From: a virus
Taxonomy: Duplodnaviria > Caudoviricetes
Reading direction: 5' to 3' (one strand)
Virus record (IMG/VR): IMGVR_UViG_3300048631_000217
DNA length: 64,000 bases
The position numbers were made by a program, and so were the translations under genes. Shown here piece after piece: positions 1 through 64,000 of this stretch (within the stretch, counting starts at the first letter, position 1; the number at the start of each line of letters is the position of its first letter). The notes below the pieces were generated by a model. The model did no database searches. It had not been told where the DNA came from and saw only the letters and a program-made list of their open reading frames with translations.

Positions 1-33
1 AAAAAAAAACACGCCCCCGAGGGGGCGCTTCTT
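1..33 (-). terminator. Intrinsic terminator after nadV
   Basis: CGCCCCC-GA-GGGGGCG hairpin (12-27), then a U-tract on the minus strand (A9 at 1-9). Confidence 0.75.
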
Positions 34-1437
34 TTAGTAGTAGGTTCTAACTCGTCCTCTTATCTCATCTAATGACTGGTCTATGACCACCCTACCATCT
101 TCAAACACTGTTTTAAGGCAGTTGACAAATGGCGCATGTGTGATATCATTGACTTGAAGAGTTTGAAAGGAGTCGCCTGATTTGGTCAGGATCAATATCC
201 CCGTCTTCGACACCTTACCGGAGTCCGTGACCGGACATTTCTGGATAGGGGTCCAGTTTTCGGCAACGTAGGGGGATTGGTCTTCGTTCGGAATGATAGC
301 GGATGCTTTCATGGCAAACTTTTGCGTATCCCGGTCAAGTTGCTGTAGCAAGGCACCGCCCATACCGAAAACGATGTTGTTAGCCGCCCAACCTTCAGTT
401 TTCAGCATGTCTAGGATTTCTCGAACGCTGATATTGTTGACCCCATCACCTTGAATTACCCCAAAATGCGGCGGTAACACTTTGTAACCTTTATCATTTA
501 GATCGTAGCCGACACATAGTTCAAGGGTGCGGAACAGGTTCCGCAGCATCATGACAGGATCGCCCGAATCTGGACGAATGACAATCTTCTTGCCGGAACG
601 GGCGACTTCCGGGTTCAGCTTACCCCACACATGTTGAGTCATGTGATACACGTCATAGGAGTCGGACACAACCGAGATAATAGGTTGTTCAAATGCCGTC
701 AACATGTGTCTGGCATATTCGGTTTCGCGTTCGCGTCCCCATGATGTTGCCGTAGAGTGTTCCGAAGCTGGCACCGAAAACCCGGCCATGTCAGCCCCAT
801 AATAGCGGCGGGCAAATAACAAAGCTTCTACCGTATCCGTACCCATGGAGTTGAACAGATGTGCCAATCCGCCGATACCGGCAGATTCACGGCTACTCAC
901 TCCCCGGCTACCGAAATCATGTAGAGCGAAAGGAATCGCGTCCAGATTGCCCACTGTCTCTTCGTGATGTTCGCGAATGACTCGCAACGTCTCGAAAGAC
1001 ATTGTGGCAACTGTGGTCGGATACCAGACTGCCCGCAACACGGCAGTTTCCATGTAGGAAGTCAGCCACGGCACCGCCGGATCAGTATTGCGAATCTGCA
1101 CCAGCACGTTTTTCGTATCGACTAAGGTTCCTTCGGGTACAGCCTCGATCAATAACGGCAGTCGCCCATCATGTTTTTCGACAATGTGTAGCCACCCTTT
1201 CCGGTGGAACGGAAGTCCATGGGCCTCGACAATCTCTTGGGCCTCATCCACCATGGCCATAGTGATCGGGTTGGCCTCAAGGTTTTTTAACAGAATTTGC
1301 AAACCTGCGAACAACACCTTGTCAAACTTTCCGCCCCTTGATTCAACATAGGAACTTACGTATCCCGTCTGGAAGGGGTATTGCTTGTAGTGACTAAGTT
1401 TGTAGGAATCGGTATCTAAGATAACGTTGTAGTTCAT
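34..1437 (-). CDS. nadV: Nicotinamide phosphoribosyltransferase (Nampt)
   Basis: TDSYKLSH, HDFGSRG, SVPASEHS, RPDSGDP and FGMGGALLQ motifs. Confidence 0.95.
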   Translation of the reverse strand: MNYNVILDTDSYKLSHYKQYPFQTGYVSSYVESRGGKFDKVLFAGLQILLKNLEANPITMAMVDEAQEIVEAHGLPFHRKGWLHIVEKHDGRLPLLIEAVPEGTLVDTKNVLVQIRNTDPAVPWLTSYMETAVLRAVWYPTTVATMSFETLRVIREHHEETVGNLDAIPFALHDFGSRGVSSRESAGIGGLAHLFNSMGTDTVEALLFARRYYGADMAGFSVPASEHSTATSWGRERETEYARHMLTAFEQPIISVVSDSYDVYHMTQHVWGKLNPEVARSGKKIVIRPDSGDPVMMLRNLFRTLELCVGYDLNDKGYKVLPPHFGVIQGDGVNNISVREILDMLKTEGWAANNIVFGMGGALLQQLDRDTQKFAMKASAIIPNEDQSPYVAENWTPIQKCPVTDSGKVSKTGILILTKSGDSFQTLQVNDITHAPFVNCLKTVFEDGRVVIDQSLDEIRGRVRTYY

Positions 1438-1439
1438 TT

Positions 1440-1486
1440 TAACAAAACTCCTTTGTTAGATTTTTCCGAAAGGTCTATCCCTTCGG
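1440..1486 (-). promoter_or_regulatory. Twin-hairpin leader of nadV, with the SD in the loop of the second hairpin
   Basis: CCGAAGGG-ATAGA-CCTTTCGG then TAACAAA-GGAGT-TTTGTTA just before ATG. Confidence 0.55.
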
Positions 1487-1720
1487 GTTGAATATACCAT
1501 ACACAGCCTGAACCCAATAATACGGGGCAAACAATGGTTCGACCATGTACAACAATATGACACAGAATGCAATAGTCGTCTTAGGTTTGATCGTATATGC
1601 GTGACGAATTTCCGGGCTTTGGGCAATCTTGTTCTCGATATGCGGCCATGCCAGTAGCACGGAACATAGGAAGAGGATCGTCCATATCTGGATGAAAACC
1701 ATAAGACCTAGGATCAGCAT
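1475..1720 (-). CDS. Small membrane protein
   Basis: 81 aa, two hydrophobic segments, overlaps the nadM stop. Confidence 0.6.
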   Translation of the reverse strand: MLILGLMVFIQIWTILFLCSVLLAWPHIENKIAQSPEIRHAYTIKPKTTIAFCVILLYMVEPLFAPYYWVQAVYGIFNPKG

Positions 1721-2709
1721 GTCTTTTCCCTTTTGCCAACCATGACCTGAATTATATCAAAATGGTCCTCGAACATCATGTTACTGGCCACCGCAGATAG
1801 CGGAACCCACATGGCCTTTTCGGCATCATCGGCCCCTTTGATCTTAGGTAGTGGTCCGTTCGGCAACATGATTGTATATGCGGTTGTAATGGTGCGACCC
1901 CGGCTTGATCGGTTTGGTTCATCGAAGGTCTCTTCCTTGATGATGTTACCATACAAAACCCGTTCAGGCACCTTGATTTTAGTCTCTTCCCGCAATTCTC
2001 GCAACATTCCATCAAGCCGTTTTTCGTGGGCGTTCAGGAACCCGCCGGGCAAGGCCAGCAATCCTTTGCCGGGCATAGCCCCGCGTTTCACCAGCAACAC
2101 ATGCCCCGATTGCACGACTACCGCATCCACCGTATGAAAGATCGGCGGATAAGGGTAGCCCGAGAATTGTTGCTTATACGCAAGGACGTGCTTGTATTCT
2201 TCCCGAACCCGGTCTGTCATTCCGTTAGCTGCTAGTTCGGCACTTTCGGTAGAGATAACGGAAATGTCAAGATTTCCCTCGAATAACCTTTGACGAATAT
2301 AGGTCGCATTGATAACCACATCATTCTTTGTGACAGGCGGCACGTCAATACTATCCCATTGCGGGAACATGTCTAGGTAATAGGATGTTTCATCTTTTTT
2401 GAAACCGACCAAAGCAATGTTATCTTTGGCATACAATGACACGACTTCCTGTATCTGAGATATCCACAATTGATCGTTGTAGATGATATCTTCGATAGCA
2501 TGTGTCATGACACGCGCATCTTTCACGGTTCGTTGAACCATTTGAGAACGGGTTTCGTATGAGTATGGATTTCGGATCGTGGCCGGGCGATTGGACGAAC
2601 CGATCAGCACCAGAACCTTTTTCGCCTTGGTCAAGGCGTGTTTGATAACAGTTTCGTGACCGTTATGGAAGGGCGAGAAACGCCCAATGAATACAGCTAA
2701 TTCATACAT
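1714..2709 (-). CDS. nadM: Bifunctional NMN adenylyltransferase / Nudix (ADP-ribose) hydrolase (NadM-Nudix, NatV-like)
   Basis: GRFSPFHNGH nucleotidyltransferase motif; Nudix box GGFLNAHEKRLDGMLRELREET; C-terminal FEDH. Confidence 0.93.
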   Translation of the reverse strand: MYELAVFIGRFSPFHNGHETVIKHALTKAKKVLVLIGSSNRPATIRNPYSYETRSQMVQRTVKDARVMTHAIEDIIYNDQLWISQIQEVVSLYAKDNIALVGFKKDETSYYLDMFPQWDSIDVPPVTKNDVVINATYIRQRLFEGNLDISVISTESAELAANGMTDRVREEYKHVLAYKQQFSGYPYPPIFHTVDAVVVQSGHVLLVKRGAMPGKGLLALPGGFLNAHEKRLDGMLRELREETKIKVPERVLYGNIIKEETFDEPNRSSRGRTITTAYTIMLPNGPLPKIKGADDAEKAMWVPLSAVASNMMFEDHFDIIQVMVGKREKTC

Positions 2710-2710
2710 T

Positions 2711-2759
2711 AAACAAGACTCCCTTGTTTTGTGAAGGGGCGCAGTCTATTCCGCGCCCC
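2711..2759 (-). promoter_or_regulatory. Twin-hairpin leader of nadM, with the SD in the loop of the second hairpin
   Basis: GGGGCGCGG-AATAGA-CTGCGCCCC then AAACAAG-GGAGT-CTTGTTT before ATG; same layout as the nadV leader. Confidence 0.55.
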
Positions 2760-2767
2760 GTTGTTAT

Positions 2768-4165
2768 TTAGATCTTGTAACGATCAATATTGACCGCTTT
2801 CAACATCACGTTAACAGGCGTAAACCCGTCGATATCCATTGCCATGATGGCCTGCATGATAGCGGGCGAGAACCCGGAAACCAATGCCGCCCCCGTCTCG
2901 TGACTCGTGGCCGCAACGTTACCCCGATCCGCGATGTTCCAGAACACCACATTCGGGATAGCATAACCCGCTTTCTCGTATTGATCACGGATCATCTGAA
3001 TAGCTGTCTGCGACGGGTTGCCGGTACAGTGGTCAAACTGCATATCCGACAACAGAAGAATCACATTCGGCATTTCTTCCGCCGGGACTCTCGCCTTGAC
3101 CGCAGCTTTCAACAGGGTTTTGAAAACCAGTTCCAGATTCGTGTTGTAACCGACATGTCGGCGCATCTGCGTCATCCGTTGGCGAAGATCACCTTTCAAC
3201 TTCACCATTCTCGGGGCCTCAGAAAACGTGATAAACTGATCCTTGAACGTGCCGTTGTTGCGTTCGGATATGTACAGCCCGAGCGACATGGCGACATCCA
3301 TTGCGGAAACAGATGCGGCGACAGGGGTTCCCATCGAACCGGAAACATCCACAACCGGCATTATCCGGGTTTCGGCACTACCCATGTAGTTCGGCATACT
3401 ATCCCATTGCTTCACGGCAACGTCATCGTTCGAATATCGAAGCGCCCGCACCACGTCATATGGATAGACGGCACCCGCATTGACTTTCGTATCGCCTTTC
3501 TTCAGGGCATCACGATATCCGCCGAAAGCTTCCGGGGCATTACGATGAAATGCAGTCAAGTAACGAGTCATAGCCAACGAAGGCACTTTCTGGAATTCGA
3601 TGGAATCCCATTCATGTTCACACATCTTTGTTTCGACAACGCTCGTGTTATCGACAACCAACCGGCGATATTGCTTCGGCGAAAGTCCCATGACATTTCG
3701 CAACTTGGCCGCGACAGCGCCCTTGCGCGGTGCCCATTTCGCCGCCAGACCATCGCCTTCGCGCAGATATGACGCATAGAAATTCAAGGCATCGGCCTCG
3801 AATTTTGTATCCACGAATTGCAGGATATCATCGAATCGACCAAGTTCCTTCAGCTTGCCGAAGATCTGCGCCATGGTATAATCATTGACGAAACCGTCAT
3901 TGACCGCCATTTTCAGGCCATCCACGGCCAGTTGACGTTCCCCCGCCCCGCCTCGTGCGTCACGCGCCCAAAGCAGAATACGTAGGGTCAGATCGGTATC
4001 TGTGGACAGGGCCGCAGATAGGCTTGGAAGAATGTTGTCGAAGCGACCCCGGCTTGCGCCAATTTTGTTAAAAAGGTCTACATGGGCATCCAGCGAAGAA
4101 TGATATGCCGCCATACCGTTTTCGGTAGTTGCGGTCGCATTCATGGCTTCAAAAAGGTTCGACAT
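2768..4165 (-). CDS. TROVE-like/DUF2828 protein with C-terminal vWA domain (Ro60-related fold)
   Basis: TTENG, RDARGGAGER, AAKWAPR, vWA MIDAS DVSGSM, LSDMQFD, VFWN; GGAG SD at 4174-4177 supports the MSNLF start. Confidence 0.8.
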   Translation of the reverse strand: MSNLFEAMNATATTENGMAAYHSSLDAHVDLFNKIGASRGRFDNILPSLSAALSTDTDLTLRILLWARDARGGAGERQLAVDGLKMAVNDGFVNDYTMAQIFGKLKELGRFDDILQFVDTKFEADALNFYASYLREGDGLAAKWAPRKGAVAAKLRNVMGLSPKQYRRLVVDNTSVVETKMCEHEWDSIEFQKVPSLAMTRYLTAFHRNAPEAFGGYRDALKKGDTKVNAGAVYPYDVVRALRYSNDDVAVKQWDSMPNYMGSAETRIMPVVDVSGSMGTPVAASVSAMDVAMSLGLYISERNNGTFKDQFITFSEAPRMVKLKGDLRQRMTQMRRHVGYNTNLELVFKTLLKAAVKARVPAEEMPNVILLLSDMQFDHCTGNPSQTAIQMIRDQYEKAGYAIPNVVFWNIADRGNVAATSHETGAALVSGFSPAIMQAIMAMDIDGFTPVNVMLKAVNIDRYKI

Positions 4166-4187
4166 ATCATTCACTCCATTACATTTC

Positions 4188-4368
4188 GGATTGACGTTGA
4201 TGATTAACATATCATGTTTTGGGTTTGCGGAAGTCAATCCATTCGTTCTTTTTCAGACAAACATAGGTTGCGTTACAAAAAAAGCATGATTGGGTTGCGG
4301 AAGTTTGTCTTATCGTCTTACAGGCTGACATTAGGTTGCTCATATGATTGGGTTGCGGAAGTCAGCCT
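4188..4368 (-). ncRNA. Three tandem structured RNA repeats in the leader of the TROVE/vWA gene
   Basis: 8-bp stems with different sequences (4322-4368, 4255-4310, 4188-4240), each followed by conserved UUCCGCAA(A)CCCAA(U/AA)CAU. Confidence 0.7.
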
Positions 4369-4380
4369 TATTTGTCCTTG

Positions 4381-4409
4381 TATGTAGAGGATGATTCGTT
4401 CTGTGTCAA
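4381..4409 (-). promoter_or_regulatory. Sigma70-like promoter for the hairpin array and TROVE gene
   Basis: TTGACA-N17-TACATA. Confidence 0.55.
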
Positions 4410-4420
4410 CCTCTAAATTT

Positions 4421-4505
4421 TGGTCCCGAAAGAGGGACTCGAACCCTCACGCCTTGCGGCAATGGATTTTGAATCCATCGCGTCTACCAATTTCACCATT
4501 TCGGG
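4421..4505 (-). tRNA. tRNA-Leu(CAA)
   Basis: Type II cloverleaf, ATGGA-TT CAA AA-TCCAT, encoded CCA. Confidence 0.93.
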
Positions 4506-4541
4506 TATGTTGTTCATATTGTCTACTTAGACATCCATGTT

Positions 4542-4988
4542 TCAAGTGTCAAGCTTTACTTTCGGCCTTTCCCACTTTACTTCGCCAGTATCCATGTAAT
4601 GCCGAACGGTTTTCGCCGCCTGTTGCGGGGAAATCATATGGTAGTAGTTCATAGATTCATCCCGACCATAGTAACGGTCGGGGCTGAAATCTGGATAAAA
4701 AAGAGCGTCAGCATCTTCCTCACTGATACCAAGATTTCGTCGGGCATAGCCCTCCGTCTCATCCATATCCGAAATAAGTGACGTGGTATCCTTCGTATCA
4801 GGATCGAATACTAGAGCCGCCCCGGCAATACACATCACCGTGCCACATCCCCGATTCCAGTCCCGTTCAGCGTGTTCCGAAAAACCATCGGAATAGGTAT
4901 AAGCCATACTAAACCCTACCCCACCCGGTTCATGCGGTGCCCCGGCTTCCAGCCATTGTGCGATTTTTTCGAAAAGTTCTCGGTTCAT
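4542..4988 (-). CDS. Hypothetical phage protein (CGTVMCIAG motif)
   Basis: 148-aa ORF with GGAG SD. Confidence 0.75.
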   Translation of the reverse strand: MNRELFEKIAQWLEAGAPHEPGGVGFSMAYTYSDGFSEHAERDWNRGCGTVMCIAGAALVFDPDTKDTTSLISDMDETEGYARRNLGISEEDADALFYPDFSPDRYYGRDESMNYYHMISPQQAAKTVRHYMDTGEVKWERPKVKLDT

Positions 4989-4996
4989 GGTTTCTC

Positions 4997-5176
4997 CTAA
5001 TGAATGTGGTGGGGAACCGGAGTATCGCTTTCAGGTTCCGATTGCGAATCCATTTCCGCCTTCTTTTCGATGACCGTGGCCAACATAGCCAGCAACATAA
5101 CCTTTTCAGAAGTTCCCATTTCGTCAGGCATTTCGAGGTGTACAGCGCCCCAAGGAGTCAACGTCGATATGTGCAT
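4997..5176 (-). CDS. Hypothetical protein
   Basis: AGGAG SD; downstream of a TTGACA promoter at 5225-5230. Confidence 0.6.
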   Translation of the reverse strand: MHISTLTPWGAVHLEMPDEMGTSEKVMLLAMLATVIEKKAEMDSQSEPESDTPVPHHIH

Positions 5177-5216
5177 CACACTTCTCCTGATATTGTGCCT
5201 ATGATATAGGCGCACA

Positions 5217-5420
5217 TTACCTCTTGTCAACCTTCTTTTGATCCTTGATGATGGACCACACAAGTATTTTCGATACCACTCGGGCGCATATATCGCCCGA
5301 CCTGCGGCCAATTAACAACGTCAAATTGTCAATGATGGCTGTACCATATGCCAATATGAGTTGGCTACGTATTGACGTGCCGCCTAACCTTTTCAAACGT
5401 TGAAACGCATCCTGCTTCAT
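5217..5420 (-). CDS. Hypothetical protein
   Basis: 67-aa ORF co-oriented with neighbours. Confidence 0.45.
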   Translation of the reverse strand: MKQDAFQRLKRLGGTSIRSQLILAYGTAIIDNLTLLIGRRSGDICARVVSKILVWSIIKDQKKVDKR

Positions 5421-5510
5421 TTGGTTCCCAATGTGTCAAGACCCTTGTTGACTCTCGATCAGACCACAAGACCAAACACCATCTTAACCCGTTCATTATG
5501 TGTTTATAAC

Positions 5511-5777
5511 TCATACCGTATCCTCTTCAAGCACCATGATAGACGACACCTTAACCCGTCCGACTTTCCAACCCGTGTTCTTACATGCCTGTTTGAACCG
5601 ATATTCGATCACGGACTCTCGGTCATTGTCCCAAGTCATTTTTCCAAAAATGACCAGAAGGCCGTTGACAACGGCACCGCGTCTAGTATTGGCGACGGTC
5701 GCAAGGACGGGTTTGTTATCCTTGTCCAGAATCGCAAACCCTATGTCCTCATTTGGTCCAATATCAGCCTTTTCCAT
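5511..5777 (-). CDS. Hypothetical protein
   Basis: Start at MEKADIG overlapping the upstream stop. Confidence 0.55.
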   Translation of the reverse strand: MEKADIGPNEDIGFAILDKDNKPVLATVANTRRGAVVNGLLVIFGKMTWDNDRESVIEYRFKQACKNTGWKVGRVKVSSIMVLEEDTV

Positions 5778-5970
5778 CGTGCCCACCGGCCAGCAACTTT
5801 GTCTTGAGGTCTCCCCGCATCTTTGACGTGGGGGAATTGGCTTGCTCAATCCGAAGCATCTGTAGTTGCGCCTTGAGTGCCTCGCGATTACGGGGCAGTT
5901 TGACGTGCGAGGTGCGTCCAAGGTCAAGCAATGCGAGCCGGATGTGAGTCTGTATATCTGTAATTCTCAT
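5764..5970 (-). CDS. Hypothetical protein
   Basis: GAGGG SD; promoter-like TTGACT about 70 bp upstream. Confidence 0.55.
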   Translation of the reverse strand: MRITDIQTHIRLALLDLGRTSHVKLPRNREALKAQLQMLRIEQANSPTSKMRGDLKTKLLAGGHDGKG

Positions 5971-6098
5971 AATACCCTCATATGCGTCCTTGTTACATTA
6001 TAAGATGTAAAGAAGACGATCCACTAAGTCAAGGGGGTTATCTACTAAATAGGAAAATAATTTTAGGTACACATCTTATGGGCGGTTGTTGGATTATA

Positions 6099-6593
6099 TC
6101 AGGTTCCTACTTCAATTGTGGTTCCGGCCCACAGGAATTCCCCGTCTTTCCCGACCGGAAAATGTTTCCGGCAGTACGTGCAGTATGTTCCAGAATAGAA
6201 ACTCGGATCGCGGGCATAGGTTTCCGCGATAGGGTTGCTCATCGTGGTCACGGTTCCACATGTCTTGTGGATGTAGCTATGTCGTAGCGGCCTGACTAAC
6301 CCTTTGGCGCGTTCCTCGTCTGACAGAACCATATACGCCTTCTGCATCCCGGTTTCGGGGGCGATTTCGCGATGATCGTCAGTGACAGGGCTTCCGTCTG
6401 TCAGGGTAACTTTGGATTCCGAACGCGGTGTGTGAAGATACATATATTCAACTTCTGCATCCACCGCATCACAGTAATCGGCAAGCACGTCTCTGAACGC
6501 GGACGGGCTTTCGAAGAACGCACCATTTTTTAAATTTACTTTCGTGAGTTCGACGTTTTCGATAGACTTAACGTCCTTGATTGCGATTTTCAT
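6099..6593 (-). CDS. Hypothetical protein with C-terminal Zn-binding domain
   Basis: HxxCG...CxxCxxHF motif; AGAGG SD. Confidence 0.75.
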   Translation of the reverse strand: MKIAIKDVKSIENVELTKVNLKNGAFFESPSAFRDVLADYCDAVDAEVEYMYLHTPRSESKVTLTDGSPVTDDHREIAPETGMQKAYMVLSDEERAKGLVRPLRHSYIHKTCGTVTTMSNPIAETYARDPSFYSGTYCTYCRKHFPVGKDGEFLWAGTTIEVGT

Positions 6594-6609
6594 AGATAAA
6601 CCTCTTTCC

Positions 6610-6786
6610 TCATTTCACGATCATTATCACGGCAGAAAAACATGCCGAAGCGACTGATATAATCATCAGAACAAATTCAAGTAGTAGATTTGTCCCGAGT
6701 ATCGACAGAAGCCAAGACCCAGAATATAGACTGATGAAGAACAACACGATACCTGTGGAAATTCTTAGCATGTCATACCTTTTCAT
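6610..6786 (-). CDS. Small membrane protein
   Basis: Two hydrophobic helices; start overlaps the upstream stop. Confidence 0.55.
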   Translation of the reverse strand: MKRYDMLRISTGIVLFFISLYSGSWLLSILGTNLLLEFVLMIISVASACFSAVIMIVK

Positions 6787-6941
6787 CTGATCAGTCCGAG
6801 TATGGCGCTTATCCAAGCAAATATCAAGCTACCGGCAACAGATATTACGGGGTCTATGAGATCCGATACCCCAAGCCCCATCATCAAAAAACTTAGCAGA
6901 AAAAACATCCACCCGAGTAGGTTTTGTATGTTATCTGACAT
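6783..6941 (-). CDS. Small membrane protein
   Basis: Two hydrophobic helices. Confidence 0.55.
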   Translation of the reverse strand: MSDNIQNLLGWMFFLLSFLMMGLGVSDLIDPVISVAGSLIFAWISAILGLIR

Positions 6942-6943
6942 AA

Positions 6944-7207
6944 CTACCCCCGAATCGTCTTGATACGTCTTTGGACAGCTTCCCACACTTTTCGCTGTCT
7001 TTCAACAGATTCGGGATAGCAGATGACAATCCTAGGGGATGATATGAGGGTCTTGCGAAAGACGGTTCGGCGTAGGTCTTGCAGATCGTCGCACATCCAT
7101 CTATGCAACCAATGCAGTTGTTTTCGCTGGAAATGGATACGCCTCGAAAGCTTCAGATTCAGAGCCTTCAGACGATCTATCTCCTGACGATATTCTTCGG
7201 GGGTCAT
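6944..7207 (-). CDS. Hypothetical protein
   Basis: Start at MTPEEY; the longer ORF call runs into tRNA genes. Confidence 0.5.
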   Translation of the reverse strand: MTPEEYRQEIDRLKALNLKLSRRIHFQRKQLHWLHRWMCDDLQDLRRTVFRKTLISSPRIVICYPESVERQRKVWEAVQRRIKTIRG

Positions 7208-7245
7208 TTTTTCTGGTTTTATTTGGGATGAAGAAATATCTTTTA

Positions 7246-7321
7246 TGGTGCCCCCGGTAGGAATCGAACCTACTATCCTCGGGTTACAAAGCCGCCGCAT
7301 CGCCAGCAATGCTTCAGGGGC
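7246..7321 (-). tRNA. tRNA-Thr(UGU), anticodon stem with two mismatches
   Basis: Cloverleaf with CCA; GCGGC-TT TGT AA-CCCGA. Confidence 0.8.
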
Positions 7322-7325
7322 AATT

Positions 7326-7408
7326 TGGTAGGAGTAGAGGGACTCGAACCCACACGCCGAAGCGCCAGAACCTAAATCTGGTGTGTCTACCAATTTCACC
7401 ATACTCCC
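7326..7408 (-). tRNA. tRNA-Leu(UAG)
   Basis: Type II, CCAGA-TT TAG GT-TCTGG, CCA. Confidence 0.93.
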
Positions 7409-7417
7409 ACGTTCTGT

Positions 7418-7425
7418 TATTTATA
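7418..7425 (-). promoter_or_regulatory. T4-type late promoter TATAAATA upstream of tRNA-Leu
   Basis: Exact T4 gp55 consensus about 10 nt before the tRNA. Confidence 0.6.
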
Positions 7426-7459
7426 TAACACGTATCTCCGTGTTGTTCAAGACCTTTCG

Positions 7460-7801
7460 TTACGGATAATATCTTTCTGCCAGACCTAGCACGACCATCC
7501 GTTCGTTAAGGTTCGTTCCGTCCTTGTAGATGACGGCCAAGTAGCGGCCATACTTGCCTTTCGAATCCTTGAAGGTCTGAATCGTTATAGCCGAACCTTC
7601 GGGTATCTGTTCGATCAGCCAAGACCGGGACACCAAACCCCGTTCCCGTTCATTTCCTCGAATTTCCGGGGTATTGATACCAAAGAGGCGCAGACTTTCG
7701 TTTTTGATCCAGTTATTGAATCCTAAGTCGATATCGACCCGGATCGTGTCGCCGTCATAGACAGATCTTACAATGGCGTTGTAGATATAGGTTTTCTTCA
7801 T
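7460..7801 (-). CDS. Thermonuclease (SNase-like)
   Basis: YDGDT, RLFGINTPE and GKYGRYLA motifs. Confidence 0.9.
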   Translation of the reverse strand: MKKTYIYNAIVRSVYDGDTIRVDIDLGFNNWIKNESLRLFGINTPEIRGNERERGLVSRSWLIEQIPEGSAITIQTFKDSKGKYGRYLAVIYKDGTNLNERMVVLGLAERYYP

Positions 7802-7922
7802 CGAACAAACAGGCGGTCGGCCCGCGCCTCGATCCATTCGGCGATCTCGGGTAGGGTCATGACTTACCACTACGGGCTTCGGCCAGCCATTGTTTTGCGT
7901 ATTCGTTCATACTCTCGCCTTC

Positions 7923-8270
7923 TCACACAAGGTATTCATTCAAATATGCGTCATGGGGTTTACCCATGATGCTGCGATACTTCAACATGACGTTTTCGGC
8001 ATCTTCTGGTGGAATTTCTTTGTATTCCCACTCACTCAAAAGCGGCCCATCTTCATCGTCCCAATCAAACCAATAGGAATAGTCCAGACGGTAAGTCGTG
8101 CCATCCTCGAACGCAAAGAACACCTCGATATCACCACAGGTATCCGCATCGAATATTTCTACAATATCCGCGAAGTATTTTTGGATCGTGGAGTCTTTAT
8201 CCAAACCGTAGTCGCACCAAGGTCTAGGTTTTCCGTCAAATGTCCAAAAATCTGAGGTAAAGAATTTCAT
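7923..8270 (-). CDS. Hypothetical acidic protein
   Basis: 115 aa, GGGGAG SD. Confidence 0.7.
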   Translation of the reverse strand: MKFFTSDFWTFDGKPRPWCDYGLDKDSTIQKYFADIVEIFDADTCGDIEVFFAFEDGTTYRLDYSYWFDWDDEDGPLLSEWEYKEIPPEDAENVMLKYRSIMGKPHDAYLNEYLV

Positions 8271-8314
8271 CCTGCTAGCTCCCCTTTCCTAAGTAAAAGT
8301 AAAATTTAGAGTAT

Positions 8315-8780
8315 ATGTACGATAGTTATTCCCAAATAAACCTCGCAAGTTTGACACAATTAAAATCCCGTGATTCTGTCAGTATGAAATGCAAGACTTG
8401 CAGGATCACCTTTTCGAGACCTAAGTATCAGGTTTTACGCAACATGTCAAGAGGCACGGAACATGTTTTCTGTTCGGTTATTTGTGGGGGGGGGAAGTTT
8501 AAAACAAAAACCCACGCAAGATTTGCCAATTGTGCCCTTTGTGGCGTTGAATGACGAACATGGCAAGTATGTGTGTTGCTATTATATAGATTTCTATTTT
8601 CCAAGCAAGAAACTAATCATCGAATTGGATGGTGCCCACCATAAGAAACAGAAGGAATATGACAAGAAAAGGGACGAATATATCAAGTCCACTCTTGACT
8701 GTGAAATCATTCGTATTCCGCATGATGAATATGTTGCAAGAACGATGATACCAAATATCACAGATTTGTTAAAGGGATGA
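8315..8780 (+). pseudogene. Split free-standing endonuclease: Zn-finger N-terminus (8315-8554) plus DUF559/Vsr-like nuclease in the +1 frame (to 8780)
   Basis: CxxC/FCS repeats; YYIDF...IIELDG.HH...D.KRD motif; G9 tract at 8486-8494; AT-rich and opposite to the local strand. Confidence 0.65.
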
Positions 8781-8794
8781 AAACAACTATTAAA

Positions 8795-8870
8795 TGGAGC
8801 GTCCAGTGAGAATCGAACTCATCTCCATGCAAGACTTGGAAGGACTGCTGCATACCATATGCTTGGACGC
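8795..8870 (-). tRNA. tRNA-Gly(UCC), atypical
   Basis: GCGTCCA/TGGACGC acceptor, U73-CCA, CT TCC AA loop; short D-loop, extended irregular anticodon stem. Confidence 0.75.
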
Positions 8871-8935
8871 CTATTACTTTTTTTGTTACATTGTATCTAA
8901 CCTTCTGTTGGGGAAAACACCATGTCCGCAAATAA

Positions 8936-9012
8936 TGGCTCTCTACCAAGGACTCGAACCTTGAACTAACGGATTAACAGTCCGTCCCCCCTGCCAGTAG
9001 GGGCCGTAGAGA
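8936..9012 (-). tRNA. tRNA-Asn(GUU)
   Basis: ACGGA-CT GTT AA-TCCGT, G73-CCA. Confidence 0.9.
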
Positions 9013-9044
9013 TCAGTTTATCTTCTCACAAATCTTATTTAGTG

Positions 9045-9533
9045 TTATTCAGGCCGTGTGTCAAGCCTTTCCAACAAGGCTTTTCTATCAAGTTGGTTGG
9101 CGCTGAATATCAGATCGGTATATGATCTACCGTAGCGGTTCCGCAGGCTCTTTTTGGCGTCGTTTGACCAACAATTTTGCCAATTCACCATAGCATCCGC
9201 GCACTTGACCCGGATAGCCCCACCATTACCAGTCTTGATGATACCGCTGATATAGTCGGAGTATGCAACTTTCTTGTCGCGTGTGAGTATCGACAACATG
9301 GACAACACGCCGTCATCGAACCCCGCTTCGCGTAGAAAATCATACGTTACGGGTGTATCTTCCAGTGTGTCATGCAGTATGGCCACGATCCGTTCGTCAT
9401 CCCCAACTTCAGGAAAGAGCCTAGATAGCGTGTGACACACCATTATGCGGTGATTGATATACGGCTCTTGCCCATATAACTGCCCTCTATGTGCATGTAC
9501 CGCTATCCGAAAAGCGGTCATGTAATCATTCAT
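9045..9533 (-). CDS. HD-domain small alarmone hydrolase-like protein (SpoT/Mesh1-like)
   Basis: AHRGQ..G.EPYINH, AILHDTLED, VKCAD...N. Confidence 0.85.
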   Translation of the reverse strand: MNDYMTAFRIAVHAHRGQLYGQEPYINHRIMVCHTLSRLFPEVGDDERIVAILHDTLEDTPVTYDFLREAGFDDGVLSMLSILTRDKKVAYSDYISGIIKTGNGGAIRVKCADAMVNWQNCWSNDAKKSLRNRYGRSYTDLIFSANQLDRKALLERLDTRPE

Positions 9534-9569
9534 CGTACCGAAACCCCGTCATGGAACATTATATGTCGT

Positions 9570-9644
9570 TGGTGCTTCCGCCCGGATTCGAACCGGGAAC
9601 GCAACCGTTATGAGCGGCGAGTGTTACCGTTACACCACAGAAGC
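9570..9644 (-). tRNA. tRNA-CAU (Met or Ile2)
   Basis: CT CAT AA loop, CCA; no initiator GGG/CCC stem. Confidence 0.88.
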
Positions 9645-9883
9645 CTAGCCTCAATAACCTAGCATATATCATATGCCAGTCAATCATTAGGTGTAGGTTT
9701 ATCAGGTCATTTGCACCCCCTATGGGCTATAATGAGAACATAGCAGGAATATAGCACCCGGCGGTAACGTGCGCAAGACAGGCAATTATGAAAAGTTCCC
9801 TTGACTTGGCAGAAAATTTTGCCCCCGGATTAATGGCCAACGTAAACAGGTAATCAATACTGCCATATGCCGGGGGCGGTATC

Positions 9884-9957
9884 TGGTAGGGCAAGAGGGA
9901 ATCGAACCCCCATATGCGCGGTGTAAACGCGCCGTTCTACCGTTGAACTATCGCCCC
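9884..9957 (-). tRNA. tRNA-Val(UAC)
   Basis: GCGCG-TT TAC AC-CGCGC, CCA. Confidence 0.92.
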
Positions 9958-9958
9958 G

Positions 9959-10717
9959 TTATTCTACTGTCTCTTCCTCGTCATCCGACAAGGTGATATC
10001 GTTCTTTTCCAAGAATTCCCAAATGATCGTGTAGGGGGTAACGAACCCAAGGTGTGTGCCCATAAGGGCGGCTGACGGAACCCCGATCAACACCCCATCC
10101 TCGTTATAGATCGACCCACCTGAGTTACCGGCATAGATACCGGCGTCAGTCTGATAGTAGCGGAATTCCTGTCCACCGATCTTAATTTCCCGGTTGGTTG
10201 CACTGATAATACCTTTGGTCACAGTCGCGTCAAGGATTCCTGTCGGGTTTCCGACTACGAAAACCGTGTCGCCGCGTCTCGGCATATCGCCGTCATACAA
10301 TTCCGCTTCCATTGTCTGTGGAATATCTTTTGACAAAATTTGCAGCACGGCCAAGTCAACTTTCGGATCAGATGCGACAACTTCCGTGGTCCATGTCATG
10401 ACGCCAATTTCCCGAAACCCGTCATAGAACCTTTGTGAGACAGGAACATCCTTGACAACCGAAATCTTTGATTCGACTACCGTTCCGTCTTCTGTAACGT
10501 CTTTTTCATTTTTCTCAGAAAAGAATTGGTCAACACAATGACGATTGGTCAGGATCAACCGTTTCTCGACAGAAATCAGGGTTCCGGTACAGCCGTTTCC
10601 GACCAAGAAATTCGTCTCGTCAATTAAGGTATTCATGTCATCCACTTCCCATGCCATAGCCGGGCTAGCGGCTAAGGTGACGACAAGGGCGGCGGATGCC
10701 AGCAACTTCTTTAACAT
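9959..10717 (-). CDS. Exported trypsin-like serine protease
   Basis: Signal peptide MLKKLLASAAL...AMA; triad motifs TNRHC, DLAVL, GNSGG. Confidence 0.9.
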   Translation of the reverse strand: MLKKLLASAALVVTLAASPAMAWEVDDMNTLIDETNFLVGNGCTGTLISVEKRLILTNRHCVDQFFSEKNEKDVTEDGTVVESKISVVKDVPVSQRFYDGFREIGVMTWTTEVVASDPKVDLAVLQILSKDIPQTMEAELYDGDMPRRGDTVFVVGNPTGILDATVTKGIISATNREIKIGGQEFRYYQTDAGIYAGNSGGSIYNEDGVLIGVPSAALMGTHLGFVTPYTIIWEFLEKNDITLSDDEEETVE

Positions 10718-10741
10718 ATAGGTCAATCCTTTCATTGTGTC

Positions 10742-10816
10742 TGGTGGAGAAGAGGGGGATCGAACCCCTAATTCCTGCTTGCAAAACAGGCGTGTTCCCA
10801 TTAGCACTACTTCCCC
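10742..10816 (-). tRNA. tRNA-Ala(UGC)
   Basis: TT TGC AA loop, G3:U70, CCA. Confidence 0.93.
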
Positions 10817-10823
10817 GAAAATG

Positions 10824-10958
10824 TTATTCGTCCAACTCTTTACCTACCTTCCGGTCATCTTTAAGCGTCTTTTCAAGTCTACGTTTCGCTACGTAGAGGT
10901 ATATCATCGTTATGACAGCAAATGTTGTTATTGTCAACGGATACCATATACCGATCAT
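10824..10958 (-). CDS. 44-aa membrane peptide (not in ORF track)
   Basis: MIGIWYPLTITTFAVITMIYLYVAKRR...; ATGA overlap with the upstream ORF. Confidence 0.45.
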   Translation of the reverse strand: MIGIWYPLTITTFAVITMIYLYVAKRRLEKTLKDDRKVGKELDE

Positions 10959-11104
10959 TTTTTCTGTCTCAGGTAGTTATCTCTTTCGAGGCGACCTTTA
11001 TCCGTCGCCGACGACAGCAGATGAAGAAACAACAAGATGGACACCATTCCGAAATAGAAAAACGCTTCATGGATCAGGAACCAACTTAGCACGATAAAAG
11101 TCAT
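10955..11104 (-). CDS. 49-aa membrane peptide (not in ORF track)
   Basis: MTFIVLSWFLIHEAFFYFGMVSILLFLHLL... Confidence 0.4.
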   Translation of the reverse strand: MTFIVLSWFLIHEAFFYFGMVSILLFLHLLSSATDKGRLERDNYLRQKK

Positions 11105-11191
11105 AGGTCATTTCTAGTGTAGGGACCATAGATTTTTTTATTTGGGTATAACTTGCTGATCTTATCTAGCATATCAGGTATCAACATATCA

Positions 11192-11281
11192 TGGCGGAGA
11201 CGATGAGATTCGAACTCATGAGACGCCTTCGCGCCTGACGGTTTTCAAGACCGCTGCAATAAACCACTCTGCCACGTCTCC
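11192..11281 (-). tRNA. tRNA-Ser(UGA)
   Basis: Type II, CT TGA AA, G73-CCA. Confidence 0.93.
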
Positions 11282-11308
11282 GTAAAAATATCACTCTTTC
11301 TATCCCTC

Positions 11309-11383
11309 TGGCAAAGGTATGAGGAATCGAACCCCAATCTGCGGTTTTGGAGACCGCCGTAATAGCCATTATACCATACCCTC
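11309..11383 (-). tRNA. tRNA-Trp(CCA)
   Basis: GCGGT-CT CCA AA-ACCGC, G73-CCA. Confidence 0.92.
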
Positions 11384-11743
11384 AAGCCGCTTCCAAGCAA
11401 ATATGACAATACTTAGAGGCGACAGAACCGGGCTACCCATTCGAGTGCCACTACACACGTTCCGCGACCACACACGTCTTTCGCATTCAAGAAAACGTCC
11501 AGTATTCATGTCTAGCAGAACCAATCCCTTATGTCCACCTCTTGCACAGGTATATACGACATAATTAAAAGTCAACAGGTTCCACAAAAGTCTTGTCACA
11601 GACTTCTTTGACAGAAACCATAAAGCCGTGATGATGTAATCGCTGGCATCACCGTCAAGACTACCTACCCGTTCCTTCATGATCCGCCATCGGTTTCGTC
11701 CGTCATATCGGTATAAAAATCTTGCATTAAGTTCTTCCAACAT
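11369..11743 (-). CDS. Hypothetical protein, degenerate transglutaminase-like
   Basis: DGDASDY resembles GDCEDY; downstream GH motif. Confidence 0.6.
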   Translation of the reverse strand: MLEELNARFLYRYDGRNRWRIMKERVGSLDGDASDYIITALWFLSKKSVTRLLWNLLTFNYVVYTCARGGHKGLVLLDMNTGRFLECERRVWSRNVCSGTRMGSPVLSPLSIVIFAWKRLEGMV

Positions 11744-11759
11744 GACGAACCCCCTTTCG

Positions 11760-12005
11760 TTATGCCATGCCTAGCGCCTGTCTGTACATATCAAGCACCG
11801 CCTCTTCTTCAGCTACATCATCCCTGTCGCGCGCCCGTAGCTTGATGATCAGACGCATGACCTTCGTGTCATACCCTCGACCTTTCGCTTCAGCCATGAC
11901 CTCTTTCATTTGTTCCGAAATATCCTTCTTTTCACCAGCAAGACTTTCGTAACGTTCAATGAATTGCCGTAACTCGTCAGCCGTCACATTATACATATCA
12001 CTCAT
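11760..12005 (-). CDS. gapR: GapR/DUF2312 nucleoid-associated DNA-binding protein
   Basis: VTADELRQFIER..L..EKKDI...KEVMAEAKGRGYDTKVMR...R. Confidence 0.92.
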   Translation of the reverse strand: MSDMYNVTADELRQFIERYESLAGEKKDISEQMKEVMAEAKGRGYDTKVMRLIIKLRARDRDDVAEEEAVLDMYRQALGMA

Positions 12006-12007
12006 AT

Positions 12008-12187
12008 TCAAGCAACCTTCCCTTGTTTCCAAATACAGGTGGATCGTAACACTCGATCCATGAAATCATCTTCGGTAATCTTTTCCTCAAAAAAGGAAAA
12101 CTGAAAGTTCTTCCGGTCCCACCCATCCGGGTCCATGATAAAGAACTCTGAATGTTTGTCTTTCCATTCATTACTAGTGCGTAACAA
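12008..12187 (-). CDS. Small phage protein with DPDGWDR motif (not in ORF track)
   Basis: TTG start; IMDPDGWDRKNFQFSFFEEKIT. Confidence 0.55.
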   Translation of the reverse strand: MLRTSNEWKDKHSEFFIMDPDGWDRKNFQFSFFEEKITEDDFMDRVLRSTCIWKQGKVA

Positions 12188-12195
12188 AGCCTACC

Positions 12196-12426
12196 TCACT
12201 TTCTAAACTTTTTCATAGAAACACCTTTTCGATCAGCAATGAAAGCGAATGCGAGAAAGGTGACAAGGAAGATCGTCACAAATAGCAAGAGACTGATCCA
12301 GATCGGAGACAGCACCCACCACCACGACCATGTGATATAACCCGTCAGTTTCAACCCGATGAACAGGATAGTCAACATACCGACAAATGTGTTGCCAGTA
12401 TAGTTGACGGTTTTAGTTTCTTTCAT
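12196..12426 (-). CDS. Small membrane protein
   Basis: LKLTGYITWSWWWVLSPIW motif common in phage membrane proteins. Confidence 0.8.
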   Translation of the reverse strand: MKETKTVNYTGNTFVGMLTILFIGLKLTGYITWSWWWVLSPIWISLLLFVTIFLVTFLAFAFIADRKGVSMKKFRK

Positions 12427-12532
12427 GACAAAGTTCCTCTATGTGATTGGCGTATATCGGTTAGCCCCGACACCTTAGCTATCCGGCCCCAATTCGTGTA
12501 AGCGATAGGTGGGCTAGGATAGGACCATGTAT

Positions 12533-12745
12533 TCAAACCGGGAATGACGGCTTGTAGGGCATCAGCTTACACTCTGATAGAAAGCCGTCAAGTTCTTTTT
12601 CGGTGACTGCGATGTTATCTTTGGCTTCGGGATCGCCGTCGATCTTCAGGGACACCACAATCCGACCTACGGCAGTCACCACGTAACCGCCAGAATACCA
12701 GCCTTTCGGCTTCCAGACTTGGTTGACCTTGAAGATATCGTTCAT
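12533..12745 (-). CDS. Hypothetical protein
   Basis: 70 aa, co-oriented. Confidence 0.6.
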   Translation of the reverse strand: MNDIFKVNQVWKPKGWYSGGYVVTAVGRIVVSLKIDGDPEAKDNIAVTEKELDGFLSECKLMPYKPSFPV

Positions 12746-12881
12746 TTCGTCGCCCCGTGAAATTCGTATATCGGTTGTTCAGGTTCATCGGAGTCGATAG
12801 CAATGACCGCCCTTCCGATGGATCTCTTAAACATTCCGTTGCGGGTTATTCGCCGCTTTTCGTTCCAGTCAAAAAACCTTG

Positions 12882-13028
12882 TCATTCCGCTACCATCATC
12901 TGTTCGAATTCAGGCTTCGTCATCTTGGCGTATTTCTCTTCATACAACCGTTTGGCTTTAGGAAGAGTTATGACACCGTACTTTACGCCTTTCGAAATCC
13001 AGTCGATATAGGCTTCTTTCTTTGTCAT
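12882..13028 (-). CDS. Small early hypothetical protein (not in ORF track)
   Basis: First ORF after the promoter at 13055-13083; GGGGAAGAG SD. Confidence 0.5.
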   Translation of the reverse strand: MTKKEAYIDWISKGVKYGVITLPKAKRLYEEKYAKMTKPEFEQMMVAE

Positions 13029-13054
13029 AACTCTTCCCCATTGCTTACGTAACT

Positions 13055-13083
13055 AATATAGGGTCGGTTCCAACTATTGTCAA
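13055..13083 (-). promoter_or_regulatory. Early promoter
   Basis: TTGACA-N17-TATATT; same class as 23477, 41780, 52167 and 56981. Confidence 0.75.
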
Positions 13084-13093
13084 GGGTTGTGTC

Positions 13094-13169
13094 TGGTGCC
13101 AAGAGAGGGAATTGAACCCCCGACGCGGGGATCTTCAATCCCCCGCTCTACCAACTGAGCTATCTTGGC
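13094..13169 (-). tRNA. tRNA-Phe(GAA)
   Basis: GGGGA-TT GAA GA-TCCCC, CCA. Confidence 0.93.
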
Positions 13170-13170
13170 A

Positions 13171-13246
13171 TGGTCCCGAATCTAGGGTTCGAACCTAGTC
13201 TACCAGATCCACAATCTAGCGTGCTACCATTAAACACCAATTCGGG
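13171..13246 (-). tRNA. tRNA-His(GUG), no G-1, A73
   Basis: CTAGA-TT GTG GA-TCTGG; base -1 is T; ends ACCA. Confidence 0.9.
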
Positions 13247-13285
13247 ATAATAAGTCGTCGTAATGTAGCCAAATGGGACCGTGCA

Positions 13286-13480
13286 TCACGCAACCCCTTC
13301 CTGCATCCGTTCGAAAGTTGTATCAAAATGATCGCCGTGCAGATGTTCAGCAGCATTGAACACGTTCGGTTCACTTTCCTTGGTCATGACGAAGGTATGA
13401 AGATTTTCTTCATCCACCATGACCAGATCGACGTAGCATGTGTTGGACACCCAACCAGTTTTGACGATACGAATGTTCAC
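13286..13480 (-). CDS. Hypothetical protein
   Basis: GAGGG SD, GTG start. Confidence 0.6.
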   Translation of the reverse strand: MNIRIVKTGWVSNTCYVDLVMVDEENLHTFVMTKESEPNVFNAAEHLHGDHFDTTFERMQEGVA

Positions 13481-13498
13481 GCTATCCCTCGTGTTGTA

Positions 13499-13574
13499 TG
13501 GTGTTAGGTGAAGGAATCGAACCTTCTAACAAACAATTATCAGTTGCTCCGCTCACCGTTTTGCGCTACCTAAC
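13499..13574 (-). tRNA. tRNA-Ile(GAU)
   Basis: AGCAA-CT GAT AA-TTGTT, CCA. Confidence 0.88.
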
Positions 13575-13726
13575 GTTTTCTCACAAGACTTATATAGACT
13601 AGGGATTCGGTTGTGTCAAGTCGTTATTACTTCCTTTTTTCAAAAATCTGATTAACGAGTGCCCATGCGTTTTGCATATGTTTCATCAACATCCCGTCGC
13701 TCGAATCCGCATAACCAACGTTCCTT

Positions 13727-13800
13727 TGGCGACCCTACGGGGACTCTAACCCCGTTTTCCAGTTAGACAGACTGGCGTAATAACCATATACCATAGGGCC
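13727..13800 (-). tRNA. tRNA-Asp(GUC), U37 and TTA T-loop
   Basis: CCAGT-CT GTC TA-ACTGG, G73-CCA. Confidence 0.85.
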
Positions 13801-13809
13801 TAGAAAGGT

Positions 13810-14238
13810 TCAACCGTCCGTATTCTGGTTCTGCATCATTTCCTTACCGCTCCCCTGAAAGTCGATATCGGGAATCAGGGATTGGGGGCGCAGAACAAGA
13901 CGATAGTGGAACTCGGATGCGTTAACATCTTCCAATTGCTCTACTACCACAAAAACGTTGTCGGATAGGGCGAGCATGTTCTTGATGTACTTGTTATTGC
14001 CTGTTTTACACGTATACGAAACCCGGCTCACGGCGTCGTTATTACCTAGGGAACAGAACCCCTCCACAACCAACACAACCTTGTCGGTAATCCCGTTGTA
14101 GATCGTGATGCGGCGCGACACCTCGAAATTGTCTGCGGCGATGGATAGGTTACGCGAAGCTGTATCAGCCGCACGTTCACACCCGGCAACGATTGCCAAA
14201 GCCGCGAATGCGCCAGCAATCAGGTAACGGTTCTTCAT
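13810..14238 (-). CDS. Phage lipoprotein
   Basis: Lipobox VAGC; ASRNLS..ADNFE..RR...YNGIT. Confidence 0.85.
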   Translation of the reverse strand: MKNRYLIAGAFAALAIVAGCERAADTASRNLSIAADNFEVSRRITIYNGITDKVVLVVEGFCSLGNNDAVSRVSYTCKTGNNKYIKNMLALSDNVFVVVEQLEDVNASEFHYRLVLRPQSLIPDIDFQGSGKEMMQNQNTDG

Positions 14239-14239
14239 T

Positions 14240-14818
14240 TCACTTACCTCTAGTTTTCAGGATCTGTTTTGCCACTTTTTTGAACGGTTTGTAAAGGTAG
14301 AACAGTCCCTCTTCTTTGAAAATTTGTTTACCTTTATCGGATTTCCATTCCTCGAAAGTCATGGACTTGCACCCGATGTTGATCAGTTTGTCTTCAATCG
14401 TTACCGTGAAAGGGAACCCGGTGATCACGATAGGGTTCTTGGTCACGATTCCTTCCACACTAACATACTCAGTAACACGAGCCTTTCCGTAAACCAGAGC
14501 ATTTTCGAAAACCCAAGCATCCCCGGAAACCTGAGCATTCCCGGCAACACAAGCATACTCGGTAACACGAGCATTCTCGAAAACCTGAGCATTCCCGGCA
14601 ACACAAGCATTACCGGAAACCTGAGCCTTATCGAAAACACGAGCATTTTCGAAAACACGAGCATTTCCGGAAACCTGAGCCTGTCCGAAAACACGAGCAT
14701 TCGGCCCGATATAGGCGGTTTCGGCAACGGTCGCGGTGTCCGCGACCCATCCGCCGCCGTTCGGATGCTGATGGGCCGGGACAGGGCCTTGCCCATCTTG
14801 GAAGTCAAACATGGTCAT
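14240..14818 (-). CDS. Hexapeptide-repeat (left-handed beta-helix) protein, copy 1
   Basis: HPNGGGWVADTA cap plus 18-bp/6-aa repeats. Confidence 0.85.
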   Translation of the reverse strand: MTMFDFQDGQGPVPAHQHPNGGGWVADTATVAETAYIGPNARVFGQAQVSGNARVFENARVFDKAQVSGNACVAGNAQVFENARVTEYACVAGNAQVSGDAWVFENALVYGKARVTEYVSVEGIVTKNPIVITGFPFTVTIEDKLINIGCKSMTFEEWKSDKGKQIFKEEGLFYLYKPFKKVAKQILKTRGK

Positions 14819-15048
14819 TTCAGATTCCTTTTAGGTTTCGGTCCCATCACATAATGTTGGTTAGGGTATTTCCGGTTCATCTGTCTTACCACATCATTCG
14901 CGACTTCTTCAGTCTCGTACGCCCCGTGTTTGTACCAGTGACCAAATAGGTCAAACCAAGCCCACACGATATACGGTTTCGGCTTCCGTGTTTTTTTGCC
15001 ATTTCTTTTGGGGACTTCAGGTTCATCGGGCATAAAGGATTGGTCCAT
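14815..15048 (-). CDS. Hypothetical protein
   Basis: 77 aa; stop overlaps the next start. Confidence 0.6.
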   Translation of the reverse strand: MDQSFMPDEPEVPKRNGKKTRKPKPYIVWAWFDLFGHWYKHGAYETEEVANDVVRQMNRKYPNQHYVMGPKPKRNLK

Positions 15049-15062
15049 GACATTCCCTTATC

Positions 15063-15144
15063 TGGACCCCCTGACAGGATTCGAACCTGCATCTACCATT
15101 CCGTTACCCTACTCTTGGTTCGTAGCCAAGGGGGATACAGGGGG
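15063..15144 (-). tRNA. tRNA-Arg(ACG)-like RNA lacking the D-arm
   Basis: Acceptor CCCCCTG/CAGGGGG, CTTGG-CT ACG AA-CCAAG, T-arm, CCA; 7-nt linker replaces the D-arm; 23-nt variable region. Confidence 0.75.
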
Positions 15145-15151
15145 ATATTTC

Positions 15152-15226
15152 TGGTTGGGGGCGGTGGATTCGAACCACCCTTCTTCTGATTCAAAGTCAG
15201 CTATTTTGCCACTAAACTAGCCCCCA
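15152..15226 (-). tRNA. tRNA-Gln(UUG)
   Basis: CT TTG AA loop, U1:A72, CCA. Confidence 0.9.
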
Positions 15227-15227
15227 A

Positions 15228-15301
15228 TGGTCAGGGTGGCGGGGATCGAACCCGCGCCTACAGATTCCAAGTCTGTCAGATTACCACTTTCCTACACCCT
15301 G
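15228..15301 (-). tRNA. tRNA-Pro(UGG)
   Basis: ACAGA-CT TGG AA-TCTGT, C1:G72, A73. Confidence 0.9.
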
Positions 15302-15489
15302 AAGAAATTCTTCATCATTTCGGGGGACAATCGGTATCCCCATTCAACGATCAACTGCACATCGTTATCCTCGGTCGTCGGATGCGTGATGGCTTTGCAG
15401 TAGAATTCGATATTACCGCTATCATCCTGCACCTTGACGATACCGAACCGGCCCGCATCCAACCACAGCTTATCCAAAACTTTCATCAC
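15292..15489 (-). CDS. Hypothetical protein
   Basis: GAGG SD, 65 aa. Confidence 0.6.
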   Translation of the reverse strand: MMKVLDKLWLDAGRFGIVKVQDDSGNIEFYCKAITHPTTEDNDVQLIVEWGYRLSPEMMKNFFRV

Positions 15490-15501
15490 AAAACCTCATT
15501 C

Positions 15502-15580
15502 TGGTAGCCCCTACGGGAATCGAACCCGTTCCACGCGGTTGAAAGCCGCGTATCCTAATACCAGTGTAGACCAAGGGGCC
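15502..15580 (-). tRNA. tRNA-Glu(UUC)
   Basis: CGCGG-CT TTC AA-CCGCG, CCA. Confidence 0.92.
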
Positions 15581-15593
15581 ATTTTCGCAAACT

Positions 15594-15681
15594 TGGTAGA
15601 TCGGGTGGGATTCGAACCCACGATGGGCTTGCGCCTGCGGATTAAAAGTCCGCCCCCTTCGACCTCTCGGAACACCGATCT
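15594..15681 (-). tRNA. tRNA with Lys(UUU) anticodon on a type II (long variable arm) body
   Basis: GCGGA-CT TTT AA-TCCGC; variable arm GGC-GCAA-GCC; A73-CCA. Confidence 0.85.
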
Positions 15682-15892
15682 AAAACTTCTCACTCTGCCT
15701 TTGTTTTTCTGCATAGATTTTGTCCAGATCCTGCAACACCCACCGATGCCACATTATGACATAGGCATAGAATGGTATCAGACCTAGCAGAGCAAAATCC
15801 ACGTATCTTGACGCTAAAGGCACACCGATAACCGTCAAGGCAATCATTACAACGCCAAACGTCTTCCGGTGTCTTTTCAGAATATTCATCAA
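15680..15892 (-). CDS. Small membrane protein
   Basis: Two TM-like segments; AGGA SD. Confidence 0.6.
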   Translation of the reverse strand: MMNILKRHRKTFGVVMIALTVIGVPLASRYVDFALLGLIPFYAYVIMWHRWVLQDLDKIYAEKQRQSEKF

Positions 15893-15913
15893 AAGTTCCT
15901 AAAGCCGTTAGGT

Positions 15914-15999
15914 TGGTGCGGGGGGTAGGATTTGAACCTACGCGCGTTTTACCAAACAGGTTTACAGCCTGCCGCATTCGACCACTCTGCCACCCCCAC
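15914..15999 (-). tRNA. tRNA-Tyr(GUA)
   Basis: Type II, CT GTA AA, CCA. Confidence 0.92.
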
Positions 16000-16006
16000 G
16001 ATCTTT

Positions 16007-16297
16007 TTACATCCTAGCAGCACGTTCCCCTTTACGCAACAGGATAACGCGGCGGAATCCGTCTTTCTCAAAGGTTTCGTCCATATAGGACGCCCCCTGA
16101 ACCGGCGCTTGGAAGGTTTCGTCAGTCGGTTCATCGACTTCACCGGCCCATACCCGCATCTTGGCCCGACACTTCATCATGCCATGTTCCAGAGACTCGA
16201 CCACACCGATATAGAAACAGTCATATCGCCCGTAGAAGTCATAGGATTGCACGATATCACCGACTTCGACTTCACTGAAAGGATGATTCTTTTCCAT
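16007..16297 (-). CDS. Hypothetical protein
   Basis: GAGGT SD; TTGACA promoter-like element upstream. Confidence 0.7.
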   Translation of the reverse strand: MEKNHPFSEVEVGDIVQSYDFYGRYDCFYIGVVESLEHGMMKCRAKMRVWAGEVDEPTDETFQAPVQGASYMDETFEKDGFRRVILLRKGERAARM

Positions 16298-16504
16298 AGC
16301 TAACCTCTTTTCTGATCACACTATACAGTATAATGTTTTCAAAATAGTTGTCAACACTTCCATCGGATCATCGCGACGATTTTTGTCACTCCCCTCGTGT
16401 ACCAAATTGTCAAAGAGCATCGGCTACAGGAGCCACTTTTTCAGTATATCGCGGTAATCGTCTTCCCGCTTCTTTTCATCTTCCATCATCAAACCTCATT
16501 CGTC

Positions 16505-16580
16505 TGGTGGTATCGGAAGGATTTGAACCTTCGAACACACGGCTTATGAGACCGTTGCGTGTACCTCTCGCCTCAATACC
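16505..16580 (-). tRNA. tRNA-CAU (Met or Ile2)
   Basis: ACGGT-CT CAT AA-GCCGT, CCA. Confidence 0.88.
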
Positions 16581-16581
16581 A

Positions 16582-16656
16582 TGGAGTTAGGGAAGGGAAT
16601 CGAACCCTTTTAGAATGGATTTGCAATCCACCGCCTAACCAATCAGCCACCCCAAC
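16582..16656 (-). tRNA. tRNA-Cys(GCA)
   Basis: TT GCA AA loop, U73-CCA. Confidence 0.92.
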
Positions 16657-16797
16657 TTAACCAAAAAGGTCGTCATGTTCCTTCCATCTTCGGCAACAGT
16701 AGCAGTTGCTATCATAGTCGGGACACCTCGGACCCCATACCTTCCATACATACAGGTAGGAAATCAATTTGTCAAGCCACATTTTTCCACCTTTCTC

Positions 16798-16834
16798 AAA
16801 AAAAAATCCCCGCAAGACGGCGTGTCTGCGGGGG
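16798..16834 (-). terminator. Intrinsic terminator of a putative attenuator
   Basis: CCCCGCAGAC-ACGCC-GTCTTGCGGGG followed by A and U9. Confidence 0.85.
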
Positions 16835-16861
16835 CGTCAAACCAACATACATGTCGTATGC

Positions 16862-16924
16862 CTACAAGACAACACCCCCGATGAAATCGGGTCGCATATA
16901 CTGTTCTTTGCAGATCATCGACAT
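16862..16924 (-). CDS. Putative attenuator leader peptide MSMICKEQYMRPDFIGGVVL
   Basis: AAAGGA SD; 20 codons; 3' end complementary to the terminator 5' arm. Confidence 0.65.
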   Translation of the reverse strand: MSMICKEQYMRPDFIGGVVL

Positions 16925-16952
16925 AAGAAGGTTTCCTTTGTGTTACAACCCC

Positions 16953-16958
16953 TATTTA
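16953..16958 (-). promoter_or_regulatory. Putative late promoter (TAAATA) upstream of the leader peptide
   Basis: Same CCTAAATA element precedes gp23 (60463); TAAATA also precedes gp22 and gp3. Confidence 0.6.
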
Positions 16959-17024
16959 GGTGGTCGGTTGCCTCATTCCGAACAAAAATTCAAGAAATGA
17001 ATAATGTTGCAAAAAGGCAACATT

Positions 17025-17112
17025 TGGCGGAAGCGGGGGGAATTGAACCCCATACCCGAAGGTACGTCAAGTTTAGCAAACTCGCTTGATCACCAGACCA
17101 ATTCTCACTTCC
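17025..17112 (-). tRNA. tRNA-Ser(GCU)
   Basis: Type II, TT GCT AA, G73-CCA; atypical D region. Confidence 0.85.
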
Positions 17113-17114
17113 TA

Positions 17115-17198
17115 TGGTGGCCCCGCCCGGACTCGAACCGGGACGCGCTAGGCGGCAGATTTTAAGTCTGCTGTGTCTACCTGTTTCACCACGGGGCC
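17115..17198 (-). tRNA. tRNA-Leu(UAA)
   Basis: Type II, GCAGA-CT TAA AA-TCTGC, CCA. Confidence 0.93.
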
Positions 17199-17204
17199 TT
17201 TGGT

Positions 17205-17630
17205 TTATATCAGGTCATAAGAGGTGCTATCTTCTGCCTCAATACCATCTTCCAGACTGGTATTGCACGGTATACATAGTGCGAAACCTGACCTATTTAG
17301 GGCGTTCAAATCCACACCACAGCATTCGCACGTATCAGCATCATACATGAATCTGTAGGGGTCGGCTCTCTTGTGCGCAGTAGAAGGTTTTCCGAACACA
17401 TCAAGATATGTTTGGTGGAATTGGAATTCATCCTCTCGGAAGACTCCTAACACCTTTTCATAAGCAACTTCATCACTCCTAAAAGACAAGAAGTCGAAGA
17501 TACGTTTCCTGAACAATGGAGATTGTTCTGTTTTACTATCTACCCATTCTCGGTATTTGTAACCCCCAAGAAATCTGTCGTCGTCCCGAGCAAACAGAGA
17601 ATGTAGGGTCAGATCGTTCTTGTCATCCAC
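17205..17630 (-). CDS. Hypothetical protein with C-terminal CxxC pairs
   Basis: CECCG...LCIPC. Confidence 0.7.
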   Translation of the reverse strand: MDDKNDLTLHSLFARDDDRFLGGYKYREWVDSKTEQSPLFRKRIFDFLSFRSDEVAYEKVLGVFREDEFQFHQTYLDVFGKPSTAHKRADPYRFMYDADTCECCGVDLNALNRSGFALCIPCNTSLEDGIEAEDSTSYDLI

Positions 17631-18369
17631 GGCGGAAAATCACCTTGATCTTGTCATATAGGCTAGGCTTATCCCACTCTCGCACAGCCACACCCATCTG
17701 GTCAACCACATTCGCGTCAATTTCCCCAACGTCATCAGGTTTCAGGTTCGTCAGGAATTTGTCATAGGTCATGTCGCAGATTTCGTCTTCCCAATCTGCG
17801 ACAAGGTACATGCGGTTATAGACGCGATGTTGCTGTTGATCACGAAACACCCCGAAACAAATAGGATCACGATTCCTCTTCACGAATTCCCGTTCCTTGG
17901 GCGTCTTGTAGTCATTATCTGTCAGGTCGGTAAAGACAACGATGTAATCGTCAAAGATTTCCTTGTCGCGAATCGCCTGAATCTTGTCAGAAGCGGACTC
18001 AGGGATGAAGCGGGAATAGCGGGAAAGTTCGATCAGTTTGACCGAATTCTTCGGGGATATCCTGTCAATCCCGGCCTTGACCGCATCCCTTTGGACATAC
18101 TTCGTCACTCCGATTTCCAGCAAGCACCGTTCACGCAGCAAAACCTGTGCCTGAAACTTCAGATCTTTGACAAAGTTTGTCTGGCCATTTTTCTCAGCAC
18201 GAATGATCTCTTTGGCGCAATAGTGCAATTGCGCGTCAAGTTGTTCGGGGGTAATTATCTGCCCCTCGTTTTTAAGGACACTGAAATACTCGTTTGGGTC
18301 AATTCCACCTTCAATTTCAACCTGAACATTTTGACCTACCGCAATTACAGGCTCATAATCCATCATCAC
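17623..18369 (-). CDS. Conserved hypothetical phage protein
   Basis: 248 aa, RDPICFG...YLVADW. Confidence 0.8.
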   Translation of the reverse strand: MMMDYEPVIAVGQNVQVEIEGGIDPNEYFSVLKNEGQIITPEQLDAQLHYCAKEIIRAEKNGQTNFVKDLKFQAQVLLRERCLLEIGVTKYVQRDAVKAGIDRISPKNSVKLIELSRYSRFIPESASDKIQAIRDKEIFDDYIVVFTDLTDNDYKTPKEREFVKRNRDPICFGVFRDQQQHRVYNRMYLVADWEDEICDMTYDKFLTNLKPDDVGEIDANVVDQMGVAVREWDKPSLYDKIKVIFRRG

Positions 18370-18384
18370 ATTCCCATAGTGTTA

Positions 18385-18460
18385 TGGTGCGCCTAGGAGG
18401 ATTCGAACCCCCGACACCGGAATTAGAAGTTCCGTGTTCTGTCCCCTGAACTATAGACGC
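18385..18460 (-). tRNA. tRNA-Arg(UCU)
   Basis: CGGAA-CT TCT AA-TTCCG, CCA. Confidence 0.93.
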
Positions 18461-18469
18461 TAACCTTGT

Positions 18470-18703
18470 TTAGATCGGCTCCGGTAGCAGATGTGCCCCC
18501 ATACCCCGATCAACGAATTCTGTGACCAACCTAGGGGGTTCTCCGGGTATGTCAACCTCTAAGAAGGCGGGACATGATTCATTTGATCCAAAATCGCAAA
18601 CCAGACCGGGCAGATTACGGCCATCCGGTTCCCGAAAAACCACCCTAGTACCGATAGGAAAGCTATACAACGTTTCGGGCGTGACAGTGACACATATGCT
18701 CAT
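18470..18703 (-). CDS. Hypothetical protein
   Basis: Translationally coupled, GGGAG SD. Confidence 0.6.
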   Translation of the reverse strand: MSICVTVTPETLYSFPIGTRVVFREPDGRNLPGLVCDFGSNESCPAFLEVDIPGEPPRLVTEFVDRGMGAHLLPEPI

Positions 18704-18912
18704 TTGTTGGACTCCCTTTCGACAACTTCAATGTTCACCGCCTGATAGGGGATTTCCTTAGCATCAACTCCCCACACAACCGATTTGACATGGTAGGTGT
18801 TGTTATTTATCAACACCTCTTCTCCGATCCTCGGAACGTGATACCAAAGGCGAGTGGCGATATGACGCTTATCGAAATAAAAATGGATAGACGCTTCCAA
18901 TTCATGTGACAT
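18700..18912 (-). CDS. Hypothetical protein
   Basis: VPRIGEEV motif; coupled. Confidence 0.6.
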   Translation of the reverse strand: MSHELEASIHFYFDKRHIATRLWYHVPRIGEEVLINNNTYHVKSVVWGVDAKEIPYQAVNIEVVERESNK

Positions 18913-19162
18913 GATATGATTCCACCCTTTGTCCACATACCTTACATGATTTGACATATTTCGGCGGATACGTCATCAAGACCCAATGTTCAATCTCTCC
19001 CCCGCATTTACAAAATTCTTTGAAAGGTTTCTCGGTCTCGCAATGGCATTGGCTGATATATGGGGCATAGACCGTCCCACATAAAGCACATTTCCAACAT
19101 GCCGCATCATCAAGACATTTGTTGTCTTGATAAGGTCTTTGGCAATATGGACACTGTTCCAT
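18902..19162 (-). CDS. Cys-rich Zn-finger protein
   Basis: Multiple CxxC. Confidence 0.65.
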   Translation of the reverse strand: MEQCPYCQRPYQDNKCLDDAACWKCALCGTVYAPYISQCHCETEKPFKEFCKCGGEIEHWVLMTYPPKYVKSCKVCGQRVESYHVT

Positions 19163-19551
19163 TATCCCCCAAACCTCTCAAACAGATCTTCGGTAAACGC
19201 CTTGATATCAGCGTCGATCTGCGGAGCCTGTTCCGGCAGTTTCGACAACCCGGTGCCGATACCATCGGTCGGGAATATCACCAATTTACCGTCCTGAAGA
19301 GCCGTTTCCAGAATTCGAAAATGTCCGTCAATGATCGGCAGAATTTGTTTCCTCTGGTGGTCATAGAAATAGTCATCTTCCGAATGACCGGGCGTCCATT
19401 TGGTCGGGATACCGAATGCGTTGATTTCCCCACGCATTTCCTTGGCCTGCCCGCCATTACCAACCCGCTTGCAATTGTCACCAAAGACATACAGGACTTT
19501 CGGATTAAGCTGCAAGTCGGCGCGGGAAATCCACTTCTGGTAGATAATCAT
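19162..19551 (-). CDS. NADAR-associated hypothetical protein
   Basis: YVFGDN..R.G.GGQA..MRG..NAFGIPTK; GIGTG. Confidence 0.8.
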   Translation of the reverse strand: MIIYQKWISRADLQLNPKVLYVFGDNCKRVGNGGQAKEMRGEINAFGIPTKWTPGHSEDDYFYDHQRKQILPIIDGHFRILETALQDGKLVIFPTDGIGTGLSKLPEQAPQIDADIKAFTEDLFERFGG

Positions 19552-19552
19552 T

Positions 19553-20014
19553 TCACAACATTCCTAGGTTATGGGCACGTCGAACTTCCATCAGGATACG
19601 ACCAAGCCAATTCTCTCCTGTACCTATGGGACATTGGCCCCAAAAGGTATCATTCCAGTTATTACCTTCTATCAGGTCTTGGTCGCCCGTGTCAACCAGT
19701 TTTTGCAACAGGTCCAGATTCTGCGTGAATTTTGCGGTAACGATCAGACGCATGATATCCACCCGGCGTCTATGCCATTCTGTCGTTCGTACGACAGTTT
19801 TTCCAAAACGTTTAGCAGCCTTTGCCGCCGATAGAGGATCGTTCGGGTTGTCAGGACCAATCATGCTGATTCGGGCATGTAGGTCATAGTTATTGACCTT
19901 TGAGGCGACATAAGCATGTTCGGCAGACGGAAACAGGATTCCATGAATCATGATCTTGCACGGATACATGTTCGACAGAAACAGATTATCGCCCCTGAAA
20001 AGACTAATCGTCAA
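19553..20014 (-). CDS. NADAR family (YbiA/T4 gp30.3-like) ADP-ribosylhydrolase
   Basis: FLSNMY, SAEHAY.A.K, KFTQN, EGN.W.D.FWG, G.N.LG.ILM.VR. Confidence 0.92.
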   Translation of the reverse strand: MTISLFRGDNLFLSNMYPCKIMIHGILFPSAEHAYVASKVNNYDLHARISMIGPDNPNDPLSAAKAAKRFGKTVVRTTEWHRRRVDIMRLIVTAKFTQNLDLLQKLVDTGDQDLIEGNNWNDTFWGQCPIGTGENWLGRILMEVRRAHNLGML

Positions 20015-20423
20015 TTGTCAGACCTTTAAGGTGTTTTGCATGGATTTTACAACCGATGAATGAGTTGTAGTAATCATCACGTAACAGGACATTGCGTTCA
20101 AATTGATACTTGGCTTCATAATAAGAGCATTCTCCCTTTGTCTTACAAAGTTTCAGAATTTCGCGTTCAAACCTGTCAGGTCCGACAGATTCGACAAGTT
20201 CCTTGATTTCGTCCGATGACCCATAGTAATTCTGCCAATCGGATTCCGTCTTTTTCTTACGTTTTCGCGTCTTGCCCTTGAGCGGCGGTAAGGTTCGGAT
20301 AGACCAGAACCACTTCTTGCCAATATACCTTTTGCCGTTACTCCTGTCAAGGATCTCGTAGACGAACCCGTAATAGTCTTCAATCTGCTCTGAAGTGAAC
20401 ACCTCACCTTGATATACCCACAT
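20004..20423 (-). CDS. GIY-YIG-like nuclease conserved in T4-like phages
   Basis: GFVY.I...NGKRYIGKK, ESDWQNYYGSS, FEREIL. Confidence 0.8.
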   Translation of the reverse strand: MWVYQGEVFTSEQIEDYYGFVYEILDRSNGKRYIGKKWFWSIRTLPPLKGKTRKRKKKTESDWQNYYGSSDEIKELVESVGPDRFEREILKLCKTKGECSYYEAKYQFERNVLLRDDYYNSFIGCKIHAKHLKGLTIDD

Positions 20424-20456
20424 GAAAAAATACCCCGCGCTAGACGGGGTATTTAT
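20424..20456 (-). promoter_or_regulatory. Late promoter overlapping a terminator-like hairpin
   Basis: ATAAATA (20450-20456) forms part of the 5' arm of AAATACCCCG/CGGGGTATTT, followed by a U-tract and ATG. Confidence 0.6.
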
Positions 20457-21037
20457 CAGTCGATATCAGGTAGGCTTTCCTCGACCATTTCGGCCAACTT
20501 GGACTCGGCCCATTTACCGTTGCGGGTCAAGGGGGGCCTTACCTCTTCAAAGGCAAATTCTCGCCCCCGGATACGGCTTAGAAACTGTCCTGCAACCTTG
20601 CCATAAGTGCCTTTGCCGACCACCATAGTTTGATTGAATCCTAGGGGGCCGTTGCTGCGACGGGTAGTGCCGCGCAGATAGGCGTCCTTACCGCCTTTTG
20701 GTACAATCAGAACACTATCCTGATCATACTTTACCCCAAGACGAACAAGGTCTCTTTCCAGATTTCCGGTATCGTTGATATCCACGACAAAGAATGACGG
20801 TTCTCCGACTTCTCGGGCATCATCGCTCCCAAAGTTCTCGATATAGTTACCGCTAACAGAGGTTACGCTATACCCCTTGGTACGTAGATATGCCTTGATT
20901 TCCCGGTTATTCTGCTTGTTGGTATCCTTGCTGTTATCGCCCCGGTAGCCAGATATAGCCCCGGATACATGGTCTTGAGTATGCCGCCAGATACGCGACA
21001 GACTCGATTCCTGCAAAACTTCCTTGAACCCCTTCAT
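20456..21037 (-). CDS. Conserved late hypothetical protein (possible head protein)
   Basis: MKGFKEVLQESSLSR N-terminus, KYDQDSVL; late promoter at 21073-21079. Confidence 0.8.
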   Translation of the reverse strand: MKGFKEVLQESSLSRIWRHTQDHVSGAISGYRGDNSKDTNKQNNREIKAYLRTKGYSVTSVSGNYIENFGSDDAREVGEPSFFVVDINDTGNLERDLVRLGVKYDQDSVLIVPKGGKDAYLRGTTRRSNGPLGFNQTMVVGKGTYGKVAGQFLSRIRGREFAFEEVRPPLTRNGKWAESKLAEMVEESLPDID

Positions 21038-21086
21038 GGTGTCACTCCCTATACGAATGGTTGATATAGGGGTATTTATCCATATG

Positions 21087-21893
21087 TCAACCCTTCAGGA
21101 TGTTCATGATTTTGGTGTATGTGGCGTTCCTGAAGTCTATCAAGGATTTATCCAAATTACCTCTTTTAGCTTTTTTCGACAGAAAATCGACATCATCTTT
21201 GAAGTGTTCCACGGTCGAAAAATTCGCGACAAGAAGCTGCATGACCCGGATAGAAACATCCTCGATTTCTTTGCTATCTATATTCTCGACAGTGTTGTCA
21301 TGTGCCTTAGTATTTGACAAGATTCCGCCCCCGAGTCTGACTTCTGATATCCAAAGGCCAAAGAAAACACCGTCATTCCCGTAAACGCGAGCATTCGCCA
21401 AAACATGAGCCTCTCCGTAAACCCGAGCATTCTCGTAAACGAGAGCATTATCGTAAACCCAAGCCTTCCCGAAAACCCCAGCATTCCCGTAAACACGAGC
21501 ATTCCCGTAAACACGAGCATTCCCGTAAACGAGAGCATTATCGTAAACCCAAGCCTTCCCAGAAACCCAAGCCTTCCCGAAAACCCGAGCATTCTCGGAA
21601 ACCCGAGCATTCTCGGAAACGAGAGCATTCTCGTAAACCCAAGCCTTCCCAGAAACCCAAGCCTTCCCGAAAACCCGAGCATTCTCGGAAACCCGAGCAT
21701 TCTCGGAAACCCAAGCCTTCCCAGAAACCCAAGCCTTCCCAGAAACCCAAGCCTTCCCGAAAACACGAGCATCCGGCCCGACATAGGCGGTTTCGGCGAC
21801 GGTCGCGGTGTCCGCGACCCAACCGCCGCCGTTCGGATGTTGGTGGGCCGGGACAGGGCCTTGGCCGTCTTTGAAATCAAACTTAGTAGTCAT
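21087..21893 (-). CDS. Hexapeptide-repeat (LbH) protein, copy 2
   Basis: Same HPNGGGWVADTA cap; more than 20 hexapeptide repeats; unrelated C-terminus. Confidence 0.85.
   Translation of the reverse strand: MTTKFDFKDGQGPVPAHQHPNGGGWVADTATVAETAYVGPDARVFGKAWVSGKAWVSGKAWVSENARVSENARVFGKAWVSGKAWVYENALVSENARVSENARVFGKAWVSGKAWVYDNALVYGNARVYGNARVYGNAGVFGKAWVYDNALVYENARVYGEAHVLANARVYGNDGVFFGLWISEVRLGGGILSNTKAHDNTVENIDSKEIEDVSIRVMQLLVANFSTVEHFKDDVDFLSKKAKRGNLDKSLIDFRNATYTKIMNILKG
21375..21775. repeat. 18-bp tandem repeat array
   Basis: Units such as AAACCCAAGCCTTCCCAG and AAACCCGAGCATTCTCGG. Confidence 0.9.
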
Positions 21894-21909
21894 TTTGGAT
21901 TCCCTTCCA

Positions 21910-22095
21910 TCACCTCACATCATATATCGCAAACAAACTTCCGACATCATTTTCGCTACATATTCTCCCAATCTGCATATTACGGAACCTCTTAACAGCC
22001 TCTGCTGAAGTAATTTCCTCAGAAAATTGAACCTCATATTCAACCGTTTTCGCAACCGATAGAACCCACACAGACTTTAACTGTTCTTCTTTCAT
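21910..22095 (-). CDS. Hypothetical protein
   Basis: Coupled to the MTase stop; GGGAG SD. Confidence 0.6.
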   Translation of the reverse strand: MKEEQLKSVWVLSVAKTVEYEVQFSEEITSAEAVKRFRNMQIGRICSENDVGSLFAIYDVR

Positions 22096-23381
22096 ATAAC
22101 GGCTCCCTTTGTCACGAAATACCCGGTAGGAACGTTGGTCCCACTTTCTGCAAAGGAACCGACAGGTAGGTCAAACCATTGACCACGCTCATCTTCAAGA
22201 TGCCCATCATAATAGGCAGTTGCCGGAAGAATACAGACAACGTTCTTTTTGGTGAATTTTTTCGCATGTTCCAAGTGCTTCTTCCAGTGCCGCCCGGCAA
22301 AAGGCGGGTTCATGATGACCGCATCATAACTCCCATCCGGGGGAACTTCAAGAAAATTCTCGACTTGCACGGTAAATCCTTTTGACCGTGCAAGTGCCGC
22401 CCGGCCCGGATCATACTCGATACCATGAATGACAGATTTCGGATGCTGTTTCCGAACTTGTTCCATCAACCTGCCGCACCCACATGACGGTTCCAGAACC
22501 CGAGAATTCTCGGGCAGGTATAGACTACCCACAACCCGTTCGGCCACGGATACTGGAGTCGGATAATAGGCTAGATCCTTGGAAACCGCCGTACCTTTGA
22601 CCTTCGCAGATTCATCCGGCATATCCGGCAGGACTTCACCATAGTATTCCGCTAGGGCAAGATTGATATCACGACAGGCCGCAGCATCAAAGATTACGTG
22701 CATGTTACCGTTTCGGAAGCCGCGCAAAGTCATGCCGTCGATTTCAGACTCACCTTGCCGGGCCGCTTTCGTTCTGACATCATCGAATTCCCTATATTCA
22801 AGATGCTTCTGTCCCCGATAGACCCGAATGGCATTCAGAACATTTTTCAGACGTTCGGTGCCATAGTTAGCACCATAATAACTACCAGCATTCGCAATGA
22901 TGATTCGCTTCGGAAGACCCTTGACACCGACCTTCACCTTTGAGTGAGACTTATAGGCGGGGTCAAGATCCGCAAAAACTTCGGCCATTCCCCGAAGGAT
23001 TGACGTGCGCGGATCGGCGACATACTTGCCAAACATTTCTCGAATGTTCTCAATCGTGAACTTGGGGGGATTTTCCAGATCCCTTTTGAACTTGTCGCGT
23101 TCCGAAACTGTTGCCAAAAGGTCAATATTCAGCCCATTATAGACGTGTTTCCACGCGCTGATCAGAAGAACCTTTGCCGGATCATTCAGGGAAGGTGAAT
23201 GCCACATCCATACCGAACCACCGTAGGTTCCGCCAATCTGAGTGCCCATTTCACAGAAACTGACAACCCGTTTCAATTCCTTTTCCAGATCGGAAATCTT
23301 GGAAAGCTTCTCGTTGTACTCATTGACGATATCGAAAAGCGATGCCCGCAGGGCGGGCATCGTGTCCTTGAAATCTTTCAT
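22092..23381 (-). CDS. DUF4942-like N-terminus plus SAM-dependent DNA methyltransferase
   Basis: YYPTP, LEPSCGCG and MNPPF motifs. Confidence 0.88.
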   Translation of the reverse strand: MKDFKDTMPALRASLFDIVNEYNEKLSKISDLEKELKRVVSFCEMGTQIGGTYGGSVWMWHSPSLNDPAKVLLISAWKHVYNGLNIDLLATVSERDKFKRDLENPPKFTIENIREMFGKYVADPRTSILRGMAEVFADLDPAYKSHSKVKVGVKGLPKRIIIANAGSYYGANYGTERLKNVLNAIRVYRGQKHLEYREFDDVRTKAARQGESEIDGMTLRGFRNGNMHVIFDAAACRDINLALAEYYGEVLPDMPDESAKVKGTAVSKDLAYYPTPVSVAERVVGSLYLPENSRVLEPSCGCGRLMEQVRKQHPKSVIHGIEYDPGRAALARSKGFTVQVENFLEVPPDGSYDAVIMNPPFAGRHWKKHLEHAKKFTKKNVVCILPATAYYDGHLEDERGQWFDLPVGSFAESGTNVPTGYFVTKGAVI

Positions 23382-23476
23382 AGTTCATACCCCTATAAAC
23401 TTCAACGGCCACCATACCAGTTGATCAGTTTCAACGCGGCGATGGGGACCGGGGGCATCCCCCCGGCTACATTATT

Positions 23477-23505
23477 AATATAGGCATTCCCTACGGTTTT
23501 GTCAA
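23477..23505 (-). promoter_or_regulatory. Early promoter followed by a GC-rich hairpin (23449-23466)
   Basis: TTGACA-N17-TATATT; CCGGGGG/CCCCCGG. Confidence 0.75.
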
Positions 23506-23527
23506 CATGTTACGATAACTTTTTTGA

Positions 23528-26500
23528 CTAAATTTCGCAGGCACCCCCCGCACAAGCCTGTGCGCCGGTCGTATCAATATCCGTGAATGTCTTCTCTGTC
23601 AAGTCTCTCGCGAAGTCGATATCCACCATGTTCTGTTGAATCTTCGTCCAGCGGTGCAACAGGTACACGTCCTTGAGGCAGTATTCAGCATTCTTCATGG
23701 CACCCCGGAAAGCATCGGACCATTCCTCATTGGTATATCCTCTATCGTCCATGAAATAGGTTGCCGCAAATTTCTGGAACCTGCGCACCCAATCCGCCTG
23801 TTGATCGCCATTTTCCCCAGAAGGTCGATCTGCCGGGTTCTGTTGAGCCACAAAACAGGCATCCCAAAGGTTTGCGAATCCCTGAAAGCAATCCACGATA
23901 AGACCGGATGCGAACAAGGCCGCACTACCATATTTCTCGACCAGTTCGGTTTCGGACATTACTGAAGTCATCGGGGCTTGGTTATAGTCTTTGTCCCCCG
24001 ACTTCCCGAGCATGGCGATACCCGCGAAATGATCCCGGTTATCATAAACGAAATTCTCGACCTCATCCCATTCATCATCGCCGACATTGATCGTGTTGGA
24101 TACATTGTGACGTAGACGTTTATCCACACAAAGAGACTCATCAGTTCCATACTCTACCCAATTCTGTTGAATCTTCTTGACGATTTCAAGCATTTCAACC
24201 GCCTTGACATCCTTCTTGAAGATCGACCCTTCCGGGGCGACAACGGGGAATGAAATGACATAATCGGTTCGTCCAGTTGACCACACGCTTTCTTCGACCA
24301 TGTAAGGACACCTTTCGGCAATCAATTGAGCGACTTCCTGATCCTTGGACATTTGCACATTGCGGATATAGTATTCCGAATGTTCGGCTGAGGTGGCCGA
24401 AGAGGTTCCGAGCAAGACCGATGCGTTACCGGACGGCTTGACACATGTTCCTCGTGCTGCCGGGTTGATACCGATGATCTTGGCGACATGCTTGTTAAGG
24501 TCCATGATAAGACTGGCCCCTTCCTGCATGTTCTTGTCGTCAAGCAACACATCCGGGCTGTTCATCCAGCCGGTGATAGAGCATCCGATAAGGGCTTCCC
24601 TTTCAAAGATTTTCTTAGTCACATCCGACATGAATTTGAAATCGGTGTAACCGGCCTGTAACGTACCCATGATGGAAGCGGCACGACACGCCTTGATGAA
24701 ATCTTCCTTGGATGTACATAAGGCCCCGTTGATCTCTGTGAGATTGCACTGTTTTGTCAACACATTGTTGAACACCCCTTGGTGCAGTTCCGGTTCCTCG
24801 AAGCAGTAAGAATCATACTTCCCCTCAAGTTTGGTTATTGAACGGACGGTCTGAAATTTACCTTTCATGATCCGCCCCTTTCTTGCAGTTGAAGTAAACT
24901 TACTAGACTTCAGGTCTTTTGGGTTTGCTACTTGAATATACCACACATCATTTCTACGCACCCGTCCGTTCGCATTCTCCCCCTTCTTCGCCATCAAATT
25001 AACTGATGAATCAATTCCCATCTTGCTCAGAAGAAGTTGACCGTCTCGTATTTTATCTTCGCGCCCATAGATACGTAAACCATTAGTCGTTTTGCTACCA
25101 TCACTATCACACCATCCCATAAAGAATTGTTTCAGACTTTCATAATCCCAAGAAAAAATCTCTTTCGGTAGTCCATTTTTGTATTTCAGATCATAAGAGA
25201 ATTCTCGGCTAACCCCATCAAAATAAACGCGATAAAAGCTAGTACCATATCGTACAGAAATAGCCCCCTTATGCGCTGAAACAAATGGGAAATCATAACC
25301 AAACTCCTGTTCATAAACTTCAGCAAACGGCTTTCTTATTATTCCATTTTGGAAGGTTGCGCAACCATCACCTAAAATGAATCCATAATCGTAAGCCAAC
25401 GGCTCATTCACCCCACCTTCCATGACGATATTGGAACGCGGTACAGAAATCGGATACGGACTTGTCTCCAATAGTCCGATAAGTTCCTTGGTAGTCACTT
25501 CCTGATATTCTGACTGAAAACGGTTCTTCACAAGAAATTTGTGGTAGTCGGTAGCGTCAAGATAAGACCCATCACCAAATCTGACCCGGTACAGGTCAAC
25601 ACCTTCATTGGTCTTAATCGGGCTAACTCTTGACCATCTTTCTCCATTCCATATCTCGACCGACCTATTTTCGCTTGCCACGTCGCCGATGATCTCGATA
25701 CCATCTTTGGTGATAAGTCTGGTATCATACGCAACACATCCTTGAAATCCCGTTTCGGTAGTACCGTCATCGTAATGGTATATTGGAAGCTTGCCGATCT
25801 CGACACAGGGATTAAAGGTGAAATCAGGGTCATCAACAAATACAAATCCGGGTTCGCCAAACTGTCGAATAGGCTTCATGGCCTTTGAGAATTGCTCACG
25901 GGTTGTTTCCGACCTCACAAAAACCATGGAATTATTGGAGCGACCGCGTTGTGGGTTCTTGATATACCAATCCCCGGTCTTGGCCATGGCCATTTCCGTA
26001 TCTTCGGGCGAAAACAAACAAATCGTCGCAGAACGGCGAACGCCACCCGCAATAACGGCATCTGCCGCATACATTGCAATATCATAAACATGAATCGGCT
26101 TTAGGCGATTGCCGCCATTCAAGACGATATCATTCAAAAGATGTTCGATAAAGTCAAGGGCGCGGCGCAGGGGTTCGGGGCCGGGGGCCTTGAACCCGCC
26201 TGAAATAGCGGAACCTTTCGGACGAATCTTCGATAGATCGAAATAGACCCGTCTCCCCTTGAATTCAGGATGTTTGCCGCCATCAACAAAAAACGACGAT
26301 AACAGAACATCAAGAGACTTCGCCCATCCCTCAATGGAATCCTCGACCACATGAATCTTCGCCGATCCCTTGCGCTGAACCACATCAGACAGTTTTTCGA
26401 TATGTCTAAACTGGACGGAAAACCCGACTCCTGCCCCGCATAACAAAGCGTAGAAGAATTCACCAAAGAATTCTACACGGCTAGCGTGTGTTGATAAACA

Positions 26501-26782
26501 GTTGTACAACCTCATCTGATGACGCAACAATTGTTCACCGCCGAATTGCAATGCCCTTTGCGCCCCCAAGACACGCTTTTCCTTATAGGCAGTTTCAGCC
26601 TCGTCAATAAGGTCAGACAATTCATCGGTCATCTTGTCGGCATAGTATTCGCGGTGCATTTTCATGACACGCTCGACAGCCTCATCCCAAGTCTCGTAAC
26701 GTCCTTTCACATCATCCCAACGGGAATAGCTTTCAAAGAACTTGGCATCGGCCATCAGACTACGCGCATTTTTCTGAAGCAT
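23528..26782 (-). CDS. nrdJ: Class II (B12-dependent) ribonucleotide reductase containing an intein
   Basis: YNC, GGVRRSA, NPCVEI, CNLTEIN, CVKPSG, C-terminal CAGGAC; no nrdB nearby. Confidence 0.9.
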   Translation of the reverse strand: MLQKNARSLMADAKFFESYSRWDDVKGRYETWDEAVERVMKMHREYYADKMTDELSDLIDEAETAYKEKRVLGAQRALQFGGEQLLRHQMRLYNCLSTHASRVEFFGEFFYALLCGAGVGFSVQFRHIEKLSDVVQRKGSAKIHVVEDSIEGWAKSLDVLLSSFFVDGGKHPEFKGRRVYFDLSKIRPKGSAISGGFKAPGPEPLRRALDFIEHLLNDIVLNGGNRLKPIHVYDIAMYAADAVIAGGVRRSATICLFSPEDTEMAMAKTGDWYIKNPQRGRSNNSMVFVRSETTREQFSKAMKPIRQFGEPGFVFVDDPDFTFNPCVEIGKLPIYHYDDGTTETGFQGCVAYDTRLITKDGIEIIGDVASENRSVEIWNGERWSRVSPIKTNEGVDLYRVRFGDGSYLDATDYHKFLVKNRFQSEYQEVTTKELIGLLETSPYPISVPRSNIVMEGGVNEPLAYDYGFILGDGCATFQNGIIRKPFAEVYEQEFGYDFPFVSAHKGAISVRYGTSFYRVYFDGVSREFSYDLKYKNGLPKEIFSWDYESLKQFFMGWCDSDGSKTTNGLRIYGREDKIRDGQLLLSKMGIDSSVNLMAKKGENANGRVRRNDVWYIQVANPKDLKSSKFTSTARKGRIMKGKFQTVRSITKLEGKYDSYCFEEPELHQGVFNNVLTKQCNLTEINGALCTSKEDFIKACRAASIMGTLQAGYTDFKFMSDVTKKIFEREALIGCSITGWMNSPDVLLDDKNMQEGASLIMDLNKHVAKIIGINPAARGTCVKPSGNASVLLGTSSATSAEHSEYYIRNVQMSKDQEVAQLIAERCPYMVEESVWSTGRTDYVISFPVVAPEGSIFKKDVKAVEMLEIVKKIQQNWVEYGTDESLCVDKRLRHNVSNTINVGDDEWDEVENFVYDNRDHFAGIAMLGKSGDKDYNQAPMTSVMSETELVEKYGSAALFASGLIVDCFQGFANLWDACFVAQQNPADRPSGENGDQQADWVRRFQKFAATYFMDDRGYTNEEWSDAFRGAMKNAEYCLKDVYLLHRWTKIQQNMVDIDFARDLTEKTFTDIDTTGAQACAGGACEI
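24749..25738 (-). mobile_element. Intein (330 aa) with LAGLIDADG homing endonuclease
   Basis: GFQG|CVAYDT...ATDYHKF...GFILGDG...GWCDSDG...VLTKQ|CNL. Confidence 0.92.
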
Positions 26783-26865
26783 TTGGATTCCTTTTCTTGT
26801 TTTTTTTGGCGACAAAAAATAGGGGATTGTCGCCCCCTATTTTTGAAGAATACTGTTTGGTAACT

Positions 26866-27531
26866 TTATGACAGAATTTGATCTGCCATTGGCAACACGG
26901 ACGAAATGACTTTCTGCACTTCTCTGGCCAATGCCATATGTTCTTTTTGGGTTCCGTTTCCGGCCCGTAATTCTATATAGTGTATCCAGCTACGGAATGT
27001 GCCATTCATATAGAGTTTAGATACCGTGTTGCCTTCGGGCAACACCACTCTGGCCTGTTCTTTCGCAATACCATTCTCGACTGCCCAACGATATGCCAAC
27101 CCGGCCTCGTGAATGATTTGTTCCTGTTTGGTAATCCATTGCTTCATTAGGATTTCGTCTTCGGTCTCTAGGCTATCCTGACGATTGGTCGGGTGTTGTA
27201 ATCTCGCATCCCTAGTGACAAAAGACAAGTCTTTGGTGGGGTCCGAATATCTTTGAGAGTATTCCTGAAAGTGAAAGGATCTATGCCGCAAAACCTGTCT
27301 GGCAATATCCCGAGTCGTTGAAATCTCGACACATGCCGATGCCATTTCGAATGGCGACCAATGCTTGTTGTCGATCAGGTAATTCAACAGACGCCTAGAA
27401 TTCATCATGTTGAATTGCCCGGAAGGGTTCGATACCTTGGCGCAGAAGGCAATCAGGTCTTGGGCGTCGTTGATACCCTCTTTCCTGAATTCTTCGGCAG
27501 GTTGGCTATAGCTAACTAAACGCACTTTCAT
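26866..27531 (-). CDS. thyX: FAD-dependent thymidylate synthase
   Basis: HWSPFE, RHRSFHFQEYSQRY, TQKEH. Confidence 0.95.
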   Translation of the reverse strand: MKVRLVSYSQPAEEFRKEGINDAQDLIAFCAKVSNPSGQFNMMNSRRLLNYLIDNKHWSPFEMASACVEISTTRDIARQVLRHRSFHFQEYSQRYSDPTKDLSFVTRDARLQHPTNRQDSLETEDEILMKQWITKQEQIIHEAGLAYRWAVENGIAKEQARVVLPEGNTVSKLYMNGTFRSWIHYIELRAGNGTQKEHMALAREVQKVISSVLPMADQILS

Positions 27532-27532
27532 A

Positions 27533-28567
27533 CTAACATTGTCTCCATTCTGCTAATTCAAACTCGGCACGAAGCCCCTTGAATGTTCTATACTCAATCA
27601 TTTTCTGCACATCAACGTTGGTATAGCCACCTAATACCATATCGTTGATATCCTTGTAACGTATTCCTTTTGGCCAGATACATATAGACGATTTACGGCC
27701 AATAACCTTTTCCATACGTTTGACGATTTCCGGGTTTCTTGGCTCATTGTCAAACACATAGGTTGCCATTTCGGGATTCGGTAATCCCCGTTCCGATCCA
27801 TCGGCCCCGGCCATGGCTATGCAATTTTCTAAAAATAGACTGTCTAACGGACCTTCCACCACCAGATAAGGTCTGTCGCAATCCACGAAGTCAAGACCAT
27901 AGACTTTTGGGGAATCCTCGTCAAGCATTATCGTAACGTAACGCAGACTTTTTGGATTGAATGCCCGACCCTGAAAGCCGAACATGTTACCGTCCCTATC
28001 CAGAAAAGGGATGACCAAACGTGGTTCTTCGGTAAACCCATCCCCGAGTTTACCCGGCTGTATCTCGTTTACCCAAGCCTTGAATTTTGGGGTATAGTAT
28101 AGACGATGATGCACCTTCGGGGGAATCATCCTCTTGTTGACATATTGTCTGGCAGGATGATCATAGCGTAATTGGCTGATTTTCTTGATTCGTCTTAGAA
28201 AGCTGCCAGATCTCTTGAAGTTCGGTTGCTTGTTCCTTAACGAATCAAGTCCCTTCGGGACAGCCCCGGTCGGGGCTTTCATTCTGTACTTGTTCAGCTT
28301 CGATTCGACTATGTATTCATCATACATGGCCGGGTCAAGGTCTTTCAGAAAGTTTCTGAGGCTTCGGCTATCCCCGCAATTGTGACAATAGAACACACAA
28401 TCGTTCTTGTGGTCAAGAAACCATGCTCTTGTCTTGCTTTTGGATTTGCTGGAATCACCGCAGATAGGGCAACGGAAATTGGCCCTATAAGGATTGGTGT
28501 TCTTGACCTTGAAATACTCTAACCGGGACGAAATCATCCCTACAAACTTCACATCAATATAGTTCAT
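27533..28567 (-). CDS. DNA primase (T4 gp61-like)
   Basis: FRCPICGDS Zn ribbon, VEGPLDS, DNEPRN, KDINDM. Confidence 0.95.
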   Translation of the reverse strand: MNYIDVKFVGMISSRLEYFKVKNTNPYRANFRCPICGDSSKSKSKTRAWFLDHKNDCVFYCHNCGDSRSLRNFLKDLDPAMYDEYIVESKLNKYRMKAPTGAVPKGLDSLRNKQPNFKRSGSFLRRIKKISQLRYDHPARQYVNKRMIPPKVHHRLYYTPKFKAWVNEIQPGKLGDGFTEEPRLVIPFLDRDGNMFGFQGRAFNPKSLRYVTIMLDEDSPKVYGLDFVDCDRPYLVVEGPLDSLFLENCIAMAGADGSERGLPNPEMATYVFDNEPRNPEIVKRMEKVIGRKSSICIWPKGIRYKDINDMVLGGYTNVDVQKMIEYRTFKGLRAEFELAEWRQC

Positions 28568-28639
28568 AGAATCCTTTAAATATTCTTCAATGGCTTAATA
28601 AGGATTTTACCGTCGCCGAACATTCTGTCAAGAGGAAAA

Positions 28640-29092
28640 TTAAGGGGTCTTGAACCTATCGAAGATTTTCGTGACTTTCACTTGTTTTCCATCAACTTCG
28701 CAGACATGACGGGTGCGCAATTCGATCACCTCGGGGTCAAGACCCTTGGTATCTATGTTGATGTTTAGTGATTGTTGACCCTGCGCCCGGTTATCGTTGT
28801 TACCGCGTCCCGTGTTTTCGACATATTGAGTCTTGACGAATTCCCCGGTCACGATTAGAAAAGGAACCAGTTGCTGAAACTTGCATTCTTCCCGATACTT
28901 GACGAAATTGGCCTTGTAATGAATTTCGGTCGGGGATATACGTTCTACCACCACCCGTTCTATATTCCCGTAGGGCACGTCAGGCGCATGATAGAATGCG
29001 TAATATATCCCGGCATGAATCATGGTTGATAGGAACGCTCCAATTACAAAAGCGCCCTTGTTGATCCAAAGCTGTTTTAAAAGATTAGCCAC
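28640..29092 (-). CDS. Membrane-anchored protein in the lysis cluster
   Basis: N-terminal TM, ELRTRHVC. Confidence 0.7.
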   Translation of the reverse strand: MANLLKQLWINKGAFVIGAFLSTMIHAGIYYAFYHAPDVPYGNIERVVVERISPTEIHYKANFVKYREECKFQQLVPFLIVTGEFVKTQYVENTGRGNNDNRAQGQQSLNINIDTKGLDPEVIELRTRHVCEVDGKQVKVTKIFDRFKTP

Positions 29093-29384
29093 CGAACAAT
29101 CCTCCTTTAGCCACCCATGCCACTAGCGACGTAATGAATCCGCCGCCGATCAACCATAGGAATGTTGACAGGTTCTTGTTCAATGCGTCTTGGTTTTTCT
29201 TGATATACGAAATGTCGGCCTGTAGGGCGATCATCTTCTTTTCAAGGTCATTCTGACGGTCAACATATTGTTGGTGCCTCTCGTCAAACCTTTGTTGACG
29301 TTCCTTGATTTCTTGAATGTCGTTATTCAGTTCCTTGAACTTGAAATAGAATTCGTTACGTATCTGGTCATTCGAATCGGTCAT
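29085..29384 (-). CDS. Coiled-coil protein with C-terminal TM (XhlA/holin-like)
   Basis: Heptad repeats, C-terminal hydrophobic helix. Confidence 0.65.
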   Translation of the reverse strand: MTDSNDQIRNEFYFKFKELNNDIQEIKERQQRFDERHQQYVDRQNDLEKKMIALQADISYIKKNQDALNKNLSTFLWLIGGGFITSLVAWVAKGGLFGG

Positions 29385-29387
29385 GGG

Positions 29388-29870
29388 TTATCCCCTCTTT
29401 CTTTTTGATTGGTCAATGGCCCGGCTACCGAACCAGAATCCCATGACAGCGGCAAACAAATCCTTTTCATCCATACCCCACACAAGGGGGTATACTTCTG
29501 TCCATGCTATCGACAGGTCGATAAACCCGCCGTTATTCTTGAATATCAGAATGACCCCGACAATCTTGACAAATACGAAAAGAAGGAAGAAACAATAGGT
29601 AATGACAGGCCGAACACTTGCTCTAAGTCCATTAAGAAAGACACCGCCATCAAGGGTAGAATCATGATCTCGAAGAGATTTTCCCTCGTCAACATCCGCC
29701 TGAATATTCGATACTTCCAGCCGTGTTTGTGCATCAATCGAAGCTTTCTTGATAGATAGTTCTTGTAAGGCTAATTGATACTTGTAATCCTCTTTCTTCT
29801 TCATCAAAGAAAGCACTTCTGGCACCAGTGAGGTAATGGCCCCCAATACAGCCGATACAACTACGCCCAT
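29388..29870 (-). CDS. Putative holin
   Basis: LRASVRPVITY...FWFGSR; three hydrophobic segments. Confidence 0.7.
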   Translation of the reverse strand: MGVVVSAVLGAITSLVPEVLSLMKKKEDYKYQLALQELSIKKASIDAQTRLEVSNIQADVDEGKSLRDHDSTLDGGVFLNGLRASVRPVITYCFFLLFVFVKIVGVILIFKNNGGFIDLSIAWTEVYPLVWGMDEKDLFAAVMGFWFGSRAIDQSKRKRG

Positions 29871-30361
29871 GGTCTGCGCCTTATCATCTTGTTACGTTTC
29901 TTGTGACGGGCTATGGCCTTTTTGTCTAGCCCCGGTTCGCCGTCAGGACCGACCCCGATCCCGGCAATGGCACCCGACCCCGCACTATTGGTCGGGGCAT
30001 CCTCTAGTAATTCCTGCGCATATGTCGTATAGGTTTCCAGCATTTCCATCAATTCGTCGTCAGTAGGTTCATGGCCGTTTTCGACGGCTTCGATACCTTC
30101 CTTGATCAGATAAAGGGAAGCCGGGACGAATCCTGATATGACCGATGCTCCGACAGGATTAGAAGAAACCAGCTTACGTAGTCTCAGAATAAGGGAGTCC
30201 ATGCGACTGAAGGAACGCTTTTCCTGATCCGTGAATTCCTTACGCTTTTTCAGGACATTTCCGTTACGGTCAATGATACCCATACGATAAGCCTTCCATT
30301 TAGTGAAAGGCTTCGTCAGTCTTCTAATGAATGAGTATACTAAAAAACCGTCAACGATCAT
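29861..30361 (-). CDS. Conserved T4-like hypothetical protein
   Basis: PF.KW.AY..GIID..G; EDAPTNS..SG.IAG. Confidence 0.8.
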   Translation of the reverse strand: MIVDGFLVYSFIRRLTKPFTKWKAYRMGIIDRNGNVLKKRKEFTDQEKRSFSRMDSLILRLRKLVSSNPVGASVISGFVPASLYLIKEGIEAVENGHEPTDDELMEMLETYTTYAQELLEDAPTNSAGSGAIAGIGVGPDGEPGLDKKAIARHKKRNKMIRRRPWA

Positions 30362-30740
30362 TTCTAAGCAGTTCCCTTAATTCCTTTACGATTACTTCGT
30401 CTATTTGAATGTCAACAGTATTTATGAATTGACCGTTCAACACAACGGTTTCGGGTAGCCTGTTGATACATATCAGGAAAGGTTTCAATTCCTTTAGGTG
30501 ATCGGCAAGCTTATAGAACAACATAGGGGTTGCTGCATCCCCGAAACAATTGTATATGACTACCAGATGATTGAGGATCAAACGAACCCTCAATTCTTTC
30601 TTATTCTTGTAACGGCTGAATAGTTTCCTTAGATATTTGAAACGTTTGGTATCGGCAATGAAATCGTCAATCGTTGCCATGTTTCCTATATCATAATGAC
30701 GTGAGGCGAACATGATGAATGTATCTTCGTCAAGCTTCAT
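30351..30740 (-). CDS. Conserved T4-like hypothetical protein
   Basis: RLILNHLVVIYNCFG. Confidence 0.8.
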   Translation of the reverse strand: MKLDEDTFIMFASRHYDIGNMATIDDFIADTKRFKYLRKLFSRYKNKKELRVRLILNHLVVIYNCFGDAATPMLFYKLADHLKELKPFLICINRLPETVVLNGQFINTVDIQIDEVIVKELRELLRNDR

Positions 30741-30750
30741 GTATCACCTC

Positions 30751-30780
30751 AAAAATAGGGGGGCTTTACGCCCCTCTATT
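30751..30780 (-). terminator. Intrinsic terminator
   Basis: AATAGAGGGGC/GCCCCCCTATT hairpin plus U-tract. Confidence 0.6.
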
Positions 30781-31072
30781 AGACATCCGCAACGGTAGCG
30801 TCTTCGATAGTCGTGTTGCCTGTCATACCGGCGTCACCTGCCGCAACTGCCGTGACCTTCATCGGAATGAGGGTTTCGGCGCGATAGCGTGTCTTGCCAT
30901 TCGCATCAACGTAGGTTTCGAACTTGTTCCAGCCGGGGGTTTTTAGACCCTTGGCACGGTTCGAAGCAACAGCGGCTTCTGTCGTATCGACAAAGAACAA
31001 CTTCGTGTTGTCGGAAGCCGGTGAAGATTTAGGTGCCGATGCTGCGGTATCGGTCTTGCCCCATAGACTCAT
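30779..31072 (-). CDS. Conserved T4-like late protein
   Basis: MSLWG...PGW...ETL; late promoter at 31107-31113. Confidence 0.75.
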   Translation of the reverse strand: MSLWGKTDTAASAPKSSPASDNTKLFFVDTTEAAVASNRAKGLKTPGWNKFETYVDANGKTRYRAETLIPMKVTAVAAGDAGMTGNTTIEDATVADV

Positions 31073-31119
31073 TTCTCTACTCCTAGTAGTTGTTTCGGTT
31101 CTGTAGTATTTATGAAATA

Positions 31120-31359
31120 CTAGAGTCTATCGAATGCCTCTTTAATGGCCTTGTCGATCTTCTTACGGCGATTGTGCAGATACTCGTCTTCATCGTCTAC
31201 TTCACCGTCATTGTCGATATCCTTGTCTTCACGGTCATCGAAATCCTTTTCCAATTCGTCATCATCAACTTTGTCCATTTTGTCTTTAGGCATATCGTAT
31301 CCTTTCTCTCTTGCCAGAAATTCCTTGTCTAGTGGTGTCAGGTCTCTTTTAATGGGCAT
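31120..31359 (-). CDS. Small acidic protein with EF-hand-like loop
   Basis: DIDNDGEVDDEDEYLHNRRK. Confidence 0.7.
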   Translation of the reverse strand: MPIKRDLTPLDKEFLAREKGYDMPKDKMDKVDDDELEKDFDDREDKDIDNDGEVDDEDEYLHNRRKKIDKAIKEAFDRL

Positions 31360-32218
31360 GGGGTATTCCGAGTGCTTCTAGGGTTTTCGGACCAACGATT
31401 CCATCCCGATACAAATTGTTTGCCGTCTGAAACAGCTTTACCGCCCGATGTGTCTGCGGGCCGAATTTCCCATCGGCCTTGATGTTCAGCGCCCGTTGAA
31501 GGGTCTTGACATCCTCACCTTCCGAACCGATACCCAATATCCGGGTAATGGCATGGGGTTCATGTACAGGCTCTAGACTGGCCATGACACGCTTATAGAT
31601 TGTCTGGCGTTTGGTCAGTCCATTCGTGCCGCCATTGATAAGCTTTGTCATGCTCTTTACATCGCGACGATCCGCCGCCGCGTTCAGACCATTCACCTTC
31701 CAATACCAACAAGCCGCTTCCATGGCACCGCGTTTCGTGGTCAGGTATTCAATCACTTCGTCAAACGTCATAACCTCTTTACGGATCGAATAGACATATT
31801 GGGCAAAGCTGGAATAGTTGTCCTTGCCGGTCAATTGAATGACACCGCGACCCCGAAATCTCCATCCATCACCGGAATGTTCTGCACCATTCCCCATTCG
31901 GCTAGCATAAACCGCATTGGCGATCTTTTCGGGGTTTCGGGCATAGGCTTTAGCATCCCTTATACCGGGTCCGAAGTATTTACCGAATACGCGAAGCAAT
32001 GCCTTTTCACTGTAATTAAGGTTCTCTTCCAATACCTTGAATTCAGAACTTTCATAGGCACATTGGGACAGGAACCCGGCAACCCTTTCGGGGGTCGTAA
32101 TATCGTATTGTGGTAACAATTCTAATGCAATAATGTACCATTCACCGACTTCTTTATTGGTCGGAATGGCGGACTTCATATGTTCTAAGGTGAACTCAAA
32201 TTCCATGATTACACTCAA
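31349..32218 (-). CDS. GH19 endolysin with C-terminal peptidoglycan-binding domain
   Basis: EENLNYS, FRGRG.IQLTG..NY, INGG.NG; DGKFGPQT...DGIVGPKT. Confidence 0.92.
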   Translation of the reverse strand: MSVIMEFEFTLEHMKSAIPTNKEVGEWYIIALELLPQYDITTPERVAGFLSQCAYESSEFKVLEENLNYSEKALLRVFGKYFGPGIRDAKAYARNPEKIANAVYASRMGNGAEHSGDGWRFRGRGVIQLTGKDNYSSFAQYVYSIRKEVMTFDEVIEYLTTKRGAMEAACWYWKVNGLNAAADRRDVKSMTKLINGGTNGLTKRQTIYKRVMASLEPVHEPHAITRILGIGSEGEDVKTLQRALNIKADGKFGPQTHRAVKLFQTANNLYRDGIVGPKTLEALGIPHAH

Positions 32219-33459
32219 TACTTGATGATTTTGTTTGGGGTTCTGAAATTGGCCTTGCGCATGATAGTTTTCATTACAACATCAATCTCGTCATTACGTG
32301 AATCGTATTCTACGGCTACGGGGATATTCAGGTTCTTTTGAATGTCTTTTAGAACGGCTTCGGCACCGACAATTCCCTTCAGTTTACGTCCTTGGGACGC
32401 ATAGATACGTTTGATGAATTCTGCCAATTCCTTTAAGGTAATACATGGGTCATTCCGCCCATGGGAAAGACGTTCACCGAAATGCTTCGTGAATTCGAAG
32501 TCGATTCCATACTTCTTGAAAAGCTGATCCACGACACTTTCGAAACGCTTCATCTGTTCCCTTGTCACAAGGGCACATGAATTCTCTTCGAATAGGTCAT
32601 TGACTTCCGATTCGGTACGATAGGTTTCGAAACCCTCGGGCACTCCATATGTCTTGGTATAGAGGTTGGCCAATTCACGGGGACCGATGCTGAGGTTGAA
32701 TGACCGGGTGATATCGAAGGCATATCCTTGGATAGATTGACGGGCACCTTTCGAAGACACCATCTTGTTCAAGGCGTCCAATGCTTTTTTGATGATATCG
32801 TTTTTCGGGTCAGGTTTCTTGTTGCTGCCCTTGCCGCTACGGTAATAGGCATCTTCCCAATTCTCATTCAAACTGGCATTCTCGGACTCCACGACATATT
32901 GTGCGAAGTCTGCCAACTCGTAATCGGTCATTTCGTCAACCTTCTTACGGAAGATCTTGAATCTCTTGTCAGTCTTTACCTTTCCGTCCTTTTCCATCAT
33001 CTGATGTGGACGTTTTAGCGGGACATGGCTTTCAAACGCCAGTTCAAACGCTTCATTGACCGATTTACGGAAAAGCTTGGAATTGTCCTTGCGTCGGACA
33101 TTCGGCATAAGACGTGTGGCGATACGGGAAAGGGCTTTCTTGCGTTTCGAAACTCTCTGGTCAATTGTCATCTTCTGACCAATCGACAAGTTCTTGTAAT
33201 CCTTGCCGCCGACTTTGCTTCGCACCAGATTGATAGCCGCTCTACGCGACCGTTTACCTAGCCGTTTCTTGTCGGCTTTGCGACGATCCTGTCTCTTGCG
33301 GCCAATCTCCAAACGCCTCTTGAAGCGGCGCATGGTGCGCGAGCGGCGCTTGCGTTCGGAATATCCGACAGCTTCTTCAACGGCTTCGCTCTCTGGATTG
33401 ATCACGACTTCCGTATCCTTTTGCTTTTTCTTGGCATCTTTTTTCTTGTCTTTTTCCAT
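32215..33459 (-). CDS. Large basic late protein (possible internal head protein)
   Basis: Arg/Lys-rich N-terminus; late promoter at 33495-33501. Confidence 0.75.
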   Translation of the reverse strand: MEKDKKKDAKKKQKDTEVVINPESEAVEEAVGYSERKRRSRTMRRFKRRLEIGRKRQDRRKADKKRLGKRSRRAAINLVRSKVGGKDYKNLSIGQKMTIDQRVSKRKKALSRIATRLMPNVRRKDNSKLFRKSVNEAFELAFESHVPLKRPHQMMEKDGKVKTDKRFKIFRKKVDEMTDYELADFAQYVVESENASLNENWEDAYYRSGKGSNKKPDPKNDIIKKALDALNKMVSSKGARQSIQGYAFDITRSFNLSIGPRELANLYTKTYGVPEGFETYRTESEVNDLFEENSCALVTREQMKRFESVVDQLFKKYGIDFEFTKHFGERLSHGRNDPCITLKELAEFIKRIYASQGRKLKGIVGAEAVLKDIQKNLNIPVAVEYDSRNDEIDVVMKTIMRKANFRTPNKIIKY

Positions 33460-33497
33460 GATAGGTGATATCCTGAATTGATGTATTTCTATCTTAT

Positions 33498-34157
33498 TTA
33501 TCTAACACGGTATCCCAAAGACTTGATAAGGTCTTTGCCGATTGTGTCGTTGATGGCGTCTATCTGTTTGCGGGTCAGGTATTGAGGCTTCTGAAGTTCG
33601 TAAGCCTCTTTCATGCGTTCCGTGAAATTCCGGGATTGCGAGACTTCACCGGGCATGACCAACCGCCAGCCGTCAACAGGTCTCTTGAACCCCATGGGTT
33701 TCGCCAAACTGTTCAGGAAATAGTCAAGTTCAAGATCATCTAACAGATCTTCGTATCGGATATACCTGACAGGGTAATCGCACCCATTGACACACCAGTT
33801 ACATGCCCAATCCCGATATGTTTTTGCAAGATTGATGATATTCAACCTTTCTTCTCCTAGCAGGTAATCTTCGGAAACGTCTCGCTCATCTGCCGGATAG
33901 TCTGTCTGTCGATATAGCCAATCGACATGATTGCGGATACATAGAGATTCTACCCACAGATAGGGGTTCTTGCGGATACAGAATATCAGACAATAGGGAT
34001 TGATGATTTCCGGTTCATAAGGTTCTATAGAGTGCTTCCAAGCCTCACTCTGACGATTCAGGTTACGACTATTGAAGTTTCGCCATAGCAGTTCGGACAG
34101 GTAATTGGTCCCTGTTCTTTGCAATCCGAAGATGTAGTTGTTTTTGACCATACCCAA
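33498..34157 (-). CDS. Sulfotransferase-family protein
   Basis: GLQRTGTNY (PAPS-binding loop), WKH, KNPY.W..S, IRYEDL. Confidence 0.8.
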   Translation of the reverse strand: MGMVKNNYIFGLQRTGTNYLSELLWRNFNSRNLNRQSEAWKHSIEPYEPEIINPYCLIFCIRKNPYLWVESLCIRNHVDWLYRQTDYPADERDVSEDYLLGEERLNIINLAKTYRDWACNWCVNGCDYPVRYIRYEDLLDDLELDYFLNSLAKPMGFKRPVDGWRLVMPGEVSQSRNFTERMKEAYELQKPQYLTRKQIDAINDTIGKDLIKSLGYRVR

Positions 34158-34185
34158 TCCCCTTTACAGGTAATTAGGGAATAAG

Positions 34186-34209
34186 AAAAGCCGGGGATAA
34201 TACCCCGGC
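34186..34209 (-). terminator. Intrinsic terminator
   Basis: GCCGGGG/CCCCGGC plus U-tract. Confidence 0.65.
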
Positions 34210-34214
34210 CCACT

Positions 34215-34367
34215 TCATTCAAATTGTCTCATTTTTTCAAGAATTTCTTCTCTGACATGTTCGACAGTTTCGCCTCTGTATTCCGCCCTTTGAATAATGG
34301 CGGCAATCTCGTGGTAGGCTCTTAACTGTCTCGCAATAACAAATCGTTTGAAAAATCTTCGTAACAT
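34215..34367 (-). CDS. 50-aa protein (not in ORF track)
   Basis: GGAG SD; TAAATA at 34379-34384; terminator downstream. Confidence 0.55.
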   Translation of the reverse strand: MLRRFFKRFVIARQLRAYHEIAAIIQRAEYRGETVEHVREEILEKMRQFE

Positions 34368-34510
34368 TAACTACTCCGTATTTAGGTTATCCTCCCATTT
34401 TATCTAATTCTGGATTGAGCCATGCTTGGGCTTCTGATTTCTTGGCAAACCCGATAGCAATCAATGCGCCATCATTGCGGACCACCGCTCGCACGTTTCT
34501 GGATATCTTA

Positions 34511-34729
34511 CTAAAGAATGTCAAGCACTGATTGCAACATACCATAAACTTTTTTGAGAAAACTTCTTCTAGGTTTCCAGTAGAGGTGTTTGCATCTGTC
34601 TACGGCAAATGATGCCGTAATTGGTAGATATCCCTGCACCGGATCGAATTCAAGAAACTTCTCGAATGTGCAGGAACGGCCATCGTAAAATCGACAGGTT
34701 CGGCAACAGACCGTGATAGGTTTTTTCAT
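34511..34729 (-). CDS. Small Cys-rich protein
   Basis: CCRTCRFY. Confidence 0.5.
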   Translation of the reverse strand: MKKPITVCCRTCRFYDGRSCTFEKFLEFDPVQGYLPITASFAVDRCKHLYWKPRRSFLKKVYGMLQSVLDIL

Positions 34730-34730
34730 G

Positions 34731-35495
34731 TTACCTGTCCAGCCTCGTTTTCGCAATCGCGATATACGTCTCGTCTATGTCCATACCTATCCCACTGTGT
34801 CCCAGTTCTTTGGCGGCAACAAGCGTAGTTCCTGAACCGACAAACGGGTCTAATACAACACCATCAGTTTTACCGTGCATCTTTATACACCTCTTCGGCA
34901 ATTCTAAAGGGAATCCTGCCGGATGATTGAATTTTCCATCCTTATTATTAACTGTTTGATAAGGAATATACCACACATTTCCGGCACATCTTTTGTCTTG
35001 GGAATGACCTCTGCGATTTATATTTGACTTGTCTTTGAATGGAACACCGATAGAAAGCTTGTCAATATATACCTTATTTGATTTGGTAAAATGGAAGATG
35101 TTTTCATGATTGTTGTTAAGGAACCTCTTACTATTGATAGGCTTGAAATGACCTATCGTGTCATTATTCACTGATATAGACTTTACCCAACATATCCTGT
35201 TTTGGAGATAAAAATCTTCTCGGAATATAGACGCCACATCTTGAGTAATCCATGGGTCTTTACAAGTATCGCCTATATTAAGGAAAAGTGACCCATCATC
35301 AATCAAAACACGTTTAATTGCTAAAGAAACTTCTTTCATCCATTTTAGATAATCGTTTCTAGTTTTGTTATCATCATATACGCCATAACCTATGCCAATG
35401 TTATAAGGTGGTGATGTGATGACGATATCTACCGTTTTTTCGGCTAATTCGTTCATATTGGTGACACAATCGCCATTTATTAATAAATGATACAT
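34731..35495 (-). CDS. DNA methyltransferase (beta class, SPPY)
   Basis: TSPPYN, HPAGFP, DPFVGSGTT; visibly AT-rich. Confidence 0.92.
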   Translation of the reverse strand: MYHLLINGDCVTNMNELAEKTVDIVITSPPYNIGIGYGVYDDNKTRNDYLKWMKEVSLAIKRVLIDDGSLFLNIGDTCKDPWITQDVASIFREDFYLQNRICWVKSISVNNDTIGHFKPINSKRFLNNNHENIFHFTKSNKVYIDKLSIGVPFKDKSNINRRGHSQDKRCAGNVWYIPYQTVNNKDGKFNHPAGFPLELPKRCIKMHGKTDGVVLDPFVGSGTTLVAAKELGHSGIGMDIDETYIAIAKTRLDR

Positions 35496-35669
35496 TACCC
35501 TACCACTTACCTCGACTACACCCGCCCCATTCTATCGAAGACCAGTTCCACGAATGAATAGGGGGCACCGGACAGTTCCATAGCCTTCGAAAGCATGTCA
35601 GGTTTGGACAGGCCATCGACCTTGACACTATCCAAAGCCTGACGAATTAAGTCACCTACAGTCAGTTTG

Positions 35670-35894
35670 TCATCCACGTTTTGATCCCTCACACAGTTTC
35701 CGATATTCGTTAATCTTCATAGTAACGGTCGTATCACACGCCGCGCCCATGAATTCCTTCTTTGTCTCGCCATAGAGTAGGGTCATGTATTCACTGATTC
35801 CTATCGTTATCAATGGTTCGGGCGGATCGACCCAGAGCCGATAGGCAACCAATGCCACGCCAATCCCCACCACCAGAAGAACAAGACTCAACAT
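35670..35894 (-). CDS. Small membrane protein
   Basis: N-terminal TM. Confidence 0.6.
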   Translation of the reverse strand: MLSLVLLVVGIGVALVAYRLWVDPPEPLITIGISEYMTLLYGETKKEFMGAACDTTVTMKINEYRKLCEGSKRG

Positions 35895-36550
35895 TCCGAA
35901 AATCCCTTGATGATCCGTTCCGTTTCGTTCTGGACATACCGGGGATACTTTATCACATTCAGGTCATCGGTCATAGTGACATAATCACCCCACTTTTCGA
36001 CCGATACAGTATCCCATTGACTCGTAATGAGATTTTTCAGTCTCTGGGAAGCCCCGGCGGATAGGATCGGGGTATCAAGACTGTCTGCATACACAGACAG
36101 GATGTACCATGACAGCGCAGAGTCGATATCCAAATCCGACACTTCTTTATCCAAAAACGACATCAGATAGTCCGTAATGACCATCTTTTCAAGATTGTAT
36201 GCGTCAATTTCCCATTCCCTTTCAAGATACGGAACCCTAACAGGTTGGCCCATCCACAATTGAGGTTCCGTTTGGGTCAACCACCTTTCAGAGTATTGTT
36301 TGACATGAACTATTTCATGTATCAATGTGTGAATGGTTTCTGACCACCCTAGGCGTCTATTTATCTCGATATAGCCGGTCGAAGTCTGTTCACAGTAATC
36401 GGCATACCCTTTGGCACCCTTTTCTAACCCTATGAAGTCTATCACCAACAAGTCAATATCCGGTTCCAATAGGTTAAGAGTGAAGTCCGCTATAGAGTTA
36501 AAATCTTCTTTCACAAATCTTTTTGGGAATCCATTGACGACATATATCAA
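35888..36550 (-). CDS. Putative Zn metallopeptidase with an extra C-terminal domain
   Basis: HEIVHVKQY, WEIDAY. Confidence 0.75.
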   Translation of the reverse strand: MIYVVNGFPKRFVKEDFNSIADFTLNLLEPDIDLLVIDFIGLEKGAKGYADYCEQTSTGYIEINRRLGWSETIHTLIHEIVHVKQYSERWLTQTEPQLWMGQPVRVPYLEREWEIDAYNLEKMVITDYLMSFLDKEVSDLDIDSALSWYILSVYADSLDTPILSAGASQRLKNLITSQWDTVSVEKWGDYVTMTDDLNVIKYPRYVQNETERIIKGFSEC

Positions 36551-37905
36551 CTGAACCCCCCGAACTTCGGTTTCGGTTTGTCGTCGTAATCCCGTGTACC
36601 GGCATCCGTCAACTCGTCTTGTGCAGATAGATCGCAATCATACAACCGCATCTTGGCCCGGTCAATACCCACCACGAACCGCTTGTAGTAGTTGATATCC
36701 CCCCATCGGTTCTTGAGTTGCTTAACCATGATCTGTTGCAGATTCTCCAATTCTTCTGTTGACATCAACCCTAGGAACAAGTCTGCGGTAGCCGGTAGAC
36801 CGAATGATTCTGAGGTATCCCCCAATTCAAGGTCAGACGATTGATACCCCGATCTGGTCGTTTGTGTCGCGCTGATGACAGGCACGTTGAATTCTACCGC
36901 CAAACCCCGAAGTTCTTCGGCAATGGCCTTGATATAGGTGTAGCTGTTGACATTCGGCGATGACTTCAGACGGGAAGATGTGCAAATATTCAGGTAGTCA
37001 ATGTAGATGATATCGGGGATGAAGTTCTTCTTCAACCTCAATTCATTCAACAGAAACCGGAAATGGTTGGCCCCGGCACTTGCTGTCGGATATTCCTTGA
37101 CAACAAGCTTGCCGGTAGTTTTCGATTTGACCCTTTCAATTTTTGATTCAAAGGTTTTACGATCAAGACGGCGTAACTCGTCAACCGTCACGTCAAGTAG
37201 ATTGGCGTCTATACGTTCGGAGATACGTTCTTCTGCCATTTCCATAGTGATGTAAAGGACGTTGTGCCCCATCATCATGTTGGCCGCAGCACAATGGCAC
37301 ATGAAGAGAGTTTTCCCGATGCCAGTGCCTGCAAGAATAATCGAGATAGATTTCCGAGAAACCCCGCCTTTTGTAATTTTGTTAAGGATATCAATGTCAA
37401 AAGGTATCTTATCTTCTTTGGTCCTGTAGAAGTCAAACCGTTCGCTGGCATTCTCGATATAATCGTGGCCGATTGAGGAATCGAAAGATACCCCCAAAGC
37501 GTCGGACAGGATTTGTGGAATCGCGCCACGGTCAAGACTCTTATCCTCTTCGTCTAGGATCAAGATCGACTTGCGCACCGCGTTGTAAATCGCCCGATCC
37601 TGACAGAACTTTTCTGTAGCCTCTACCAACCATTCTTGATTGGTTTTGGGGTCATAGGACAGGCTTTCAATGATACCTTTCGCCTTCTCGAACCCGTCTT
37701 GATTGAGAGTCGTAACTTCCCCCAAAGCGATATTCAAAACATCCTTGGTGGGTAGTGAGTTGTATTTCTGAATGTAGTCACGAGACATTTCGAAGACAAG
37801 GCGATATTCCCTATCCTCGAAATAGTCTTCTGAAATGAACGGCAACACCTTCCGGGCATAGTCTTCATTATCAACAAGCCCGGAAAGGATCGAATTTTCA
37901 ATCAA
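36547..37905 (-). CDS. Replicative helicase (T4 gp41-like)
   Basis: AGTGIGKT, EMAEERI.ERID, IDYLNI, SESFGLPATAD, KQLKNR. Confidence 0.96.
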   Translation of the reverse strand: MIENSILSGLVDNEDYARKVLPFISEDYFEDREYRLVFEMSRDYIQKYNSLPTKDVLNIALGEVTTLNQDGFEKAKGIIESLSYDPKTNQEWLVEATEKFCQDRAIYNAVRKSILILDEEDKSLDRGAIPQILSDALGVSFDSSIGHDYIENASERFDFYRTKEDKIPFDIDILNKITKGGVSRKSISIILAGTGIGKTLFMCHCAAANMMMGHNVLYITMEMAEERISERIDANLLDVTVDELRRLDRKTFESKIERVKSKTTGKLVVKEYPTASAGANHFRFLLNELRLKKNFIPDIIYIDYLNICTSSRLKSSPNVNSYTYIKAIAEELRGLAVEFNVPVISATQTTRSGYQSSDLELGDTSESFGLPATADLFLGLMSTEELENLQQIMVKQLKNRWGDINYYKRFVVGIDRAKMRLYDCDLSAQDELTDAGTRDYDDKPKPKFGGFS

Positions 37906-38531
37906 TCGTCAATCCTTCTATAAAACACTTCCTTGCCTGACCGCTTGATCAATTCCATACCCGGCAAGAGGGTTCTGACACCTTCGTAATCACCGGAATC
38001 CACGTCTATCAAGGCATATCGGAATTGCGACAAGATATCAGAAGACCCGGCAAGCACAAGCTTTTCCGCACCCTCTACGTCTATTTTGACGACAATATCC
38101 CCTGCGATACCAAGACGATCAAGACGAAAACCGGCAACGGATATTCGGCTATGCTCGTACCGTACAAGAGAATGGTGCCCGCTATATCGACCAACATTTA
38201 AGATACACTCCCCTTCAGAGTCGGTTGCACATCCGGGGATAATCGTCACGTTGTCGAAACTATTCAGGTCAACGGATTTCCGAAGCCAAGACAGGTTGTC
38301 AGGATGCGGCTCGATAGAGAACACCCTACCTGCATATCTGGCAGCATGTAAGGTGAAATCGCCCTTGTTTGCCCCAACGTCAATGAAGGTAATATCCTTC
38401 GTCAAAACACTTGACAGAAATCGGAACTTCTCGACCTCATAGTTTTCGGCGGCGCGAGCCTTCATCATGGGGGATTCTGAGGTATCCAGATAGATTTTGA
38501 ACCCGTAGGTTTCGTATATCTCGAACCCCAT
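37902..38531 (-). CDS. FkbM-family methyltransferase
   Basis: DVGANKG, IEPHP, KIDVEGAE. Confidence 0.9.
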   Translation of the reverse strand: MGFEIYETYGFKIYLDTSESPMMKARAAENYEVEKFRFLSSVLTKDITFIDVGANKGDFTLHAARYAGRVFSIEPHPDNLSWLRKSVDLNSFDNVTIIPGCATDSEGECILNVGRYSGHHSLVRYEHSRISVAGFRLDRLGIAGDIVVKIDVEGAEKLVLAGSSDILSQFRYALIDVDSGDYEGVRTLLPGMELIKRSGKEVFYRRIDD

Positions 38532-38694
38532 CAATCCCCCATATGCCTTGAAATCACATTGACCAATTCCCAATACAAAGCCGTCTGACCATTACTCAAT
38601 CCCTTGACTTCATCGACCTTCTCGCAAAGGTCATATATCATTTCCCCAAAGATGTATGATATGTCACTAACCTTTCGGGACGGTATTTGTTCCT

Positions 38695-39462
38695 TCATTT
38701 CAGAAATTCTCCGAGATTTGTATAAGCTTCTTTGATACGGGATTGACAGGTTTCGAAATACGTATCGTCTATTTCGATACCGACGAAGTTACGATCCGTG
38801 CGGCCTGCGGCAACACCCGTACTACCAGAACCCATGGTGAAGTCCAGAACCGTTTCGTTTTCATTCGTGAATGTTCTGATAAGGTATTCTAGTAACGCAA
38901 CAGGCTTTTGGGTCGGATGAAATGTCGCATTCTCTGAGGCAAATTCAAGGATGCTTTTGGGATAGTTGGTCTTGGTTTGTTTGTAAGCGGGTCTACCTTT
39001 CCCCGGCGCATGTTTAGATCTGATGGGTCTGACAGGCCGTTCCACGTCGATATCGACCAAACCTTGCGGGTTGTATGTCATGGGGTTCTTGGCATTCTTG
39101 GACGTTCCTCCCCACGAAAACACCACGATATCTTCATGTTCCGTAAGGAAACGATAGGGGGCTTGTGGGAAATTGGCGGCGCGGCTCTTGCGCCAGACAA
39201 GGGTATACTTGAACATGTCCAGATTGGACAGGATCATCTTTGACATGAACGGTTGCACCGCCGTCATGACCACCGTTCCGAAAGGCTTCAGAACCCTTTC
39301 AAGTTCCGGCCACAGCCTGTCAAACGGAACGATAGCATCCCATCCAATCACTGTTGTTCCGTAAGGGGGGTCTGTCAGTATCAAGTCTACTGAATTGTCT
39401 GGAAGTTTCGGTAACACTTCCAGACAATCCCCCTTGTGTAAGCTATATTCACTCATACTCAA
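38695..39462 (-). CDS. DNA adenine methyltransferase (beta class, DPPY)
   Basis: TDPPYG, HPTQKP, DFTMGSGSTG. Confidence 0.93.
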   Translation of the reverse strand: MSMSEYSLHKGDCLEVLPKLPDNSVDLILTDPPYGTTVIGWDAIVPFDRLWPELERVLKPFGTVVMTAVQPFMSKMILSNLDMFKYTLVWRKSRAANFPQAPYRFLTEHEDIVVFSWGGTSKNAKNPMTYNPQGLVDIDVERPVRPIRSKHAPGKGRPAYKQTKTNYPKSILEFASENATFHPTQKPVALLEYLIRTFTNENETVLDFTMGSGSTGVAAGRTDRNFVGIEIDDTYFETCQSRIKEAYTNLGEFLK

Positions 39463-40513
39463 TCACGCTATCATCGAACAGTTTAACGCCCTCATTTGAC
39501 AGGGTATAGGCTTCGTTAATTTTCTTAGGAAATTCTGTCTCGGTCAACAGGTATTTCCAGTATTCAGCATCTTCCTCTAACTCAGCCTTCCGATAATTCT
39601 TCTCATCAGTGATTTCGCCCGTGTCACCATTGACCTTGTTATACCAACCCTGTTTCGGCTTGTGGATATACCCGAGTGCTAGGGCTAGGTCAAACAGTCC
39701 CGACCATTTTTTCACGCCCCCTGAGAACGATACCGAAATCGGAATTTTCGACCCCTCGCGAACGTGACGCGACTTCTCGATATTGATGATGAAGTCGTAT
39801 CCGGTAATTTCCTTGGTCGCGGTATCCTTGTCCTGTCGCCGCCCGATGATCCAGATAGCATCTGCGGAATAGTAACCGCCCGTGCCGCCACTCACAACGT
39901 CCTTGGCATACATTTCCAACGTCTTGTATGTGTGGTTGATGACAACCATTGGGATGTCTTTGAGGTTCAGGTGTGGCGTGATGATTCGAAAAAGGCTCTT
40001 GAGTTGCTTGGCGCGTGTCATGTCCGCGACAGCCTTTTCGTCAATCGCGTCCTCAACTTCTTTCTTGGATGCAAGGTTGCCGACAGAATCGACAAGGATC
40101 AACAGCTTGTCGCCCTTGACAATTTCTTTTAACTGGTTTGCAATGTCGAACTTGAATTCTTCGATGTTCTCTAATGGTGAGTGAATAACCCGGTCCATGT
40201 CAATCCCGAAACTCTGGAAGTAGGTTTCAGGAGATCCGAACTCGGAATCGTAGAACAGTATATACCCGTCTGGATACTGTTTTTGGAATGCCGCCGCCAT
40301 GATCAAAGCAAAGGCGGTTTTGAAGTGTTTCGAAGGGCCGGCCAACATCAGCATACCCGGCAATAACCCGCCTGACACCTTACCAGACAAGGCAACGTTG
40401 ATCATTGGGACGTTGGTAACGACACTTTCCTTCTTACCAAATACCTCGGAATCCTTGATCATGGATGTTCCCTTGATCTTTGAATTCTTTAACAACTTAT
40501 CGGCTAATGACAT
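39449..40513 (-). CDS. uvsX: RecA-like recombinase UvsX
   Basis: GPSKHFKT, YDSEFG, DSVGNLASKKE, DMTRAK. Confidence 0.96.
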   Translation of the reverse strand: MSLADKLLKNSKIKGTSMIKDSEVFGKKESVVTNVPMINVALSGKVSGGLLPGMLMLAGPSKHFKTAFALIMAAAFQKQYPDGYILFYDSEFGSPETYFQSFGIDMDRVIHSPLENIEEFKFDIANQLKEIVKGDKLLILVDSVGNLASKKEVEDAIDEKAVADMTRAKQLKSLFRIITPHLNLKDIPMVVINHTYKTLEMYAKDVVSGGTGGYYSADAIWIIGRRQDKDTATKEITGYDFIINIEKSRHVREGSKIPISVSFSGGVKKWSGLFDLALALGYIHKPKQGWYNKVNGDTGEITDEKNYRKAELEEDAEYWKYLLTETEFPKKINEAYTLSNEGVKLFDDSVIEYE

Positions 40514-40530
40514 AGATACCTCATATTTTG

Positions 40531-40565
40531 AAAAAATTACGGAAGCCCCGTGAGGCTTCCGTTTC
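40531..40565. terminator. Terminator hairpin
   Basis: CGGAAGCC/GGCTTCCG flanked by A/T tracts. Confidence 0.65.
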
Positions 40566-40587
40566 TGTTTAGGGATATGTCGGGGAT

Positions 40588-41748
40588 TTACTTGACCCGG
40601 CAGTTCGTCAGAACCGTTTGACTGATCCCGTTGTAGACCTTGTGTTCCTTGACCGTCCCGTCAAGCACCACATCATCCCCTTCGTCGGCGGTTGCGGCTC
40701 CGGTGAACCACACCATTACATTGCCGTTGTCATCCTTCATCGACAGAAGGTAACGGTCGCCGTAGGCACCACATCCGAGATACACCACCCGCTCAACCCG
40801 CAGTTTCAGACCCCGCAGGCGTTCCTTGACGCTACCGACAAAGGCCGACTGAGCCGCCGCTTTCGCGGTGTTTTCCAACTTGGCCTTTTCCCGAATGGCC
40901 ACCGAAACTGCGGCAACCGCGATCCCAAAGTGGTCAAGGTCGATGTAGTCACCAAGGATGATCAGCCGGGCATTTTCCATGAAATCGTTGTCGAACTTTT
41001 CGTCCTGACGAAACTTTTCCATGGTCATCCGGGCAATTTCCGCGTCCTTTTCGTCGGTATCGACGCGGTATTCCGGGTAGCCCCGCATATCGGCCTTCAC
41101 GTCATCTGCCGTGGTAGAGATACCCTGATCCAGCGCCACTTTCTTCGACACGAAACCGTTCTTCCGAATGTGGGCGGCAGCTTTACTTAGTACGGTTTCG
41201 GTGCGGAAGCTATTGGAACCGAACCCCATGGCCCAATCTTCTTCGTTGCCGATTTCTTCCCGAAGGTCCATGAACATTGCGACCCGCTGAGCAACCGTTT
41301 TCGGATCATCGCAGCCCGTGAAATCCCGAAGGCACGTCCGACCGACCGCGATTTGCTTGCCGTCCTTTTCGAAGACATAGAGATCTTTCCGATAACGGTT
41401 GATCTGGCAATGTTCGCAAAAGGTTCCATGTTCGCGGAACCGGGCGTCAATTTCATGGCCCGGAATGGTGTGGATCAGGCAGTTGCCGTTTTCACCAATC
41501 GGCTCAATCCGGCCCATCAGCTTCCAACCGTCCTGATAGAGCGGTGCGCGACCGACCACGATCAGCGGATAAAAGACCATGGCGATTTTGTCGCCACTCG
41601 GGCCGGTGATCTTGTGGGTTTCGGCTTCACCGAAATGCAGGATGATATCGCCGTTACCGTATTTCTTGGCGCGTTTCTGAAGCTTGGCGACACGCGCCTT
41701 GACGGCCTCGACGCGGCTTGCGGGAACAAGGATGACATCACGAAACAT
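40588..41748 (-). CDS. Early protein with Zn-binding motif and C-terminal OB-fold-like domain
   Basis: CEHC...VGRTCL; GTVKEH..Y.G..QT.L; own early promoter. Confidence 0.8.
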   Translation of the reverse strand: MFRDVILVPASRVEAVKARVAKLQKRAKKYGNGDIILHFGEAETHKITGPSGDKIAMVFYPLIVVGRAPLYQDGWKLMGRIEPIGENGNCLIHTIPGHEIDARFREHGTFCEHCQINRYRKDLYVFEKDGKQIAVGRTCLRDFTGCDDPKTVAQRVAMFMDLREEIGNEEDWAMGFGSNSFRTETVLSKAAAHIRKNGFVSKKVALDQGISTTADDVKADMRGYPEYRVDTDEKDAEIARMTMEKFRQDEKFDNDFMENARLIILGDYIDLDHFGIAVAAVSVAIREKAKLENTAKAAAQSAFVGSVKERLRGLKLRVERVVYLGCGAYGDRYLLSMKDDNGNVMVWFTGAATADEGDDVVLDGTVKEHKVYNGISQTVLTNCRVK

Positions 41749-41759
41749 GTTGTACCTCT

Positions 41760-41808
41760 TTTCTATCGCTTACATGATGAATATAGGCGCAAGAAAACGG
41801 TTTGTCAA
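41760..41808 (-). promoter_or_regulatory. Early promoter cassette
   Basis: TTGACA-N17-TATATT plus CATGTAAGCGATAGAAA leader. Confidence 0.8.
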
Positions 41809-42119
41809 CTATCTGATTGAAGATATTTCTCAAGTTTTGTGTATTTTTTGCGGATCGCTTCGCTGATATCTTCTTTTGACAAAATTCCCCGCCCGGTCAA
41901 GGTTTCCACTACTGCAATCAAGTCACCGACTTCTTCCGAGATACGTTCGGTGTTCGTTAGAGGTTGACCCGGTTGCACTTCACTCAACCCGAAACGTAGG
42001 GCTTTACTGACACGTTGGCCGACCTCACAACATTCTTCTGCAAGAATGGTCAACAATTCCCGATCAAGACCTTCGGGCGGGGATTCCGGGCTTACGAACT
42101 TAATGGTATTTTCTGTCAT
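41805..42119 (-). CDS. MazG-like nucleotide pyrophosphohydrolase
   Basis: LAEECCEV.Q..SK.LRFG; EEVGDL. Confidence 0.8.
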   Translation of the reverse strand: MTENTIKFVSPESPPEGLDRELLTILAEECCEVGQRVSKALRFGLSEVQPGQPLTNTERISEEVGDLIAVVETLTGRGILSKEDISEAIRKKYTKLEKYLQSDS

Positions 42120-42697
42120 CCCAAAACCTGATCATATTCAGAACCTTTAACAAATTTGTAAACTTTGGCATTCCCATAAATCCGCGAGAAACCATAGACT
42201 TGAGCATCACCGTAAACCTGAGCATCACCGTAAACCTGAGACTTTCCAGAAATTTTAGCATCCCCGTAAACCTGAGCATTCTCGAAAATCTGAGCATACC
42301 CGGAAACCTGAGCATTCCCGTAAATCTGAGCAATCCCGGAAATCTTCGCCCACCAGAAAACTTGAGAATTCCCGGAAACCCAAGCATCCCCGAAAACATG
42401 TGCATAACCGGAAACACGAGCATTCTCGGAAACCCAAGCATTCTCGGAAACCCAAGCATTCTCGGAAACATGAGCCTTCCCAAAAACACGAGCATCCGGC
42501 CCGACATAGGCGGTTTCGGCGACATACGCGGTGTCCGCGACCCATCCGCCGCCGTTCGGGTGTCGGTGGGCCGGTACAGGGCCTTGGCCGTCTTCAAAGT
42601 CAAACAGGTGACGGCATTCAGCTTTCCCATCAATTTTTTCAAGGAAATCCTGAAGTTCATCAACAGTCTTGAACTCGAATGATACAGTCAGATTCAT
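42116..42697 (-). CDS. Hexapeptide-repeat (LbH) protein, copy 3
   Basis: HPNGGGWVADTA cap after an extra ~30-aa N-terminus. Confidence 0.85.
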   Translation of the reverse strand: MNLTVSFEFKTVDELQDFLEKIDGKAECRHLFDFEDGQGPVPAHRHPNGGGWVADTAYVAETAYVGPDARVFGKAHVSENAWVSENAWVSENARVSGYAHVFGDAWVSGNSQVFWWAKISGIAQIYGNAQVSGYAQIFENAQVYGDAKISGKSQVYGDAQVYGDAQVYGFSRIYGNAKVYKFVKGSEYDQVLG

Positions 42698-42740
42698 GAA
42701 AGTCTCCCGTAAACCTTGCTAAGACGTAGAAGCAGGGGCT

Positions 42741-43283
42741 TTATGCCCCTGCCCCTTCTTCTGCCCCCGCATTTTCAGCATCTGCCGCATCGTCTTCAGC
42801 AAGTGCCGCCTCTTCCGGCAGAGGTTCGCCCACCGGCCAGTAGCCCGTTCCGGTATTGGCGATCTTGTCCTTCATCAGCCACAGCTTGTTGCGCAGGAAG
42901 GCGATTTCATCCTTCGAGTCAAACACCATACCCTCCGTACGCATCATGATCAGGATTTGGTCAAGCGGCAGGGGTTCGCCAGCGGCCTTCACGATTTCGA
43001 TAGCCTTTTCGGCAATCGATTCCTTATCCGGGTTGTTGCTCTTGCGACCGCGACGGCCCGGCGTCGGCGCACGAGACAGGGCTTGTGCGATGTCCGAAAA
43101 ATCGCCGGCATCCTTGTCGCGCATCTTGATCGACATGTTCAGGAAAGCCACGGTTTGCGAACGTTCGCGGTTCAGAAGGTCGATTTCACGCTTTTCGCGT
43201 TCCATGTTTTCCACGATAGCCTTCAGGCGGTCATCAATGGCCTTGATGCGCGTTTCGGCAGCTTTGATTGGCGACTTCGACAT
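42741..43283 (-). CDS. Coiled-coil plus winged-helix-like protein
   Basis: N-terminal heptads; C-terminal GEPL...G.W; AAAGGA SD. Confidence 0.7.
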   Translation of the reverse strand: MSKSPIKAAETRIKAIDDRLKAIVENMEREKREIDLLNRERSQTVAFLNMSIKMRDKDAGDFSDIAQALSRAPTPGRRGRKSNNPDKESIAEKAIEIVKAAGEPLPLDQILIMMRTEGMVFDSKDEIAFLRNKLWLMKDKIANTGTGYWPVGEPLPEEAALAEDDAADAENAGAEEGAGA

Positions 43284-43420
43284 TTGGTTAGTTCCTTTCA
43301 AGTTGGTTCGTTTCGATGACCAACATATAACCGGGCAACCATAACCCGACAAGAGGAAAAATCGAAAAACATCACACCATTACCGCGCAATATATACAAC
43401 CTATTGATATACCTATGTTT

Positions 43421-43762
43421 TTAGTCGTCAAAAAATGCGGACAACCCGACCGAAACCGGGGCTTTCTCGGGCATGTCTGCCCCATACTGTCGCAGATGTC
43501 CTAGCGCATCTGTCACGATGGATGGCAGTTTGGTAGGGGCCAGTAGGGTTCCGGCGTCAAGTTCCTCAGCCGTGATCAGTGACTTGTGGCGGTGTTTGAT
43601 ATCAGACCAATGCTGCAACATGTACTTGGCCAGAGAGTCAAAAGCAGAATCCGTCAGAATCGGGGAATCCTCGACATAATAGGCAACAGACGCCATTAGA
43701 TACCAAGGGACAGTCATGTTCTTGTTATGTTCAACAATCCCCCACATGGAGTCATCCATCAT
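43421..43762 (-). CDS. Protein resembling the NAD-dependent DNA ligase N-terminal (Ia) domain
   Basis: YYVEDSPILTDSAFD. Confidence 0.7.
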   Translation of the reverse strand: MMDDSMWGIVEHNKNMTVPWYLMASVAYYVEDSPILTDSAFDSLAKYMLQHWSDIKHRHKSLITAEELDAGTLLAPTKLPSIVTDALGHLRQYGADMPEKAPVSVGLSAFFDD

Positions 43763-46263
43763 CCGAAAAAATCCTCTAGAGTGGCAACATGCTCCAACTG
43801 CCACCCAACCACATCGGTAATGGCACGAATCGGCCCGAGAAACGCCTTTTCAAACTGAGTGTCGAAGTCAACAAATTTCTGAATATCATCAAACCCCGCC
43901 GGTATCCCGTCAGGAAAGGCAATGATGTTGGATCGGACAGGATTAGGCATGACCAGATAAGCGAATCGGATCTTGTCACCATTCCGCAGCATCTGTAGGC
44001 TCTTATCAAGCCCCCTATTGGCAACCTCACGATTAAAAACCAATGCCCCCCTCACATGCGCAGGACATTTAGGTTTCCATCCATGCACATGATCATAGTA
44101 TTTCGTGATACCATTCACCCCGCGCGGGAAGGCGATTTGTTCAAAAGGTAAGGTCTTGAACTTTTTTCGGAAATTCTCGACAAAGGCAATGATTTCGTCA
44201 TTGTCGCCTGACATGATTATTTTCAGGGCACCTTTCATGGCCTCACGACAGGCGGCGGGAGTGGATGATTTGACAACCTCGATACCCATATATTTCAGTT
44301 CGGGTTCGGGAAATGCCACCCCCTCATTGTTCCAGACATTCAAGACATAATGTTTCTTGCCTGTCCACACACCTCTATCCGCGATACATTCACGCTTCAT
44401 CTTCATCATCTGTCGGAACGCATTCACGTAATCCGCCAGCTTCTGATAGGATTCGTCAATATACGGCTCAAACGCCTTAGAGCATACCTTGTCCAGATAA
44501 TCGACTATCTCTTTCTTGTCACTGCCATCTGGATACCTTTTGGTGACGATATCCGCCATGTTGATATAGATGGAGTCCGTATCGGATGCAATCACATAGT
44601 CAACCCCGTCAGTCTTCAGTAAACGATTCATATAGGCATTGATATCACGTTCAATCCACCGAATCGACAATTGACCGGCCATGGTCACGCTTTCGGCATG
44701 ATCAGGGTTGAACCACCGGAAGTATTGATTGGCCAATGCACCATATGCTGAGTTTAATTGGACCTTACGCGCCCCCTGAGCCTTATCATAACGGACATGT
44801 AGTTTCTTAGCATCCAAATCACCTGTTGCCTTATAGATACCTTTTTGCTCTAGCGACATGGATTTGTAACGTTTACGTTCCGTATACAGCTTATCCATCA
44901 ATTCGCCTAGGAATCCCTGCCCTTCCCTATTCCAGACACATCCATTGGGGGTAATGGTCACATTATCGTCTATCAACTCTTTCCGCATCGCGGCTAAAGA
45001 ACCGCCCAATACGTTATCTACCGTCACCCCGTCCCGTTTCTCGACAAACTTTTCTGGGGAAATGTTGTAGCCTGATATCAGGTGCGGATAGAGTGAGTTA
45101 AGGTCGAATGACACGACCCAATCATACGCCCCCGGAACAGGGTCTTTCACATACCCGCCCGAGATCTTGTTGAAGTATTGGGAAGTCTTTTTCTGTGGTA
45201 CAACGATCTTTTTGTTCATCAGGTAGTTGTGGATAATCACATCCCACATACGCACTGACGTTAACGCATCCACGAAATTGATCTTGGCGTCATAGGCAAT
45301 GCTTATAGCCAAGTCGATGTATTTCAACTTGTCTTCGAGCATGTCAATCAATTCGGTATCGCGGATGTTGTATTCCGTGAATCTTTGGAAATCGTTCACA
45401 TAGAATTCATGCAGGCTTCCGTATTCAGAATAGTCAAGCTTCTTTTCGCCTAATTCAAGTTCACCGATGAAATCAAGCTTGTAGGATTCCCGAACGCTGA
45501 GGGTGAATTTCTTGTAAAGGGCCAGATAATCAAGAACCGCCAATCCCACCACATCAATCGTCAGTGACTTGTTGCCGTGTGAATCATAGGTATACCTATC
45601 CATGCAGATACCCCATGGCGACAGACGCTTTGCCCACGAGTCGCCCAAGACACGGGTAATCCGTCGAAACAGGTAAGGTACGTCGAAAAACTCGATATTC
45701 CAGCCTGTCAGGATATCGGGGTCAAGTCGTTCGTAAGACAGGATGAATTTCCTAAGAAGGTCTTCTTCATCATGACATTTGATATAGATGACGTTATCCC
45801 TGTCTGTGACAAAATCACCACATCCAAGTACGATGAATTTCTTGCGATCAGACAAGGTAATCAGGGTGACTTCCTTGTCCGCCGTCTCGATATCCGGGAA
45901 GCCGTCATCGGACATGGTTTCGATATCGGTCGATACCACATTGATCAGGTCAGTATCATACTGGACCTCACCTTCCCAACGATCATTGATATACGGATAC
46001 ACGAAATCCGTCATACCATAGACGTTGAATCCAGCCACATCCTTGTAGCGGTCAATGAAATCCTTTGCGTCACGAATAGACTCGAAAGGAATCTTCTCGA
46101 CAAATCGGCCCGAAATGTTCTTGTATTCACCCTCACCCTTGTTCGAATCGACAAACAGATAGGGGCAGTAATCATGTTTGAACGAAAGCCTTCGCCCGTT
46201 CTGAATAGAACGGACCAAGACCTTGTTACCATATTGCTTGGCATTCAGGTAGAAATCAGACAT
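43759..46263 (-). CDS. Family B DNA polymerase (T4 gp43-like)
   Basis: DIET, GWN..FFD, YNIRD, SFDLNSLYP, K..LNSAYG, SDTDS. Confidence 0.97.
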   Translation of the reverse strand: MSDFYLNAKQYGNKVLVRSIQNGRRLSFKHDYCPYLFVDSNKGEGEYKNISGRFVEKIPFESIRDAKDFIDRYKDVAGFNVYGMTDFVYPYINDRWEGEVQYDTDLINVVSTDIETMSDDGFPDIETADKEVTLITLSDRKKFIVLGCGDFVTDRDNVIYIKCHDEEDLLRKFILSYERLDPDILTGWNIEFFDVPYLFRRITRVLGDSWAKRLSPWGICMDRYTYDSHGNKSLTIDVVGLAVLDYLALYKKFTLSVRESYKLDFIGELELGEKKLDYSEYGSLHEFYVNDFQRFTEYNIRDTELIDMLEDKLKYIDLAISIAYDAKINFVDALTSVRMWDVIIHNYLMNKKIVVPQKKTSQYFNKISGGYVKDPVPGAYDWVVSFDLNSLYPHLISGYNISPEKFVEKRDGVTVDNVLGGSLAAMRKELIDDNVTITPNGCVWNREGQGFLGELMDKLYTERKRYKSMSLEQKGIYKATGDLDAKKLHVRYDKAQGARKVQLNSAYGALANQYFRWFNPDHAESVTMAGQLSIRWIERDINAYMNRLLKTDGVDYVIASDTDSIYINMADIVTKRYPDGSDKKEIVDYLDKVCSKAFEPYIDESYQKLADYVNAFRQMMKMKRECIADRGVWTGKKHYVLNVWNNEGVAFPEPELKYMGIEVVKSSTPAACREAMKGALKIIMSGDNDEIIAFVENFRKKFKTLPFEQIAFPRGVNGITKYYDHVHGWKPKCPAHVRGALVFNREVANRGLDKSLQMLRNGDKIRFAYLVMPNPVRSNIIAFPDGIPAGFDDIQKFVDFDTQFEKAFLGPIRAITDVVGWQLEHVATLEDFFG

Positions 46264-46268
46264 ACCGA

Positions 46269-46787
46269 TTATCGCCCGGTTGAGCCGACACCCCCGACGC
46301 GATCAGTTTTTTGGGACGGTTCAACATAACTTTCGACCAGATTGACACGATTTGTCTTGACGATTTCACCTTGGGCAATACGATCTCCGTGACTGATTTC
46401 AACATCTACATCAGAAATGTTGAACAAACTGATATAGGTTTGATGCACATAATCCGAGTCAATGATACCTTCGGCATTGGCCAGTGTCAATCCAAACTTG
46501 ATTGCGATACTGGATCTTGGATGCACTCTCAAGTTTTGAGTGGGGGCAAGATCGAATACAAGCCCGGTCGGGATAAGCGCCCGGTCGCCCGGTCGAATAT
46601 TGAATCTGCGGTTAAATACAGTCCCGTTAACGGCGGCATTAGTCTTGTCAAACACTTTCACTTCTTCACAATCAAGACACGCATATAGATCAAAACAAGC
46701 CGAACCAGAGGTTCCGTAAATCGGTAGAATTGCTTCATCGCTCAGCTTGTAGATTTTAACTTCTTCCATAACAATAACCTCTTTCAC
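46269..46787 (-). CDS. dut: dUTPase (trimeric)
   Basis: SACFDL, PRSS, GIIDSDY, RIAQ, GGVGSTG. Confidence 0.93.
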   Translation of the reverse strand: MKEVIVMEEVKIYKLSDEAILPIYGTSGSACFDLYACLDCEEVKVFDKTNAAVNGTVFNRRFNIRPGDRALIPTGLVFDLAPTQNLRVHPRSSIAIKFGLTLANAEGIIDSDYVHQTYISLFNISDVDVEISHGDRIAQGEIVKTNRVNLVESYVEPSQKTDRVGGVGSTGR

Positions 46788-47173
46788 TGTTTTTTACCAA
46801 TGGTGTATTTTGACACCAGTTCCCAATTCGTCTTGTCTTTGAATGGGATGATCGTGACAACCGCCTTTTCGCCCAGACTCCGCATTTTCGACACGATCCT
46901 AATCAATCCCCAACTCTCTAGAAGATTTACAATCTCATACAACCTACTCAAATCAGTATCGTCTATATCCGCAGGTTTCCCGTCCAACCTAAACATCTGT
47001 TTGAAATGGACGATGTAGTATCTACCTCTCTTGTGCAGAATGTGACAGGATTGCGTCAACCTTTTCCTGTTTCTAGACGCAACCCCGATCCGTGTCAACG
47101 TCTCTTTTACCTTCAGAAAGTTCTCTTGATCCGTTAATTCTACCTCAATCAGATCCCCTAGCACGTCTTTCAT
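46784..47173 (-). CDS. regA: Translational repressor RegA
   Basis: FLKVKETLTRIG, QSCHILHKRGRYYIVHFK. Confidence 0.95.
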   Translation of the reverse strand: MKDVLGDLIEVELTDQENFLKVKETLTRIGVASRNRKRLTQSCHILHKRGRYYIVHFKQMFRLDGKPADIDDTDLSRLYEIVNLLESWGLIRIVSKMRSLGEKAVVTIIPFKDKTNWELVSKYTIGKKQ

Positions 47174-47561
47174 TAACACCACCTTTATCTTGTTCTTTTT
47201 TCATGGTTTCTAGTTGTTCCTCGGAAAGCAGGGTCATGTATTCGTAACCGATACGCCTGTTGCACCCGTAACGTTCACATACGATATCCAATGTTTCCGT
47301 ATCCAGTTTCTTCGGCCAAGCGCCACCATAACGTTTTGCTGGCCTTACGGTATTTAGCAGGTATTCGTATTGCGCACGATTCGGTAGATGATGATAGAGA
47401 TTCATTTCATTGGCGAATAGGATCGTATCTACGTGCATGGACAGGGCCATATTGGTAAGGTATGGGACATAGGCGCTTTCGGCCAATTCGTCGTTTTCTG
47501 TTCCCCGCATCAGGTTAGATTTAGTGGTGCAAATGTCATTTACATAATCAAAGGGTTTCAT
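47145..47561 (-). CDS. Clamp loader small subunit (gp62-like)
   Basis: DTILFANEMN; position between gp44 and regA. Confidence 0.9.
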   Translation of the reverse strand: MKPFDYVNDICTTKSNLMRGTENDELAESAYVPYLTNMALSMHVDTILFANEMNLYHHLPNRAQYEYLLNTVRPAKRYGGAWPKKLDTETLDIVCERYGCNRRIGYEYMTLLSEEQLETMKKEQDKGGVNERRARGSD

Positions 47562-47754
47562 GGGTATCCAAATCCGCCTGTCTATCGAATTCCGCCGTAC
47601 ATTCCTCGCATAGAGGGGCTTCAGAAAACTTCATTTGACCATCATCGAAATAACGATACCGAAGCACCGAAGCCGGTTTCTTGATACTTTTGTCACATTT
47701 TAGACACTTCTTACCGCGCCTAAACACTCTCATTATCCGCCGAATCACTTCCAT
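47548..47754 (-). CDS. Small Zn-finger protein between gp44 and gp62
   Basis: CLKC...LCEEC; overlaps both neighbours. Confidence 0.55.
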   Translation of the reverse strand: MEVIRRIMRVFRRGKKCLKCDKSIKKPASVLRYRYFDDGQMKFSEAPLCEECTAEFDRQADLDTHETL

Positions 47755-48683
47755 TGTACGGTCGCCATAATCATTGCCAAAGCCGCCGAACGGTTGATGG
47801 CCGAATTCGCGACAAAGGCTTCCTTATACTGGTATTCCGCTAGGATGTTGATAGCATCCGCCACACTGGATTCATTGGCCAACATGTCAGGTAGCATATC
47901 GTATAGACGCGAATACAGGTAAGCCGAGTCGATATCAAGGTTCTCGCTCACCCATGACCTGATTTCCGAGAATCGCTTACCCTTCATGGATGCGATAAGA
48001 GGTTTGAAGATGTTGTGATTGCGGGCCGCGATGATACCGGAGTCAATCTTGCCGACTGCACTATATCTCTGCAATTCATTAAGACAACGCCGCCAATCCG
48101 GGAAGAACACCTTGACCGCCGCCGCTAGGGCCTTTGCGTCGAATTCAACCCCTTCCTTGGTCAAAATGACCTTGGCCCGCTTGAAGAATTCCAGCGCCAG
48201 CTTGTCACCTTCATCTTTGGGAATCTGGAATGAAATCAGGCTACACCGCGATTGCAAAGGGTCAATGATCCGATCCTTCAGGTTACATGTCAAGATGAAC
48301 CCGCAGTTTTTAGAGAATTCTTCCATGAAATTGCGCAAAGCGGGCTGTGTAGAATTGGGGTTTAGGTAATCGGCTTCATCTAGGATGACGTATTTCCGCC
48401 CACCTTTTAGCGACATGGAAGATGCAAATTGCTGGATATCGTTCCGTAACGTGTCGATGCCCCCATCTTTCGAAGCGTTGATGACCTTCACATCGGCACC
48501 GATTTCGTTCAAAACCGCCTTTGCGGAAGTTGTCTTGCCGATCCCCGGCCCGCCGCTTAACAGGAGATTCGGGACATTCTTCTGCTGTACAAAGGTGTTA
48601 AGGGTCTTCTTGATCTCACTCGGCAGGATCGTATCGTCCACAGTCTTAGGACGATACTTCTCTACCCATAAAAATTCTTGCAT
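47745..48683 (-). CDS. Clamp loader large subunit (gp44-like)
   Basis: WVEKYRP, GPGIGKT, DEAD, SRC. Confidence 0.96.
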   Translation of the reverse strand: MQEFLWVEKYRPKTVDDTILPSEIKKTLNTFVQQKNVPNLLLSGGPGIGKTTSAKAVLNEIGADVKVINASKDGGIDTLRNDIQQFASSMSLKGGRKYVILDEADYLNPNSTQPALRNFMEEFSKNCGFILTCNLKDRIIDPLQSRCSLISFQIPKDEGDKLALEFFKRAKVILTKEGVEFDAKALAAAVKVFFPDWRRCLNELQRYSAVGKIDSGIIAARNHNIFKPLIASMKGKRFSEIRSWVSENLDIDSAYLYSRLYDMLPDMLANESSVADAINILAEYQYKEAFVANSAINRSAALAMIMATVQWK

Positions 48684-48845
48684 TCAATTACTCCGTATCT
48701 GTTCCCGAACCCTGTTCATCAGAAATTGCCATAACTACCCGTGCCCGTAAAGAGGCTACCGAAGCCATTTCATCACCACGAATAGCCCCACGCTGAGCCA
48801 TGGCGTCAATGAACTTCAGCATGTATTCCAAATCTTCCTTGTCCA

Positions 48846-49502
48846 TTATTCTGCCTCCAAACTGATCCAGTATTGAATATCTTCCCCGATGAAATGTGCG
48901 ATACCTTTAGTAGAGATAGACACATCATAATCATTCGGCAGAAGCTTCAAATTCTCGGTACGGATGTAAACCGCAGCATCATCGGCATTCACCTGCACAT
49001 CATCAAGAGTGACCGAATAGCTATCGGCAGTAGGGTTCTTGCGATCAACGGCTTTCATGACTACCGATCCACCGGACACGACAAAAGAAATTTCCGGTAG
49101 ATGTAGCACATTTGCCGCCTTGATAACCGCTTGCAGATCCTTCCATGATACCTTTGCCTGCAATTCGGGCGACGGTACTTTCAGATCCTTGGAAGGCGGC
49201 GATACCAGCATATCCGGCGATGTATAGGTGTAGGACACACTACGGTTGTCGTCCGTAATCTCGAATGCGCTATCGCCGAATTGGACTTCCGGGCTAGCCC
49301 CGAACAAGGACAGTGTGGCAAGAAAACGCGACAGGTCATAGACTGCCGCATCACCCTCAAATGTATCAGGCACAACAGCACTCGCCACAATCGTCTTCAT
49401 GTTCGACACTGTACGGATACCTGTACCTTTCTTGAACATGACGCTTTGATTGATTGCCGAAAAGTTCTTGAGAACTTCTAAGGTTTTTTCACTGAATTTC
49501 AT
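48846..49502 (-). CDS. Sliding clamp (gp45-like)
   Basis: LKNFSAINQS, YDLSRFL, ENLK. Confidence 0.93.
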   Translation of the reverse strand: MKFSEKTLEVLKNFSAINQSVMFKKGTGIRTVSNMKTIVASAVVPDTFEGDAAVYDLSRFLATLSLFGASPEVQFGDSAFEITDDNRSVSYTYTSPDMLVSPPSKDLKVPSPELQAKVSWKDLQAVIKAANVLHLPEISFVVSGGSVVMKAVDRKNPTADSYSVTLDDVQVNADDAAVYIRTENLKLLPNDYDVSISTKGIAHFIGEDIQYWISLEAE

Positions 49503-50425
49503 TTTCTACCTTTCATGGCCTTGCGGCGTTCCTTGCGGTTCTTGAACCCATCCGCCGCTTGATTGAGATCTGGTTGGTTACTATAGCTTTTCTGATTCGA
49601 TTTGGCGTCTGCGGTAGGGCTGGACTGAATCAACCCCATCGCCCTCACGCTCCCACCAAACGTATAAGTGCCGACATGCTGTAATTCCATCCAAGGACAT
49701 AGCCACACTTTCATACCAGCCTTTCGGACGTTCTGGCAGAACATGTAATCCTCAGACAGATACCTTCGGGTTTCGGGGTCGATTATCGTGTCAAAGAAGG
49801 CGTGAATATCCCGAGACCCGTCGAAATTCGCATCCCGAACATGGTCCGGTTTATACCGCAGGTCGGGATAGGCTTCAACGTATTTCTCAAATACCCCGCG
49901 ATGAATCATCATGAAACCCGTGCCGGTTTCTGACACTTCGACAGGTTCATCTACCCGGAATGATTCCTGTCCCGCGACATTATTGAACACGAAGTCTCCA
50001 ATAAAGGCACTCAGTTCGAACGGGTTTGACTTACCGTACCCCATATCGGAAGCCTTTTTGACCTTTTCCCAAGCAATCGTCTTTTTTGGGTATGGACCGG
50101 CTACGATATCATAGCCATTATCAGGGCCGCAAAGGTGCATTAACAAGAACACATCCGACGCATTGAATCCGATATCGGAGTCGATGAATAGTAAATGAGT
50201 GCAATCGGAACGCAAGAACGAATCGACACAATAGTTTCGGGCACGGGTAATCAGTGACTCGTTAAAGAGGTAATAGAACCTAACGTCAAGCCCATTCGCC
50301 CCGGAGATCTTGGCCAATTCATTGGTACTCTTGTTATAGATACCGGCACATTGCCCACCATACATGGGGGTTGCTACCATCAGTTTCTTGTCTTTTAGGT
50401 CATCTGTCGTAACTGTCAATTTCAT
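49499..50425 (-). CDS. GT-A glycosyltransferase-like protein
   Basis: ATPMYGG, ESLITRARN, FIDSDI, TGFM, YLSEDY.FC. Confidence 0.8.
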   Translation of the reverse strand: MKLTVTTDDLKDKKLMVATPMYGGQCAGIYNKSTNELAKISGANGLDVRFYYLFNESLITRARNYCVDSFLRSDCTHLLFIDSDIGFNASDVFLLMHLCGPDNGYDIVAGPYPKKTIAWEKVKKASDMGYGKSNPFELSAFIGDFVFNNVAGQESFRVDEPVEVSETGTGFMMIHRGVFEKYVEAYPDLRYKPDHVRDANFDGSRDIHAFFDTIIDPETRRYLSEDYMFCQNVRKAGMKVWLCPWMELQHVGTYTFGGSVRAMGLIQSSPTADAKSNQKSYSNQPDLNQAADGFKNRKERRKAMKGRK

Positions 50426-52137
50426 ACTATTTCTTCAATCTCCGAAAAGTTTTTCACTTTGTTGACTTTAAGTATCCGCTGAAACTTGTCGTAATACCCT
50501 TCACCCTTATGCGAGATAATGTAGATACTGGTATCCTTGGTAACGTTCCTGATGATTTTGAGGAAATCATCAGTGCCAGATTCATCAAGCGATGAATCAA
50601 GGATTTCGTCCATGAATAGGATGTTCGCGGAAATGCTGTTACGCATACGGGCAATATCCCGCCATGTAAAGAGTAACGCTAGGTCAATTCTAAGCTTTTC
50701 GCCTTCCGAGAAATTGAAGTAGCTGAAACTATCCCTATGCCGTGACTTGATCGTTTCATTGAATTCCTCGTCAATCTCCATCTGAACAAACAGGTCCATT
50801 TCAGATAGATACTTGTTGATACTGGCATTCATGACAGGGATGTATTGCTTGATGATATTGGCCTTGATACCACCATCTTTCAGTAGCATTGCAGCGTATT
50901 TATAACGCTCCGATTCAGCCGTTTTCGTATCAACAGATTTCTTCAGTTTATCGTGTTCCTTGGCAAGCCTCTTGATATCCCCTTCATCGACCGTTTCCGG
51001 TTCTTTTGATGAATCCTCTATCTCCCTTCGGATAGACTTGATGCTCGTTTGGTGAATCTGGATATTGGAATTGTTACGGGAAATGGCGAATTGTTCCTCG
51101 GAAATACGGTTCTGCACTTCCGATATCTCATCAAGTCGTCGTCTTACACTATCAAGTTTTTCGGCAAGTTTCTTGGCCCCTTCGTTCAACTTCTGGTATT
51201 CATCACGTCTCGAATCGGCTATAGATTTCTTGAAGTCCTTGGCGATAGGTTGTCTGCATGTCGGGCAGTCATCATTGCGATTGTAGAAGTCAACTTCTTT
51301 CTTGATGGATGATTTTCGGGTGTCAATCTTGGTCCCGTAACTCTCCAATTCTCGCAGTTTATCGTTGATATCGCTCCGATCCTTGATCTGTTCCTGTAGC
51401 GAATGAACAGACTCCGATAGACGGCTGTTATCATCTTCAAGCTGTTTGATTTGACTCTCAAGTTCTGCAATCCTCTCATTAAGCTTCCCTACTTCTGCCG
51501 ATTTCATGTTTCGGATCTCGGCAAGATGCGCCTTCAACGTATCAAGTTCCCGCTTGGTAATGGACAAGGACGTTTCCAGCTTGGTCAATTCATCCTTGTT
51601 GACCTTTACACGATCCTTCAGGATACTATTCATCTTTCCGAAAATCTGGATATCCAGAAGGTCTTCGATAACCGCACGTCTTTCCGGCAATGTCAACTGC
51701 ATGAAGGGGGTAAAGGTGCTAGCCCCCAAGACGACAATCTGTGTGAATGCCTTGTAGGACATTTTCAGGATATCGCGTTCAAGCCGTTCCTGATCGAACT
51801 TGGCGGATGATTCCTGACTGATAACCTCGTCATTCTTGACGATTTCGAAGACATTAGGCTTGATACCTCGTCTGACGAGATAGTTCGCTTTTCCGATTCT
51901 AAACTCTACCTCGACCAGCAATTCTTTCTTGTTGATGCTGTTGACAAGATTGGGTTTGTTGATCTTGCGGAAAGGCTTGTTATAGAGTGCAAAGCACAAG
52001 GCGTCAAGGATCGTTGACTTGCCTGCACCATTGGTCCCGACAATCAAGTTGGATTGTGCGTGGTCGAAATCGACTTCACTAAAGACGTTGCCGGTTGACA
52101 AAATGTTCTTGAACCGTAACCGCTTGAAAATAATCAT
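50422..52137 (-). CDS. Recombination ATPase (gp46/Rad50-like)
   Basis: GTNGAGKST, CPTC hook, FSEGE, MDEI. Confidence 0.96.
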   Translation of the reverse strand: MIIFKRLRFKNILSTGNVFSEVDFDHAQSNLIVGTNGAGKSTILDALCFALYNKPFRKINKPNLVNSINKKELLVEVEFRIGKANYLVRRGIKPNVFEIVKNDEVISQESSAKFDQERLERDILKMSYKAFTQIVVLGASTFTPFMQLTLPERRAVIEDLLDIQIFGKMNSILKDRVKVNKDELTKLETSLSITKRELDTLKAHLAEIRNMKSAEVGKLNERIAELESQIKQLEDDNSRLSESVHSLQEQIKDRSDINDKLRELESYGTKIDTRKSSIKKEVDFYNRNDDCPTCRQPIAKDFKKSIADSRRDEYQKLNEGAKKLAEKLDSVRRRLDEISEVQNRISEEQFAISRNNSNIQIHQTSIKSIRREIEDSSKEPETVDEGDIKRLAKEHDKLKKSVDTKTAESERYKYAAMLLKDGGIKANIIKQYIPVMNASINKYLSEMDLFVQMEIDEEFNETIKSRHRDSFSYFNFSEGEKLRIDLALLFTWRDIARMRNSISANILFMDEILDSSLDESGTDDFLKIIRNVTKDTSIYIISHKGEGYYDKFQRILKVNKVKNFSEIEEIV

Positions 52138-52166
52138 CACCACCTCATAGTTTTTTCACAAAAGTA

Positions 52167-52218
52167 TTGACATAGAGTGAGTCATACCCTATATTAATCA
52201 TGTAAGCGATAGAAAGGA
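52167..52218 (+). promoter_or_regulatory. Early promoter cassette
   Basis: TTGACA-N17-TATATT; 52187-52218 identical to 57001-57032. Confidence 0.85.
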
Positions 52219-52225
52219 ATACCTG

Positions 52226-52519
52226 ATGGGCCGTTCGTATACTCCCAAATACCGCGTCGAATACCGGGACAACACCATGAACCGTCTCGGCACCGACCGC
52301 ATTTTGTCTTACGACGCGAAGCGTTACGGCAAGCCGACCGATGCCAAAGCCGAAGATTTGCGCCGTGCCTTGAACAAATCCTTCAATGTCGGCGGGGTCA
52401 ACTGGCACGTATCCGAAGCCGCCGGTGTTGTCGTGTCGGTCAACCGTCTCCGCATCATCAACCAGCGTTCGGGGCAGGTAGTGGCCGAATCGAATGCACC
52501 GATGTTCGAAGTAGTCTAA
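52226..52519 (+). CDS. Early hypothetical protein inserted between gp47 and gp46
   Basis: Own promoter and AAAGGA SD. Confidence 0.8.
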   Translation: MGRSYTPKYRVEYRDNTMNRLGTDRILSYDAKRYGKPTDAKAEDLRRALNKSFNVGGVNWHVSEAAGVVVSVNRLRIINQRSGQVVAESNAPMFEVV

Positions 52520-53544
52520 AGAGCATTCGCCTCTTTGTAAAGGTCGGAAATCAGATCGTAAAGGCCCGGCACTCGGGCCTTTTCTTGTACCGCATCCACG
52601 CTTTTCTTGATGATGGAAAGTGTATCTTCGGTGTTTTCGACATCATCAAGAACCGGCATATCCATCGCGGTAGTGCGATCCACCAAGGTAAGGTCATAGG
52701 CACCGGCATTTTCGACACTCTCACGGAAGGTATCCAATGCCGATTTATCCTTGGAGTCCGATACGATCACCCTCACGAACTTTTCTGAAAACTGGTCATA
52801 GTCCATCGTATCGACTTCGGACTCATCATACTGACAGAGCATGAACAGGTCTTTCGGGTTTTGAACGAATTCGATATCCAAGGTGTCTGTATCAAAGATG
52901 TGGAACCCTCTTGCGCCCCCGCAATCGTTCCAATCCATCTGATAAGGTGCCCCGAGATACCGCACGTTACCTTGCTGGCCCGGTAGATGAAAATGCCCGG
53001 AGAAGACTTGTGCGAAATTCTTGAAAAGCGTTTGGGACAGGCCATGTTCGGCCTTGTGCCCTCGCGTCATTTCGAACCCGTTGATCTCGAAATGACCCAT
53101 GACGATACCGGATTGAGTCTGGTCTAGGGCATCCATGCAAGCCGAATGATTGTCACGGCTGATCCATGGCACCAGCAACATGCCATCTACATCAAGCGGT
53201 TCGTCAACGATATGAACGATGTTGTCGAATTCTTCTGTAACTTTAGCCGAATTGACTCGATTCGTATCCTTGTAATATACATCATGGTTTCCCATGATCC
53301 AATACATTTTGATACCCATCTGACGTAACGGGACCAATACCCGTTCCTTTACCTCTTTCACAACCGCGATGTTGATATTGCGTCTCTGGTCGAACAAATC
53401 CCCCATATGCACGACCGTATCAATACCCTCTTCGGATAGCTTGGGCAGGAACACCTTTTCGATGAATTCTAGTTGGTGCCTCAGAAACCTATCGTTTCCC
53501 GAACGAACACCGAAATGTGTGTCTGTGATAATCGCTAACTTCAC
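52516..53544 (-). CDS. Recombination nuclease (gp47/Mre11-like)
   Basis: TDTHFG, GDLFD, GNHD, GHFE, SGHFH. Confidence 0.96.
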   Translation of the reverse strand: MKLAIITDTHFGVRSGNDRFLRHQLEFIEKVFLPKLSEEGIDTVVHMGDLFDQRRNINIAVVKEVKERVLVPLRQMGIKMYWIMGNHDVYYKDTNRVNSAKVTEEFDNIVHIVDEPLDVDGMLLVPWISRDNHSACMDALDQTQSGIVMGHFEINGFEMTRGHKAEHGLSQTLFKNFAQVFSGHFHLPGQQGNVRYLGAPYQMDWNDCGGARGFHIFDTDTLDIEFVQNPKDLFMLCQYDESEVDTMDYDQFSEKFVRVIVSDSKDKSALDTFRESVENAGAYDLTLVDRTTAMDMPVLDDVENTEDTLSIIKKSVDAVQEKARVPGLYDLISDLYKEANAL

Positions 53545-53581
53545 GTCAATCCCCTATAACAAATTCTATGATAGAATAGAG

Positions 53582-54091
53582 TTATTGTGTGTCTGGTCCA
53601 GCCTCTTCGGCAAATTGATCCAAGGGGCCGGTTCTTTGTTGCTTTTCGGCAACAGTCTTTCGTTGCAAGCTTTCTTCGAAATTCTGGATGAAGTCGCTGA
53701 TATGGTCATAGCTAAGGTCGCTGTCATGGTGCATGGCCGATAGCTTGTACCGCTTGTACAACTCCTTCTTTTCCGTCTTGATTCGTGTGAGAAAGGCAAA
53801 CCATATCACACGGGTAAAGTATGCGAAAGGGTTTTGTGACTTGTCTGGTGTGAAATTGTCAACTGCCTGAATGGCCGTCTGGATGCCATCCGAGATCATT
53901 TCATCCTTGAAGACGTAGCCACTGAAGTTCGGACGGGATGCCAGCCGGGTTGCGATCTTGTAGATACATTCGCCGATATACTCAGGAATCTTGGGTAAAG
54001 GCTTGCCAGCCGCTTCGCATGATTCCCTATCTGCAATGTACCTTTCCATCTGTTCTAGGAAATCTGCATTATTCACGTAGTTTTTAGCCAT
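53582..54091 (-). CDS. Late sigma factor (gp55-like)
   Basis: YVNN..F, EMISDG, NPFAYFT. Confidence 0.95.
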   Translation of the reverse strand: MAKNYVNNADFLEQMERYIADRESCEAAGKPLPKIPEYIGECIYKIATRLASRPNFSGYVFKDEMISDGIQTAIQAVDNFTPDKSQNPFAYFTRVIWFAFLTRIKTEKKELYKRYKLSAMHHDSDLSYDHISDFIQNFEESLQRKTVAEKQQRTGPLDQFAEEAGPDTQ

Positions 54092-54119
54092 GTTATTGAT
54101 ATTCCTTGATTCTTTTCTG

Positions 54120-54147
54120 TTGACAGGTTTTCGGGGGTCGGTATAAT
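54120..54147 (+). promoter_or_regulatory. Consensus sigma70 promoter with no downstream plus-strand ORF
   Basis: TTGACA-N16-TATAAT followed by an AT-rich tract. Confidence 0.6.
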
Positions 54148-54189
54148 CGTTATTAACGCAATGAAGAATTATATAATTATTATAGAGTC

Positions 54190-54564
54190 TTAATGATACT
54201 TGTACTTCTTAGATAGACTACTAGCAGAAAGAATTTCATCAAGAAGGTCCGTAGGACCGTCTTCCGTAGGAAGACCTTCAGAGTCATTATCCTGATCCCT
54301 TTCATGGAACTTGTTGTAGTATTCCATGGCCGTTTCTGAAGCGGGATGAACATACATGATATCCCCCTTATGGACCCTTACCTGATCTTCGGATGACAGG
54401 AACAACATGTCTTCCATGAATGGCCCGTATTGCATATTTATCTGGTATCTGACGGGACTTGTTAGGGTCAGGAATGACTTGTCGGTTTCCGTCAACTCGT
54501 CATTGTCATATATATAGGCAAGCACGTCATCCCCACATCTGTATTTCAGATAGTATAAACTCAT
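54190..54564 (-). CDS. Hypothetical protein between uvsW and gp55
   Basis: Position as in other T4-like phages; coupled to the uvsW stop. Confidence 0.75.
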   Translation of the reverse strand: MSLYYLKYRCGDDVLAYIYDNDELTETDKSFLTLTSPVRYQINMQYGPFMEDMLFLSSEDQVRVHKGDIMYVHPASETAMEYYNKFHERDQDNDSEGLPTEDGPTDLLDEILSASSLSKKYKYH

Positions 54565-56027
54565 TTCAACTCCACTTTGTAAATCTTGACCTTGAAGCCT
54601 TCCTTGGTATACATGTCCATTCTCTCGCGAAAATGCTTCATGGAATAGTTCTCACCAACGGTTGACAGGTCATCAACTATATCATATAGCTTCGTGTGTG
54701 TGCTGTCTTTCCCTCGTCTTAACCCCCGCCCGATGGATTGCAACACCCGTTTCTTCGACTTATAGGCAATCGTGAATATGATGTTGTCAAGGCGTTTGAT
54801 GTTGGTTCCGCGCGAAAAGGTTCCATATGACCCCAATACTACAGCATTGTCCGACTTCTCGACAATGGCCCGAACCTTTTCCCTAACGTCAGCATCGACT
54901 TTTCCATGTACGTAATGTACAGGTTTCTTACCAGATTCGAGAATAGGTTTGATGATATCCCCGTGTCTCTTGATATGCGTGAATAACAAGAGGCTATTAC
55001 CGTCTATGTTTTCAGCAAGCTTCGCAATGTATTTATTGCGACATTCAAGGTTCTCAAGGAATTCTATTTCCTTGTCATATGATGACTTCCCCTTACCATT
55101 CTTCAATGCTTTGCGTGTCGTCTCCGAATGAGATAAGACCAATACATTGATTGTCAGTTCTGATAGATATCCTTGGTCTATGAGATCCTTAGTCGTTACG
55201 TATTGCCTGATCGGACCAAATAACCCTGTCAACACAAGACGATCTGTTTTGCAATCCTCTAGGGTTCCGGTGAACCCATAACGATACGGAACCTGCACAC
55301 ATTTTTCAAGTAGTTTTTTAAGAGATTCCGCAGAGAATTCGTCTGCCTCATCCCCTATCACGCAATCGAATTGCGAGAACCATGATTCAGGTAATCGGAA
55401 AATGCTTTGCCATGTTGACAGGACGATAGGGGCGTCAGTGTCCTTGGAAGACCCTTCGGCGATCATATGCAAATCTGTTGCATTTCCGCCAGCATAGTCT
55501 GCAAAATCACCTGCAATCTGTTTCACCAACCCGACCGAAGGCAAGACGACAAGAGTTCGTTTCCCTTTGGCCTTCATGTATTGAGCCAATAGGTATACCA
55601 CAAAGGACTTGCCGGATGCGGTAGGAGAAATGTAGAACCCTCTTCCATTTCTAAGGGCATCCGCGACTAACAGACTCTGATAGTAACGCGGTTTGAATTC
55701 ATCACTTGTTCCGATAGATTTTGTGATAACTTCTGCCGCATTGTCGGGAACGTTTTTGGTATTCCTGACGCCTTCGCCGACCGCTACACTGTACCCATTG
55801 TCACTACACCATGCCTCGACTTCATCAACCAACCCGGTATAAATCTGACGATTGTTCTTGTTGAGCAGACGTATCTTTCCGTCCCAAAACCCTTCTTTAA
55901 ACTTCGGGGAAAATTGCGCACCTTCCACGAAGAATGTGAAATGATCCGACATTTGACGAATGATGTGGATTTCGGCATCTACTGCAATATAAGTTTCGTT
56001 AACCTTACGTAATGTTACGTCATGCAC
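54561..56027 (-). CDS. uvsW: SF2 helicase UvsW
   Basis: WDGKIRL, SPTASGKS, GDEAD, GFTGT, QSIGRGLR. Confidence 0.96.
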   Translation of the reverse strand: MHDVTLRKVNETYIAVDAEIHIIRQMSDHFTFFVEGAQFSPKFKEGFWDGKIRLLNKNNRQIYTGLVDEVEAWCSDNGYSVAVGEGVRNTKNVPDNAAEVITKSIGTSDEFKPRYYQSLLVADALRNGRGFYISPTASGKSFVVYLLAQYMKAKGKRTLVVLPSVGLVKQIAGDFADYAGGNATDLHMIAEGSSKDTDAPIVLSTWQSIFRLPESWFSQFDCVIGDEADEFSAESLKKLLEKCVQVPYRYGFTGTLEDCKTDRLVLTGLFGPIRQYVTTKDLIDQGYLSELTINVLVLSHSETTRKALKNGKGKSSYDKEIEFLENLECRNKYIAKLAENIDGNSLLLFTHIKRHGDIIKPILESGKKPVHYVHGKVDADVREKVRAIVEKSDNAVVLGSYGTFSRGTNIKRLDNIIFTIAYKSKKRVLQSIGRGLRRGKDSTHTKLYDIVDDLSTVGENYSMKHFRERMDMYTKEGFKVKIYKVELK

Positions 56028-56457
56028 CTGTCTTGAACCTTTCCCAATCTACGATGGCTCGGATTGAATATCCTCTTTGCTTGATTTCCTTGATGATGCT
56101 TTCCAGAAAATTAACCTTCTGTTTCTGGTATGCTACTCGAAGCTGTTCCGTCTTCACCTCATCATCATCATTGATGATTTCTGGTAGGTCTTGCTTCAGG
56201 ATGCGGAGCGGATAGGGTTTCCAGCCGCGTTCGCGCATGATATCGTCATCAAGTGTTCCTGAATAATGCTCGCGTTTCAAACGCTTCAGATGACCTAGTT
56301 CTATCATCATCTTTTCGAGTTTGAGATATTCGCGCACATAGATACCATAATACTTGTTGTGCAGCTTCGGGGTTCGGCGGGTTTCGTCTGTCATATCCGG
56401 GCCAAATACCCCGTCTTTTTCCCACGCCTCTTCAATTTCTTCCAGCTTCATGATCAT
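56020..56457 (-). CDS. uvsY: Recombination mediator UvsY
   Basis: PKLHNKY, RGYSIR..VDW..F. Confidence 0.9.
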   Translation of the reverse strand: MIMKLEEIEEAWEKDGVFGPDMTDETRRTPKLHNKYYGIYVREYLKLEKMMIELGHLKRLKREHYSGTLDDDIMRERGWKPYPLRILKQDLPEIINDDDEVKTEQLRVAYQKQKVNFLESIIKEIKQRGYSIRAIVDWERFKTGA

Positions 56458-56465
56458 CCTTGTTT

Positions 56466-56948
56466 TCAGAGTTTTTTGTAAGAAAAGCTTTCATAGTTGA
56501 AAGTTACTTGACATTCCGAATATTGCACATCTGCGTTGGTTATGTCAAGGTCTATGTCGCCCAATGCCATCGGCCACATGTTCTTGAATGTTACCTCTAT
56601 GTTCGGATTTTGGTTGCTGTTCAGGATGATCAAAGACCCGTCCGAGTATAGACCATCATCTGCCTTCAGGTTGGCAAACTGGCCGAAATCGTCGGGGAAG
56701 GTAAGACCGATCATCCATCCCATGATTTCAGCATGGTTCCGCATGTCTTCATCGACTTTGAACGTTAGTGTGAATTCCCCGAATTCTAGTTGGTCTCCGT
56801 GGATAGGAAGTGACTTGAATGGTGTCGGAAAATTCACCTTGTTGGCGGTAAGGCCGGGTAAGTTTGCCTTCTGTCCGAAGTAGGATACTTGCGGCAACCT
56901 CTTGATATTAAAACGAAAACCGTTTGGTGAAAGGTAGTTGTTCAACAT
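56466..56948 (-). CDS. Tail completion/terminator protein (gp3-like)
   Basis: NYLSPNGF.F, F.VDED..N..EI..W; late promoter at 56971-56977. Confidence 0.9.
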   Translation of the reverse strand: MLNNYLSPNGFRFNIKRLPQVSYFGQKANLPGLTANKVNFPTPFKSLPIHGDQLEFGEFTLTFKVDEDMRNHAEIMGWMIGLTFPDDFGQFANLKADDGLYSDGSLIILNSNQNPNIEVTFKNMWPMALGDIDLDITNADVQYSECQVTFNYESFSYKKL

Positions 56949-56980
56949 GTTAAAAATCCTCGTTTTCTTGTATTTATCCC

Positions 56981-57032
56981 TTGACTAAAGGTTATGTTGG
57001 CCCTATATTAATCATGTAAGCGATAGAAAGGA
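56981..57032 (+). promoter_or_regulatory. Early promoter cassette
   Basis: TTGACT-N17-TATATT plus the shared leader. Confidence 0.85.
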
Positions 57033-57039
57033 CTGACAG

Positions 57040-57405
57040 ATGGCCTATATCTCTACCGAAAAAGTCAAGACCATTCGCGAACGCCTGAAAGAAGCTTTCC
57101 CCCGCAAGGACGGCTGGAAGTTTTCGGTCACGCGGCGGAATGCGATGGCGGTTTGTGTCGTCATCCTTGAAGGCCCCATCGAATTCAAGGACGCTGAGGG
57201 GAACGATCTCTCCTATAGTCAGGTCAACAAATACCACATCGACCGTTTCAACGCCAAGGAATCTGCGGAAGTTCTCAAAAAGATTCTCGACATCATGACC
57301 ATTGACTACTATGATAATAGTGACATCATGACCGACTACTTCGATGTTGCCTATTATCGGGATCTGATGGTCGGTCGCTGGGATCGTCCCTACAAGAAGG
57401 TGTGA
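57040..57405 (+). CDS. Early hypothetical protein (LPD29-like)
   Basis: IR..LK..FP...KFSV; DNSDIMTDYFDV..Y. Confidence 0.8.
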   Translation: MAYISTEKVKTIRERLKEAFPRKDGWKFSVTRRNAMAVCVVILEGPIEFKDAEGNDLSYSQVNKYHIDRFNAKESAEVLKKILDIMTIDYYDNSDIMTDYFDVAYYRDLMVGRWDRPYKKV

Positions 57406-57409
57406 GGCT

Positions 57410-57628
57410 ATGAACATTACCAAACCCTACAATATGTTCCGCGTTCTCGGAAAAGAGGATTTCGAAATCGAAGTCATCGGCGGCACGATCTATGCCTTCG
57501 GTAGTGAGGTAGGAACCCTGCGTCTCTTCAAGGAATACAATAAGGTCACACGTAACGAGCGAACCGATCAAGGGTTTTCTAAGAACCTGCAAAAGTTCTA
57601 TTTCCGCCTTGAACTTCGGCATAGCTAG
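57410..57628 (+). CDS. Hypothetical protein
   Basis: GAGG SD; operonic. Confidence 0.7.
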   Translation: MNITKPYNMFRVLGKEDFEIEVIGGTIYAFGSEVGTLRLFKEYNKVTRNERTDQGFSKNLQKFYFRLELRHS

Positions 57629-57630
57629 TA

Positions 57631-59115
57631 ATGAACCAGAACGATTTAAGAAAACTCTTCCAAGACGAAGGAATGTCTGTGGCCGATATCTCGAATGAAT
57701 TCGGGGTATCGGTCGCGACCGTTTATCGTAGCCTGAAAAGATTTGATCTTCTGCCAAAGACAACCAAACCATCCAAAGACGAGTTGTCAAAGGTGTATGA
57801 CAGACCCGGAATGTCGATTACCGGGCTTGCGAAGCATTATAGCAAATCTGCGGTGACGATTCGTCAATGGCTTGACGAATACGGAATCGTTCGCAAGGGG
57901 CATCTTCAGACATGTCGCGAAGTGAATGCAGGTAAACAGGCGAATACGCCCGCCCGAGACATATTCGAAAACGACTATAAGTCGCATACTATACAGGAAT
58001 TGCTAAGGAAATACAACACTTCCCCCGCAACTCTTTACACATGGATAAATGGTTTCGGGTTGTCGCGGGACCATTCTGAATCCTGTGTCAAAGCCAAAGC
58101 CGTAGAACATGCCGATATCAGGCCGGGGAAGGAAGAATTCGAACGCCTGTATAATGATCACGGAAATCTTAAATCCGTGGCTGAGGTGATTGGATGTTCC
58201 TATTCCCATGTCAGGATGTTGGCACGTCAATATGATATTGAGGTTGATAAACCGTGGCGATCACATGCGGAAAAGACCCTACAAGAGACCCTTAATACCA
58301 CCATACCTGACGGGAATTGGATTGGATGTGATCGGACCATTATCGCCCCATATGAACTTGATATCGTATCCGAACCCTATCGGATAGCCATAGAATACTG
58401 TGGTTCATATTGGCATTCTGAAGGGTTTGGACAAAAGCCGCGCGACTATCATAGGCGGAAAATGCTTTCGGTTAATGAGGCGGGTTACAGGCTCGTTACC
58501 ATCTTTGAATGGGATGATCCTGCCAAAGTCATATCTCTGATTAGAACCATGACCGGACAGACGATCCGTATCCACGGGCGAAAGACGAAACCTGTATTGA
58601 TAGAATCGAATATAGCCGCAGATTTCCACAACACTCACCACCTTTCAGGTGCTAGAGGTGGGTCTTATCATATCGGGCTGTATCATGCCGATACGCTTGT
58701 CATGGTTCTGACAATGGGCAGACCACGTTTCAAATCCAAGGCAGAATGGGAATGTGTGCGTATGACATCGCACTCGGATTACAGGGTTGTCGGCGGGGCG
58801 TCCAAACTATTCAAGGCGTTTCGGGGAATGATAGACACCGGCTCTATATTGACCTTTGCTGATCTACGTTTCGGAAACGGTTCTGTATATGAGAAATGCG
58901 GATTTGAACGTTTGAAGGATTCGCCCCCGAACTACTGGTATTTCCATAAGGATAGACCGCAATCGTGCTATTCTAGGGTCAAGTTTCAGAAACACAAATT
59001 GGTCAATGAGTTGGAACATTTTGATGATGGATTGACCGAATACGAAAACATGAAAGCAAACAATTGGGATCGTGTTTGGGATTGTGGAAATGCTGTCTAT
59101 GTTTGGGCAAAATAA
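57631..59115 (+). CDS. Hef-like free-standing homing endonuclease: HTH repeats, Vsr/PD-(D/E)xK domain and GNAT-like C-terminus
   Basis: Four HTH-like repeats; ELDI...AIEYCG.YWH; GGASKL...TFAD.RF..G..Y...GF. Confidence 0.8.
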   Translation: MNQNDLRKLFQDEGMSVADISNEFGVSVATVYRSLKRFDLLPKTTKPSKDELSKVYDRPGMSITGLAKHYSKSAVTIRQWLDEYGIVRKGHLQTCREVNAGKQANTPARDIFENDYKSHTIQELLRKYNTSPATLYTWINGFGLSRDHSESCVKAKAVEHADIRPGKEEFERLYNDHGNLKSVAEVIGCSYSHVRMLARQYDIEVDKPWRSHAEKTLQETLNTTIPDGNWIGCDRTIIAPYELDIVSEPYRIAIEYCGSYWHSEGFGQKPRDYHRRKMLSVNEAGYRLVTIFEWDDPAKVISLIRTMTGQTIRIHGRKTKPVLIESNIAADFHNTHHLSGARGGSYHIGLYHADTLVMVLTMGRPRFKSKAEWECVRMTSHSDYRVVGGASKLFKAFRGMIDTGSILTFADLRFGNGSVYEKCGFERLKDSPPNYWYFHKDRPQSCYSRVKFQKHKLVNELEHFDDGLTEYENMKANNWDRVWDCGNAVYVWAK

Positions 59116-59137
59116 AAGGGGGCCGAAGCCCCCTTTT
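59113..59137. terminator. Bidirectional terminator
   Basis: AAAAGGGGGC-CGAA-GCCCCCTTTT between convergent genes. Confidence 0.85.
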
Positions 59138-59159
59138 CGGATAGTTGACCTATCTCTTA

Positions 59160-60428
59160 TTAGATTAGGTTGCTGATCAGCGAACGGCGATAGTAGACGT
59201 TGCTGTTCGGGGTCAACGCACCAGCACCTTTTACTGCACCTTCGGCAAACGGGTTTGCGACCAGACCGTAACGGGTTTTGAAGCCAATTTTCGGCTGGAA
59301 AGTATTCTCACCCATTGCGCGTACGAATTGCAGCGGCACGTAAGGGCAGTAGAACAATCCGGCATCGAAAGAACTTGCGCCCTTATATCCGACAACCATG
59401 TATTCGCCACCGGCATACGGATCGACGTAGACTTTGTAACGGCCATTGATCGTACCGGCGAACGTGTTTCCGGTATCATCGACATTCAGGCTGTCTTTTA
59501 GTGCAGGAGTATAATCCAACACGCCAGCCATTGTCAGAGCCGAAGCCACGTTTGAAGAACATAGAATGATGTTACCGCGACCACGGCGAGTCTCTTTGGC
59601 GATCTGGTTAGCCTCACGCTCGATCTGGAACATCAGACCCTTGAACTTCTCAACTAGCCAACGCCCGTTTGCATCAACGTCCAAGTCGAATGTTCCGGCG
59701 ACGGCAACACCAGTCTGAGAACCAGCTTTAGCGGTATTGTAAACGGTACGAACCGCTTCACGGTTAATGTCGGCAAGAATTTCAGCCGTCAGGATGTTCG
59801 AAAGTTCTTTCTCGGCGTCCAGACCGTGAATGGCTTTCAAATCCTGTGCCATTTCTGTAGTGTATTCGGCTTTCAGGGCACGGCTACCGGCAGTCACTGA
59901 AACCTTTTCGATTTCGAACGCCATTTCAGGGAAGGCGTTGTTGGCGCTATCACCAAGGGCTTCGGCAGCGGCTGTGGTCATTGACGTACCAGTATTTGCC
60001 GTAGCGGCAGTACCAGTTGTTCCCGCTTGTGTCCCTGCACCGGAGAAGTCGGTTTGCGCTTCATTATAGAAGGCTTCCGTACCTGCCGGGCTTGTGTATT
60101 TCGAACGCATTGCGAAAACAAGTCCGGTCGGTCCTGTCATCGGCTGAACGCCCATAATATCATAACTGACAAGATTGGGCATCGAACGGCGCACTAGCGA
60201 CACAAGAACCGGGTCATAGTTCTGGACACCGCCAGCGGATACCGAGTTCGTCGGCGCGGCTTCGGCCAGTAGACCGTTTTGTGACGTGATATCGCCATTC
60301 TTGATAGCAACTTCCGTATTTTCCAGAAGCTGAGCCACAACACCCTTGCGGGTATGGTCGCCAATTTTCGGCAATTCACTGTGTTCTAATACAGCTTGCC
60401 ACTTTTTCTTTAGGTCTTCGATAGACAT
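59160..60428 (-). CDS. Major capsid protein (gp23-like)
   Basis: GVQPMTGPTGLVFAMR, AQDLKAIHGLDAE.EL, FQPKIGFKTRYG. Confidence 0.98.
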   Translation of the reverse strand: MSIEDLKKKWQAVLEHSELPKIGDHTRKGVVAQLLENTEVAIKNGDITSQNGLLAEAAPTNSVSAGGVQNYDPVLVSLVRRSMPNLVSYDIMGVQPMTGPTGLVFAMRSKYTSPAGTEAFYNEAQTDFSGAGTQAGTTGTAATANTGTSMTTAAAEALGDSANNAFPEMAFEIEKVSVTAGSRALKAEYTTEMAQDLKAIHGLDAEKELSNILTAEILADINREAVRTVYNTAKAGSQTGVAVAGTFDLDVDANGRWLVEKFKGLMFQIEREANQIAKETRRGRGNIILCSSNVASALTMAGVLDYTPALKDSLNVDDTGNTFAGTINGRYKVYVDPYAGGEYMVVGYKGASSFDAGLFYCPYVPLQFVRAMGENTFQPKIGFKTRYGLVANPFAEGAVKGAGALTPNSNVYYRRSLISNLI

Positions 60429-60462
60429 CAAAACTCTCCTGTATGGTGTTGTTTCTTATGGT

Positions 60463-60468
60463 TATTTA
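60463..60468 (-). promoter_or_regulatory. Late promoter
   Basis: CCTAAATA upstream of the gp23 SD. Confidence 0.65.
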
Positions 60469-60475
60469 GGTTATC

Positions 60476-61414
60476 TTATTTTCTAATTGATTTAGAAATT
60501 GCTTCGATGTATCCCGCCATTTCGGGGTCTACTTTCTTCACGTCTTCTTCTAATTCAACTTCCTCATAAAGATCGTTGCCGGGTTTTACGACAGATTTCG
60601 AACCAAAATAGTTTTCCTTGATAATCGAAATCTTGCGTTTGAAATCATCGGTATTCTTGTATTCAAGACCTTCAGTCAGGCTACGGAACTTTTCAATGCT
60701 CGTTTCGACCAGACCTTCCGAAACCTCTTCGAAAACGTCTTTGATTTCTGTTTCAAGTAGACGCTTGTTCAATTCGATTTGAGTATTTTCCGATTCATCA
60801 AGCTTTGCTTTCAGTTGCTCAATTTCTTCAGACATTTCCGCAATCGCGTCGATCTTGTCTTCTGGTACGTCGATATTATGTTCTGTGAACAGTTCTTTCA
60901 GCCCATTCAGGAAGCTTTCAGCCATTTCCGAACGGATACCCTGTTCAATAGCGACCGAGTTTTCTTCTAGCCAATTCTCGACAACCGCATCAAGATACGT
61001 ATCAAGTTTTTCGGTAATGTCTTTAAGAACAACGTCAGTCTCTTCGGCAAGACGTGTTTCGTATTCTTCTTCAAGACGACCATGTTCTTTCGAAATAGCT
61101 TCGTTAACCGCAGCTTCGAAAACGACAGTCACCTTGTCTTTGAATTCTTCGGAAAGATCCTGCCCGGCGAACATTTCGTCAACCGACTCTTTCACTGTAC
61201 CTTTGTCTGCCAATCTCTTAGGTGCCTTTTTGATTGTGGTATCCCCTTGCGGCGTCTTTACATCATCTTCGACTTCACCCGCATTCGGGTCTACGCTTTG
61301 ATGTTTATCTGCGGCGCGGTTCTTACCTTTCGCTGCACCACCAGCGGCAGGAACGGGATCATTAACCTCGTTTTCGCCGCGTGTGGCTTTTAGTTCGTCA
61401 AGTTGTTCCGACAT
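60476..61414 (-). CDS. Prohead scaffold (gp22-like)
   Basis: LSEEFK.K...FEAAV, W.EEN..AIE.G; late promoter at 61443-61449. Confidence 0.93.
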   Translation of the reverse strand: MSEQLDELKATRGENEVNDPVPAAGGAAKGKNRAADKHQSVDPNAGEVEDDVKTPQGDTTIKKAPKRLADKGTVKESVDEMFAGQDLSEEFKDKVTVVFEAAVNEAISKEHGRLEEEYETRLAEETDVVLKDITEKLDTYLDAVVENWLEENSVAIEQGIRSEMAESFLNGLKELFTEHNIDVPEDKIDAIAEMSEEIEQLKAKLDESENTQIELNKRLLETEIKDVFEEVSEGLVETSIEKFRSLTEGLEYKNTDDFKRKISIIKENYFGSKSVVKPGNDLYEEVELEEDVKKVDPEMAGYIEAISKSIRK

Positions 61415-61462
61415 TGAAAAACTCCTTTGTTGAATTCTGTTGTATTTATGTATTTGTGATTT

Positions 61463-62125
61463 TTACGTTAAAGTCTTTATGAATTTGTTGAATAGGCGGA
61501 TAGCGTTTTCTTCCAATTCCTTGCTATTCATGGTCTTGACTTCTTCCTCAATTTGACCAAGGGTCGTTTCCCTGATCCAGCTACCAGAAGCAACATCATA
61601 GACCCATTCGACACCTTCCATGATACCTCTCACGAAGGCTGAGGGTGCCGATGGATCAGCAACGATATCCCCGGCTGTCGCCAGTCTGAAATCGTTCTGT
61701 ACTTCCATGATACCTTGTCTATTCGCCTTCAAAGACCCCATACCTCTAGAAGAGATACCTAGGGTCGCTCCCTCATCCATAAGCGATTTGACGATCTTGC
61801 CCATAGGCGTATGATCCGTGACTTTAGCGCGACCAACAAAGTTTGAGCCGTCTTGCTTCAATTCGGTAATGATATGCGAAACCCGGTCAAGGTTGATTGT
61901 CGGACCTTGGGGATGCCCTAATTCTCCGAAGGCTCGTTTCTTGGTCACGTAATTCGCATTGTATCGGTCAACCTCTTCGGCTATGATACTGCTAGGGTAT
62001 ACGCGACCATTACGATTCTTAATGTCACCCTGCATGAAGATACCTTCGATGAAGTATTTCTTTTCACCGTCGATATCCTCTTTGAGATACTTAATCTCTT
62101 CCGTGACTTCGCAAATCAGTTTCAT
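61463..62125 (-). CDS. Prohead protease (gp21-like)
   Basis: NRNGRVY, GELGHP, GISSRGMGSL, DIVADPSAP. Confidence 0.96.
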   Translation of the reverse strand: MKLICEVTEEIKYLKEDIDGEKKYFIEGIFMQGDIKNRNGRVYPSSIIAEEVDRYNANYVTKKRAFGELGHPQGPTINLDRVSHIITELKQDGSNFVGRAKVTDHTPMGKIVKSLMDEGATLGISSRGMGSLKANRQGIMEVQNDFRLATAGDIVADPSAPSAFVRGIMEGVEWVYDVASGSWIRETTLGQIEEEVKTMNSKELEENAIRLFNKFIKTLT

Positions 62126-62139
62126 GTTAGTTCCTTATC

Positions 62140-64000
62140 TTAGACTGGCGTTGCCGTTATTCTTGTAATGTCGTAATAGGCCCCGGCAGGAGCCGTTCCG
62201 CGCCATGTCGCGCCTACCGTGACTTCTTTTCCGTCAGGAATTACCACACCCGTAATCGTCAATGTTCCGGGACCACTCAAACGTGCTGTAGACACGCCTA
62301 GGTTATCGTAACCGACTCCGACTTGTCCGACACGCATATCAATCTGACCCGAGCCGTTCACTGCGGAAATCTCTAGTGAGAAATCATAGGTTGCCCCGGC
62401 AATTAGACTGCTTCCAATCGGTGTGTATACCGTTGCGAATGCTGTCCCGTTGGGTGTGCATCTGATAGACCCATCGGCAGATTGATATGCGTATGTTGCG
62501 CCTGAAGGATCGGCATAGATGACCGTTGGTTCGGTTGACAGGGTATTATCTACCGTAACCTTCGTTGGCATAGTCAACCAGTTGCTGTAAGTTATAGTAG
62601 ATGCGCCAAGACCGTCATCTACAGTGATTTTACAACGTACGTCTCTGGTATTTGTCGCATCCGACAACAAGGCAGGATCACGAAGCCAAGTCTGAGAAGT
62701 TGCCCCGACAATATCGCTTTCGACACCGGCATTGGTTCTTGTTTGCCATTGGTAAGTTTCGTTTAGAACCCCGTTCTGCCAAAGACCAATACCGGAAACC
62801 AGATTCTGTCTATCGTTCGGCATAGTCCCGGTTAATTCAACATAATCCCAAAACTTAGATTCTTCGGCCCAACGGTAACGATAGAGTTTCGGAATTTCCG
62901 TATTGACGGGTGCGCCCGCAGGTACGGTCCCCCCATCTACAATGTTTCTACGAACGCCTGTGATACCGTTCCATAACGGGAAGTTGACGGACCAAGGCGA
63001 ATACCCTAAACTGTTCTGTCTTCTTTCCTGAATCCATCTTGTTCCGGTGAATGCAATGCTGCCTGTGGTATTTGCTGCAACAGGTGTGGTGAATTGGACA
63101 CCATCATGCGACGTTCTGATTTCCCGCCCGGTCAACGGAATTGTTGATCCTGTGAATTCCGCTACCTTATCAGGAGATAGGGCGGTATAATCGTAATTCG
63201 CCCCGCTCGCAGTAGGAGTCAGGAAACCATTTGAAACAAGGTCAATGGATGTTTGCATAGGCGGCGCGTCTTGGATCGCAATAGCCCCACCACCTTCGGG
63301 CATGGTCGCACGATGCGCGTCCCAAAGGGTCAACACATAATCGTCGGCGTCGTTGCCCCCGGCTGTAAAAATAGGGGTTCTCGACACATTACGCATTTGG
63401 TCCATGACCATAATAGCAGAAAAACGGTTATTTGTATTTGTCCAAGACGCTCTAGGACCAAAGATCTTTTCCCAACCATTTCTGATAAGACCTAAGACCA
63501 TGATACCCGAAATACTCATACCATATGACACGTCGCGATATCTTGCGGTAGGTAACGAGTTTGTGGGGTATTTTGTCGTATCAGGATCAGATAGACCACG
63601 CGAGTCCCAATACCCATAACCCACATGTTCCGGCAACATGGGCTGTTGGTTATGTGCGTTATCTTGCCCCGGTCCCGCAACAGAGTTGAATGGCGCGGGT
63701 AGACCTATATCAATTGCATCAGCCCATCGGTATTGGTCGTTCAGGTTAGAACGCATGGCTTCGGCTAATGTTGAAAATGTCGTGTTATTCGGACATAGCG
63801 CCGAAACGACACTCACACAGAAATGGTCAGCAATAATCTGTCCAGCGCCGCCCCACATTCTTAAACCGCCTTGATAGGCCCCGTAAGCGTCTGTCGCTCT
63901 CATCATGAATCCTGCAAGAATTTCTTGTCGATCCGTCGCAGAAACGTTTGGGTCCATCATGTAAAGGGCGGCGGGGGCTAATAGCTTTCTGATAATGTCT
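62140..64000 (-). CDS. Large beta-rich virion-type protein, 5' end outside the window
   Basis: Frame stays open to the window edge; Ig-like YQWQ...GAT...C.ITV segment; Thr/Gly-rich C-terminus. Confidence 0.7.
   Translation of the reverse strand, partial: DIIRKLLAPAALYMMDPNVSATDRQEILAGFMMRATDAYGAYQGGLRMWGGAGQIIADHFCVSVVSALCPNNTTFSTLAEAMRSNLNDQYRWADAIDIGLPAPFNSVAGPGQDNAHNQQPMLPEHVGYGYWDSRGLSDPDTTKYPTNSLPTARYRDVSYGMSISGIMVLGLIRNGWEKIFGPRASWTNTNNRFSAIMVMDQMRNVSRTPIFTAGGNDADDYVLTLWDAHRATMPEGGGAIAIQDAPPMQTSIDLVSNGFLTPTASGANYDYTALSPDKVAEFTGSTIPLTGREIRTSHDGVQFTTPVAANTTGSIAFTGTRWIQERRQNSLGYSPWSVNFPLWNGITGVRRNIVDGGTVPAGAPVNTEIPKLYRYRWAEESKFWDYVELTGTMPNDRQNLVSGIGLWQNGVLNETYQWQTRTNAGVESDIVGATSQTWLRDPALLSDATNTRDVRCKITVDDGLGASTITYSNWLTMPTKVTVDNTLSTEPTVIYADPSGATYAYQSADGSIRCTPNGTAFATVYTPIGSSLIAGATYDFSLEISAVNGSGQIDMRVGQVGVGYDNLGVSTARLSGPGTLTITGVVIPDGKEVTVGATWRGTAPAGAYYDITRITATPV

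Follow-up and report, generated by a model that had tools for sequence, protein, structure and literature searches.

The tRNA array of a T4-like vent phage contains a 20-codon open reading frame (ORF), followed by a strong intrinsic terminator, whose codons mirror the tRNA genes that lie downstream. We interpret this element as a ribosome-mediated leader-peptide attenuator embedded in the array, and we put the probability of this reading at about 0.7. An initial annotation of this DNA had offered the same core interpretation, which is supported here by the promoter, by RNA folds, by the codon match and by analogous cassettes on other phage DNA. The window analyzed, a stretch of 64,000 nucleotides, corresponds to bases 61992-125991 of one 150,723-bp phage contig (G+C 47%), and the phage is present in sequencing runs from hydrothermal-vent and marine metagenomes. 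The phage encodes T4-type head scaffold, major head and tail tube proteins as well as a gp55-type late sigma factor (gene at 53582-54091, E 1.3e-49). Its nearest named phage is the Yersinia phage YerA41, which shares 44% amino-acid identity in one neighboring protein and has a different tRNA region.

Anatomy of the element within the tRNA array

All tRNA genes of the genome are carried on the minus strand, at 4421-18460 of the window. ARAGORN called 22 of them; Ser(GCT) at 17029-17112 came from Rfam, and an atypical Arg(ACG) gene at 15066-15144 was added on its Rfam score (tRNA model, 32.5 bits versus a gathering score of 29). The element and its neighborhood comprise the following features, given in the direction of transcription.

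18385-18460, minus strand: tRNA-Arg(TCT), upstream of the element
17115-17198, minus strand: tRNA-Leu(TAA), upstream of the element
17029-17112, minus strand: tRNA-Ser(GCT), upstream of the element
16984-17024, minus strand: hairpin and T5 directly after tRNA-Ser(GCT), dG about -9
16953-16958, minus strand: late-promoter core TAAATA, preceded by CC and followed 28 nt later by the ATG
16934-16939, minus strand: Shine-Dalgarno (SD) sequence AAAGGA, 9 nt before the ATG, a spacing as in other late-promoter genes
16850-16925, minus strand: long imperfect hairpin in which the start and 5' codons face the stop codon and post-stop sequence (z -2.66)
16862-16924, minus strand: 20-codon leader ORF, from the ATG at 16924 to TAG
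16883-16915, minus strand: putative sensor codons 4-14 (4-13, ICKEQYMRPD; 14, F)
16877-16891, minus strand: inner GC hairpin CCCGAT-TTC-ATCGGG in codons 12-16, whose 3' strand joins the antiterminator
16860-16880, minus strand: region 2, the ORF 3' end with the stop codon, which forms pairs with the 5' arm of the terminator in either of two registers
16798-16839, minus strand: intrinsic terminator (5' arm, loop, 3' arm and U9)
16747-16775, minus strand: sigma70-like TTGACA-N17-TATGTA with a poor -10 element, just behind the terminator and uncalled in the promoter scan
16657-16782, minus strand: ORF of 41 codons and no known family, preceded by a strong SD and located between terminator and tRNA-Cys
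13499-16656, minus strand: the ten matched tRNA genes, Cys to Ile, interspersed with small ORFs and sigma70-type promoters
13094-13246, minus strand: tRNA-His, which is absent from the leader, and tRNA-Phe, which corresponds to codon 14

Each part named in the initial annotation, namely the TAAATA motif, SD, ORF, small hairpin and U9 terminator, is present on the minus strand as described. The order given for the twelve nearest downstream tRNAs is also correct, and reads Cys, CAU, Tyr, Lys, Glu, Pro, Gln, Arg(ACG), Asp, Ile, His and Phe behind the terminator. The element had been placed in front of the tRNA cluster, which needs amendment: it lies inside the array, with the Arg(TCT), Leu(TAA) and Ser(GCT) genes upstream.

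The terminator has its stem-loop at 16833-16808 and its U9 tract at 16806-16798, with a dG of -18.0, and it lies 27 nt after the stop codon. A scan of the whole 150.7-kb genome for hairpins of -10 kcal/mol or lower followed by at least six T returned eight strong intrinsic terminators, all on the minus strand. The leader terminator is among the strongest of the eight and is the only one of them inside the tRNA array. It is separated from tRNA-Cys by 141 nt, a distance that contains the 41-codon ORF and the promoter-like site. An RNA-library contig spans the terminator (16757-16913), which is weak evidence given that DNA carry-over is possible. The RNA-library contigs together cover 16432-16913 and do not cover 16937-17119; the missing cover was not counted as evidence.

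We compared the element with what is expected of a ribosome-mediated attenuator. A short ORF with a ribosome-binding site is present, its translation being inferred from sequence only, and an intrinsic terminator stands between this ORF and the tRNA genes. Runs of codons for a regulating amino acid are absent; as had been pointed out, there is no run of one amino acid, and codons 4-14 specify eleven different amino acids. No described RNA family was matched by Rfam 15 at gathering score across 16700-17028, and the T-box model of Rfam gave no match even at E values up to 10.

The promoter was examined by counting TAAATA throughout the genome, where the minus strand has 44 copies and the plus strand 6. 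Half of the minus-strand copies (22 of 44) fall outside long ORFs, and non-coding DNA makes up 14% of that strand. Twenty of the 44 have an SD and the ATG of an ORF of at least 40 codons within 60 nt, compared to 1-11 for control hexamers. The ATG is 11-57 nt away at these 20 sites, and the base preceding TAAATA is C or A at 18 of them. Among the genes with the motif in front are those for the head scaffold, the major head protein and the tail tube, and the major head copy has the same CC-TAAATA context as the leader. Because of this strand bias, the SD and ATG enrichment and the sites at head and tail genes, the earlier label "late-promoter-like" is well founded, and the gp55-type sigma factor agrees with it. 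Two tRNA genes, tRNA-Leu(TAG) at 7423 and tRNA-Asn at 9041, likewise have TAAATA immediately in front of them, which indicates late tRNA transcription elsewhere in the array without a leader.

The sigma70-like promoters that had been reported downstream are found as well. The site at 16775-16747 is weak, and strong sigma70-type promoters lie behind the terminator at 16354-16327, at about 13618 and, in addition to those reported, at 13083-13055. These promoters can supply most of the matched tRNAs without read-through, and we therefore infer that the attenuator matters mainly for the Cys and CAU tRNAs early in infection. Late in infection, if this phage behaves like T4 and host-type promoters are off, the attenuator would matter for the whole stretch; this too is an inference.

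Leader codons match the downstream tRNA genes

Codons 4-13 of the leader (ICKEQYMRPD) specify exactly the set of the ten nearest downstream tRNA identities. Codon 14 (Phe) corresponds to the twelfth downstream tRNA, and His is skipped. The concordance between leader and tRNAs is thus stronger than was claimed in the initial annotation, which had compared codons 4-14 with the twelve nearest genes.

To score the match, we compared every run of distinct residues in a peptide with every "nearest n" set of tRNAs (the run score). The leader reaches 1/C(20,10) = 5.4e-6, which is the lowest attainable value. On the same strand, the array has 59 ATG ORFs of 12-60 codons, of which the next best scores 1.35e-3. 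None of 2,000,000 random 20-mers reached 5.5e-6 under two null models, and a fraction of 4e-5 reached the 7.2e-5 of the earlier annotation. The run score rewards distinctness, a trait that was spotted post hoc, and a second, parameter-free statistic was used for this reason. Prefix coverage counts how many of the nearest identities, taken outward from the terminator, are all found in the peptide. It is 10 for the genes as annotated (P 4.6-4.9e-4), 9 if the nearest CAU tRNA is an AUA-reading Ile2 (P 2e-3), and 9 without Arg(ACG) (P 9e-4). The chance figure of 7e-5 attached to the match at the outset was conditional and post hoc, and a P of about 5e-4 by prefix coverage replaces it. The codon/tRNA match is significant and robust, with the caveat that the scan was very large and the pattern was picked out post hoc.

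Neither ARAGORN drawings nor blastn against E. coli distinguished Met from Ile2 as the identity of the nearest CAU tRNA. Under standard wobble rules, the matching phage anticodon can read every sensor codon but CCC; CAG and CGA require wobble or inosine. The phage Pro and Gln tRNAs have the anticodons UGG and UUG, for which CCC and CAG are not Watson-Crick codons.

Predicted alternative folds and proposed mechanism

The unconstrained fold of the element consists of the long hairpin and the terminator, and the SD region and AUG are paired at equilibrium. We then computed constrained folds, in which the RNA covered by a ribosome was masked and the transcript was folded up to the terminator loop. 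The predicted states were as follows.

Untranslated: long hairpin at -31.7, terminator arm free
A site at codons 4-12: ORF 3' end and terminator 5' arm paired in one or other of two registers, at -19 to -27 kcal/mol
A site at codon 14: an antiterminator of -11 kcal/mol left
Ribosome on the stop codon: antiterminator gone

One of the two registers is the pairing between the ORF 3' end and the terminator 5' arm that had been drawn in the initial annotation; the other joins CGGGGGUGUUG with UGACGCCCCCG. In these models, the long hairpin (16925-16850) is the anti-antiterminator (1:2) and holds region 2. This role had previously been given to the small GC hairpin as an overlapping 1:2 element. That assignment does not hold, because the small hairpin merely abuts region 2 and the long hairpin is what competes with the antiterminator. 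The inner GC hairpin may double as a pause hairpin, which is an inference.

Taken as predictions, the constrained folds follow classical attenuator logic and make up a consistent three-state switch. An antiterminator and an anti-antiterminator, which a ribosome-mediated attenuator should have, are accordingly present in silico, and the significance of the antiterminator alone is weak. Its pairing with the terminator arm was equalled by 16% of dinucleotide shuffles and by 5% of genomic 57-mers, and an antiterminator appeared in all stall states in 18% of shuffles. The full pattern of states was reproduced by only about 1% of shuffles, by an ad hoc criterion. A ribosome stalled at codons 12-14 would overlap part of region 2.

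Based on these folds, we propose the following mechanism, in which stalling and read-through are inferred. RNA polymerase would start at the TAAATA late promoter, or arrive from upstream, and transcribe the 20-codon ORF. Without translation of the ORF, or with rapid reading as far as the UAG, region 2 would be held in the long hairpin or lie under the terminating ribosome. With region 2 unavailable, the terminator would form and a transcript of about 150 nt would end at U9. If a ribosome is slow on codons 4-14, region 2 would be free to pair with the terminator 5' arm, and the resulting antitermination would allow polymerase to continue into the 41-codon ORF, tRNA-Cys, tRNA-CAU and the tRNAs beyond. 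Since each codon is present once, the element would either sum decoding speed over all of these tRNAs or sense the outright loss of one. The physiological trigger is likewise inferred: host tRNA decay, anticodon nucleases and late-gene demand are indistinguishable from the sequence.

Analogous cassettes, competing explanations and known systems

We looked for relatives of the element in several ways. In IMG/VR, no relative of the major head protein exceeds 70% identity. Searches of phage records by megablast and blastn gave tRNA-Leu matches only and no close relative, and IMG/VR searches with two neighboring proteins and the leader 21-mer gave no match. A 23-mer match to tRNA-Cys was considered as a possible relative and dropped, as it belongs to an unrelated AT-rich phage. 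One neighboring protein of 141 residues is an orphan, and homologues of another, of 248 residues, are at most 54% identical. Three contigs with homologues of the 248-residue protein (L003, L005 and L006) carry other tRNA sets and no leader analogue. The nearest strains, including one in X5, are ~99% identical, and within the element only the length of the U tract varies among them (U8 to U10). Strains at this identity are too close to inform on conservation, and no relative close enough to align for conservation or covariation of the element was found. Short matched ORFs do precede tRNA blocks in the phage record LR745206.1 and in two T4-like contigs, G002 and G003.

LR745206.1 is a 634,780-bp uncultured phage with 61 tRNA matches in blocks, and it surfaced through a tRNA match only. 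In three of its blocks, the first tRNA is closely preceded by a strong terminator, with a promoter-like box and an ORF of 31-38 codons ahead of it. At the locus L008, His, Lys, Phe, Trp or Ser occupy 13 of 16 consecutive leader residues and the block consists of His, Phe, Trp, Lys, Arg and Ser; this leader value is the highest among the 172 short ORFs of the locus. The first 21 residues of the L010 leader, and 24 of its first 25, are drawn from Asn, Arg, Leu, Val, Ile, Thr and Met, and this residue set equals the identities of the 19 tRNAs downstream. At L011, a stretch rich in Pro, Gln and Asp precedes a Pro/Asp/Gln block.

The T4-like contig G002 (282,855 bp) encodes a head protein 66% identical to that of the window phage. 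Its cassette L093 has a TATAAATA motif, an SD, a 19-codon ORF and then a terminator of -16 to -20 kcal/mol, and its fold has a z of -6.1. A compact block of 13 tRNAs starts about 25-30 nt behind the terminator, in the order Cys, Ile, Tyr, Phe, Cys, Lys(CTT), Glu(TTC), Lys(TTT), Phe, Met, Tyr, Glu(CTC) and Ile. Residues 3-12 of the leader, YFICKFKEYM, comprise only, and all of, the seven identities of this block (P 3.5e-6). The leader contains both AAA and AAG and both GAA and GAG, matching the paired Lys and Glu isoacceptors. Most tRNAs of G002 are scattered singly without terminators. In the third case, the 92,205-bp T4-like contig G003, the leader at locus L092 lies behind a sigma70-type promoter. 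Its ORF uses 19 different amino acids in 36 residues (P 0.03) and, in its longest form, covers 13 of 13 identities of the block that follows. A terminator comes after this ORF and has its 3' arm mimicked by the ORF tail; 360 nt separate this terminator from the tRNAs. Two further terminators were rejected as cassettes, namely rc 4628 of L094, which has no leader, and rc 2835 of L092, which lies among tRNA-like sequence.

The window element and these five analogues share a design. In folds of all six, the ORF is folded upon itself from the start codon to the stop region. In the window and the analogue cassettes, the G-rich ORF tail repeats part of the terminator 3' arm, so that the mimicry first described for the window is borne out when its folds are set beside those of L008, L010 and L011. 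The analogues also have in common with the window their own promoter, central codons that match the tRNAs, and tRNAs on the same strand. They use several codons per amino acid, whereas the window leader uses one each, and their first tRNA follows the terminator by 17-30 nt (with G003 gapped) rather than by 141 nt. The window further differs in having three tRNAs upstream and additional promoters within the regulated stretch. Viewed as a candidate class, such cassettes have leader codons drawn from the downstream tRNA identities, and a self-folded ORF with a mimicking tail and a strong terminator; the window element has both properties. It lacks the remaining property of the class, a terminator less than about 30 nt before a compact tRNA block. 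An alignment of DNA from the three T4-like leaders and their tRNA-Cys genes showed no homology beyond general tRNA features. Because nothing aligns at the DNA level, the likeness is one of design and not of recent common descent.

We lean towards a broader view, held with some reserve, in which checklist leaders of this kind gate tRNA genes in very different phage lineages, T4-like and huge. The window element would then be the extreme form, with one codon for each of ten tRNAs and a late promoter; as an integrating sensor, it would replenish tRNAs once those of the host are exhausted or destroyed late in infection. A full-text literature search brought up no account of tRNA genes, whether of phages or others, being controlled by leader-peptide attenuation, and no publication on codon-matched leader and terminator cassettes before phage tRNA blocks. 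For fifty years there has been debate over why phages have tRNA genes, and the suggestions include codon compensation, a substitute for host tRNAs that have been degraded, and evasion of anticodon nucleases. If the proposal is true, the phage gauges decoding capacity itself and makes tRNAs on demand, leader-peptide attenuation reaches tRNA genes, beyond amino-acid and synthetase genes, and the debate becomes a testable regulatory circuit. The element is short (about 170 nt) and self-contained, so it can be tested in reporters or cell-free systems even though the phage is uncultured.

We considered several other explanations for the element. Our own first reading, a chance ORF beside an ordinary terminator, was dropped on the codon/tRNA match and the promoter evidence. 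The element could instead be a stand-alone late unit that produces an sRNA of about 150 nt or a 20-residue micropeptide, with no gating of tRNAs and a codon match that arose by chance. A promoter, hairpin and terminator are the usual anatomy of an sRNA gene, and T4 makes stable small RNAs from its tRNA region. Moreover, the promoter-like site right after the terminator, seen in both the window and G003, is typical of separate units. However, a stand-alone unit leaves unexplained why codons 4-13 match the ten nearest tRNAs and why matched leaders precede tRNA blocks in four other places, and no Rfam family was matched. We consider this explanation unlikely. We give even less credence to the possibility that the terminator simply ends the upstream transcription unit, with 3' trailer hairpins serving tRNA processing or stability and with TAAATA, SD and ORF present by chance. 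The whole 231-nt spacer after tRNA-Ser does fold as a series of hairpins (z -5.2), with TAAATA in the loop of one of them, and the statistical weakness of the antiterminator pairing would fit such a role. Nevertheless, the upstream unit (Arg, two ORFs, Leu and Ser) already has a weak terminator-like end, the hairpin at 17024-16984, which stands between tRNA-Ser and the late promoter. The context of TAAATA is also the same as at validated late genes, and neither the codon/tRNA match nor the analogues would be accounted for.

A special case of the attenuator itself is that it senses cleavage of host tRNAs by anticodon nucleases and switches on resistant phage tRNAs. Phage tRNAs are known to rescue infection from tRNA-cleaving defenses (PMC10264068, PMC11555353, PMC11464382). 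A single codon per amino acid would suffice in such a sensor if a tRNA species is destroyed outright. The Lys, Tyr, Asp and Arg tRNAs are known nuclease targets. Yet there is no sign in the sequence that favors nucleases over tRNA shortage or late-gene demand, the host is unknown, and the several codons per amino acid in the analogues fit graded sensing. We regard this special case as doubtful.

As a ribosome-mediated attenuator, the element resembles the enterobacterial leaders thrL, ilvL, trpL, hisL, leuL and pheL in having a short ORF, an intrinsic terminator and mutually exclusive 1:2, 2:3 and 3:4 pairings. It also shares with them a stop codon placed so that the terminating ribosome would block the antiterminator, and the capacity to sense more than one amino acid. 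The enterobacterial attenuators control biosynthetic enzymes and carry codon runs, whereas the window element would control tRNA genes from a phage late promoter and has ten or eleven amino acids represented by a single codon apiece. In pheM of pheST and in T-boxes, as proposed here, the supply of matching tRNA sets the expression of translation components through termination and antitermination. However, pheM senses one tRNA and controls a synthetase, and T-boxes bind uncharged tRNA without a ribosome; the window element has no match to a T-box model. The small RNA rnTrpL of Sinorhizobium is derived from an attenuator (PMC6614838). No target or trans function can be proposed for the window element, in contrast to rnTrpL, but in both cases the terminated leader would be a discrete small RNA that may act alone. 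The terminated attenuator transcript would itself also be a small RNA, and the stand-alone and attenuator readings are not fully exclusive.

Leader cassettes of other phages

Analogues of the window's leader-terminator element are found in the following phage genomes:

L093:1777-1923 (bases 68676-68822 of IMGVR_UViG_3300047548_001236), minus strand: leader and terminator cassette of the T4-like contig G002
L008:18335-18492, L010:701-890 and L011:704-865, LR745206.1: cassettes that each carry a promoter box, a matched leader ORF and a terminator
L092:8118-8228, IMGVR_UViG_3300007722_000005 (the T4-like contig G003): near-leaderless ORF, then terminator

The G002 cassette is the cleanest of these analogues. 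Its leader has 19 codons, with a ten-residue run made up of all seven identities of the 13-tRNA block past the terminator and no others; the two Lys and two Glu codons correspond to the paired isoacceptors in that block. The three cassettes of the 635-kb uncultured phage LR745206.1 each precede a tRNA block. They have a conserved 5' box, TTTTTAATATATAAGAA, in common, and their leader ORFs begin with M-T-T or M-K-T. The G003 ORF encodes 36 residues that include 19 different amino acids; a second promoter and ~270 nt of structured sequence lie between its terminator and a cluster of ~30 tRNAs.

Transcription signals and tRNA genes of the window

Across the 150.7 kb of this phage's genome, only eight intrinsic terminators qualify as strong (dG of -10 or better, with T6 or more), all of them on the minus strand. 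Other elements of the window's tRNA array are:

7416-7423, minus: late-promoter motif TATAAATA, immediately 5' of tRNA-Leu(TAG)/Thr
9036-9041, minus: late-promoter motif C-TAAATA, immediately 5' of tRNA-Asn
16657-16782, minus: 41-codon ORF rich in Cys/Trp/Tyr, with a strong SD
17029-17112, minus: type II tRNA, anticodon GCT (Ser)
15066-15144, minus: tRNA-like Arg(ACG)
8797-8872, minus: additional tRNA-like gene

Neither a leader nor a terminator separates the two late-promoter motifs from their tRNAs. The 41-codon ORF, which has no family match, starts just past the U-tract and ends 1 base 5' of tRNA-Cys.

The tRNA-Ser(GCT) gene was not called by ARAGORN and was recovered with the Rfam tRNA-Sec model (47.7 bits). 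Arg(ACG) scores 32.5 bits on the Rfam tRNA model only under permissive filters; the acceptor stem, the anticodon and T arms and the CCA are all intact, but it has a 23-nt variable region and no normal D arm. The gene at 8797-8872, which none of the tools called on the minus strand, combines an acceptor stem, a T arm and a CCA with an irregular anticodon arm that includes CTTCCAA, and is possibly Gly UCC. Outside the window, ARAGORN predicts a permuted tmRNA with tag ANENFAPKTALVA elsewhere in the genome of this phage (G000:C1:26520-26993, minus).

A neighboring protein labeled as a transposase

17623-18369, minus: 248-aa protein, phrog_10081, labeled transposase

In distant phages (L006:8078-18350), the 248-aa protein adjoins a tRNA block and genes for a CCA-adding enzyme, PNKP-like products and two RNA ligases. 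These neighbors suggest that the protein is tied to tRNA metabolism rather than transposition.
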